Shown piece after piece: positions 1 to 64,000 of a DNA stretch of 64,000 bases. Both the position numbers and the translations under genes were made by a program. Position 1 is the stretch's first letter. Every line of letters starts with the position of its first letter. The notes under the pieces were generated by a model that saw only the letters and a list, made by a program, of their open reading frames with translations, had not been told where the DNA came from and made no database searches. The stretch spans positions 12,772,001 to 12,836,000 of the forward strand of contig NC_092672.1 in NCBI RefSeq assembly GCF_964355755.1, read 5' to 3'. This DNA comes from Antedon mediterranea. Its lineage: Eukaryota; Animalia; Echinodermata.

Positions 1-3000
1 AAACAAAAATAACGTTCTTCCGTTTGTACCAACATACTTCAAATGTTTGGCCAGAGGTTAGTGCAACCTACTTAATATTCTGCATAATTTATTAATTTTG
101 CACATAGAATACTTGTTATGTATTCCAAAACTAATTTTGTGAACGAAACTAAAACCCTTTACTCAGTAATAGACCTAAACTTTCAACTCTGCCAAATCCC
201 TCCCTGAATATACAAGTAGAAATTTTTGTTGTGATTGTGGTTCAAACTGAAGAACCTAAATGAACATACCGTTACCACAGTTGCTTGTTCATACGTAAGA
301 TGGCGGCATTGGAAAATTTCAATCGTGTTGCTTGTAACTACACATGGTTCATTCATTTTGTTTGCTATAATTATTGTTTTAAAATTTCATCTACTTTTTA
401 TTTATTATCCTGCTGTCCATGTCATAGACGATCGGGCCCATGACAAAACAAGCTAGAAAACATATTCCCTGCCACAAACCATACGGAAAATTTTTATTGA
501 CGACCGTCGAAGATCGGGCTCCAATAAAAAACGATCTGTTCTGCAACTATCCGAATCAAAAACATGCAGATTCCTGGGTTATAGAAATCTGGTGGATTTT
601 TAGAAGTAGTCAAAAAAAATCTGAAGATTTAACAAAAAAACATTTTAAAAATAATGATGCAAAATACTAACAAAACTAAGACAACCCAACTAGTATTTGC
701 TACCCTCTATCTGTGGGATAGTTAGCCGTTGGTGACGACATTCAATTTGAAAATGGCTTTTTGTTTATTTAAGTTAGCAAAATAAGAATTACACAGATAA
801 CTGTCATCAAAATCAAAATATGAATATATATTTTATAGGAAATTGTAGGTGAAAATTAGGATAACATCAGAAAAATCTTGTGAAAATCACATTACATCGG
901 GATACCTGGAGATTGGCCTTAAAATCGTGACAACATCAGGCGAGTTGGCAGGTCTGGAATCCGTTTATACTAATCTACGCCCGGTAGGGACCGGTATCGT
1001 TAGGTAGGGGGCCGGTAGGTTTTTTTTATATAAAATGATGTAATGTACATTTATTAACATTAGTAGTAGATTTAACTTTCCAGAAACAAGTTCAAATCAG
1101 TTAAAACATTGTTCTTTTCATTCGTCACAACGTTACAAAGCAAAGAATGAATGGCGTCTTACTATGCGGTTCGATAGGCCTTGTCCGCCCTAGCCTTGGT
1201 CAGATAAAGCATACCTTTTAAATTATAATACAAATGTAGGCATATGTAATTTTCAGGTAGGTTAACTTCTAATTAACCGTCTATTATGACTTCAAAATAT
1301 AAAATGGTTGTTTTTTAAATGGCTTTATTCTCAAATAAAGAAACTGCTAAATATTACCAACATGTTAGATTTTTTTTTGGAAACTATAGTTATAATTAGC
1401 AGTTTTAAAATAAAATTGTCTACTCTATTTCTTAATTTGTACAAGTTTTGATTTGTTTTAGTGACTAAGCCTAATAAACTTTAGAAAATTATTATCGTAC
1501 TTATTGTTGTTGATCTCGTAAACTTCATACAATGTTCAAAATATTTTCTTCGAAAACATTCAGATCAGGATTTATAAACACGATGGTTAATTCGGGTAAT
1601 TGATTGATGATAGTATTTTAGAATTATGATACTACCCCCTCTAGAGTTTCATTTTCATTTCAAAGTTATTATTTGTATTTTCGGCTATGGAATTATCGAG
1701 TCGTGACAAAAAAAAATGTTATGATGAACGAGCTTTGATCTGTATACTATTATATTTTACGATTTTGTGATTAAATAATGAATTTGAATTGAACTACACA
1801 AATAATACTAAATTGTATCAGTGTCATAATTACTATACCTCCCTCTTACCTGGCTGCATTTCCATATTCAATTTAAACAGCTTACGCCCTCTATTGTTTA
1901 AGAATGGTAAACAATTATTCATTTTATATTGTCCTTTATAACTTTAATAGAAGAATGTCATCAATCTAACATAACATTTATTCTACATTTAAGATAATAA
2001 ATTTAAACAGAAGATTTAAAATAAAAATTTGAAGTCAAGAATAAAAAATGAGAGAAAGGCAACTAACATAAGCATGCTGTGTTATCAGATTTCTTTGTTA
2101 CATAACAATACATTTGAGGAGCTGACATCAGGCCAGGGAAGAGTACTATTACACTAATTTCACTCTCCTCCAATCAAATTAAAATAAATCAAAGGAGACA
2201 GAGAACAAACAAGAACAAGAATTAACACATACAATTAAAGTTACTAATACTGAAGGATGTTCGGTGTATAAAATCAACGCTCTCAACAGCTTATTTTGAT
2301 TATATAACCAACAGTAGACTATGTTCACGTCACCTCCATTTCCCTTATTATGTTTTCGTCATACCAATGTACTGTTATCTGGCACATTAGTATACACATT
2401 GTATTGTATGCATTGCATTTCTCGGTAAAACAATCTTATATCAGTCTTTACACTTCCTTTGTAATAATTATTTTCTTCCCATTCATTTTACCATTTACAT
2501 TTTACTTTTGTATAAAGTAGCCCACATAACTATCTATCGACGGTCTGATAGATAATTTCTCACACACACGCGTGCCGAAAAGTCCATGCTAACTAAACGA
2601 GACACTTGCAAATTATTACTTTCCCTGTATTATGGTATTGTTTTATATCTGCTGTATCAAATATTGCTACTGGGTATTGATGTTTTTTCCATCACCTATA
2701 GAAATAAATTGTTACCTCGTCTTTTATTAACGGTTATTTTAGACATACATCAATTTAGTATGTACATCATCAATGATATCTGTCTAAAACACGATTACGT
2801 TTCCATGGCAATCCCTTAGGTTAGAAGAGTTTGTAAATCAGAATTATGAGGTTAAACATACCAAGAGTGACGTGCGAGATGCAAATACTGATTAAGGAAA
2901 TCAAGATGAAAATCAAAGGTGGCTTCATGTCAAAAATAATACAATGAATATTTATAAATATTTTGTATAAAATAACCGCCTCTTCCACGATTCCACCTCT

Positions 3001-3089
3001 CACTTGAAGGTAGGTACAACATCGTAAATGAGTGGTTGAAGTGTCAATTTTACATATTGCAGATTTTGCTATTCCCACCAGCAGTTTAA

Positions 3090-3222
3090 CTCTGTCTACA
3101 CTATCAAACTTTATGTTACAAAACATTGTGATGTGCCATATGGACATGATGGCATCATATCACCACCATATTTGAAATCATCACACTTTTTTTACAAACT
3201 AGTTTGATAGTGTAGACACAGA
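3090..3222. mobile_element. Short MITE with ~19-bp TIRs (CTGTCTACACTATCAAACT...AGTTTGATAGTGTAGACA)
   Basis: Inverted termini seen directly; a related copy lies at ~40811-40943. Confidence 0.75.
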
Positions 3223-3684
3223 ACAGAGATTTAATAATCCTTATTGAAGATTGTGTGGTTTCTGGTAACCATACATTGGAATATAAACACTATCAAATTC
3301 AGGATTAAGAAAGAAAGTGCAAATTGTAGTTCTCACATAATGTTGTCTTTCATTTTTACAGACGATAATTAATATTCATGATTTCACTAGATTATAAATA
3401 AAGTTTGTCATAATTAAAATACATAAGGTTATTGTTTCTATGGTGAACAATCACGTTTTCGTAATTACAGTTTGATTAAACGGTCCTTTCTCTAATGCCA
3501 CAGTTACCAGACCTAAAAATTAAGCACACTCATTAAAGAAAATATAATATACATACTATTACCGCTATATTATCAGTGTGTTGATAATAAATTAAATTGT
3601 GTATACAAACAAACCTATATATACAATAAAGTTTAAAGAGAAATGATGAACTAAAGTTTATATATATTATATATATAATATATT

Positions 3685-4161
3685 GCACTTGCACAGATGA
3701 AGGGCTAGTGTTGCCCGAAAGCTCTGCTAACTTTTCTGGCTGTTTTACTTATCGTTTTGATTTAGCTTTTTGCTTTTTTTGTGTATCTCCATTGAGATCC
3801 ATCCACTGATACCCACAGCATTGTCATTTTTTCAGTAATTTGCCTTCGGATTTATATATATATATATATATATATTATATATTTGAATAAAATATATTAC
3901 ATGATTTATTATATATATACAATCTGCAGACAGTGCTGTTTTGATCTTATTAGATCTCGTCAGTCAGCTCATGTACCGCAGAACTGGCACAATATATATA
4001 GGCTGAGTCAGTTACGCGGGACATGGTACGTCGATTATGAACACACAGGGCTAGTATTGCCCGAAAGCTCTGCTAACTTTTCTGGCTGTTTTACTTTATC
4101 GTTTTGATGTAGCCTTTCTCCATTGAGATCCAGCCACTGATACCCACAGCATTGTCATTTT
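3685..4161 (+). mobile_element. Penelope-like element terminal repeat (pLTR) remnants, two direct copies (~3691-3850 and ~4047-4161)
   Basis: Direct repeat GGGCTAGT(G/A)TTGCCCGAAAGCTCTGCTAACTTTTCTGGCTG...CAGCATTGTCATTTT. It is flanked by (TA)n tracts and carries a minimal hammerhead motif, as is typical of Penelope-like elements. Confidence 0.65.
3691..3727 (+). ncRNA. Minimal type I hammerhead ribozyme (core variant CAGAUGA)
   Basis: GCA-CAGATGA-A-GGGC-TAGTGTT-GCCC-GAAA-GC-TC-TGC: stem I GCA/TGC, stem II GGGC/GCCC, GAAA box. One substitution from the CUGAUGA core. Confidence 0.6.
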
Positions 4162-5579
4162 GTAGGCAATAATCTAGGCCTAGTCGAAGTCAAATATTAA
4201 CAAATTTTTTTTTCAAAATCTACTTAAGTGTTTTATATTACGGTATGTTATCGCAGAACGTTTAGATGATTACATTATTTTATAGAATTTAACATCACAT
4301 ATTGTTTAGACGCTTATACATTTTAGATTTGTTAACACTTTCGATGAAGTTATTAATGAGGGATATTCCTTGGAGGTATCTTGCGAAGGTACTAACAGTC
4401 GGGATGTTTTTTTACCTTAAAATGGAAAGAAAAAACCACTGAACTAACTTTCGCTTCCTCGGGGATTTACAATTGTCAAGCAAAACATAAATTAAAGTAA
4501 AAAAAGAGGAAAATATTCACAGTTGGTGAAGTTATTTGTGATTCAACGAGTAATTAATGGTATCTCGTAGGATTTTAGTACTCCGTAATTGCATACTGAA
4601 GGTCATTAGAGAATTAAACTCACTTGAATCTTCTGCCTACAGCATCCTTTTTTTCAGTGTCGTCATTTTTAACACTATGCTGTTTGTTTGACGACAATTC
4701 TCAAACATGCAGGACATTAATAAAATGTGCCCAAGCAGAAATAGTTTCTGTATGAATACAATGATGTAGGCATAATATGCACAATAATTATTCAAGTCAT
4801 TACATTGGTAAATACTTGTGTTGCTGCACATACAAATATAATTGTATTCACAATATTGTTACTATTTATCAATACGCTAATTGATAATAAATGTATGACA
4901 TTTTAAACAAACGTATACAATGAAGCATGTCACCATGTAACAGAATTGAACAGCAACTACGGAGTACCCTGAGAATATTATTTCATGGATAAAACAGAAA
5001 AAGTTTATACCATTAGCTTCTTCTTCCTTCAATCCGACGACTTCCTCCATGAACCCAACTGAACATTTGTCTTCAAATTTTTCCTCCAAGACCTCCTTAA
5101 AGAAAATTAATGCATTTTAAGGGTAGAACAGCCATTGAAAAGTTCAGACAAAACCCTGTAGTTTTTTCACAAATGAAAAGGACAGAAAAACTGACCTGAT
5201 TACATTTAACATCAACTTTCGGGAAAGCAAGATACTGTACACATTCTTTCTAAATACAGTAATTTAATAACAACTCTTGTGCTGTTTTTAAATTAGAAGG
5301 GTTCTAATCGGAGACCAAAGCTACTAAAGACCACTAAAGTCTGTCATATTGTTTAATGAAACCGCAGCTAGCAATTATGTAATTCACTCCCATATCTGGA
5401 AGCTGTTTTTCCTTGTTAAGTTTCGTCTGTGTGTGCAATGTCAGTCAAGATATCAAGTAATGTTGTTTTTGTTTTCATTATAGGTAACTTATACAGTACA
5501 TAACAAAATAACGTTTTGATTTTGATGTCTGACTGCTGTGAAATGAAGTGACACAATGAACCCACAGCAGCGTTTTACC

Positions 5580-5950
5580 TTTGCTTCCCACTAGGATTCA
5601 ACGCAATGACGTAAAACGCCTACCGTACGCCATTACGTTGCGTAAAGGTTTTTAAAAAGGGGTTTACCCACTATTGTCAAACCGAAAGGCTGAAGCACAC
5701 TCAATTTGAACGCAAAGCAACACGCATCGAACCGTAATTTTGGCGCGAAGAACGATTCCAGGTTCAAATTTAATTACTAGCCGTCAGTCGATTCAACGAG
5801 GTGAATTCGGAGCTCGAGAAAGCTTTACGCGTCAATTCGCTTGAGTTGCTGCTTCATGGGTAACTTTTTCAAATTTCGCGCGACTCTTTTCGATTTTTGA
5901 CGCTTGCCGCGTGTCGCTTCGTGTGTTATTGTTCGGAGTGCACCGCCCCC
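5580..5950. mobile_element. Degenerate DNA-transposon (Harbinger-like MITE) remnant
   Basis: CpG-rich, with AACGC/GCGT subterminal motifs in opposite orientations. The TTCCCACTAG...AACGCAA.GACGTAAA start resembles 36655-36725. Confidence 0.4.
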
Positions 5951-7159
5951 TTATTGAATGTCAGGCGTTGTGTCAATTGCAAAATATCTTCGGGAATGTG
6001 TTTTCTTTTGGGATATCCTCTTAATATTGGTCGTCCCAAATGAGGGGTTACGGTATTCATTATAGTCAGTCTATTTCTTTAGTTCAAGCAAATTCAAAAT
6101 AGACCTATATACCACACATTATATTTTATATGTCGGATTATTTTGATAACAAAATTATGAAATATTCCCTTATGAAACGGGATAAATTAGATACATTCTT
6201 GAATTACATCCAATGACAGGGATAAAACCATGTTAATTTCTTTTAAAAATAGGCAATATTTGCAAATACACTAAGCTAATATATTGATATCGTTATCTTT
6301 AATACATATTCAAAAATGTACGGTGACCTGGTTATTGCGTTATTTGATATTATTGTTTTATTGCATCGGAATAATTTTATAATGTAGACCTAGATTTACA
6401 GGCAACATTACTATTGCTTAATGGCGCTATATAATAAATGTACCGTTACAGTATTATCCTAACCAATCCTAGGATACGCGAATTATGTGCTGCAACACTC
6501 GACAAAGTAGTATCCGATTCCCAGTCCTGTATCCCATACTATCAAATTCAGCATCTCATTGTTATGACATGTGGTGCGCGCCTGTACCATGTTAGGTTAA
6601 AGTGTAATACTACGAGATGTTACCAAAATTATAAAAAAATTATACTGGAGAAAAAGTATAGACAGGCCTAGAGTACCGAGAATAAGGCGATATTAGAAGG
6701 CACACATAGACCTAACTAATAACACACTTGTTATACCAAACATAACAATGTATTATTCTCTTCCGTTTTCATCGTTCACTGCACAATTAAGCTACCTTAG
6801 GTAATTAATTTGAATGAATTCACGTAACTGAAATTCATCGAAATCAATAAGCTATTATTATTGTTACAGTATATTATTTTCAAAATACTGCTAATATTGA
6901 AGCAATGCATTCGTAATGTTGTTTATAGGATACCGCTATCTTTAAATATTTAATCTTTAAAAGGAAATTTAATCACGTTAATAACTTTCTTTGATTAACG
7001 ACGAGTACGAACAATAATACTTTTACGTAACTTGATATTGTTAACCGGGAAAAACAGGTAATTAGCCTAAACATTTTCCATTTAAACATGATTATTCTTT
7101 TGACAGACGAATTTTTAAAATATATATCTATATATCTTTTTTATATATCTTTATAAAAT

Positions 7160-8780
7160 TAGAAAGCGCAGAAAGCTTCCTCCGTGGTTTGACAATGAGT
7201 TGAGAAGTGCGCTTCAACTCAAAGAAAAGTATTATAGATATCTGAAAAAAAATAATAATCGGTTAGCCCAAAGTAATTTCAAATTTGCTCGCGCGTCTTT
7301 TAAAAAAATGTGCAATAAAAAGTACAAAGATTACTTGGACTCTTTGGCTAAGCAAATTGTCACTAACAGTAAAAGATTCTGGAGCTGGATGAAAACTAAA
7401 TACAAGTCAAATAATCTTCCTTCTGTCATGAGTCACGATAACATTTCATTCCAGTCTAATTATGATAAAGCTACCACATTTAATTCTTATTTTCATTCTT
7501 TTTTCAGTGAGCCTTCTCCGGACGTTCCCCGGGACTATCCAGGTCTTCCTGACTATGCGGTGGATAACTTAAGTTCTCTGTCTGTGAATCAGCATTCTGT
7601 GGAAAAGGCACTTAGTAACATTGATATCAATAAAGCTACTGGCATTGATCAGATTAGTAACGTTGTCTTAAAGGGTGCCTCCTCCTCACTCTCTTATCCG
7701 CTTTGCAAATTGTTTCAGCTATCTATTAATTCTGGGGTTTTTCCTTCATCTTGGAAACACGCTAATATTGTCCCAATTCACAAGAGTGGTCCCAAAAAAC
7801 TAATCTGTAACTATCGTCCTATTTCGTTATTGCCTACTATGTCTAAGATTTTTGAGCGCATTGTGCATGATGGTTTGTCATCACATGTTGCTAATGCTTT
7901 AAGTCCTACGCAGCATGGTTTTGTCTCTGGGAGATCATGTCAAACCAACCTCGCACTGCTTCTTGCTACATCATACGATGCAATTAACAGCAAGAAGCAG
8001 TGCGATGTGATTTACACTGATTTCTCTAAGGCTTTTGATTCCGTTTCCCATGATTTGCTTATTTTTAAACTTTCAAAATTTGGTTTATCCGGTTCACTGT
8101 TAAGTTGGTTTAAAAGCTATTTAACTAATAGACAACAGCGTGTTGTCATTGGGGGAGAGACATCTGATTGGCTCCCTGTGTTATCGGGCGTTCCGCAGGG
8201 CTCGATCCTGGGCCCGCTTTTGTTTAATTTATTTATCAACGATCTTCCTTTAAAATTTAATCATTCCGAGTCTCTTTTATTTGCTGACGATCTGAAATTG
8301 TTTAAAGTGATTACCACTCCACAGGATGCTTTTTCACTTCAGGAGGATCTGGATGGTCTCGTGGAATTTCACTATTTAGTTTAAATGTTCCTGGTCGTAC
8401 ACGAAATAGACATTTATTGCATATTCCTTTTAGCCGTGTCGACTGTACTAAGAGGGGACTTTTTCATAGACTACCTTATACATTTAATAATCTAAATAGC
8501 AATCATATCGATATTTTTAATGATAGACTTGGTTATTTTAAGAGGACGATGATGTGTTCACTTCTTGAACAGTCTGCATAACCTGTTTTAATTGAAATTA
8601 TTTATGGCATGCCAATCTATGTTTTATATATTTATATATATATATTTTATCTGTATTTTATTGTTAACCGTTTTTGATGTTGTATTGTTTTATGTTTCAA
8701 ACCTGTTAGTGGCGGTATTTATCGCTGTTGGTTTTGATTGAATAAAATAAAAAAATAAAAAAAAAATAAAAATAAATATA
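7160..8780 (+). mobile_element. 5'-truncated CR1-group non-LTR retrotransposon (LINE) with 3' UTR and A-rich tail
   Basis: RT ORF 7200-8384, then a C-terminal remnant (NVPGRTRNRHLLHIPFSRVD...RLPYTFNNL), then an AATAAAATAAAAAA tail at ~8740-8778. Confidence 0.92.
7200..8384 (+). pseudogene. LINE ORF2 reverse transcriptase fragment (endonuclease missing; internal deletion after the FADD motif)
   Basis: Motifs PWFD, KRFWS, KATGID, NYRPISLL, QHGF, DFSKAFDSV, SGVPQGSILGPLLF, FADDLK. The frame ends abruptly shortly after FADD and jumps to the C-terminal region. Confidence 0.93.
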
Positions 8781-9380
8781 TATCAAATTTGCAAAAATGA
8801 GGAGTACTCATAGTTTATTTTAAAACGAGGTTTTGGGTAGATTCTTAGTAATTGACCATCGCACGATCCTCACAAAAGTTAAGCAGGAATAAATTGGGTT
8901 TTCTAAAACCGTATTTTCTTGCTAAATACATGCTTACATGTTAAACATATTTTTAATGATAGACTTGGTTATTTTAAGAGGACGATGATGTGTTCACTTC
9001 TTGAACAGTCTGCATAACCTGTTTTAATTGAAATTATTTATGGCATGCCAATCTATGTTTTATATATTTATATATATATATTTTATCTGTATTTTATTGT
9101 TAACCGTTTTTGATGTTGTATTGTTTTATGTTTCAAACCTGTTAGTGGCGGTATTTATCGCTGTTGGTTTTGATTGAATAAAATAAAAAAATAAAAAAAA
9201 AATAAAAATAAATATATATCAAATTTGCAAAAATGAGGAGTACTCATAGTTTATTTTAAAACGAGGTTTTGGGTAGATTCTTAGTAATTGACCATCGCAC
9301 GATCCTCACAAAAGTTAAGCAGGAATAAATTGGGTTTTCTAAAACCGTATTTTCTTGCTAAATACATGCTTACATGTTAA
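8511..9380 (+). repeat. Near-perfect tandem duplication (~435-bp unit: 8511-8944 and 8947-9380)
   Basis: The unit contains the LINE 3' UTR, its A-tail and ~170 bp of downstream flank. One visible difference is the length of a T-run. Confidence 0.92.
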
Positions 9381-12300
9381 TATGTAACCTTGTCGGCAGA
9401 ATTGAATCTTACTCATGATAACTAAATAGTAAGGCCCTAAACAATTTTCTACAGTTCGTGTTAGTAATCAAATCAGTATCCCTTGTGTTACCGCCAAATC
9501 ACAGACTCGTTATCTTCTGATTATCTTTATTGATTCTTCTACTGTTATTACTATTAACGTACTATGTTTTTGTTTCTATTCTCTATATTGTATTTTCTTC
9601 ATTTTCAGATTTAATTGTAGTTATTATAGTTTGATTATTCGGTAATCATAGTGCAGATGCATTTACAAAAGACTAATTTGAATAAGATGCTATTTGACGA
9701 TATTATTGTATTTGCCTCTATCGTAGTGCCGTCTACATTTGTCTGAATATCCATAATTAAAATACTTTTTACGGTCATCATTGCCTATAGGCAGGTTCAT
9801 GCACTCAATATTTCTCCGCATCAATTGTTACTATCATAATTATACTTTCATTTTAATTCAGTATATATTTGTTCATTTTTTTGTTGTGGTGAAAGACAAA
9901 CGCAATTTGTTAATTTCATGTTTTGTGTTCCATTTATTTTTATTATCATAGCTTTTAGGCCTATTTGGTTCTATCTTTCATACCTCTGACATTACACTTT
10001 GTCTTCTTTGGTGATTTTTCCACTCTCAGCAATAAATAGCGTTCATCTGCTATCATTATTCATATCCTCGTTCAATAAAGTTCTCGTCGACTTGATTTCT
10101 TTCCAATTATTTTCACCAAATCTGCATTATTAGAAAGGCCCAGTATTCTTAATTCATTGTTTGTTGAAATGGTTTCAGATCCGTGCATCATGTTTTAGAC
10201 ACAAGTTTATTTAATTCAACTGCCCCAAATAATTAACTGTTATTACTACAGTAATCAATGTACTATCGTACGTTCTCTATTTGAAACAAATGCTGATTAC
10301 AATGGCATAATAATGTGCTGTAAATCAATAAGGACAACGTAAGAAGTATGTGTACCAATGTGTAGCGAATCTATCTTACAAAACTATGTAATAATTACAT
10401 CTCATGCCACGTACATTTTCATCAATCTTTGCATAACGTAAAAAAACAAGTTTCGACACAGTTAGCCGGTTTACGAAAAGAAAAGATTTTTTTAGGTGAT
10501 TTGTGAGGTATAATAATTTGGAAATAACAAGCCAGAAGCAAACTCAATTATGACATGTACCGGTACAGTCTGTAGGCGAAGTCAGTTAGGCATCAAAACA
10601 AAAAAGTTGGTGTTACAAGATCCGATGATTCGCTACATTCGACAATCCGGTGATTCAATTGGCGATATTCGATTCCACCTATTTATAAATTTTACTGAGC
10701 AGTGGTAGCAATAATACGTATGCTTAGCTTACATGTGTGTTATGCGTTCGATAAGGCTAATACCGTATTTGCTGTTTTAGCATAGGCCTGTTACAATATT
10801 GATCACAAAACGCAAAATGCATAAACATTATTTTTTTAAAGAATTTTAAAAAGAATAACATAATTGTTTTAGGCATACTATGTAAATTTTTCCCTTTTTT
10901 CCATATTCGACAGCTTGGATCTTACTAATGAATTTCATAGATTTGGCATATATATTATTTTGCCTGCAAGCGACAATATGCATTATGTTTGCTTATTAAT
11001 CGAAATGCCAAGTTATGTTTGCCAATTTCAATGATGATGTTTATGAAACACAGTGTTTATCCGAAAAGCTTATTCTCCCACTAAAATGTTGTAATGTTCA
11101 AGATCACTGCAACCTTTAAAAATTAAACGCACAGAAAACGAGTCATGACCTAATTTCAAAGATTTTAGAAGGTAAAAACAATATAGACATATAGCCCTCT
11201 ATAATGGCATTTTGACTCGTTGTATGAAAATATTTGTGTAAATTAAAGTTCGATAACCACCCTCCCCCTCCAAAAAAAGATTTTTACTTTTCTAAATCCA
11301 AATAAAAGGAACAAATAAAACAAAGGACAAAGTTAAGGTTGTATGAGGACACAAATAAATCGATTGACTAGTCAATTTCACTCCTACAAAGTCGGAGCCA
11401 ACAATGATATTTAAACAAGATTGTTTACCAGCCTTGCTAAGCCATCGAACCAATTTTATATTAATAACTTAATCGGTTTGGCGAAACTTAGGAATGGACT
11501 CAAACAACAAGCTTATAAAGAAAAAAAATGAATCATGATTTTACTTAAACCGTGTAAGTAATAATTCGAAGGCCAAATCGTGCTCTGTTGCAGCATTTAA
11601 GATTCACCGAGTAATCTCATCCCATCCCTATAAATGTTTAATGGACGATGCAGTATAAACTACATAATGATTGTGACACGAACACTGCTTTTAACTCCAC
11701 TATAACCGCTCTCATTGATCTTTCTGTTGAAAATGTAAGAACTAATGATTTTTGTCAGTGCTGAATATTACCTTTACTAAAAGCAAACGACAATTTATGT
11801 TTGAAAACTATTTTAAAGGGTAGAGGCTAGATATTAATCACTTATATGGTGAATTCCCATCATCGGTAAAATCCCCGTATCATCGACCACATGATTATCA
11901 TAGCAAAAAACAACATCTTCTTCATCGTCCTTTTATATCACATTACAAACATGTGTATGCCCCCTTCAAAATCATTGTAGACCTATCTAAATAAATAGAT
12001 TAAAAAAAAATTTTTATTCACACACAATATTACTACTATAAAAATAAATTGTCTTTAATCTCTCTGTGAAATGTAAAATGTAACATAATAATAATAAACA
12101 TAAATAAAATTGTATATGTAGCACTGGTATGAAGAGAGGTTTTCATCATACAATCCAATATGTGATACTAGCATCTTCCTTCTGACATTTGGCCAGCCTC
12201 TTCATAACACCAAAATTATACCGTACTAGAATCGACTGTATTTAGTACCATTTTCCTTTAAAAAACAACTGGGCTGAATTGTGATTCAAGTAATTTTTCT

Positions 12301-15300
12301 GAAAGCGATATTAAATACATACATATAAAACACGGTATACGTTTTACTTCTCGATAATGTAAATTTTGTATCTAATATATTTTCGGTTAGATATGCTTTG
12401 TAAAATTCAATTCGCATATTAGTTGCAATAAAGTACTATTCGATTTAATTTGATTGTTTTACTATGGGCCACGACGGCTTTGTGACTTAATCCAAACGCC
12501 ATTGGCGATTGAAAGATTATTAATATCGTGTTTTGCATTACTGATTAAATACACTTCTTCAGACAGACGCACTGTACTGTGTATTTGTGGGCTGAAATGA
12601 AAATTAATCATAATACACAATTTCTTTGTATTAGAATAATAATAACCATCATGTTTCTGCAATGCTACAGTATGATATTCAACATTAACTCAAATTGGTA
12701 TCAGCAAATGTCTATATCTCTATACCTAATAAGAAAGTTAGTAAATAAACAAAGTACCGATTATTTTAGTAAAATGTGCACAAATTACTATTAAAGATAT
12801 AGGCCTATATTGTCACTCTAAAAAATAATGTTTTTCGTTGAATATGCCATTTTTAATGTCACATAATTATAGTTATTCACTTGGATTAAAAAAAATATTA
12901 TTTACCTGAATAACTGTAATTTAATGCAACAAAATAGAACAATTGACTGGAAGTCAGTGGGGTTTTAGTTGAAATTTAACCGTTTATTTTGTCATTTTAT
13001 AAGTGAAACATTTTTAGGGTTTTTCTACGGAAATAGCCTAATTAACGTTAAGACTACAACATTGCCTATTAAAAATCTGATTTTATTAATCTTCATTTGT
13101 CATGTTTTTGGGAGAAAATATATCTTTAATAGCACAGTAATAAAACAATATTTGTATGCCTAATAGGCCTAAGACAGTTAGTAAATAAACCAAAACCTTA
13201 GATTATTTCAGTGAAATGTGTAAAAGTTAATAGGCCTATTCTTAGAAAATGTTCAATATACAATTTTAAATGCTTATACCATGTTCGGGTTTCTCCTTTA
13301 ATTTTTGATCTTTAAAGAAAGTATCTTTTTTATTCCGTAATTTTGTCATCTTGGAAACGTATCAGGCAGTTAATTAAAGTCTGTTTGACGAAGACATTAC
13401 CTAAATGTTTATTCCTACTCAAGTTTCTCTATTTCTTGTGGCATGTCACGAACATTTCAGATTTTAATAAGCAATTGTACCACGAAAAGGCTTTTCAAGG
13501 TAATGTAAAATTACTTTCCAAATGCTATCTGATGTTAATGGCAGACATATTATTATTTTATTCCAAGTCATTCTAATACTGAACCAGGCAAAATGCGAAA
13601 TGGTAGCGTAATTGCACAAGCGCAATTGCCTTAACTGTATTTTATTTTACGTATTATATTATTATTATTAATTACTTAAAGCAATTACTTTAGCAAGTCA
13701 AGTATGGTTAATCAAATTTTAATAAACACTTTTTTGATGACGTCTTCGTATTAATTAAAATCTGTGCTGACAGACCTATCTAGAGTATAATATGTAAAAT
13801 AATATCGTATATGTTATTAATTCAATTAACAGTTTAGAACATAACAATTTTAAATTGAATAAAAAGGCCTACATGGTAATAATGAATACAGTTCATACTG
13901 AAAATATCGTTAACTGTAATGAATATTGCATTGACATCATGTCGTTAAATATGTTTAATACAGTTGTAAGTGCCAAGAAGTCGTTACTATGTAAATACTG
14001 TACTGTGGTTATGCATATTTGAGTTCGGTCAACACAACTCGCAAGTACTTGCTTGTCCAGACTTATGTAGTGAACGTGGACTTCTGATATGAGTCCCAAT
14101 ACAAAGATGTTTCGTTTTCAACAACAAAACAATTAACCCAAAATATTAAGTTTTACGTTTGAAATATGAGTAATGAAGTACCGTAGTCAACGTTTGAACA
14201 ATGGGAAAGGACGTTCGAAATAAATTGCAATCGCACCAAGCAAAACTAATCATCTTGAAAGCAATTTCTTTACAAATATTATAAACAGCGAACGAATCAT
14301 AGGAGAAACACACGTTCACATCCAGCTAAATTATCTATTCACCCAATTTCTGTTTCATTATCCTGATTCGAGTCTGTGCTAGAAGCAGTTGATTAGGGAA
14401 AAAAGTAGTAATGGTATGATGGGCTTTATTTTTAAGAGCAATATGTGTCTTTGATGTGATTGCGTCGGATCAGATGAATTAAAAGCTGGAGAAGCGGTAG
14501 GCGTCTTGCCGATACTTGTATCACATATACGTAGCTGAGCTGTCCACAGCGATGATACTTCATTAACGCAGATATATTAATGTTTAAATTTTCATCAACT
14601 AGTGCAAATCTAAAAGGAAATTACATCCTACGAGTGAGTATTTAAAGATTTTGCAATCGCAACTCCTAAATTATTAACCATCGTAAACGAAGTGCCACGA
14701 ACAAACTGTGTGTTTCATTGGATAAAGACACTTCATTAAATAATATTACACTTTGAATTTTCCTGAAGGAGACTAGCTCATGTCTCGTCATTAATTAAAC
14801 TTAGTGAACTGCTATTGGTCACGTTAGGTGAATCGCTGTTCTTCATCCGATATGATTAAAACCCGTTTGCGGAAAACATGAATAGGCTTCTTATTTGAAT
14901 AATTACGTGCAGTTGGAGAATGATGTACAGCGGACGTTCAAGATGTACTAACTTGTAAATTTTACACGAAACTACAGTAGACACACGATGGTAAGGCACT
15001 ACCATTTATTTAGATTCACGAAGTTGTGCTTGAAACATACAACTAAACAGTTACTTAAATAGTTGAAAGATCATTGCAATAGCTCGTTCAACAAGCCGAT
15101 TTGGAGAAATTGTCCGAAACAAAAACCGAAGAAATCTTGGATCGAAGAAAGGGATACAAATCATATTTGATATATATATATATATATACGCATCTGTGTT
15201 GGAATCATAATGAAAGTCGTATAGCCGAGCAATATTTGATTGATTACATGAATTTGTCAACACGTGTGAAAAGAGTTGTCTGAACGCTTAAAGTTTTGTT

Positions 15301-15577
15301 TATAACTGGGGAACGATGGTTCTATGTTGTTGATGAGCCCATTTTCACTGGTTGGTCGAAATAATTATTATATTTGGTAAATCAAATCATTTTTGGATAC
15401 ATATTTACATAGACTTCAATGTTAAGGTAAACCGCAAGGATACAAAAACAGTTGTTGGATACAAGAACAGTTGTTGGATATTATAATGAACTTACACTTT
15501 CAGATATCAAGACATCATAGGCCTACAGCTTATGTGATTGGATGTAACTGAAAAAATTATAAGGAAAAGGCTTTGCC

Positions 15578-16918
15578 ATGGCAACAGTTGTCTACACCGA
15601 TATGAATGTCATTGCTATCTTAGTTTTATTGATAACTATTGTAAAATCATCTACACTTAACATTAATGTTCCGTCATATGTGGCAGTTTTTGAAACAAAT
15701 ACTGTGGAGTTACTGTGTAAAGTAAAATTTATGTCAGATGGACAACACATTGTTTGGTACCGCGATAACATAAAAATTGACCCAAACAATAAACAGGATA
15801 GGTATAAAATACAGGAAGGTACGTATAAAGAAAATGCGCAGAATTATGATTTAGAAATATCAAATGTTAGTAGAAACGACAAAAATACTAAGTACACATG
15901 TCGCGTAATGGATGGCACCAAAGAGATGGAGAGGTCGACCGAGGCTAGCTTAGATATTATGAACGTTCCAGTTCCAACACACCCGTATTTCTACCCAATA
16001 TGTCAAAAGATTACAGCTGGGGTTACTGTAGGTGAACAATACAGAGTTAGTTGTGAAACGGAATATACAGAACCTCCGGTTCAATTAATACTACGAAAGG
16101 GCAACCAAGTGCTGTGTAATCGCACTGTGACAGAGGAAGACCAAGCGTGTAGTTACACAATTGATGTAAAGTTACAGGATGCCGATACGCAATTCACCTG
16201 TTCCCAAATTGGACCAAATGTTCAAGATTACCCACCAGGCGTGACCAATATATGTACCATAGGTAAATTGAACATTTTGCAGCCTCCAACTGTAGATATT
16301 AAGGGTGATACTTCGGCTACAAAGGGTAGAGAAGTGGTTTTAATCTGTGATCCAGAAGATGCAAAGTCATGTAAATGGAAGTTCGAGAAAAATAAGAACA
16401 TAAAAGCAAGCCAAGATAACACTGGAAATGCGTGTATATTACGACTAACATTATCTGAATCTTCTACCTTACCCTCATTAAACATCACATGTATTGCTAT
16501 GAATGCGATAGGTCGGAGTTCGTCCACAAAAACTATATACTTTGACGATTCAAAGACGACTGGACTACCAGTCGTTGATTGGACTGTAAATCCAAGTGTT
16601 AGAAGTCCGCTATGGACTGGGGTAATTATAGCAATTACTGGGTGTTTCGCTATTGTAATTGTATTAATTACAAGTGTTATTTTGTATTGTGGTTGGCGAC
16701 ATTTTCTCCCAGTGTATAGTCACACTGGTGTTCCAAGTCAAGATATATATTCTGAACAATATAATAGATCGCCATATCGGATGGAAAGCGTTCAAAAGTG
16801 CATTGGCATACAAGTGTCCGATGAAGCAGGTGAATGTACCGATGATGTTGAAAAAAAGTTAACTATAGAGCCCACTAAACGTGATGAACAGCATTACTCG
16901 CACATATGCTCGCCCTGA
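15578..16918 (+). CDS. Type I membrane immunoglobulin-superfamily protein, 446 aa (signal peptide, 3 Ig-like domains, TM, Tyr-motif cytoplasmic tail); uninterrupted CDS
   Basis: Kozak GCCATGG; hydrophobic signal (VIAILVLLITIVKS). Ig motifs VELLC...IVWYR...YDLEISNV..D...YTC, then VSC...DADTQFTC, then VVLIC...CKW...LNITCIAMN. TM VIIAITGCFAIVIVLITSVILY. Candidate 5'UTR intron from GTAAGG at 14991 to TTTCAG at 15503. Confidence 0.9.
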   Translation: MATVVYTDMNVIAILVLLITIVKSSTLNINVPSYVAVFETNTVELLCKVKFMSDGQHIVWYRDNIKIDPNNKQDRYKIQEGTYKENAQNYDLEISNVSRNDKNTKYTCRVMDGTKEMERSTEASLDIMNVPVPTHPYFYPICQKITAGVTVGEQYRVSCETEYTEPPVQLILRKGNQVLCNRTVTEEDQACSYTIDVKLQDADTQFTCSQIGPNVQDYPPGVTNICTIGKLNILQPPTVDIKGDTSATKGREVVLICDPEDAKSCKWKFEKNKNIKASQDNTGNACILRLTLSESSTLPSLNITCIAMNAIGRSSSTKTIYFDDSKTTGLPVVDWTVNPSVRSPLWTGVIIAITGCFAIVIVLITSVILYCGWRHFLPVYSHTGVPSQDIYSEQYNRSPYRMESVQKCIGIQVSDEAGECTDDVEKKLTIEPTKRDEQHYSHICSP

Positions 16919-19069
16919 ATTTTAAAATAACGCCAATATAATGTACCGTATAATAATATGGTGGCATGACAATATAAAATAATAATGTAGGCCTGTTTCA
17001 TAAGTCACATCATTTGAAAAACACAATTGTGTCATTCATTGTTTCATACTTAAACAATGGTACTGTTTTTTTTTAAATAATTGTAAATATTATACTGTAA
17101 CTTAATTAATACTAATGTTATTGTGATTGATTCGATGTGCATCTTTACATGCACATTACAGTATTTACTTATGTAACATAAGCAGCTTCTATACCGTACC
17201 ATAGTACTAAATCATGCAAAATACAATATTCCACTTGAAACTGTGAAATTTAATATTTTAATGGATAGTTTAGTATCTCCAAAATAAATGAATTTAATGC
17301 ATCATGTCGTATATCATTAATGATTACATTTTTTACAGTTTTATTTAAATCTAAAACAATATGTCAACGTAAGTTACAATCAGCATAATGGAATGTTAAC
17401 ATTACAAGTTCACAGTTCAAATCAAAAAAAATATTCGTTTTAAAATAAATTATGTTATGTGCGAACTTAGTCCTAAAAATAAAGACTGATTTTGAATAAA
17501 ACATTTGCGTTTCTTTTTGATATTTAAATACCAGGACAGAAATTGTTGTTTTATGCATTTGTTTTGAATATCGATGGTCGTTTATATAACATCATTTGTG
17601 TCGTCAGTAAATTCATTTTAGCATTTTGAAAGTGACAGTCACATCAAATACAAGGTAGTTCCGTGACACCTATCGCGTTTACCAAAATAAATAACATTAA
17701 CAGAACGGTTTTTTTATATTATAGATTAATATAACAAAGACAAATGTACAGTACATTAAACATTCTGTAGGAATGGTGTTGAAACACATGGTTGGTAAAA
17801 TAAGTTAAGACCAAATTACTAATGTCAGAATTGCAAATTATATGAGTTGATGGTATTCATTTTAACAACAATATTATTTCATCATAATTAGATAACCAAC
17901 TTCCATCAGTATTTACTCTGCATTTTTGTCAAATGTTTTAAAAAATGACAGTTTTTATAATAACTATTGACTGTATTCTTTATTCGGTATTAGCCACAAC
18001 CTTAATCATATAGTTGCCATCATCACCATCGTCGTCGACGACAACAACATCGACAGCAACAACAACGTATTTATGTATATCATTGATAACTGACTGCATG
18101 TCAAATACTGTAATTATCAAAATCATCGACAATCATTCCGTTGTTTCAATCACCATTATCGTATATTGGTGTACATGCAGTACATATTTTAGATTATCCA
18201 CAAAGATGACGTAGATCCACCGTACATCATAACGAGATGTTTATACTTATTCTGGAAACCAATATCCCATTAATCGCCAAGAATGCAGTATTCTTTCTTA
18301 GATATGGTGTTTAATAGACACTTAACAAAGACTGTGGTAATAACAGTAAACGCCTGCAGTAATATATGACTTTTACCACGCTTCATCATTACGATAACTG
18401 CTTGTTATCCTTTTTCAAAAAATCTTTTAACCGTTTCTTCTATCGTTTAACCATTGTTCCGACTCAAAATATTTCTCATTTATTCAGATAATTTATAACA
18501 TAAATGCGTTGCATGTTTTTAAACATGTATTTTCAAATTTTGAGACTAGAACTATTCCTTAAATGAGTGGAGTTGCTATAATTATTCTATACAATTACTC
18601 AATTTGGAACAAATTCCCATTAATTAATATAACATTAATATTGTATTTTAGGCTCCATTGGTCTCTTACTGAACTGAATAGAGCAAATGTTTTATAAAAT
18701 CTATAAACCGTAATCGAGAGTTTGAAACTAAAGATGACATGTTAAACATGTTCAATCCTTAAGATTAATAATTGATTTTACTACTATAATATTTATTGAC
18801 ATACACCTTATTTACATCACTGACACTTAATACTATAAGAAAGGTGCGTTTAAACATGAGGATATTAGCATGATACCAATAATACATTTCTACCAATGTG
18901 TACAATTTTTTTTAAACAGTTCCCTTTCATTAAAGACGCAGGCAAAACATTTCTAAACAACCCAATTAGATATACTGAAAAAAAAACCTGACCAATTTAC
19001 GTTTTATCCGGGGTGATATCTGTTGCACATTTTTAATTGTACATTTAGCCTAACCAAATGTAAATGTAA

Positions 19070-19115
19070 ATAAAGTTTGCAAAATATTATTTAATAATAT
19101 TTTGCAAACTTTATG
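19070..19115. repeat. Perfect 22-bp-arm palindrome (ATAAAGTTTGCAAAATATTATT-T-AATAATATTTTGCAAACTTTAT)
   Basis: Read directly from the sequence. Confidence 0.85.
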
Positions 19116-22100
19116 TCTGAGCTTAAAGTATTATGTGGTGTGTTTGCTTGATTTTTAGTCAAGGTATGGCTTGGTACATCTGTTTAGTAAATTGAAATGT
19201 ACTTTAGCTAACATTTCTATTTACATTTATCTATTCATGAATTACGGTACCGTATGGCCGAATGCAGCCAAATTAAACAAATAAAATACACCTAATATGC
19301 TTACATACATAACTTCGAGGACAAAAAAAATCAGGGCAACAACACTACCAGACGAATTATAGGTGGCAACGCGCACATTTTAAAATGTACTGTATTTACA
19401 TTAACACATTATGTAAACGAATGTTTCCTTTATACGATTCCAAGAACATCAGAGACAGAAAGTTACTTACAAATAAAGCCTATTAGTTAATGATCATGGA
19501 TGATGAGCAGATCAAACTATTACCAATGAGAAATAGTACAGTGAAATATATTATCTCCAATTATACGAAAAACCTGTTTTAAATCATGTTAGGATTCATC
19601 GGTGCGGAAAAAAACATCGTCATAGATGGCTTGTTTATATTCCAAGAGCATACTGCATAAATTCAAAAGCTAATTTACTGATGTTTATGCATCCTAAAAA
19701 CCCATACTCAGTTTGTGAATAAAATTCGATAAACATTTAGTATGAGAGATAGTTTACAAACGTAAGCGTTTCTACAAATTTGTAGAAATGAACAGTCTGA
19801 ACTTTTGGTAGTTCTGAAAGGTGACAAAAGTGCTGTTCGTCCGATCTGATTCATTTGCGCTATAAAAGAGATCGTGCGAACTAAAAGAAAAATGGCACAT
19901 TTGTTTCCCATGAGAAAGCACGCATGTCAAAAACACTTAACAGAACTCACTTTAACATTTATATTATTCATTCTTTGCACATGGATGACCGTATAAGATG
20001 TATTAGTATATATACATGCTGTGCACAAGAAACAATATGCTAACATAATGTTTATATCACGAACTTGTGTAAAAACAATCAATTTGATTGAACGAGTTGT
20101 GCTGTATACACCAGTCTCGTGAATAAATAAAGTTTATTTGTATAAATAATACAATAGACACTCGAACTTAACTTAACGCATAAACGAACGTAAAAATCAA
20201 ATGTGCGTATTGCCTTCATCTACGAAGTTATGTTTGTTATGTTTGTTCAATAGTGAACATCCCCGAGACGACACTTTTTATAAGAATCCTGTCAAACTTT
20301 AAGGGACAAGGTCAAAAGTAAAAATGAATTATTTTAGAAAAAAGGTTACATTCACTTGTTATACTGCAGTTAAGCCTAATCTAAACCTACAAAGCATATT
20401 TTCCGGGAGAGTATAATTGTGTAGGAAATTTAATCAAACCGTAGGTAGAATTATGCAGTCTTAGAGTGTCCTCTACTATTATCAGATGTCGGTATTCATT
20501 AAAATACACTAACATGTGTTGGTTTATTTGGTTGAACGACCAAAAGACGATATTTGTGATTGACTTTCACGAACATTTATTTATAAAAAAAAGTTAACGC
20601 ACACAAAATAACAATTGAAGGACATCCGATGCGAAAATTAAATCATAAATTAATAGTATCTGTCTATCCCACGTTTAACAGAATGAATAAGTGTTGTCAA
20701 GACAATCATTATTTAGACACATCGATAATCGGCTATCGCGGCCTCCCTCATTTTCAAGTACGGTAGCCTTTGACATTGGATGATGGAAGTGGTGGACTAA
20801 ACTATTAAATATATTAATTTGATATTCAATCTTTCAACTTTCAACTATTATCCCCGTTGAACTTTCCTTCATTTATGAAATATAGTATTTTATATTTATT
20901 TGTATAATAATATTGTACATTGGTGCCTCAAATCCTGACATAAAATCGTAAAAGATACACACGGCACAACCCTAATTGATGAAATCAAATAAAACGTAGT
21001 ACGTCGGTGTCTTTAGGAAGATTGTATGAGTAATGTTCAAATGACATTTTGAATATAACACATAACAATGGATTAGTATTCATGCACGAGTTCGTTCGTA
21101 GAAATGACGTAGGCCTTTTTCAAATAACACATGTTATATGTACTTAAGTTACCTTAATCTTAAATATTGGGTTTGAGTACTATATTCAAAATATTACATC
21201 GAAAATACTTAAATGATGGAATCATAGATAGAGTAATGGACACGATTCATAGGCGTATATGAAATGTGTTAATGACATCGACCTTTTCATATAGAAAAAG
21301 ACCTAAATGAGTTTTTTATTTATATGACTTATTCTTTCAAAAACATTTATAAGTCTTACCAAAGGCACATACTTGAATAAGAACAATTGTTTTAGTATTG
21401 TATTGAAACTCCATTAAATCATGGCAGAGTTTTTACCTAAAAAAAGTAGAAAAACCATCCAAATAATATAATACAAACCTCGAGATAGATACACAAGACA
21501 CATACACAATGTCACAAACCACCCGATTCTGCTACTGTCCACAGGTGCTATCTGTAAAACTACAGCAAGTTATACACGTTGCTGTCTGCTATAAATGCTG
21601 TACTTTCAACACACGGTACACTGTCTGTAGCACAGTGTGTGTTGACAATTTACAATGATGTACAACCATAGGCAGGTTTTCGTACTGCCATGCAAGAATG
21701 GATAGGTGTTTTCCGCCGCTTTTAGGCCTTCTAGTAAATTATTGTTATTATTATACGAATTACGTAATTAGTCTAGTAGCTCATCTACCTTTTTAGCAGG
21801 GCATAATGAATATTGTAGCTAGGCTAGGCCCACTAGTCTAGCGGGAAATCAACAAATTATTTTGTTGGATACGAGTTTAGGGTAGGAAGTTAAGTACGAG
21901 TTGGCATGGGTACGAGTCGACCAGGGGTGAATCGACCAGAGTACACCCGGCCGCCCTACTAGAGCATAGGCTACAGGCCTGCAGGAATGGGAAATCTGTC
22001 CTAGCTATAGGCATAGGCCTACATTGGGACGCCCAAAAAAGCCATCCTATGAGCATAAAAGGGCCTCGTAGAGCCAGACATGTTAACATATACTACACAG

Positions 22101-22593
22101 TACTAGTACGTCTACCATTTATTATAGTTCCATGGTACTACGGATCACTACTATCTAGGTCTAGTAGGCTAGGGTAGGGTTCCAGTAATTTCGGTCACGT
22201 TTTTTCAGGAGGGCATGTGAGAGGTGAGGTAGGTTAGCCCAGCTAGGCTAAACTAACATGTAAGTAGTATTCTACCATGGGATGGGAACGAGTCGGCATG
22301 GGGGTACGGGTTGATCTTTATCCGTATTCTAGGGTGCTGGTCAATCCGTAACGTACCCATGTCAACTCGTACCAAACTTGGCTAACTCGTACCCAAATAA
22401 TTGGTCAACTCGTACCAATAGCTTTATAGCTTTATTGATAGCTGGGTTCAAATCTAGGTTGGGACGGTTTTTTCTCATTCTAAAACAGATTTCCTTATAA
22501 TAATAAATAATATCGACCTATGAATTTAACTGTAATATTGTATTGTATACATAATATTAGTAGTAATAATAATATTAATAATAACACTACTAC

Positions 22594-22607
22594 TAATAAT
22601 AATAATA

Positions 22608-22638
<31 letters not shown>

Positions 22639-22890
22639 TTAGGTATTTGTATAGCGCCAGAATCAACTAAACCGAAGTAAAAATCAAAGGCGCTTATATT
22701 ATTTGATGTTAAAAAGATGCGTTTTAAGTTCTTTTTTAAAAATAGCAATAGAAGTTGAATGAGTAAAATGACGAGGGAGAGAATTCCAAAGAGAAGCAAC
22801 AAAGAACATAAAAGACCTTTGTCCATAAGATTTGGTGTTAATTCTGGGAACAAGTAGTAGGTTTTGATCAGCCGAACGAAGACAAGCAAT
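22594..22890 (-). mobile_element. L2-group LINE 3' end with (ATT)n tail
   Basis: The minus strand encodes YGQRSFMFFVASLWNSLPRHF...FKKELKTHLF (typical L2 ORF2 C-terminus), followed by GGCGCTATACAAAT and an (ATT)n tail. Confidence 0.85.
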
Positions 22891-23413
22891 GTAATTGATG
22901 TTATGTTTTCTTAGTACTATTATTATTGTAGGTCTACTGTACTTCCTTATCGGTATAACAATAGGCCTATACTCATCAGAACTTGTTTCATTTTTCTTTT
23001 AATTAAGCTGCGCCTTTTTCTGCGAATTACTAGTATTTATAAAACAAAATTAATCAGTAAATATTATTGAACTTTTAAAGCTGCCTTATATAAAGCTGTA
23101 AAACAAATAATATTTGGAGCATAAATTTGTTTCATTTTGTTCTTTTACAATTACCACACTTCCGATTTACCGGTACTAGAAAGATTTGTTTATTGGAGAA
23201 AAGATCGGTAACAATGAGAGGCCTGTTATTGTACTTTGTATAACTTCCTTATATTATTCATATTGGAGCAATAATACACTGTGCTATTTAAAGATAGAAA
23301 ACAAGCACTACCTGTTTCTGTATCACTGTTTGTTATTCACGATTGCATTATTTGTGCTATTTAAAACTTAAAGAGAAAACAAGCACCGCCAGTTTGAAGT
23401 ATCACTGTTTGTT

Positions 23414-23432
23414 CAGGGAGTTGAACTCCCTG
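23414..23432. mobile_element. 19-bp inverted-repeat scar CAGGGAGTTGAACTCCCTG with 7-bp TSD GTTTGTT
   Basis: TSD at 23407-23413 and 23433-23439. The adjacent paralogous repeat (23321-23346) shows the empty site with a single GTTTGTT. Confidence 0.85.
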
Positions 23433-24777
23433 GTTTGTTATTCACGATTGCATTATTTTTCTCAAGGTGTGTAAAGCAGAACAATGAATGCTTGCATTTA
23501 TCAAACTTCCGTTTTGCTTGTAAGCCTACCAGATCAATTTATTTGTTACGATAAAATATCGTTAACAATGTTCTTGTACTTTTTATAACTTTATGTTTAT
23601 GAGTATTGTTACTAGCAAGAATACATTGTGGTTTATATAAGTTTAAGATAGAAAAACCAGCACTACAAATTGTTGATATTGCAGCTGTATAGCAAGAATC
23701 AATCACAACTGGATACTAGTTTTAATGTACAAGATAAATGTATTTAAAAAAACTGTATTAAATATAATTTTACTTGCTTGTAACTAGGCCTAAGATAGCC
23801 CTGCATCTATAAATACTTTGTTTAAACAGTAGGCCTAGGCTGTATATGGTCATTGAGGCAGTGTCATTTTAATTATTTTAGGGTTTTGGATAAAATTATT
23901 TTTTCAAATTAAAATAGGTCTTTTTTTAACTTTAATAAATAATGATTATGTACTAGGCCATTAATTCATGCACCTGATGAAGTGAGATTACACACATAGC
24001 ATATAATTTGGCACATTTTATACCATTTAAAACACTGAATTAATTGAGCTATGGATTTTTGTATGAATTCATTTTACATACTGTATGTCTTTTCCAGTAT
24101 GTAACATAAATAAGTAGTAGCGCCTAGCTTATTATTTGAATACCACAGTATCTATCAATTTCATTTGTTTAAAATGTAGCGTATGGAATTATGCACCTAG
24201 GCCTACCTGGTGAAATATATAATAATATATTATTTTATAAATACTAAGCATCTTTTTAATAACAATTAATAATAGGCCTATCAGGCTATGTTGTTAAAGG
24301 GTGTCTTTGTGGGTATTCCAAGCCTCTCAAAAGATGACCGAAGTAAACACCCAACTTTTATTTTATATTTGGAAAGAGTATACTAAGCTACTAGATACAG
24401 TAGGCACATAGATACAGTTCATCACATACAGTATCAATCAATCAAATTCAGTACTCACAACATTATGAACTTCATGTCATATAGACCTAGGTAGGCCTAT
24501 TCTATGAGAATTAACAACTCCCTGGGTAGGCTAGTCCTACTACTGTAGGCCCTAGCCTATTCACTATAATAGTATAGGCCTAGGCCTACTAGTATTAATC
24601 TAATGTCCGATTGTGTGTCACCATAATTATTAAAAAAATATACAAAGATTCACAATCATAGTTGGATAATAATTTAACCATATTATAGAGAAAATAAATA
24701 ACATAAAATGCCTAGGCCTAGGCTAGGCCTAGTTAGAACGGTTAAACCTGATCGTCCGTGGAGCTGATGGTCTAGGC

Positions 24778-26821
24778 CGGGTAGTAACAAAGTGCGAGGC
24801 AGCGAGGCACGCGAGGCAGGGAAGGCATGCGAGGCAAGTCAGAAATTTATGCGAGGCATCGTTTTACCATCATCAAAAAATGCGAGGCATCATTTTATTA
24901 TTTCTCAAAATTGCAAGGCAGGAAATCACCGAAATTGAAGTAGCCTAGGCCTAGGCCCGCTAGGCTAGTTTCCTTTTGCACCTGCCTTGTATTTTAACCA
25001 ACTTTATCCTGAATACCACAGCTTAGAATTAGTAGGCCTACTTTAATGAAGAAAAATCACATAAAAGTAACAATAAATCCATTAAATTGCTGATTTTACA
25101 GACGTTGTTTTTCTCGCATTTCGCACACTCAATGTTCAATATTTTGGTTTCTATGGAACGCCAAAAGAGCAAAATTAATTAGAGGGCTAAAAACTCTGTG
25201 GAATCCATTTATATTTAACGCATTATTTGGTGAAAATCAAGTACAATTTCAATAGATTTTGTCACTGTCAGTAAGGAAAAATGTTACTGTTCACCGGTGT
25301 ACTGTTGATAATGTACACGGTTTCGGTAACCTTTTAAAGAATAAAATAGAAAAATTCATCATAATATCCTTAGTAGGATGTCCTAGGTCTAGACTAGGTA
25401 GTGATGTTGATTTAGGATCGATTATTATTCTTTGAAAACAGAACAGTATCAGCAGTAACATATTACAGCATTTTTATTGACAAATTAACAAATATATTGA
25501 AATAAAACGTGTTTTTCACCAATAAATGCATGAGAAATTGACGCATTCCACTGAGTTTTAGTCCTCTATTATTGTTGCTCTTTTGGCGCTCCATAGAAAC
25601 AAAAATATTGAACATTGAATAAGTGAAATTCGCGAACAGTGTGCGAGAAACACGCCTGTAAAATCATTAATTTAAGGATTTATTTGTTACTTTTTATGTG
25701 ATTCTTTCATTAAAGTACGCATGAGGTATACTTCTAAGGTGTGGTATTCACACGATAAAGTTAGTTATCAAATTTGGAGTAAAAATACAAGCGAAGGAAA
25801 CTAGCGCCAGGTTTATTAGTACGTACATGGACAACAATAAATAAAAATCGTTCGTAATATACCTAGCTTACTAAAACAGGAATAGTGTATCATTATTAAA
25901 TATTACACCAATTATTATTATATCAAAATTGATTACATTATTTTCTACATAGGCCTCTTATCTAGGTTAGGGCTAAGCATATTAGAAAGTTTAATTTTAG
26001 GCCTAGTATTACAATTGTCGGACGTAAGTCTTTTTTCACACGCGCTCCAGAATTCTGTCGCAATTTTTTTCTTTGCGGCATGTTATTGGATCGCCATATC
26101 AGTTACCTTTTATTCACCGCCAGTTATTGAACTTGTCCTGGAAATCGCTGTTCACCTTATTTGCGAGAGAGGTACACGTGTTGTTCCTAGAGAATGGAAT
26201 GTCAAAAATGTCTTTGGCACGCCGCTCAGAGAGAAGTCTGTGCGTTGCTGCTAAAACCACGTGCTATAGGAGGGGAATGCACCACACTCCTCTGAGCTGA
26301 GGGCTGAATCATTCCGCTACCTGCTAAATAGTACAAATCTCTCGGGTCTACCGGATCTAGGCGCAGGGGTGTGACAAAATATTAGTTTCACTCTGCTATG
26401 TTCGAGAGACATGTGAGTGAACACGCTCGAAATGCCAACAAACATTGCAGTCATTTGATGAGTGTGTCGCTATAACAATTATTGTTTATCGAAAGTTGAA
26501 GACTGTCGTTCAGATTTTTGAACCGTAGGTTGGGCACTTTTGTAAAAGTAAAATTTGACACGATATGACTTGAATGAAAAAACAATCGTTACATAAAAAT
26601 AAACAACATGATGAGTGTATACACGAATCTATTTAGATACGCTTGTATCGATTGATTATTAGGCCTATAATATAGCATAATAGCACGTTAAGATATGCCT
26701 CGCACCTTTTTGAAATTGTAAACTATATGCCACGCATGCCTCGCACTTTTGGAAATGATAAAATGATGCCTCGCACAAAGATTTGGCATGCCTCGCTTGC
26801 CTCGCACTTTGTCAACACTCG
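24778..26821. mobile_element. Non-autonomous DNA transposon (hAT- or P-like) with GCGAGGCA subterminal arrays, nested in the foldback element
   Basis: Imperfect TIR CGGGTAGTAACAAAGTGCGAGGCA / TGCCTCGCACTTTGTCAACACTCG; 7-8 bp TSD (G)TCTAGGC(C) on both sides. Confidence 0.8.
24965..25804. mobile_element. Long-TIR palindromic MITE nested in 24778-26821
   Basis: ~300-bp diverged inverted arms (CTAGTTTCCTT...AAGGAAACTAG; CTATGGAACGCCAAAAGAGCAA / TTGCTCTTTTGGCGCTCCATAG). Same family as ~43065-43670. Confidence 0.75.
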
Positions 26822-27522
26822 TCTAGGCCTAGGGCCTAGGGCCTAGGCCTAGGCCCGATCGAAATTCGTCCGTGAACGAGGCGAGCGAGTGCAATCACTT
26901 CCCTACTACCGTACGTATCGGCCTAGGCCTAGGTAGGCTAGGCATCTAGACCCTACTATCTAGCCTTAGCCTAGCTAGGCTAAACTGCCGGGAGGCGATG
27001 ATTTACAACACAGTTAATAATAAATTTGGTAAACTTTCTACACACAGTACACACCAAAATACAAACGTCACACACGCAGCACCCCTGAAAAATGTATTCA
27101 GGAGTGCAATTTGTATTTTTTGTATATGTTTTTAAGCAAAATTCTATACATAACCCTAATTGTTAATGTTCAATGTGATATTTATTGAAGTGCTTTGAAT
27201 ACGTTGATGAAATTTGGAGGTATGAAACTTTGTTTGGAGTAGAATGAGCTTCCAGCATCAAATGTTAAAAATATGTTTATATTACTCATTAATTAATAAT
27301 AATTATTAATAAATTAATAGAAAACTAGAGAGGGCGCTTTTCGACAAGGAAATGAATGTTTTTTTATGTGTGTTATTTTTCCGCTCGAATTCGTTCAATG
27401 TACTTTAATATACACTATTCCATACTATTTTATTGGGAAGCCTATTCGCTTCTTTTCTTCAGAAAACATCTAATTTAGGTCTTAAAGTCACAAAAATACA
27501 CCTCACATCACCAACCTCAAAC

Positions 27523-29133
27523 CAGTGGTGGCGCCAGGATCTTCCCGACGCGGGGGCTACATTCCCCGACGAGGGGGCTATGCGAGCGAAGCGAGCATCA
27601 CTAGGCTGGGGGCCAGGGGGCCGCCAAGGGCCCCGGTGGGGGTCCAGGGAAAAAATCCCCCGTAAGCAACGCGTTCTAGCGTCATTTGAGGTCATTTTAA
27701 CCAGATTTAGGGTAGCCATTTTTTCCATTTTTTATAATGTATAAATAAAATACTGCGTGCAAAAAAACGATGCGCGATGACTGTTTCAATCCATATTTTT
27801 CAATTTAAAAAATAAATGTTCAAAGAAAATTTAGAAAAATAGAGGTGGAGGTCCTGGAAATTGGACTTATTATACTTCAAAACATGAAACAAAATATATA
27901 AGTCCCTATCATGGTTGTGACTGAGCTAAGAAATGTTTGAAAAATAGAGGTGTTAGGTCCCGGAAAATGCACTTCTTGTACTTCGAAATATGACCAGCTT
28001 TATTGTTGGGGCTGAGCTAAGAAAATGTTTAAAACTAGAGCTGCAGGTCTTCAAAAAATTGCATTTTATACTTTGGAAACATCAGGCATAGAGGCTTAAA
28101 AAACGCAAGTAGACCTTTTTCAGTCGGGAAAATAAGTTTATTCCTCCCAAGTGTATGCGTGCGTACCATCTGGACTTCCGAGTGGTGAGAAATTCATGAC
28201 ATACAGGACATTGAAAATGTAATAACTTAGCAATAATAAGATGTTGGCTAAGCGAAAATGGCACGTTTTTTTTTTTGATGAAAAATTTATTTTAGGTGCC
28301 CCACGGTACAGAAGGTTACTTATAAATTAAAAAAATTGGTGAACATACGAACAATTAACTTAATTCGTTTTTGCTGTAGTGTAGCGTACGTCGACACAGT
28401 ACACGACGTAACCGTCGGTAAACTTCGCCTGGAAAATAACTACAGTACACATTTTTGGTCCCCTGATGGAACATGATATCACGCGTCTCGACCCAACGTT
28501 GAACGATTCGTACAAAGGGATACCGCCAGACAAGTGCGTACCTAACTATTGTTTAGTAGTAAGTTAGATCGCTGGCAATAATGAATGCATATAAAGTGCA
28601 TAATATCACTCTGACGTACTCTCACGGTCAATGAAACGTCGCGGTTTTCTAGGCGCTGAAGCTAGCTACGAAGTGAACGCGAACGCTTTTTACTGTATAT
28701 TATGTTCCCCGACAAAAAGTACCCGTGTTCCCTTCGGTAACCGTCGGTAAACTTCGCCTGGAAAATAACTACATTACACATTTTGGTCCCTGGATGGAAC
28801 TTGATATCACGCGTCTCGACCCAACGTTGAACGATTCGTACAAAGGGATACCGCCAGACAAGTGCGTACCTAGCTAATGTTTAGTAGTAAGTTAGATCGC
28901 TGGCAATAATAAATGCATAAAAGTAAGTGCATAATAGCCCTCTGACGTACTCTCACGGTTAATGGAACGTCGTGGTTTTCTAGGCGCTGAAGCCTTATGA
29001 AGTGAACGCGAACGTTTTTTACTGTATATTATATTCCCCGACAAAAAGTACCCGTGTTCCCCGACGGGGGGGGCTAGGCTCCCCGACGAGGGGGGCTAGA
29101 GCTCCCGTAGCCCCCCCGCTGGCGCCACCCCTG
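27523..29133. mobile_element. hAT-type non-autonomous element, 1611 bp, 8-bp TSD CCTCAAAC
   Basis: TIR CAGTGGTGGCGCCAG / CTGGCGCCACCCCTG; TSD at 27515-27522 and 29134-29141; subterminal CCCCGACG.GGGGGCTA motifs. Confidence 0.9.
28408..29060 (+). repeat. Two tandem ~329-bp units inside the hAT element
   Basis: GTAACCGTCGGTAAACTTCGCCTGG starts at 28408 and again at 28737, and the similarity continues through both units. Confidence 0.88.
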
Positions 29134-32100
29134 CCTCAAACACATCAGATTCTACCAACACACACTTCATCTCCTGAACTAACATAGTACAGTATAAGTC
29201 AAATTAAATGTTTTAAATTTTTTTATTGAAATCAATCTTCTGCAAAAAATATTATAATAGTAACAATAACAGAAAGGTTGATAGGTATTTTAATATTTTT
29301 TAAACTTAAAAAGGTAAAAAAAAAACTGAATAAATGTTTATAGGCCTACATACATTATAATTGAAATAAAATAACTACTATTTTAGTAATGCATACACAA
29401 GTACAGAATATCAGAAATCAATGAATTATGTGTCTAAATATGGCATTATTAGGCTAATTTGCTTTGAGAAAAACATTAATGCCATTGGCCTATACAAAAA
29501 ATCAATGCAATTAGACAAAATAGTTACATAAACAATTAATACTAATATTGGTAGGCATAAAATAATAGTGTATATAAACTTTCCTTAAATATAAACAGTA
29601 TAGGGCCTTACCAATTTATTTAATACATAATATATGAACTATATTACACAGTTATCAACCTAGGGGTTAAATTATTAGGAAAACATTGGTTTATTTTTTA
29701 TATGTGTACAGAAATTCGTTCTTCTAGCCTCAGATCATTCCTGAAGTTAGACATAAATCACATAAATTAGTATTAAGTAATGGATATTAGATGAAGTACA
29801 GTACAAATACATGTTTCAGGAGGATTTAGTTTAAATGTTACCCCAATGAAATTTATTCAATTACCAGGTTGAATTAGTCTGGTGGAAACACTACTATATG
29901 TACTCATGTAGAACACAGTCAGTTCTACCAAGGTTAGAGGTGGGTGCCAACATTTGAGATAAGTGGAAACATGACCTTTTCAATAGTAAATTCATTACCA
30001 GCATTATAAATAAAATGTTAAAAAGATGAGAATGCAAGTAAATATTAGATTCATAGTCCTCATTACGCACAATGGTTTTCTACTATCACATTATTAAAAT
30101 ATAAAACAATCATATAGCCTTTAATGAATTTACATGGAGGTCTATCCAAATAAATTTAAATAAAAGGGTCGTAATATGTCTTTGTCTCCATTTCGTGGAA
30201 AATGAACAAAAAATATTCAAAATATCCTGCCAGTTTGCGTTCAGTACAACCTGCTTAGTTTTTAATACGAGTACTGCTTTCTATACACATAACTTTGATT
30301 TCTGCAAAAAAAAAAAATCTCTGTAATAATGTACTTTTTAATTACTGTAATAATCTAGGCATAGATTATGTTGACCAGGCCAGTGAGAGGACGATCGACT
30401 GTACAGTACTATACCGTAAGTCCTCTAGGTGGATACAACTTATTTCTTGTCTACAAAGTGTACAGTAGTATGCTAATAGTACTATTATTAGATTAGGTAG
30501 TTGGAGTAGTTTGGAGAGATACATCTATTTATAAGAGAGTACTTTATATTTATAGATATAATACCAATATAGGTACCATGTATTGGGATGCAATTCAACA
30601 GTTATGAATAAAAAAAACTCTGTATGCTTTTTTCTAGCTGTGAAATATAAAATTGTTAAATGAAAAAGAAAATTTAGGGTGATCATCCCAGTATTTACAG
30701 TCTAAATTTGATCTTTATGCAACAATAGGCATAAACGAATTTTTAATTAACAGGTATAAAAGCAAATTAAAAGCCCTACGTACTCTGTATGTTGGAGGAA
30801 ATAAGCATAAGTGCAAATAAATCCTTGACCACAGGATGTAATTCACTATTTGGAATCAGTAGTACACGACTGTGTTGGACCATAATGTGGTCCAGGTTGA
30901 CGGGCCAGGAATGATGGTAGTGCCCAGTATACAGTGTAGTTTAGCCTCAAGGAAATGATGTAGCTGGATTAGCTTGGAGAAATACACTAGAGATTTCATG
31001 AGATTTGGTGTGTGATGATTCAGTTTGATAATTAGCTGTGAAAAAAAATTGTTGAATTATGAAGAAAATATTGTAAAATATAACAAGGAAGTTATACTAT
31101 AGTATAATTAAGGGGTAACCGTAAAATATTATATTATAATAATAAATGCAATGGGAATTACTATTACTACTAATATTATGTATACAATACAATATTACAG
31201 TTAAATTCATAGGTCGATATTATTTTATTATTATAAGGAAATCTGTTTTAGAATGAGAAAAAACCGTCCCAACCTAGATTTGAACCCAGCTATCAATAAA
31301 GCTATAAAGCTATTGGTACGAGTTGACCAATTATTTGGGTACGAGTTAGCCAAGTTTGGTACGAGTTGACATGGGTACGTTACGGGTTGACCAGCACCCT
31401 AGAATACGGATAAAGATCAACCCGTACCCCCATGCCGACTCGTTCCCATCCCATGGTAGAATACTACTTACATGTTAGTTTAGCCTAGCTGGGCTAACCT
31501 ACCTCACCTCTCACATGCCCTCCTGAAAAAACGCGACCGAAATTACTGGAACCCTACTTCCTAGCCTACTAGACCTAGATAGTAGTGATCCGTAGTACCA
31601 TGGAACTATAATAAATGGTAGACGTACTAGTACTGTGTAGTATATGTTAACATGTCTGGCTCTACGAGGCCTTTTTATGCTCATAGGATGGCTTTTTTGG
31701 GCGTCCCAATGTAGGTCTATGCTATGCCTATAGCTAGGACAGATTTCCCATTCCTGCAGGCCTGTAGCCTATGCTCTAGTAGGGCGGCCGGGTGTACTCT
31801 GGTCGATTCACCCCTGGTCGACTCGTACCCATGCCAACTCGTACTTAACTTCCTACCCTAAACTCGTATCCAACCAAATAATTGGTTGATTTCCCGCTAG
31901 ACTAGTAGGCCTAGCCTAGCTACAATATTCATTATGCCCTGCTAAAAAGGTAGATGAGCTACTAGACTAATTACGTAATTCGTATAATAATAACAATAAT
32001 TTACTAGAAGGCCTAAAAGCGGCGGAAAACACCTATCCATTCTTGCATGGCAGTACGAAAACCTGCCTATGGTTGTACATCATTGTAAATTGTCAACACA

Positions 32101-33319
32101 CACTGTGCTACAGACAGTGTACCGTGTGTTAAAAGTACAGCATTTATAGCAGACAGCAACGTGTATAACTTGCTATAGTTTTAAGATAGCACCTGTGGAC
32201 AGTAGCAGAATAATCGGGTGCACAAACAATAATTACGTGAGTGTTAATCATATTTGAAAACTCTATCGGAAAAGGTACAAAAATAAGGGTTAATAATAAA
32301 ATAATAATAATGTCTGTTATTCTCAATCTCAGATCAAATTAAAAAAGTATAAATAGATAAATTAAAGAACTACAACTAATATAAGTGTATACAGTGGACA
32401 TAGCAATAGTGACAAACACTGTGAATAGGACTAAGCAGTAAGCAAGAGCTCCAGACGCAAAACCCCTTTAAATAATAAAACAAATTAAATATAAATAAAT
32501 GAATAATACCATTTTTAATTATTCTAATAACAATAAGGTTAAATTTAACTCATTGTACGGAAAAATAACATATATTTCGTAATTAGCTGAAATTAATTTG
32601 AAAACCTATTTCAATTACAAATGCATCAATTTGGAATTTCATGGATATTGAAGTAAAGCGATTTAAATTTTATTCATAAATTATATTAGTATTTGGGTTA
32701 ACATTCCAAATTCTTGTGTTTTCCCGTTATTCGTGTGTGGTGTGTAATAAAAGTAAACTTTTGGCCAAACTGTCAGCTGGACTCGAGCACTGTGTTAATT
32801 AGTTTTTAGATACAATATTAATTATACTTGTGCGGACCCCATTGCTCATATTTTCAAAGCAGATTGACTGTGGTACTTCTCAATAATGAATTCAATAAAG
32901 CGTATTATTTTTAATATCTATTCACGATGTAAACATAATTTGTATCAAAATATACATGGAAGTGCATTACAGTTATCTGTAAATCTGTCTGCAAGAGCAA
33001 ATAAAGAACGATGATGGTGGTAACGAACAAGACTAATACCATATTAAAGTGCGGATTCCTCAATTGGTATTCATAGAATTGGTTGCAATCACTCCCCAAA
33101 CACAGTCTATAATCTTCTTGTTGTTAGCTGATGGCTATATAAGATTATTCTTTTATTCTCGAGTGGGAGAATATAACACTTAAAACCTGATTAGAAATGA
33201 GCATAACGACAATAAATTTCATGCGTTGTAATGCATTTTTTTAATTACACGCGCATGCTCGGTTTATTACTAAGCTCAGAATTGAAATTTTTGTTTTATT
33301 TTTTGTAATGAAGTTTTTA

Positions 33320-34222
33320 CTCTAGTAGCTAGATCAACTTTCGTATGCACTTTGAGGTCCAGAGAATTTGACTTCAGAAATTGGGGTAGGGTGGTCAATC
33401 ATTTTTGGCTTGGTTACACATTTTGAAAATGTGGCGAAAGGTCAAAAGGTCAGGGTGAAAGGTCATAAGACCAAACACCAATATGTCCTTAAATCTTGAC
33501 AACCACTGGTCACAGCGAGGTAATATTGGTCTTAAATTGATCAGAAGGTATACATTTATATTCAGTCTAATGGGACATTTTAGTAAAAAATGACCGGAAA
33601 TGACATTTCTGACCTTTGACCCACAACCCAGGGCATGTACGTATCTCCGTAACTACTGGTCGTAGACACTTGAATTTGGTTTTAAATTGTTCAAAATTTA
33701 TATTTTGTTATTTGTTGCACATTTTAAAAAATGTTACAAAAGGTCAAAGGGTCAGGGTCAAGGGTTATATGAACAAATAAAAAAAGGTACTTGTATCTCG
33801 GCAACCACTGGTCGAAGCAAGTCAATTTTGGTCTCAAAATGTTCAGAAGGCATGCATTTATATTCCGTCTAATGGAGCATTTTAGTCAAAAATTATTAGA
33901 AATGCCATTTCTGACCTTTGACCCACATACCAGGGCATCTTCATTATCTCTGTAAGTACTGGTCGTAGAAATTTAAATTTGGTATCAAATTGTTCGAAAT
34001 AAATATATTTACATTCAGTCTAATAGAAAATTTGGATAAAACATGATCAGAAATACTCTTAATTAAATTTAAGTTTCTACTACCAGTACTTTTTGACCTT
34101 TCGCCACATTTTCAAAATGTGTAACCAAGCCAATAATGATTGTTTGACCATCCTTAACCAATTTCTGAAGTCAAATTCTCTGGACCTCAAAGTGCATACG
34201 AAAGTTGATCTAGCTACTAGAG
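33320..34222. mobile_element. Tc1/mariner-type MITE, ~130-bp TIRs, TA TSD, internal ~300-bp subrepeats rich in AGGTCA/TGACCT
   Basis: TA|CTCTAGTAGCTAGATCAACTTTCG...CGAAAGTTGATCTAGCTACTAGAG|TA. Confidence 0.85.
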
Positions 34223-37200
34223 TATTATTAACATACAGACTGCAAAACATCGCGTATAATGTAGGATGAATTTAATCAATCAATTGTTCATGATACTGTA
34301 AACAAAATGCAACTTATTCTAATTTTAGTTCAAATTAATCTAGTCTTAAGCATTCTCATTTTATATAATGTATTTGCATATCATACACAAAAATGTACGT
34401 TGATGAAATTAAATTGGTTCATGATATGAAACACATTGTAGAAGAAAATACTCTGAATATTATTTATAATACAATGCTTGTTGACTTCAACAAAGAGGCC
34501 CCCGGGTCATCTAACAAATAAAACATAATTATACATTTATTGGGAGTGTTTCTAAATGTCTATAATTATAATACGCTATATACTTCCATATAAAAGATAA
34601 ATTATATTAGCATTAACATCTTTGGATGATCAACGAAATTTAAAAAAAATTAAAACATAATTTAGTATTATTTACATTTCCTTGTTGATACATGTGCATT
34701 TTTAACTGTTTATAAAAACAGAATGTTATGTTGGCGTAAACAGACCACCAAGCACAAAAATAGGCTAGGTTAGTTGGAATGTATTATAGGCCTAATGCTG
34801 ATACAAAGTTTGCGGTACACTACGTGTATTTAGTTCTGAAAAGAACTGTTGAGTTTCTCCTATTAAGTATTGTGTAGGCCACGTATGCCAAAATAAGGCA
34901 TGAAAGTAACGATATTAATTGTTAATGAAGTATAGGTTACGTGTCACCCCAAACAACAACTGAATATGTCCGGATTCAAATTATTAACGGGTTTTTTTTC
35001 AGTTGTTTCGCTTACTTGAAAAAATAGTGCTGTTTGAATATCCAAATTTAATTAAACCTCATTTCAAAAGCTAAGAGGAATAGAAATATGCTTTAGCATC
35101 ACATTTATTGCACACTTATTGCCATTGTTGAAACGGTTTAGGTTTAATAAGTGCAAAGTAAACATTCAAGGTGCCATCTTATATTAAGAAAACATATTAG
35201 GTTATCCATATTTGTTTTTGGAACTGCGTATTATTATCCTAATTTGACGCATGTCTTTGTATCTAATACAATGTCAACATTGCTTCGTGAAGGAATACTC
35301 TTTAGGCATATAGTATGATTTATGTCATTATTAAACGGGCATTGAAGGTAACCTTTTCTAATAACTACAGTATTCCGTTACACCTACACGGTACAAAACA
35401 AATCTGTGTATTTTGTAGTTTTGTTTGCTTATTGTTGGCAAAGCCACTGTTTATACGATATATTATGGTAAAATAATCATTTTTTGAATTTTATTTCTCC
35501 TGGATCAATCGTTTGACTGGTACATAAAGCTATCCTTACTTACGTTGCGCTAATACGTCCATGCGTTGTGTAATAAAACGGCGACTTTTCCGTTCCTTAA
35601 AACGGAACAGGCGTGAAAGTTTCTCAATGTAGGCTTTTTAAATGTAAACTGGCGAGTCACAATGTTGCTTTCACAACATAACTCGCATCAAAATGCTTGT
35701 AATCATTCTCGGTACTTTATCTAGATTACTCCAGTACGGAATATTTGATAATTGAGTATCGTATCACATGTGTTTCACATGTTTCACCTGTATCATAGAC
35801 CAGCACATAACCGTTAGATAATACAGACACCACCAGCCTATGAGGATACAAATGATATACTGTATTACCAAATATTGCGTTATCAATACTTTTTTCAAGG
35901 TATACCGGGAAATGAACTGCCTTATAATAAAGTTTCTTTCACTTGTGTTTTTAGGTGTTTGTTTTTTTCTTTTCCTCAAGTAACTCCTAGCATAATTAAC
36001 TGTTCCCTTTGTTATCACTGTTTAATTGTACAACAATGATGGTCGACTATACGTTAGTCGAGTTACTCGCTAAAGTTGTGAATAGGATGACGAACTTATT
36101 GCCGGGTATTGGTCACAACAAAAAACAAACAATAACCAAAATAATAATAAAAAAAAGAACGTATAATAAAAGGGAAAAAACATTTTTGCTATCACATTTC
36201 AACACGATTTTGACGTGATATGTACGTGGCGGCGTATGTGATAGTATTCACTCTTTCCTAACAAACCATGAGCTGTCTTTTACAATACTTGGTTATTGTT
36301 GCAAAGAATTGGCAGCGCTACCGTTTTTTCCATATAAAGACCAAATAACAAAAAATGTTTTGCCTATAAATACTAAATGATGCTGGCCATCGATTTAAGA
36401 ATGTTATTGATTAATTCCGAGAGACAAACACATTGGGTTAGATGTATTGGGTTGGCATGTTTACAGAAAACAAGAAGAGAAAGAGAGAGATATTTTATTT
36501 AACAATGAAAGCTGAATGAAGAAGAGTTGTTTGATTGTAGATGCTTTGGAATTATTTCACCAAAATATTTAGGGAACTTTGGAGTTTGATTGCTCCTCCT
36601 ATACGAATCAAGTAGAGCCCACTAAAGAAAAATCCAGTGCTGAAGCTTTAAGCTTGGTTCCCACTAGAACGTAACGCAAGGACGTAAACGCAACGCAAGC
36701 GTTTTAACCAATGACAAGCGAAGTTACAATCACAAAAACAATACTAAAATAAAAAGACTTAATCATCCATCCATTGATAAAAGATGAGTGAAATGGTTAA
36801 GTTAAACGAATCATAGTGCTGGGGCTATATACAGACAGCACATAGTCAAAGCACGGACCTAATAATTCAGGCTCAAGCCATCATGATTAAATTACTAGAA
36901 ACATTAGTGTAGTTTTACTTATGGTGGGTTTAGATAAAACTATAACATTTAAATTAGCAGATATTGGAGGCAATAGAATTTGAAGATGGTGTGTATGGAT
37001 GTAGTAACATAGAAAATAATTTGTCAAAATTCCATCTCAAGAAAATTGTCCTGTGTTGGGGACGACGCATTTGTAAAAGGTAATGAAATCCTATCTTTTT
37101 TTACATTTTGCCACTTGTATTTAACTACTGTAGGGTGTATAGAGCACGAATATATTTTGAATAGCTGCAATCAGATTCAGAATACTGATGAGGGCAATTG

Positions 37201-37244
37201 TTGCCAACGTACTAAATGTTTTGCTCATGTGGAAAACAGGCTTA

Positions 37245-37997
37245 AGGCCAATTTACACAGAAGAGCGTTAACGGTAAGCGGAAAACCGCGCATCTTGTCC
37301 CATTTATACAGCGCGTGGAATTCTCGAGCGGTGTGGTGGAAAGTGGGTGATTGTAGGCTTCGAGGCTACTGCATGTTGCAAGAACTGCTGGCCTGCATGT
37401 TGCAAGGACTAGACTGACTGTCAGTGTCAGTAGGCCTACCACACACAGGCCTAGGTTTAGACGGACTTTGCCTAATAAATGTATATTTTCTTTACACTAT
37501 CCTTAGGCCTAACCAGTCACGTCTTAGTTGTTTGCATTTCTGAATAATAATACGTTCTAAAACTAGGCTAGGCCTACTACGGCAGTCGTGTTTTACTCGG
37601 GGTACCCGAGTCTAGGACTCTCTTATCTTCTCCTCTTCCATTTCCTCCATTTGGACACTATTAAAAGTGCGATTTATAAAGTACTACTCCTCCCTTGTTC
37701 GTTGTATTATTGAGCTGGGATTTGGCATGACTATACTACAGGGACATGTCCTCAAGGCTATAGCCGAATTTTAAATTTCAAACAGGATGCAGCCATATCA
37801 CGTCTCAAAGATGGTACCGTATAGCCGTATTTGGTAGCTGATTTTGATGTGTATGTGACGTCATCCCGTCTTATGACGTCATTACAGCTTCTTTGCTGTA
37901 CCCCGAGTATCGTTCAGTGTAAATGGTCATAAGAAATAACAGATTCTATTTTTGGAATTTCCGCTTACCATTACCGCTCGTCTGTGTAAATTGGCCT
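37245..37997. mobile_element. PIF/Harbinger MITE, TTA TSD
   Basis: TTA|AGGCCAATTTACACAGA...TCTGTGTAAATTGGCCT|TTA. Confidence 0.88.
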
Positions 37998-40810
37998 TTA
38001 TAAGAAGAATAATTCAAGTTATGAAAATGTATCCCCTATTTTATGGTGTCGCCATGTATGACAATCATACACCGGTGGAATTAGGTACATTACTTTCCTT
38101 CCAGAAAATACAAGGTGTACCCTTTCTTTAGATCACATTTTTACTTTCACGTAACGGCATACACATCAAGTAAAAGTCATAACTGCGTTAAAAGTATTAT
38201 ATGATAATTATTATGTTATAACTGCTTTTGTAGTAACGCACGGGGAGTATCATGGTTTTTGCTCTTTACGGTTGGATCCAGATACAGAAATACATTTTGT
38301 TAATCCAATAATACACTTAAATAAAGAGATGGAAAATGGATGTATCAATGTATGTATTACTTGGGGAAAGTTACGTAGCAATATTTTTTAAAAATTAAAA
38401 AGATTATGACACTTTCGTTTTATTTTTACTCTAAAATTAAGATTATCGTAATTTCTTGTGAACTTGTTAACTTTGTAGTTACATTTTGTTTTATTTATTA
38501 CCTTCTATAAAAGCTTCTCTGTTACATTATTTCATGATATTAGCATATTACTAAGCGGATTAGAAATGTTGGCTTTGCATTATAATTGTCTTCCAAGATG
38601 CAATAATTTTTAGTACTGTACAACGAGAGAACTTATTCTTCTCATGTTTCTACAACCCGTCTGTCACTTTCCAAGATAAATTTCACAAAGTACTTATGAG
38701 TTAATATCCCAAGGCATTGGAGTTATAACATAATACCCACATGTCATAACGTCATACTAAGTGCTCTAGGCTTTATTTGACATCTCACAAAATATTGCTA
38801 TTATCTTGGGGAAACAAGCGGAAAAATAACCCATGTATCTTGTTTAGGTAATTATTGCCTTCTACTCAATGGTTAGGCTTGCTAATATTATACGTTTTTT
38901 TATGTGCTTTTAAAATGTGTAGTAGATATTTGTTTTCACTATGTTTAATATATTTTTTTCTCACAGAAATGTGTTGTGAGTTGGAGCAGTTTGGAGTTAG
39001 GCCTATTGCTGATGGAATATTTTAAGTTTTTGTATTTAATCTTTAATAATTCTCACATTATTCTATATGAATTACGGTAATAGGGTATAATAATTAGGCC
39101 TACATAAATTAAACAAAACAACGGAAAACCATTTCGCCTAGGTTCTGAAAAATCCTCTTCCGCATCCATCAGATCCCAAACAACTTCCGTTCCGACGTGG
39201 CAAAGTAAAGAAACGAATGCCGAAACAGTGGTCGAACAGGCTATCAAACAGGGTAGTGTGGGCGTTATATATACTGTTCCGTTACGTAATTTTTCGAGTG
39301 TAATGAGGGGGATGGTGGGGGGGGGGGGGGAGGTGTAAAAGGGAGAAACGTATACAGTACATTACACGCATACGAAGGGATGATTGAGGAACATATGTTC
39401 GTACGATTCGATTTGCTTTTTTTAATCCGGGCATTTAAATGATTATCGTTTCCAGAACATGATTAAATTCCATCGTGGGGAGGGGCAGTGAATAGTCTAT
39501 GTTGTCGTTCAATTTATACTCTTCTGACGACAATAACAAAATAACGTCAAGCAGCTAAACTCATTCATATTTTATTTACAACATATCTGTCTTGTACATT
39601 AGCACGATGCATTACCGAACCACAGTATTTGCAATGGACCATAAATATATAAATCTCTCCCCTTCCCCCCCACCCACCCCCCTAATTTATTTCCATTAAG
39701 GCATTACCTCATTCATTACGTACTCGCGCATAACTAAGTGTAACTAGCGCCATCACAAATTGATTAGAGTATTATTACGGACGCCTTACAGGATCATGTT
39801 CATTTGAATCCTAATTAAGGTTAAACTGTTATTTTATTTTAACGATTCTATCTAGTGAAATGAATATTTTTTATATTTATATCTTAACATAAGTATCATT
39901 TTATTTGATTGGGAAAGGGTCAAGGAATAATTGATTTTTTTTTTAAATTGATAAAAACTATCAGACAATGTAGGTGCAAGTATTGACAGAGATATAAGCT
40001 TTTCTCCCCATTGCCCTGGGTACACATATTGTCACGAATCGTATTTCTGATTACATTCCAGATCCACAAGCAAGTCGCAAATTGATAGCTTGCGTCAACA
40101 GAAGATTCGATTTGCTTTCTTTAATCCGGGATTCAAAAAGATATTTTCATAATTGAACGAACGAACGGCCAATCTCTATAATTGTATGATTACCCGAATG
40201 ATAGAATTAATGATGTCTAAAATCCTGGCAAAGTATTAACGACCAATCAGCTTAAAAGCATAGCAAGTGACCGGGTACAAGTGGGCTTAAAGATTATTGT
40301 AACATAAGATTTATTTATATTAGGCAAAAATAATTATTTCTAAATAATAATATTCATCCTATACTATCCATATTATCTTACAGTAACATTGACTGTATTA
40401 CTGTATTTATTATTATAGGCGTGCATAGCACCCAATTCCCTGTGCTGCTGTGTATCTGCATACGACAATATTTACCCAGTGTTATAGGAAAGTTTAATAA
40501 TAAAGCATCTCAAGTGCGTCACGTGTGGTGCATGCATCATCATGTTAGTTGTGAAATACATGTGATTCAAGTATTACGGAATTTGTCTATGATACTGGAT
40601 ACCTCTAGATATAGTAGGTACCGAAAACCGCATGCTGTATACAACCAAATATTTAATAAATACAAAATTAAAACTAGTGTAAAAAGTAGTGCATTGTGCA
40701 TGCGGTATCTGAATTCTGTTCCGTACCGTACGCGTATACAATGCCTCTATAGAATATGCTCGATATAATTATTAAAACAGAAAAGTGGTCTTCAGATCTA
40801 TATGTTGAAA

Positions 40811-40943
40811 TCTGTCTACACTATCAAACTTTATTCTGACAAAAATATTAAATGTGATGTGCCCCAATATGGTCACGATAACGTCATATCACTATCTCAC
40901 TTTTTTTCGTCAAACTAGTTTGATACCGTACGTCTATACAGAG
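40811..40943. mobile_element. Second, more degenerate copy of the 3090-3222 MITE
   Basis: TCTGTCTACACTATCAAACTTTAT...TGTGATGTGCC...CAAACTAGTTTGATA. Confidence 0.7.
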
Positions 40944-43064
40944 TTATATAATGTAAATAAAAGTAACTTCTTGATATTTTTTTAAAGCAGATATATGATA
41001 AAGTAAATGTAATAGTGCTATTATGTCTTATCAGCAACCCAGTAAAACAGTAGACATTGATTGTTGGTGACCCCGTTGTGGTGCCGCCGACTTCATATGC
41101 AATAATATAACAAAAAAGTAATCATTGACTTTTGCTATGACGTGAAGTTTCATTACGATGCCGACATAATGGCTGGTTATTATCGACTCGGATAGAACCA
41201 TTGCTATTGTTTGTTTAATAATAATAATAATGTTCTTGTTACGGTATGTGCCTTTATTACTTGGCACAACTAAATACATGTTCATATATTACTTGTTGGT
41301 ACAGTGTGTGCGTATTGTGTCTTGTTTAATAATACTGTACATACATATCATTATTCGTAGAGGGCGCAGAGCAGAACCGCCATTACACGATATTCTACAC
41401 AATGTCCGGGAAAATCCAGCGTTGGAAGAACTGACAGTCCTCTATTGGCTGGCATCCGAAGGGAGCTTCAATACTCTCCAAATAGGCGTGGGGCATGTCT
41501 TGTTGACTATGTGGCTATGTGGTTTTCTAAAGTTACCATTGACTCCAGATGTAGAACCCTTTAGTGGAGGAAAATAGAATTTTAGTTTATAAAAAATATA
41601 ATGCTGTAACAATGAAACATTTTAGCTGATGATCAATGATGATAACAAACATAATATACAACAATCTGAGCAAATTAACGTTTAAACAAAGTCACCAACA
41701 GCAGTAAATACTATTCAATACCAGACCATCTGCCACAACAACCAGCCAATCTAAAACCAAGAAAAAGCATTACGTAGGTAGGTCTATGTATTATATAATC
41801 TGGTCATTACGTGTTGATTAAACCCATCAAGGTACATTATCATTCATTTTAACAGAACCTGGTCCTAATGGCTGATTTGCCATGGAATGAGTAAATAACA
41901 TGTTATTAACTACATTAACTCTATGTTCTGGTTTCCAGAATGCAATAAAAGTTATTTCAAATTTGGATCTTTCAAGTAAAATATATTGATCGTGACCATT
42001 GTTTGGCTAAAGCAAACACAATTATAATGTTTCCTTCATTTTTGCGATCTAATTTAAGGTCACAAACTACATTTAATGTAAAAATAAATACTATATGGTC
42101 CTATTGCGATAACTGAAGTTGTCCTCTTTAAATGGTTAAAAATGTGAAAAATAAATCGATTCTAATAATTAATTAGGCGGCCCGCTATAAATCTCAACAT
42201 GCATTGCGCGCAGAAATATTTTAGTTTTTCTTATGTAGGCCTAATTCATCCACTTTCGATCGAACGTGACGGCCAACAAATGGAAGACTCGTAACTTTTC
42301 AGCAAAAATACCGCGTTTCCCCCAATTTGTATTAACGGATACTGGCAAAAAAAACCCAAAAAGACAATTAATGCAGTCTTCACCAGAAAACGTCAGGCTA
42401 GGCCTAGCTAGCGTACGATGTTCGTACCGCTACGCTAGGCTAGGCCTAGCTTAATACAGCGAGCTAATTAGGTAGTGCATTATTTCTCTCTTTTTACCAT
42501 AATTTACTATAAAACGTACATTTAAGATACTGTATGTATACATTATTTTTACAAAATGTCAACAATCGTAGAGAATGGGTCTTTAAATTGTATTGTCAAC
42601 AAATTCTTCCTGATTTCAAGAAATTTTGAAACATTAATCAGATCAGTCACTTGCATGCTGAAAAAAACCTTAACAGCGTCTGCCGAAGTGAGTATACTGA
42701 ATTCAAAGCAAGTAAATTATGATATTTAGGCTTACCTAGGGGTGTCACGAAACCTAAGACCACGAAAGCTGAGACCCTCTAAGACCTAAGATCACGAAAG
42801 CTAAGACCCAACACCTAAGATTACAAATACTAAGATATACTACAGCTTAAAAACAATACTTGTTTATCCATACATAATTTTAAACACAGTAGGTTTAATT
42901 TATTACCATAAATATAATTTAATACTACCGCAAAACATAGATAAACTCACATTATTTTCGCCCGTTGAGTAAATGTATATTTTTTCTTTACAACAAACAA
43001 ACTTGACGGGTTGTTTGTTGGTATATATTTACTCCATTGTGTTGGTTCAGAGGATGTTTTTCTT

Positions 43065-43670
43065 ACGCACCTGCCTTTCTTGTATTTTGACTCCAAATTT
43101 GTTGACTAACTTTATCCTGAACACCACACTTTAAAATTAGGACTTATAAGTACTTTCAGAAGGAGAAACACATAATAACAAATAAATAAATCCTTTAAAT
43201 TGATGATTTTACAGATGTGTTTCTTTGTATACTGTAATGTAACTCCTCGAGCTCCCCATGCTCAATGTTTTTGTTTCTATGGAGCGCCAAAAGAGCAACA
43301 ATAATAGTACAAGTATAAAAACAGAAAGAAAACGAAACAAAAAAACTTATCATGATTTTTAAATTAAAATTTATTTGCCAGTTATAATTTCTTCGTACTT
43401 GCATGATTATACTACAGTATTATCATTACAATTTTAATTTTACATTGTTCCATCCACACTGTAGATGGACTCTATATAATTTTTGCTCTTTTGACGTTCC
43501 ATAGAAACAAAAACATTGAACATGGGGTAGGCCTACTGACGTACTGTAGGCTAGTCATTTTGTGTGCGAGAAAAACGTCTGTAAAATCATCAATTTAAAA
43601 ATGTATTTGTTATTTTTATGTGATTCTTTTTCATGAAAGTGCCAATTCTAAGGTGTGGTATTCAGAATAA
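43065..43670. mobile_element. Palindromic MITE, same family as 24965-25804
   Basis: Shared AACTTTATCCTGAA.ACCACA and TTTCTATGGAGCGCCAAAAGAGCAA motifs, together with their reverse complements. Confidence 0.7.
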
Positions 43671-44394
43671 ATGTTTGGAGTTTATTTACTTCAAATGTGT
43701 TTAATCCTTTAGATAATACATACACTAGAATTGTTCCAATGGCTAAACCATTCGTATGATCCATCTGCTCAACAACCTCACATCCATCCATCTTCTGTGT
43801 CTTGGCAGACCCAGCAAACAGTGGGGGAAACGTTTAAAGAGGGTAAGAAAGGGTTTTAAAATAATAATTAAAAAAAATATGTATGAATCCTTGTAGACCT
43901 AATATAAATAAACAACACACGGGGAAATATATTCGAATACCTATTAGAACTTCTTGAGAAATAAATAAATTAAATGTTAGTGTAAACCCCTCCGTAAAAT
44001 GGTCGACCAAACTGACACGCTATCTTACTTTGGTTCTATACAGTAGGCCTACACACGCACGTGGGAACGTCAAGTTTAGTTTGAAACTCCCGGGGTGTCC
44101 TCCACGGCAAAACCCGTTTTGTGATTGGTTAATGGATTTCAATACAGGCGACACACCGTCGCGACGGTTCGCGCGCGGAGAACTTGTGGTATGTGGTGTC
44201 AACACACTGTGAACAATGCGTTTTTAAAGAGAAACACAATGTAAATAATTAAATAGTGATTCACAGTGTGACAACAGTGTGTTGATACATATACCTCTTT
44301 CACACCATAACTCTGGAGACTTCCGGTTGGGGGGTTTTGACCATTCAATACATCGAGAAACTCCGGGGTTTAAAAAACAAGGCCAACAGCCATT

Positions 44395-44486
44395 AAGTCG
44401 CGTGCTACAATGCATAGTGATACCGGACCGACAGACAGACCGACAGACAGACAGACAGACCGACCGACCGACATAGTGAACTATAT
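44395..44486 (+). repeat. (GACA/GACC)n microsatellite in a probable Helentron/DINE-type non-autonomous remnant
   Basis: AGTCGCGTG upstream and GACATAGTGAACTATA downstream of the tetranucleotide array. The family assignment is from resemblance only. Confidence 0.45.
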
Positions 44487-44487
44487 T

Positions 44488-44719
44488 GACGCTTCAGGCA
44501 GAGGTTTAGGTGCTATTTTGATGCAGGATAATCGTCCAATCGCATTTTGCTAGTAAAACACTAACACCGACGCAATGAAATTAGCCTATAGTAATATTTA
44601 ACATGAAAGACTTGGTGTAATTCATGGCATCGACAGATTTCACCACTACCTGTTTGGACAAAAATTCGAAATAATTACTGATCACAAACCACTCGAAGTG
44701 ATAGTGAAGAAACCATTGT
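44488..44719 (+). pseudogene. Ty3/Gypsy RNase H fragment
   Basis: Reads DASGRGLGAILMQDNRPIAF/ASKTLT...YSNI*HERLGVIHGIDRFHHYLFGQKFEIITDHKPLEVIVKKPL, with frameshifts. Confidence 0.85.
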
Positions 44720-45966
44720 GTTGAAATATGTTGTACCAATTTAGATGACAAGGATTTATGTGTGTCTTAATATCAACACACACAATTTACTTTTGTTTAA
44801 ATTGTTTTCCAACGTTCCTGTCTCTGATGATTCATTAAAGCCAATGAATCCCTTAGGCGACAGCTCAAGTTTTTGTTTTAACTGTTCAGGTCTAAAGATA
44901 AACACATAGGGCAAGGTTATCCAACAATCTTGAAGTGGGATCACAACCATGAAGTGGCAAGTAATGATGCCATTTGAGAAAGGATGTAAGTGATGGTGCA
45001 ACAGAGAAGCTTCATGAGCTCTACAGATCAGGCTATTCACCATCATCGGCTCTGGATTCCATCAAATATTATTTGATGGTGAATGGCATAATATTATTAT
45101 CTTCAAGAAGGCTGTACAGATGTTGAGTACACAAGAGTCCATTGCCCTGATTTGCAATATTGTTACAGGTAACATTCTGTATTTGCTTTTTTTTTTTCAA
45201 AGTTCTACATTGCTCTTTTCAAAATTGTATACAGTTGGGAACAAGATGTTTGATTGATCTTCAAGGCCGGGCTGCATAGTGGGCGAAAACAAAAACTCTT
45301 TTAGTTAATTTTATTCTTTTAGCAGGTAAATAAAAAAGGTAGAAGAGGGAAACATATATGCATGATAAGTGCTTTTCAAGGAGATTTTAGGAAACATGGT
45401 CTTCCCCGATGTCGGAAATGTTTAGGGCATTTGACACCCTATCCCTGGGAAAACTGCTTTATAACAACCTGAAAATCGACTGAGTTGATAATGATAATGG
45501 TTTATGGTAGTGTTTTGCTTGTCTCTTTGGAATTCTTCTCTTCAAAATTGTCAATATTTTATGAATAGTAAAGTACCGTATAAACATTATTTGTAGTAGA
45601 AAAGCACCTTGGAAGCTTTAAGAAACATTTCTGGTTTTGAGAAAGTTTAAGTTGGCTGTGTTTAGTGAATACGGTAACCGGTCACTGGGTACTTTTTGTT
45701 GTATTTTTATTCAAAGCCAATTGTAATAAAGCAGAAAAAAAACTTTTATATGATTTGTTTTTCAAATGAAAAAAATGGTTTTTAAACGATATTTAATAGC
45801 TTTATTTTAGTTAGTTTAAAAAAAAAACATAAAAAGAATGTATTTTTAAGGAAATTGTAGTGTTATTTTATAACGTTTTTGAAATAATCTATAATTAACT
45901 CATTGAGGATGTTATAAATTGGTTATTTAAAGGTTTTTTTAATACCTTCTAAACTTAACGTATAAG

Positions 45967-46008
45967 CAGGGAGTTGTAAAATAATAATAATTATTTTAAA
46001 ACTCCCTG
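45967..46008. mobile_element. 42-bp inverted-repeat scar (CAGGGAGTTGTAAAATAAT...ATTATTTTAAAACTCCCTG) with 7-bp TSD GTATAAG
   Basis: TSD at 45960-45966 and 46009-46015. Confidence 0.85.
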
Positions 46009-46268
46009 GTATAAGTAACTAAAAAAAAACGTTTTCATGAAACTGTTTATAAATGACTAATATTGAACTGATTAGAAACGTCATAAATTAGTTACGGTTT
46101 CAACTATTACGTTGTGTAAATAACCATTAATGAACTCTTTATATTAGAAACGTTGTTATTTGAATGTTTGTATTTTAAGTCTTAGGTACAACGCTACCCA
46201 TAATTAAACGTTTTGAATTTGTATTTTTTACGTTGTGATAAAACGGTTTGAAGGTTCGTTGTGGTGAT

Positions 46269-46280
46269 GGGGACTTTCCC
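46269..46280 (+). promoter_or_regulatory. Consensus NF-kB site GGGGACTTTCCC at the start of a CpG-rich patch
   Basis: Exact match to the canonical kB motif GGGACTTTCC; function untested. Confidence 0.3.
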
Positions 46281-47721
46281 GGCCATGCCGTTGCAAAGCT
46301 GTCCGTCCGTCGGTTATCGTTGCTTCTGAGTGCAAAAAAAGAACAGAACTGCGACGAATGCCATCACCTCGTAAGCACGATCGTCGGAGCAGAAGGTGAA
46401 AAGGAAGATACAAAATTTAGACTGAAAAAATGTTTGCTTCATGTTGTTTGACATAATATAACATAAATAAAATGTGTAATATGTTATACTGTATTTGAGT
46501 GGAACATTAAAATTCAATCCTGTCTATAGGAGGTCAAGTAAACTCCTATTTTTAGTTTGTATTACTACAAGTGAAATAACCCAAAAATGATGCTGTTAAT
46601 GTTGTATTTTGCAAAAAAAAGAATTATTCAAAATCAGAAAAATAAGCAATTTAAAAACTGATTTTGAGTTAGCAAAAAAAATTATAAATTTCCTTATATT
46701 GATAAGGTAAATAAATACAACATTTTGTTTTATCAAGATTTAGTTTTGATATGTAAAATTAATATTTATATCATTTATTTATTACAGAAATAAATTTTTC
46801 CCTATATCAAAAAAAAAAAAAACCCAAAAAACACACAGAAGAGTTTAAGTGAACTAAGTTCAGGTGAGGCATTATGGAATGGAAAGAGTTACCGGTAAGT
46901 CCTGTTTACACTTGGACATTAACAAATGAATTTATATATTATAGTTTTAGGATGAAAACTTTTCTAATTTCTTTTATTGTCTGTAGACAAAATGTATTTT
47001 TATTATCTATATACTATATCATCATTTGTTTTCAAGGTGAATTTTCTTGTTTACCGATAAATAAGGTTATGTAAATAAATTGCATAGTACAGTATGTATA
47101 GTTTATTCAGAATAAAAATCATAAAGATTGCAATTTTTTTAACTCAAATGCTTGTCTTGTTTTGCATAAACAGACAAAAATGTAAAAAGAATCCATCTTT
47201 GAATAATTCCGACATTTGGTTTTCAGCAACATAAATAATGTCTTTATTTTTATTTTGAGAATCTTTTTCATAGCGGTAGGCTTATGAACACTGTACGAGC
47301 GAAAACCAGCCTGTAGAGTGCGCCGTTTATAATTGCTCTCCTTCGTGAGGAAAATCCTATAGACTGCAAACCATCGGTATGGTATGTGGCAATTCACCAG
47401 GTTCAATATTAAACCGTTCATTGGCAAAAGTTTGATATTTAAATTTATTGAGAAGACAAGGTTTACACTAACATTATTACGCTTATAACTTGTATATTGT
47501 ATATAACAATTTGACCATTTATTTCAGGGGCTTATGTCATTTTGTAGGCTTTTGATGTTAATTTCGCTAAACAAGAAAAACTTTGGTGCCATTTTTTTCG
47601 ACCATGGCAAGTGGCCGCCACTTGATTTTCAAGATGCCGGACTAACTTTAACAAAAATGATCGTGAGTGGTATCATTGGAAAGAGAATTTTATGAGTGTA
47701 ATGGAAATAAATGATCAGTGT

Positions 47722-48314
47722 TGTAAAGATTTATGTCGTCCACTGAGGGCGCATATCATAATATGCTTCGAGTATCGGACGATGTTGTGCGCTCACTCGT
47801 TTGCAGCTAATGTCATATAAACATGCCTGAAGCGTTCCAATAACCATATATTATTATGAATATTATAGTGTTTTTGGTTATTACTTGTTTTTATATAAAC
47901 CAGGAATCCTGGTAATAGGCTGTAATTGTTGATAAAAGATTTTAAAAGTTATATTTTAGTCAGTTTAGGTGACGTCTTCTTTAGGCCGACGCACGTTGTT
48001 TTCATTGTTTTGTATTCTGCGAGAGCCTCTCTCGCTCGGACAGTTTGGGTCACGTGACCCGTATGCTAATATTACCGGTACTATTGCTAATCATCCGTTT
48101 CTATTTATTTTGTATTTGTAGTGATAAATGAACACACACACATTTCCAGATAGCCACATTGACACCTTGCCACTTTGCAAACTCATCACCTATATGTAGA
48201 GGATTACCTATTAAAAGTTACCTTGAGTTTTACATGCTGACCACTTGTTTCATTCCGTCTGTCATTCTACCTACCTACTACCGAACCAGATATAACAGTA
48301 CATACATTTCTACA
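47722..48314 (+). repeat. 5' LTR of BEL/Pao family A (5' edge approximate)
   Basis: TGTAAAGA...TTTCTACA termini, TATATAAA near 47892, ATTAAA near 48210; directly abuts the PBS. Confidence 0.7.
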
Positions 48315-48332
48315 TGGTCCCTCGAGCCGGAT
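48315..48332 (+). promoter_or_regulatory. Primer-binding site (tRNA-Tyr type) TGGTCCCTCGAGCCGGAT
   Basis: Immediately after ...TACA and 4 nt before the gag ATG at 48337; matches the TGGTCCTTCGAGCCGGA PBS common in BEL/Pao elements. Confidence 0.85.
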
Positions 48333-48336
48333 AAAA

Positions 48337-50090
48337 ATGGCGGAGGAATTGAAACAACTGAAAATCAACAGACGTAATGCTAAAAGAAATTTAACCAGAC
48401 AAGGCAACGCACCGAGGAGATGCTTGCATTGGAGAACCCAGATTTGGAAGAGATTAAAAGGAAGGCAGATTTATTAGAGGACCTCTTCGCTGTAGTAGAA
48501 CTAAAGCATAACGAATTAGTCGAACATGTGGAGGGCAAGGAAGACTACAACACAGAAGAGAAATGGATGCAGGATTGCCAGGACCAGTTCTTGATTGAAA
48601 AGGAACAAGAAACAGTATTTTAGTAGATGACAGTAATGTAAATAATAGTAATGTTATTAATGATGAAATTTCAAGTAATCAAAATGATATCCATGATGAT
48701 AATGTTAGTGAGGTTAATTTAAGTGATCCCGCTATTGATGTTGATAATGTGAACGATAATAATGTTATTAACCCTAATTTATCCACAGCCATTAGTAGTT
48801 CATTGGACACAAACGCCTTCAATTGGGAAGGCTTGTTACGGGCAATTGCTCTACCCCGCAGCCAACCGAAAAAATTCAGAGGAGACCCGCTACGGTACCA
48901 TGCATTCATTACAGCATACAAGAGCACCGTTTCTCAAGTCCCAGATGATGGTGTCAAGTTACAACATCTACTCTCTTTATGTGAGGGTGCTGCATATTCT
49001 TCGATACAGTATTGTGTCCTTAAACCAGCCGAAGAAGGCTACATAGCAGCCATTAAAAAGCTAAAAGAGAAGTTTGGGGACCCCAACATAATAACCAAGG
49101 CCTGGACTGATAAAATACTGAAGCGAGAAATAGTTACCCTCGATACACTCGGAGATTTTGCAGATGACCTAGGAAACTGCTAGCTAGAAGCTTTGGGGAA
49201 ACTCTTGGAACTGGATACCATGGAGGGATTATCCAAAGTTGTGCAGATTTTACCGACATTCTTCCGAAACAAGTGAAAAGATGTCAATTTCAAGTTGAAA
49301 GAGAACCATACCACCGCTACACTCAAGCATCTACTTGAATTCGTTCAGAAGGCTAGGGACAAAGAGGAAGATCCAGTATTTGGAAGGGTGCTAACCGCTA
49401 AGAAACCAGAAAAGGATAAAACTAACCAAAGGGATCACCAAAGAAATCACCGACCACCAACAACTATGACCCTTACAGATACGAAAGACAGCAAGAAACT
49501 ACCTCGGATGTTCTGTCCTTACTGTAATGGAAACGAGCATTTCCTTGGGGGCTGCAAAAGCTTTAGAGAACTAAGCCAATCCCAGATGAAGGATTGGATC
49601 ACTAATAACAATCGCTGTAAACATTGCGCTAGAAAACATGTTACCACCGAATGTACTCTTCGGAAGGGTTGTAAGATGTGCTCTGAACTGCATCTTACAG
49701 TTTTGCACGACACCCTGTCACCGGTATCTCAACAGTCCACTCCTTCCAATCCAGAAGCGGCAACCAACCAACTCTACAGTCTGTGTCAACAGTACAAGCC
49801 CAGAGACGTAATCCTGAAAATCGTCCCGGTAACATTATACAGTCCCACCAGCCAAGTTGATACCTACGCTGTTTTAGATGATGGGTCGATGGGAACCATG
49901 CTGCTCACTGATGGAATGAATAAACTACACATACAGGGCCATAAAGACAGCATTGTTCTGAAAACTATGGAACACGGAACAACCACTGTTCCTGGACGGA
50001 GTGTAAACGTACAAATATCGGCAAGAGGCCAGACTCACAACAGATATAACCTTGACGATGCGTTTTCTTCGACCTTGTTAACACTGGGGA
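48337..50090 (+). pseudogene. BEL/Pao family A gag plus aspartic protease, with frameshifts and stops
   Basis: MAEELKQLK start; PKKFRGDPLRYHAF (DUF1759-type); three Cys/His knuckles (CPYC..H..C, CKHC..H..C, CKMC..H..LH); protease YAVLDDGS. Confidence 0.9.
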
Positions 50091-53086
50091 CCTACTACAC
50101 AAGATTCAAGAGCACCAGTTACAGAATTGTTTACTTCCTTTTCCCAATTGGAAGGTATAAGTACAGAGAAATCACAAGAGCCAACACCAGTCTGGCCTCA
50201 AAAGAAGAATAATGGTAAGGTTTCTGATAAACGTGCAGAGCCACTTCAGCAGGAACCAAAAGAGAAGATAAAACATTATACACCAATAGTTGAACACCAG
50301 AGTGACCCAATCAAGCAAGAGGCACCTGTGACAGTTACAAATGAATGTGACCTCAGTGCAACGTTCCGACAGCTGGTTGATTCAATACGATTACCCCCAA
50401 TCAGAGTATATCTGTTCAAGGGTGATCCACTCAAGTTTCCAACGTGGCTGGCAGTATTTAATTCATTGGTAGAAGCAAAGACATGTTCCAATTATGAAAG
50501 ACACAGCTTACTGGCACAACACCTAGCTGGGGAACCGAAGGCTCTTGTTGCAAATTATTTGCTTCTACAAACAGAAGAAGCATATGTTCAAGCCAAGAAT
50601 GAACTTAAAAAGAAGATACGGACACCCATCAGTGGTAGCTAAAGCGCTGATAGCCAAACTAAATGAATGGCCGAAGATATCAGCGAAGGATAATACGGGT
50701 CTGAGAAAATTTTCAGATTTTATTTGCGAAGTGGCTGCTGCAAAAATGACTATTTCGGACTTAGGAGTTCTTGATTACCCTCAAGAAAACATGACGTTAG
50801 TTAGTAAGCTACCATACTATCTGGAAAACAAGTGGCGCAGTATAGTCAGTACATCAATGGATACTTCAACCTTCCCAAGTTTGGAAAGGTTTTCAGAGTT
50901 TCTGAAGGCCAAAGCGAAGGAAGCAAATATCCCTATGTTCCAGACAGCCAACCCTCACAAGGAGCAGTTCACAAGTTCATCGAAGAGAGAATGTGCCACT
51001 TTGCCTACAAAGGTCTGTAACCTATGCAAGAATCCTCATGAGATAGCGAAGTGTAAGAAGTTCATAGAGTCTAACTACGAAAGGAAGTTAGAAATAATTA
51101 AAGATCAACGGTTGTGTTTTGGCTGTTTACGTCCGGGTCATAGATCCAAAGAATGTAGGCAACGCATGCAATGTGGAACCTGCAAAGGAAAACACCCAGC
51201 CATCCTCCATCAGGAAAGACCTGCTCCGGTGAAAGAACAAAATAAAGTTGAGAAGGAGCAAGATAAAACTCCGCCAGAGCAAACACAAGAAAAGAAGCCC
51301 GCTACAATTCCCTCTGCTGGATGTAGTGACAATGATGGAGTCTGCACTATGGCAATTATTCCTGTCATTTTAAAGTCGCCAAAGAACGGCCGGGCTGTAA
51401 CAACTTATGTGTTCCTTGATCCAGGGTCCAGTGTATCATTCTGCACTGACCGTTTGCGAAATGAACTGGGACTTGGAGGACGAAAGACGCAAATTGTACT
51501 CGACACCATGGGAACGAATCAGGTTTTAAAGACTCACATAATCTCAAATATTGTTATTAGTAATTTGAACGGCGACAAAGAGTGTAGACTACCAAATATT
51601 TATTCAAAGGATACGTTGCCTGTCACTAAGGAGCATATTCCAACACAAGATGATGTGAACAGGTGGGATCATCTACGGGGACGAGTGGTTGTTCCAGAAG
51701 TTGATGGAGAAATTGGTTTGATGCTGGAGGTTAAAACGCTAGACCTACGGAAGGATAAACTGCCATCGGGAAGTGCACTTGGTATACAATAGTCTCCAGA
51801 ACTTGACACACTTAGATTTACTATATTACCAGCAGATAGAAGTCATACCAGACGAGGGGTGCTATCAATTGTTAGCTCTGTATTTGACCCACTTGGGTTA
51901 GTGGCTCCTTTTGTTTTAGCGGCAAAAATTCTACTACAAGATATCTGTCGGAAGGGTCTTGAATGGGACGAGCCCATTGACGATGTGTCATTGCAACGAT
52001 GGAAACGGTGGTTGCAAGACCTGGCGAGACTGGATGAGTGGATCTGAACTACCAACAGATGTCATTAGTCGCCAATTTCATGTGTTTGCAGACGATGGGT
52101 ATGGTATGGCATCTTATATCAGACAGGAGTCAAGTGATGGTCATGTACAAATGTCCCTGGTCATGGGTAGAAGCAGAGTTGCACCCTTGAAATACACTTC
52201 AATTCCAAGATTTTCTATTGGACAGATAGTCAAACCGTTTTGAAATATATACATAAAACCTCTCGAAGATTCAAAGCCTTTGTAGCAAACCGGGTCTCTA
52301 TCATTTTGAACATATCTAAGGCATCAGAATGGAGGTATGTTAGAACTTGTAATAACCCAGCTGATGAAGCATCAAGAGGTCAACGGATTGAAGAATTCCT
52401 AAGTAACACAAGATGGCGTAACGGACCAGAATTTCTCAGAGATAAATGTGAGCAGTGGATAGACTTACAAGCCAAGTCCTTACCTCTTATCGCCGAGGAT
52501 GACCCAGAAATCAAAGGGGTGTCAAATGTATTAGTTCCAGCTTGTACTTCATGTTAGATGATCTGTACTGTGTTCATCTTATGGAAAAATTAAAAGAATT
52601 GAGGCATGGTTACTGGTTGCTGTTGAGAAACTATGCAAAAGGGTCACCAGTAAGCGACTAGGCAATGTTAGGTTTCAAAAGCGGAGTGCACACGAACAGA
52701 GAGTTCATTTTAAACAGGAGTTAGAGGTACTTAAGAATGATAATGACGAATCTATTGGACGGGTGATGAGAAATAGCCCTCTCAAGAAACTTGATCCGTT
52801 GTTGTTAAATGGAATGATTACAGTGGGAGGAAGACTGAACAAGGCGTCTCTTCCCGACAACATAAAGCATCCAGAATTCTCTTATTGCAAGATTATTCAT
52901 AGTGGAAATACACAAAGAGGTTGGACACCTTGGTAGAAGTGCTATTTTATCACAACTTTATTGGATCATTGGAGCAAGTTCCTTGATCAGAAGTGTTATA
53001 AGCAGATGTGTAGTTTGTCAGAAGCACCGAGCTAGAGCTAGTGAACAGAAAATGGCATCACTGCCACCAGATAGAATTGTGAGCGA

Positions 53087-54352
53087 TCATCCACCGTTCC
53101 ACAATACGGGTATTGATCTATTTGGTCCATTTGAAATCAAATTAGGTCGTAGTCTTGTGAAGAGATATGGTGTTGGAAGACGCTTTCGTTTTGTCAGTTG
53201 TTGGCGCATCTCATCCCGCAAAGTATCGGCCATCGAAAGCAAACTGTCTTGAAACGTAGAAACCATATCGGTTTCTCGTTTTTGCAAATTTTCTATTACT
53301 TGTTGATATTTGATTTCTCTTTCTTCCGATTTGGTGATATGATTTTGGAATTCTATCAACATAGTATTGAATTGTGTTTGTAAAGTAGTCAGTTTTGTTT
53401 CTGTTTCATGCAAATTTTGGCGTGTCTGCTCCAATTGGCTTACGAGTTGTTGAATGCCAATGTTAGATGAGGGTAGATTATTGACATCACTAATGAAACC
53501 TCTCGTCGATGGATACTTGTCCATTAGAGAATCTTCTAAGATTCTTTTTCGCTTGTACTCACATTTTTCTTTTAATACCGTCATTTCATCTGATATCTGA
53601 AGAATGTTTATTATGGCAGTCCAATCACTGCTTGCATGTGATTCCATCGCTCGTCCAACAAATTTAGCAAATAGTGTTTTGTTGATTGAATTGGTTTTGG
53701 CAATATTCGCAATGGCGGTGGCAACACCATTCTTTTTCTCCGATGTGCACGGTGTGGAAAAGGCACCGTGCAAAGTTATGGGATACTTCATGTCCGCACC
53801 GCAGTGATAGGTTCTCTTTTCTTTTTTGTGCAATAAGAATATACGGTTGTTGTTGGTCACCGTAATTTGCAACTCTTCCAGTTTGCTGTTGTCCAACTCG
53901 TTTTCCAGAGTCAACTCTAGTCGCATGCGTCGTTTTACAGTTATCGGCATGATGGCGGCCGTATAGACAACTCCATTTGGAGTTCTAAGTCGAACGCCAT
54001 TCGTCGGCGACGACGACGACGCAACATCATCATCGCATTGTGGACTGTAGAGACAGCCGAGTGCCATATAGAAACAAATACGTTTCACGTCGCCTTTGAT
54101 TATGTCAAAAATCGGCACGGGCATCGTCGATACATCGGCGCCGACAAAGTCAGCAACACAGTTTTTATTACGTGAAGAAACGTTCATAAACACATTGTGT
54201 TCTGATGCTATATCATCTTCTTGTTGGTACTCCATGAAAACTGGTTCGACCGGGTCTTGCAATTCCAACATTTCCGTCTTTAATATGTCGTCGTCTGTTG
54301 AATTGAACGCTAATAGGTTTTCTAAAAACATGTCCATATCGCAATGATCCAT
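53087..54352 (-). CDS. Orphan protein (421 aa from the ATG at 54352): acidic N-terminus, globular middle, C-terminal coiled coil, KRKR motifs; last ~28 aa read into antisense BEL sequence
   Basis: Uninterrupted frame of >1.2 kb; heptad pattern in IQQLVSQLEQTRQNLHETETKLTTLQTQF; promoter motifs just upstream. No family recognised. Confidence 0.7.
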   Translation of the reverse strand: MDHCDMDMFLENLLAFNSTDDDILKTEMLELQDPVEPVFMEYQQEDDIASEHNVFMNVSSRNKNCVADFVGADVSTMPVPIFDIIKGDVKRICFYMALGCLYSPQCDDDVASSSSPTNGVRLRTPNGVVYTAAIMPITVKRRMRLELTLENELDNSKLEELQITVTNNNRIFLLHKKEKRTYHCGADMKYPITLHGAFSTPCTSEKKNGVATAIANIAKTNSINKTLFAKFVGRAMESHASSDWTAIINILQISDEMTVLKEKCEYKRKRILEDSLMDKYPSTRGFISDVNNLPSSNIGIQQLVSQLEQTRQNLHETETKLTTLQTQFNTMLIEFQNHITKSEEREIKYQQVIENLQKRETDMVSTFQDSLLSMADTLRDEMRQQLTKRKRLPTPYLFTRLRPNLISNGPNRSIPVLWNGG

Positions 54353-54359
54353 GATGACT

Positions 54360-54411
54360 ACTGACGAATGCACGGTGAGCGAGTTAACGTATATAGACCC
54401 AAACAGCCAAT
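54360..54411 (-). promoter_or_regulatory. Compact Pol II promoter: CCAAT box (54407-54411), TATATA (54395-54390), TCAGT initiator (54364-54360)
   Basis: TATA-to-Inr spacing is ~30 bp and the ATG follows within 10 nt. Confidence 0.6.
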
Positions 54412-54553
54412 CAACGTCCAGCTTGAATGAGCGGTGTTGACTACCATTTGAAGATGATGCGTTGTTTTTGTTTTTTTTGTTCACGCTGCTGTTTTTCGTA
54501 CGTAGAGTGTATTTGTGTACGTGTACATTGGAGAGAAAGAGAATGCTTTTGTC

Positions 54554-54673
54554 ATGCAATCTGTTTCCCGTATAGTGGCGAGAAGACCTAACAATTACCT
54601 GATTTCAGCTATACTCGTGACTTTATTATGCTGTATTCCATTCGGTATTATAGGAATCGTGTACAGTGTAGAT
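54554..54673 (+). CDS. Exon 1 of a CD225/dispanin (IFITM/PRRT/TMEM233-like) gene; remainder lost at the insert boundary
   Basis: MQSVSRIVARRPNNYLISAILVTLLCCIPFGIIGIVYSVD matches the CD225 pattern P..YL..AI..T..CC.P.GI.A..YS. A GTAAGT donor at 54674 sits at the family's conserved intron position; candidate acceptor TTTTAG at 54740. Confidence 0.85.
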
Positions 54674-55775
54674 GTAAGTAATCTATTTCCTCTACAACCT
54701 CATCCCATCACCACTTTTTTTATTTTTTTATCTATTTTAGTTTCTATGTTATCTTCACATGTTTATCTACCCGTGCCATTCACCTAGAAATGGCATATTC
54801 ATTAACTACAAGCTCGTTCATCAATACTTTGAGAAGATTTATTGCCCGAAGAGACCAAATCAAGAAACTTAGATCGGATAATGGTACAAATTTTGTTGGA
54901 GCCGACAAAGAGTTAAAGAAGGAGATTTCAGAATGGAACACTCATATGTACTTGCAGCAAAGCGATATTGAATGGGAATTCAACCCTCCAGGAGCGTCTC
55001 ATTTTGGTGGTGGCGTCTGGGAACGCATGATACGAACTGTGCGCCAGGTTTACGAAAGGAGCACTTAGAGAACAGAACCTGAAAATGGATGATGAAGGTC
55101 TCCAGACATTATTTTGCGAAGTGGAAATGATTGTAAACAATAGGCCAATAACTACCTTGTCAACCAATCCAAATGATTTTCGACCATTGACACCAGCCAT
55201 GTTGTTGACACAATTGCCATTACCACCTGGTGTATTTGACAAACGTGATATTTATGCTCGTCGTTATTGGCTTCAAGTCCAATATTTGAGTAATCTTTTT
55301 TGGCAGAGATGGAGGAAGGAATATCTGCCTACTATGCAAGAGCGTCAGAAGTGGTTTAATCCTAAACGCAACTTGGAAATGGGAGATATTGTGCTTGTAG
55401 TGGATAACAGTTTACCTAGAAACAGTTGGCTGCGTGGGCGGATAGTGGAGTCTAAAAAGGATAAAAGTGGACTTATTAGATCATGCACAGTAAAAACTCA
55501 ATTTTCCACCTTGAATCGTCCTATTGCAAAATTGTGTCTACTTGTAAAGGCAACTGAAGAATCAGGGGCAGAATAAACCCATGTGCCTATGACCGGAGGG
55601 GCAGTCTACACCCGAGGATGGACACATTAAATAATAAGCAACTATTATGCAGATCAAAGAGGACTTTATAATCGAAATTTAACAATGTTATTCATAGACA
55701 AGGTTTAAACTGTTTATATCTGTATAATCATTGTTTTAATCATTAGAGCTAAATAATTGTAATGTTTATTAAATT

Positions 55776-55785
55776 AAGGGGCCGG
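55776..55785 (+). promoter_or_regulatory. Polypurine tract of BEL family B (AAGGGGCCGG)
   Basis: ~200 bp after the pol stop, directly before the putative 3' LTR. Confidence 0.65.
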
Positions 55786-56494
55786 TATAGCGTTCCCATT
55801 GAACTGAGCTAATGAGGGCGCTAGGCTGGTTGTCTTGGAGAAGTATCATGGCGGCCTTCATGTATGCAGCGTGGTTGTACCTACTAGTACTAGCCCTTTA
55901 GTTTCAAGTTTGTTAAAGATATTACATATTTAGAAATTGTATATTCGTAAAGGTTTTCTATTGAGCCACAAAACTTCGGTGAGCTTTGGAGTTATAATTA
56001 TATTATCTTGTTATTGAATGTTAATGTTATTACTTGAATGTTGTAAGCCTAGCTAATAAATAGTCCTAAATTAATACAGCCTATGACGGCGTGTTACTGA
56101 TGTTTACATTACTGTGTTTTGCTAGTGCAGAGATTAGGGCCTAGTTGAGACGGGTCCATTTGATTATTGTATGTTGTTTGAATAATAATACTGTATAAGG
56201 AAATTGCTATACTTAGTGTATATTGTATTGATAAAGGACTTAGAATTGTTAATTAGTTGATGTTGCTAAAGCACGGGTACTGCCCAAATTTTCATTGATT
56301 GATGTTTAATTATTGTTTTCTTATTTTATTATATTTAGTGAATCCCTCTCGATACGAAGTGACAGCGATATTGTATGCATGTTAAGAGCAAGATAATCAG
56401 GATTAAAGTTATATTTTGTTTCTCTCAACCAAGTTTGTCATGTTTGTTTGTATCATACTTGCGATTATGGAAAGCCAAACCCGCCAAAAATACA
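55786..56494 (+). repeat. Putative 3' LTR of BEL family B (3' edge approximate)
   Basis: Follows the PPT; starts TATAGC (for TGTAGC); ATTAAA near 56402; ends AAAAATACA. Not alignable by eye to the 5' LTR. Confidence 0.55.
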
Positions 56495-56898
56495 TAATAC
56501 ATACCATCCACCAATAATTAATTCGTACAAAATTCAAACCATCCAATATTATCTCATGCAGTTCAATGAAAACTTAAACCATTCACCTTGTATCTACACC
56601 ATCCAATACAATGTGTGACCATCTACCACTACCCCAAACGACAATACGCCGAACAAACTACCCATAACACAAACCATCTAAAGAATGTTGAGCCCAGGCA
56701 GCAATAATTGAATTAATCTAACGTTAATACAAGTATATATTAGCCAACTCATTTATCAACATTTCATGTAGTTCATGAACATTTCAAACAAAGCATCTTA
56801 ATTTTAGTTCATCGAATTATAATTCTAATTCATTGCCTGTTTTATACACCGTTCGTCTGTTCAACAGTTGAAACAACTGTTTTGCACACGATACGCCC

Positions 56899-57155
56899 GT
56901 TCGTGAGTTCAAACCATGATATTTGAAGCATCGACTTTCCAAACAGCGATTTTTCGCACCGAACGTATTTTCTTGAGTTAAAGTGGTTGCATTTCAATCA
57001 CTTACTTTTGATTGGCCAGTATTACACACCGTTCGCTTGTTCGTGATTTCAAACCATGATATTTGAAGCATCGACTTTCCAAACAGCGATTTTTCGCACC
57101 GAACGTATTTTCTTGAGTTAAAGTGGTTGCATTTCAATCACTTACTTTTGATTGG
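56899..57155 (+). repeat. Two tandem ~120-bp units, with a third copy at ~57709-57862
   Basis: TTCAAACCATGATATTTGAAGCATCGACTTTCCAAA...GATTGG occurs three times. Confidence 0.85.
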
Positions 57156-57349
57156 CAGTTGAATAGCCCCCATAACAGCGTTGGGTTATTTAATGCATGA
57201 TGAATAACAAAATAATTATGATTTAATAACAATACACATGTTTTTATTTAATCCATGATAAATATTCGTAAAATATGTTTATTCGGATATTTATTAATTA
57301 CGTCTCCACTAAAGTCTATAAAACATAATGAATGTCAATACATAAATAA

Positions 57350-57685
57350 ATAAATTAAAAATGTAGATTTATTCCTTTGACATCAACTTGTCGGAATTTA
57401 CATAAAACCAATATTATTTGTTCTCAAGATAAAACATTAAAGTGTCCACAAAACTAAAAGTTTATATTAAAATTGAGTCTTCAGTTGAAACAATTCCGAC
57501 TTGAAAGGTTCCACAGTAGAGTAAATGTTATCAACGAAATGTTCCGACCAATGGTGTAATAATTGCAATAATGATTCGTAAATTTCAAAAGTAGTGTTTT
57601 CTCATCTAAGAAAAGAGAAAATATATACATATACTATATAACTATAAAACAATTTAAATCAAATATCATTTGGTACATAATTACA
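57350..57685 (+). repeat. 336-bp direct duplicate of 60070-60405
   Basis: The two copies appear identical by eye; offset 2720 bp. Confidence 0.9.
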
Positions 57686-58177
57686 TTTCAAACAAAGCAT
57701 CTTAATTTTGTTCGTGATTTCAAACCATGATATTTGAAGCATCGACTTTCCAAATGGCGATTTTTCACACCGAACGTATTTACTTGAGTTAAAGTGGTTG
57801 CATTTCAATCACCTACTTTCGATTGGCCAGTATTACACACCGTTCGCTTGTTCGTGATTTCATGTGATAACATTTCATTCGACAACTTTTCAAACGTTAG
57901 TTTTTGACTCTGCTTACGTAGGCCTATATGTCAGTTGATATACTATTTTTTAATTTTCATACTTTCCATCCTAGTCAGTTTTGTACATCATTCGCATTTA
58001 CGCATGTAAAGTGTAGATATTCCACTCGACAAGTTTTAAACGGTAGTTGTTCGCACATTTATTGTTTTATTGTTAAATTGTAACTGTTGGCGCCGATTTA
58101 ATATTGAGGGGCGGGGGGTGAATGTCAACTTTACGACTGTATGACACTTACTTAGGCCTAGGCCTACGTTACACACA

Positions 58178-58222
58178 CAGGGAGATGTAAACTAATTTAT
58201 AAATTTATTTTACATCTCCCTG
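58178..58222. mobile_element. 45-bp inverted-repeat scar (CAGGGAGATGTAAA...TTTACATCTCCCTG) flanked by direct GTTACACACA
   Basis: Read directly; same CAGGGAG termini as the scars at 23414 and 45967. Confidence 0.8.
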
Positions 58223-58471
58223 GTTACACACATTATCACAAACTTACATAATGAAAAAAAAAACAGAATGAAATAATATAATTTAGCTTGTGGGCCTGTT
58301 ACAATTTTACGCCCCACAACTAGGCCCGGGGTAACACCCACCTCACCCGCCTGTGGGGGAGAGACAGGGGTGGGGGAGGGGGGGGAGCTGGTATCGTGCT
58401 TCTCTCTCCCCCTGTGCGGCGGCTGCTAGATGAGGCCGGCCTAGAGCCATTTTCTGCTCTGTGTTCTCTAT

Positions 58472-59309
58472 AGCCCCTTTCTCACAGATGTGCCTGCAAT
58501 ATACCGGTACAGTGCTGGCGTCGTGCCGGTATCGTTACCGGCATATACCCATTCTCATCGGACTATCGTGCCGGAAATATAACCGGTATATACCGGCTTT
58601 CTGTGAGAAAGGAGTCGGGCATATTCGGCCAATAAAAAGTCTCTGACAAAATAATTATTGAGGGCGTCCTTTATTGTTATTATTTTTGTCTAGCGATGAT
58701 ATGGCGGCGAATGTTAAGTTTACAGATTATTATTTTCCTTTATAGCATATTTATGCAATACATGCTATGTACAGTAGGCCTATATTGTGCATATATTATA
58801 CAGGTATAGCAATTAATTTGCCGTCATCGGCAATCTGTAAAACACCTTAGAAGGCTGTAGGCCTACAATTTACAAGGCGACGAAAGGTCAGGCACCAACA
58901 AACAAAGAGCTATGGCTGGCCTAGCCTAGCGGCCTATATATAGATTATGCTACAAATTTCTTCTTGTCCCCTTATTTTAAGCAGCTCTCTTATCTCATTA
59001 TCCCTCCAGTTCGACATTATTATTGTTAATTGAATTGAATAGGCGCCAAAGTGATACACTTGACTGCGCAAGGTGTCAAAGCCTCGACGGGGAACCCCGG
59101 AATATAACGGCAATACGTTCTCACAGAATGCCCGTCTGGCATTGCGGGGAATATCCCTAGAATATTACTAGGTCTAAAGCAGGTCATGTCGATGCCGGCT
59201 TGGTGCCGGCATGATGCCAAGACGACCCGTTCTCACAGAAAACCATACTGGCATGGTAATGGTATATTCCCGCAATATTCCTGGCACACAACTCTGTGAG
59301 AAAGGGGCT
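58472..59309. mobile_element. PIF/Harbinger-type MITE, 3-bp TSD TAT
   Basis: TAT|AGCCCCTTTCTCACAGA...TCTGTGAGAAAGGGGCT|TAT; internal TGCCGG/CCGGCA motifs. Confidence 0.85.
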
Positions 59310-61832
59310 TATGATGCATAAATTAACTGTTGTTGAGACGCTTCCATTTGTTTACGGGGTAGGCCTATTTATTTGAAATAATGACATTCATTATGTTTTA
59401 TAGACTTTAGTGGAGACGTAATTAATAAATATCCGAATAAACATATTTTACGAATATTTATCATGGATTAAATAAAAACATGTGTATTGTTATTAAATCT
59501 TAATTATTTTGTTATTCATCATGCATTAAATAACCCAACGCTGTTATGGGGACTATTCAACTGCGTAGTTCGTCATTTTTCACACATTGATGCTGATTGA
59601 ATTGATTCAGCTCAGGAAGACCAAAAAAGGTACGTACCGTACGTATACTGATGATAGGTAGATAAATAAATATAATAATGTTTAATAGTGTTTTCCTGTT
59701 TTATTATTATTATTATTATTTTAAATTCTGTGTTTTATCGATTTTGTAGGTGAAATTGATGATGGTTTAAGTTATTGTTATACTTTTCTGTATAGGCTAG
59801 GCCTAGCCTAGGCCTAGGCCCTAATAATTATTAATATTGGAATTATTATCATTATTTTATAAAAAGCTACAATTAGTGCCATGAGTGGTGACCAGGATTG
59901 GAACCTGGATTTTGTAGCTGAAATTACTAATTATAGGAATTATCCAGCTATAATATAATATTATTACACATCATAGGCCTAGCCTAGGCCTACATTTGTA
60001 ACCCGAGTTTCTAGCAAGAAACTAAAATTTCCAAGAAGTATTAAATAATCAAATCAAGGAAAACGCCTTATAAATTAAAAATGTAGATTTATTCCTTTGA
60101 CATCAACTTGTCGGAATTTACATAAAACCAATATTATTTGTTCTCAAGATAAAACATTAAAGTGTCCACAAAACTAAAAGTTTATATTAAAATTGAGTCT
60201 TCAGTTGAAACAATTCCGACTTGAAAGGTTCCACAGTAGAGTAAATGTTATCAACGAAATGTTCCGACCAATGGTGTAATAATTGCAATAATGATTCGTA
60301 AATTTCAAAAGTAGTGTTTTCTCATCTAAGAAAAGAGAAAATATATACATATACTATATAACTATAAAACAATTTAAATCAAATATCATTTGGTACATAA
60401 TTACAATAGCACAATGTTTGCAAAATAACCTAGGCTATGATAGACAATTAAACAAAATAAAATATAATCCGTCAATACCATCAGGTTCGATTAACACTGA
60501 TTGGTATATGATTATTCACACTACTCATTAAAACAATAGTTACATTATATAGTTAGAGGTACTTCGTTTGGTAAGTATGCTAATACTTGATACCAATATA
60601 ACTACATTGCAACGCAATGGATAATAGCAATAGCTATTCAAACGTGTGTCTATCAACATATTAACCTGACTATTATAAACTCAGGATGGTTAATGCATCC
60701 ATTCAATAAACTAAATTATAAACTAAAAGGTAATTAAATGTATAAAAATAAATGTCGCATATAAAGCGGAAATCAAAAAATAAGTGTATAATACAATAGT
60801 ATCAATTCTACAATCACACTCCAATTGTCTCTAGGTCAATCAATACCAAGAGTGTACTGCCATCTAGTAAATGACCCACATTTACCAGAATCGTCCTGAT
60901 ACACTCATAAAATTAAAAGTATTAGCAAAAGCAAGTTAATCACTTCAAGACCCTTTAACTTAAAACGGGAGAGAACAATGTGTGATTGCAGAACCTTACT
61001 TTACAGTAACATAAATTACCAAGCGCAATTGCAAATGGTATCACAAAAGTTATAAAATATAATCAAAGTTAAGTATCACATAACTAATCTAAAGCATTGA
61101 GCCAATGCAAACATAATGCATAAACCTAATCTTCATAAGCTTAAATCTCAAATTAAGTTATATTAACACATTTGTTAAACATAAAATAATATAATTGATA
61201 GTTCTTACCTAAGAAAAGAGCCAAAATATGAAAAAGTGACTTCCTTTAAAGTTGTTAAAAATGTATAGATGTTTCTTGTGAGCAGGCACAAGTGGAAGTG
61301 ATGTATAATCATCAGAAATGAGGTATAATCACCTTAGTTGCCTAGCAACTTGGCAAAACACATTCCTTACTTCCCAAACAGTGGTCACTTTGACCCACTT
61401 GTGGTAACCTTTGTTGCAATTAAGCTGCATTCTTTTCTACTGACCTATAAACTATATTTATATACATTGTAAAAACAGATACATTCAAATGAATAAAATC
61501 AAACAGAAAGATATAAGAAAGATATAAATGGTAAAATATATTCATAAAAATCATAGGGTTACACTTATATTAAATTATATATAAACCTCCGATTGTGCGT
61601 AGACCGATATTTTAATCAATGGTTGTATTTATTAATAATAAATAGTACAGAAGCCTACCACTGAACAATTATTTTTTATTTTGCCAAATAGCTCTAAACC
61701 ATATAGGCCTAGGCTCTAGGAATAATATTGATTTTCTAGTATATAAACTTAAAATGTGATAAATTAACGTGAAATTGTGAATAAGTGTAAATACAAGTTG
61801 TATGGACTCATTCGTTTCAGGTATCATCCAGT

Positions 61833-63421
61833 ATGTCAGATGATTTACGTAGTGTTTTGCAGGTGCTGCAGGGGTTAGCAAATTCTATCACAAACACTCC
61901 TTCGCCTGCTACCATTTCCAATAGTAGTAGTAGTGAGCTTAGTACTACTAGTACAGGGCATCACGTATGCAAAACCCAGGAGAGCAACAAATCGCTCTCC
62001 TCAAATCACCGAGGAGAGCAATTCGCTCTCCTTGCAAAAATTTTAAATCGCTCTCCTCAAATATTTATGTTGAAGTTGAAGGATGGTCGCCCTTATTAAA
62101 AATGGCTGGCCCTTATTAATTTTTTGTACACATTTTTTTGCCCGACAGGGGATAACCCCCCCCCCCCCCCCCCCGGGCACAACAAATGTATACTGTACCT
62201 CTCCCCTAAAATCCCCCACACCCACCTTTACACACAATATTTTCCGTGGGGATCGTATTATTCTACAGTAAAAAAACTCTAGCCAATTTTTTTTTATGGC
62301 CTGCCTGGGTAGATTGGGTTTCAGGAGCCTGGAGAATCCTGTCCTGGCCAACTATTATGCCTTTAGCCTAGCTTTTCTAGCCTAGCTTGTTGGCCTAGAA
62401 ATCAGACAGAAAACCTGAAAAGTATTTACCTGCAATTCATAAATTATACAATTCTAACATGCAACAGTCATTAAAATATTGATAATAAGTTACAAAGTGT
62501 CATTTTAAAATAATTAAGAAAGATATTTGATCGTGTTTACATGTGTCACACATGGGCGCACGCACAATAGGGGAGGGAGGGCTGAGAGAGCTTCTAGAAG
62601 ATGCTGACGTCACACGTCAGCACGTGTTTTGAGGAGGATTTGAGTGACCAAAATTGGTTAGAACTTTCGAAGAAATAATCCATCTTCAAAATGACATAAT
62701 TAAAGCAACCAGCAGCTAAGCTTTTTTAAATAATAAACATTATATTTAGGCCTCCTATATTAATGTTTCCTTTTAAAATTAAATATATTTTATTAACTCG
62801 TTCCATAAAAACATAAAAATTATTGGTTGGGACATGATCTTCCTGTAAAGGAGGTGTTTCTATGACACCGTACTGGTTGCACTATGAGGCGATGAAGTAA
62901 ACTCGCCCTTGAATGCGCGCAGGCAGGGGAATCCCCTTTGTTGGTACCTCGTCGCACTAGGTGAGATGGAGCGCGATGAATTGCTCTCCTTTTCGAAGGT
63001 TGTTGATTGCGATCGCGCTCGCGATCCTTAAAAACGAGGGACTGCCATTAGGCTTGTAGCTTTATAACTTAGCTTATATATTATTAGCCTAGGCCTAGAT
63101 TGGTTTTAACTTTTAAAAATCCACGTGTTTTTAGGCCTCTTGACAGAAAAATCAACACTGTCAAAAGCTAGGCTCTATTTTGAAAATTAAGGAGCGCAAT
63201 AAATTGCTCTCCTCGAAGCCTGTTGAGGAGCGCGGAGGAGCGCGGTCGCGCAGGCGCTCCTTATAAATGATGCCCTGTAGTAGCACTACTACAACCACTA
63301 GTCATGCTGCTAGTACTAGTAGGCCTAGTAGTAGCAGAAGTAGTAGTAGCATAGCATAAAATAAAATAGCATAGACCAAAGTATTGCGAGTGAACACAGA
63401 CGACTGTTCAATCGAAATTAT
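61833..63421 (+). pseudogene. Ser/Thr-rich coding exon disrupted by the hAT element
   Basis: Acceptor TTTCAG at ~61820. MSDDLRSVLQVLQGLANSI...STTS rejoins TTTTTSHAASTSRPSSS after the element is removed. IDQSIASEHRRLFNRNY then ends at a GTAAGT donor (63422). Confidence 0.5.
61954..63277. mobile_element. hAT-type non-autonomous element with degenerate 8-bp TSD
   Basis: CAGGGCATCA...TGATGCCCTG; flanks TACTAGTA / TAGTAGCA (6/8); subterminal GCTCTCCT/GGAGCGC motifs. Confidence 0.8.
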
Positions 63422-64000
63422 GTAAGTTGCATCATGTTACTAAACCCCCTTCTTCTTGGCACCCGAATCGTTTACTATTGTACCGATAGATAGCTTATTA
63501 AGTGGCTCCAAGCCTGTACCAATCCAGTTTAAATAATTTTCAATACAATGGTATTTTAACATGTTGTCCATCACATTTTTATTAATTTTGTTGGAGACTT
63601 ACCTGGCCGTTCAGTAAAACATCATATATTTTTTGTATTACAAGTAAAATTAACATTTTGAACGAGTTTTTATCACTGTGTACATATAATATTATTTCAG
63701 AGACAAACCCCATATTATAACAGGGGTCATAGCAACAACAGTACCAGTAGTAAAGCATCTGGAAAAGGTACCATGGTAATTGTTTTATCGCATCAATTTT
63801 AATTGTATTTTCTCAATGAGAGTTTAGAAGCTGTCGTGTGTAATGTATTTAGGTCGGTACAGTTATTACGTCATGTTATAGTTGAGTTCGGATAATACTG
63901 CCAATCAGGTTTATTGGTGTATATTTTTTATATAAAGTTGAAATGTTAACAGTTTTATTAAACATATAATAAAAAGAATAACGATGTTATGTAATTCCTA

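Follow-up and report, generated by a model that had tools for sequence, protein, structure and literature searches.

Gene fragments lodged in mobile elements, and host-like genes carried by viruses, are known from several animal systems. Single-copy captures inside animal transposons with terminal inverted repeats (TIRs), the Pack-TIRs, are attributed mostly to transposition-independent gap filling in the accessible text of the study describing them; there, gap-filling donors lay on the same chromosome in 59.8%, and microhomology (median 2 bp) was present at at least one breakpoint in 67.6% of captures (PMC8277862). The LTR-mediated retrocopies of Drosophila are, in the available portion of their description, of mRNA origin, and part of the retroelement ORF has been replaced in all of them (PMC5131818). 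Endogenous nimaviruses, i.e. large DNA viruses integrated in crustacean genomes, carry intron-bearing host-like genes, some of which the authors surmise to have been annotated as host genes; the term "CD225" has no occurrence in the accessible part of that paper (PMC10871703).

Dispanins, which contain the CD225 domain, share a splice site that is conserved within the loop between their two helices and are numerous in echinoderms, with nine in S. purpuratus, according to the sections available (PMC3282796). The genome of the feather star Anneissia is given as 553 Mb with 26,838 genes in the accessible part of its report (PMC7351957). Here, we analyse an insert that brings together part of a dispanin gene, an orphan gene and a BEL/Pao LTR element in the crinoid Antedon mediterranea, and compare it with these systems.

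Results

The window, i.e. the whole 64-kb stretch of DNA analysed, contains no N bases and holds an insert in the integrase of a BEL/Pao element (Table 1). The left border reads GGTGTT/GGAAGA at 53174/53175 and the right border TTTCTA/TGTT/ATCTTC at 54746/54751. In the integrase frame, KRYGV ends the left half, IFTC opens the right half, and the two halves abut. YGVIFTC is presumably a BEL integrase motif, and residue 6 of the right half falls at position 33 of the Pfam rve profile; based on this motif and this entry position, no integrase residues were apparently lost to the insert. A sequence-only reading of the window had claimed that no integrase sequence was lost; the abutting halves, the motif and the rve entry fit this claim. 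No intact BEL integrase relative for a comparison of contiguity was present among 243 candidates, further searches for one were also blank, and the left half taken by itself had no match in Pfam.

Neither TIRs, tandem repeats nor an Rfam match was detected in the insert, its sequence lacks an LTR and poly-A, and the 64-kb window contains no second copy of it. A Pfam scan revealed no transposase in the insert and, with TIRs also absent, it does not classify as a DNA transposon. Insertion by a retroviral integrase or a transposase was considered and rejected because the insert has neither paired TG...CA ends nor TIRs. The sequence-only reading had described a segment flanked by TGTT that splits the integrase between KRYGV and IFTC, is free of TIRs, LTRs and poly-A, and holds two divergent genes that begin about 200 bp apart and are both cut at the insert edges. 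All of this was borne out, with the ATGs at 54352 (minus) and 54554 (plus), the 3' end of the minus-strand gene missing and the second dispanin exon absent.

Table 1. Positions of the insert, its genes and the surrounding BEL/Pao sequences in the window
Feature	Position	Strand	Remarks
BEL family A element	47720..50212	+	putative 5' LTR, gag, protease; continuous with family B
BEL/Pao family B, 5' part	50202..53174	+	gag (DUF1759, weak), protease, RNase H region, integrase H2C2; frame broken at several points
TGTT left junction repeat	53171..53174	+	duplication or microhomology
Insert	53175..54746	.	1,572 bp; probably a templated copy of another locus
ORF1	53175..54352	-	intronless, 392 codons to insert edge, 3' end missing
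Intergenic spacer	54353..54553	.	201 nt between the two ATGs
Weaker acceptor-like AG	54504..54505	+	in frame with dispanin ATG
Dispanin (CD225) exon	54554..54673	+	40 codons; equals residues 1-40 of P0003
GT...AG intron-like stretch	54674..54740	+	67 nt, at the conserved splice position of the family
TGTT right junction repeat	54747..54750	+	same 4 nt as left side
BEL/Pao family B, 3' part	54751..55576	+	rve core of the integrase, DUF5641; frame broken once
Polypurine tract and putative 3' LTR	55776..56501	+	end approximate; unlike putative 5' LTR

By domain content, the flanks of the insert are assigned to a BEL/Pao LTR element: DUF5641 (1e-28) and Integrase_H2C2 (3e-7) were recognised by Pfam, while rve (1e-5) and DUF1759 (9e-4) were below the cut-offs. 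The stretch 47720-56501 is a chimeric BEL, in which the LTR, gag and protease of one family precede the gag, protease and integrase of another. The two gags are 26-29% identical, LTR-to-LTR matches do not extend beyond about 29 nt, and a primer-binding-site-like motif is present at 48315 in family A. Most of the family B reverse transcriptase is presumably missing near 51725, judged by the domain order.

Counted from stop-free segments, the reading frame is broken about 8 times over 3.8 kb of BEL, compared with 0 breaks in the 1.3 kb of coding sequence in the insert (Poisson P 0.065; with pol considered by itself, 0.03). We conclude that the BEL, a chimera without matched LTRs or intact pol, was likely dead before the insertion. 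The frame breaks, together with the CpG content described below, suggest that the insert is young and sits in a dead element; this age argument is weak because gag B, too, has an uninterrupted frame, of 421 codons. The proposal that the insert had been archived in a retroelement is not borne out, given a BEL that was likely already dead, with unmatched LTRs and its broken frames. The integrase tail at 55085-55576 (plus strand) is identical to an annotated 163-aa protein, P0004, which could be transcribed from the promoter of the insert.

The minus-strand gene of the insert, ORF1, is a real-looking gene. None of 1,000 order-2 Markov simulations reached its length (maximum 243 codons), and its codon-position pattern resembles that of other ORFs in the window. 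Beyond the insert edge, its frame continues for 29 further codons in antisense BEL sequence to a stop at 53087-53089. The predicted protein has an acidic N-terminus and a long C-terminal helix, predicted to form a coiled coil and ending in KRKR. Single-sequence AlphaFold models of ORF1 were poor (mean pLDDT 45.9 and 33.0); residues 298-391 were modelled as a helix with pLDDT of about 70-94, the rest of the model being poor. A Foldseek viral search with the first of these poor models gave nothing at E <= 0.001 and is uninformative. Upstream of the ATG, the frame is open for 84 codons without Met (54353-54604, minus strand), through the spacer into the antisense of the dispanin exon, perhaps by chance.

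Relatives of ORF1 were not detected among 1,835,955,588 protein representatives in a full HMMER pass, among 2,325 candidates of 215-686 aa or among 3,819 candidates of 687-2,000 aa. Pfam, PHROGs and NCBIfam returned weak, non-significant matches alone, mostly on the coiled coil; the best match among PDB sequences had an E of 0.42; and in the ESM Atlas, the whole ORF1 reached a best score of 0.77, while residues 60-290 gave nothing usable. Similarly, there was no match in phage records, no pattern match in viral contigs and none among 27 candidates from prokaryote genomes. One metagenome match (1 of 29 candidates) was discarded as due to chance, since it spans 20 residues and lies opposite a bacterial-type ORF. 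As judged from sequence comparison, ORF1 lacks annotation even among the proteins of A. mediterranea. Thus, its description as an orphan ORF with a coiled coil held for the collections searched, the coiled coil being a prediction.

The plus-strand exon scored 40.5-41.9 bits against the CD225 profile (cut-off 27.1). A search with its 40 residues, restricted to proteins of 42-135 aa, gave one match among two candidates, P0003 (XP_071945699.1, transmembrane protein 233-like, A. mediterranea), which is complete with 89 aa and scored 81.2 bits. Residues 1-40 of P0003 are 100% identical to the window exon (40/40), and P0003 covers the full CD225 domain seamlessly (profile 2-68 of 68). The second exon of P0003 is absent from the window; accordingly, the second membrane helix is present in P0003 and missing from the window copy, which has the first helix only and a very short N-terminus. 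In the protein collection, P0003 is a single-member entry with one contig and a single NCBI accession, and its longest contig has the value 38,962,182, which is the same for the window-encoded P0004. Given the identity to a complete Antedon protein that is likely encoded on the same chromosome, the claim that the insert is foreign is not supported. Of the ordinary single-copy host source, which the sequence-only reading had set against itself, the single copy is seen, P0003 being single-copy in the protein collection.

The sole significant solved match of P0003, and hence its closest solved relative, was PRRT1 (E 1e-5). From this match and the name TMEM233-like, we tentatively assign the dispanin to the PRRT1/TMEM233-like proteins rather than to IFITM proper; the CD225 part of the label "CD225/IFITM-like" is therefore retained and the IFITM part probably does not apply. 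Dispanin homologs were absent among 20 candidates from viral contigs. Among 26 exact look-ups submitted, some of them repeats or with wrong starts, P0003 and P0004 alone were in the collection; absence by exact look-up means little because a host Ig-domain ORF (see below) was absent, too.

A GT donor directly follows residue 40, where the identity to P0003 ends. Compared with 4,545 background AGs, the AG at 54739-54740 ranks in the top 0.1% for its preceding pyrimidine run, and this strong acceptor-like AG suggests that the insert contains a near-complete 67-nt intron, more than a donor alone. The six bases after this AG do not encode the start of the second P0003 exon in frame, and the frame after 54740 gives 43 residues unrelated to that exon; therefore, the true acceptor is slightly further on or the junction was altered. 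Crinoid intron sizes for comparison with 67 nt were not found in the literature available. Because the intron is retained and the genes are divergent, a DNA rather than an mRNA origin of the insert, as previously proposed, is supported.

In the spacer, ATTGG (54411-54407), TATATA (54395-54390) and TCAGT (54364-54360) stand on the minus strand 59, 43 and 12 nt ahead of the ORF1 ATG. We take these putative motifs to stand in a promoter-like order, and the promoter that the insert was claimed to retain is a candidate. The AG at 54504-54505 has a pyrimidine fraction of 0.73 (top 3% of the 4,545 background AGs). If this AG is real, ORF1 may have been nested in an intron upstream in the dispanin gene, in which case the two would not have had a bidirectional promoter in common.

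GC content does not mark the insert because, at 0.40, it equals that of the BEL flanks (0.40-0.42). By contrast, the CpG observed/expected ratio is 1.26 in the insert versus 0.59-0.66 in the BEL flanks, and 1 of 34 host windows (mean 0.89, SD 0.19) reached the insert value. Likewise, insert and host differ by a dinucleotide distance of 0.161, a value that 1 of 68 host windows attained; BEL (0.157) and LINE (0.143) sequences are about as far from the host as the insert. In ORF1, 32% of NCN codons end in G versus 3-20% in five other ORFs of the window. Thus, of the reported contrast with an AT-rich host, the frequent CpG is confirmed but the GC content is that of the BEL flanks. The intronless ORF does not set the insert apart from the host, since the window holds another intronless ORF at 15578-16918 (plus strand), which encodes a 446-aa Ig-domain protein with a membrane-like segment and of which three starts were absent by exact look-up.

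Three further features were observed elsewhere in the window. A 10.7-kb element at 21520-32220 has terminal inverted repeats of about 1,065 bp (98% alike) that start with CACCCG, a 7-bp direct repeat CACAAAC at its flanks and no ORF of at least 130 aa inside; from these hallmarks, it is likely a young non-autonomous foldback-type DNA transposon. A perfect 434-bp tandem duplication is present at 8511-9380, beside a LINE reverse-transcriptase-like ORF at 7119-8384, and a perfect 336-bp duplication is present at 57350-57685 and 60070-60405, 2.7 kb apart. The two perfect local duplications reflect either recent local copying or assembly repeats.

Discussion

The insert is probably a truncated 1.57-kb segment that was copied by gap-filling repair from a resident locus into a likely-dead BEL. 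The donor is likely on the same chromosome, based on the equal longest-contig values of P0003 and P0004, and, judging from the complete P0003 with its identical exon 1, it likely still holds a complete dispanin gene. We favour a gap-filling copy because it agrees with an intron that was kept, with genes that diverge, with a repeat of 4 nt at the junctions and with a donor that is likely in cis. In this process, a break would have occurred in the likely-dead BEL/Pao element; a break end would then have invaded the donor, copied 1.57 kb by template switching and rejoined, and TGTT would represent either a duplication left by a staggered break or, at one end, microhomology. The window copy would likely yield no complete protein; should its promoter be active, the products would be a truncated ORF1 transcript that continues into BEL in antisense and a dispanin stub with a single helix.

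Several points speak against a copy. The gene model of P0003 could have taken up the window exon and joined it to a distant exon 2 beyond the window, and such joins are easy because the splice position is common to the dispanin family. A second copy of ORF1 is without support because ORF1 is in no protein collection searched, and gap filling has been described for TIR transposons, not for LTR elements. If P0003 was stitched together in this manner from the window exon and an unrelated downstream host exon, the insert could be DNA that entered BEL in a single capture event from a virus that was infecting but not integrated. The compact and orphan features and an ORF1 that is annotated nowhere are consistent with such a capture, and the equal longest-contig values of P0003 and P0004 would be expected if P0003 used the window exon; however, the annotation would have to join across more than 9 kb, bypassing a strong acceptor close by and spanning P0004, which is annotated separately on that strand, and P0003 is a seamless full CD225 domain of 81 bits. 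We regard this origin as unlikely. LTR-mediated retroposition, in which the reverse transcriptase switches templates within the particle of a replicating BEL and which the sequence-only reading implied by "archived in a retroelement", would account for partial genes with short junction similarity in an LTR element, and a BEL-flanked retrocopy is known in mosquito from the available part of the literature (PMC5131818); this is nonetheless quite improbable, given that no BEL sequence seems to have been replaced, that the intron is kept and the genes face opposite ways, and that the LTRs are unmatched although this mechanism needs both LTRs of one element.

Slightly less probable again is that the segment was moved and not copied. 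The sole exon 1 would then lie here and splicing would bridge a long intron to reach exon 2 at the old downstream site, leaving a working dispanin and a broken ORF1, as would suit the single accession of P0003 and a whole ORF1 that is found nowhere; three breaks would be needed, and splicing would face competition from the strong AG at 54739-54740. Least probable, to the point of being negligible, is an assembly chimera: both junctions are at one codon position of a continuous integrase, the 4-nt repeat has a probability of about 2% by chance (by a rough formula), and the assembly has no gap letters in the window.

The donor would be a compact locus with an orphan gene, and the chances of an ordinary host locus and of an integrated virus or giant mobile element are about even. 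That the insert was copied in the same manner from a large DNA virus or giant mobile element that is undescribed, resides integrated in the genome and has its own spliced dispanin is, as a special case of the repair-templated copy, a tentative proposal. It would explain why ORF1 looks real and yet has no relative among 1.84 billion representatives, why the ATGs are 201 nt apart versus about one gene per 20 kb in Anneissia, and why the intron appears to be only about 67 nt; the CpG ratio, the NCN codons ending in G and the dinucleotide distance point in the same direction, and the endogenous nimaviruses, in the accessible part of their description, provide a precedent (PMC10871703).

On the other hand, the insert contains no capsid, polymerase, ATPase, integrase or transposase, and viral hallmark genes were absent among the 13 ORFs of at least 130 aa in the window (as read; 7 proteins were scanned with Pfam). 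Viral collections gave no relative of ORF1 or of the dispanin; orphan viral genes would give the same blank. Moreover, P0003 has one member and one accession versus multi-copy nimaviruses, BEL and LINE sequences deviate about equally in dinucleotides, the splice site is an ordinary animal one in a group with many dispanins, and the insert shares its GC content with BEL and its window with an intronless host-type Ig gene. Thus, the proposal that the insert is a piece of an undescribed compact DNA virus or giant element stands as far as its compactness and orphan gene are concerned, but is met by neither a hallmark gene nor a viral homolog.

The dispanin family of membrane-fusion regulators includes antiviral IFITMs. 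The insert may have been freshly taken from a large DNA virus or giant mobile element of crinoids, so far undescribed and either integrated or infecting, with a minimal spliced dispanin that possibly blocks superinfection or tunes entry; we rate the chance of this as somewhat short of even, and that of a viral or mobile origin of any sort, one-off capture included, as the same or a little closer to even. Among the literature matches listed, as far as their text was accessible, there was neither a virus-encoded CD225 protein nor a DNA virus or giant element in Antedon. If the donor is an integrated virus or giant element, the insert points to a large crinoid DNA element with a spliced dispanin gene. 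If the insert is a repair-templated copy, it is one more gene fragment repaired into a dead transposon, which is a known kind of event but with an LTR carrier.

How does the locus compare with the described systems? With the dispanin/CD225 family it shares, on the PRRT1-TMEM233 side, the profile, the splice position and PRRT1 as the nearest solved protein; unlike the family as described in the accessible sections, the window copy has only the first helix, a very short N-terminus and an apparently very short intron (PMC3282796). The crustacean endogenous nimaviruses set a precedent, in that they are large DNA viruses integrated in marine invertebrates and have host-like genes that contain introns; no homology was found, however, and those viruses are, in the available text, multi-copy and equipped with core genes and recombinases (PMC10871703). 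LTR-mediated retrocopies similarly consist of partial genes in an LTR element without poly-A but, as portrayed in the accessible part of their description, they are mRNA-derived, replace part of an ORF and lie between the LTRs of one element (PMC5131818).

The closest likeness is to the single-copy Pack-TIRs, which, in the portion of the study available, are also DNA-level gene fragments in old transposons with short junction homology; as there, the donor is likely on the same chromosome and transposition is not needed (PMC8277862). The differences from the Pack-TIRs of that text are that the carrier is an LTR element (BEL/Pao), that there is apparently no loss of carrier sequence and that two divergent gene starts were taken up (PMC8277862). 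By analogy, the insert thus appears to work like a Pack-TIR but is none, its carrier being an LTR element.
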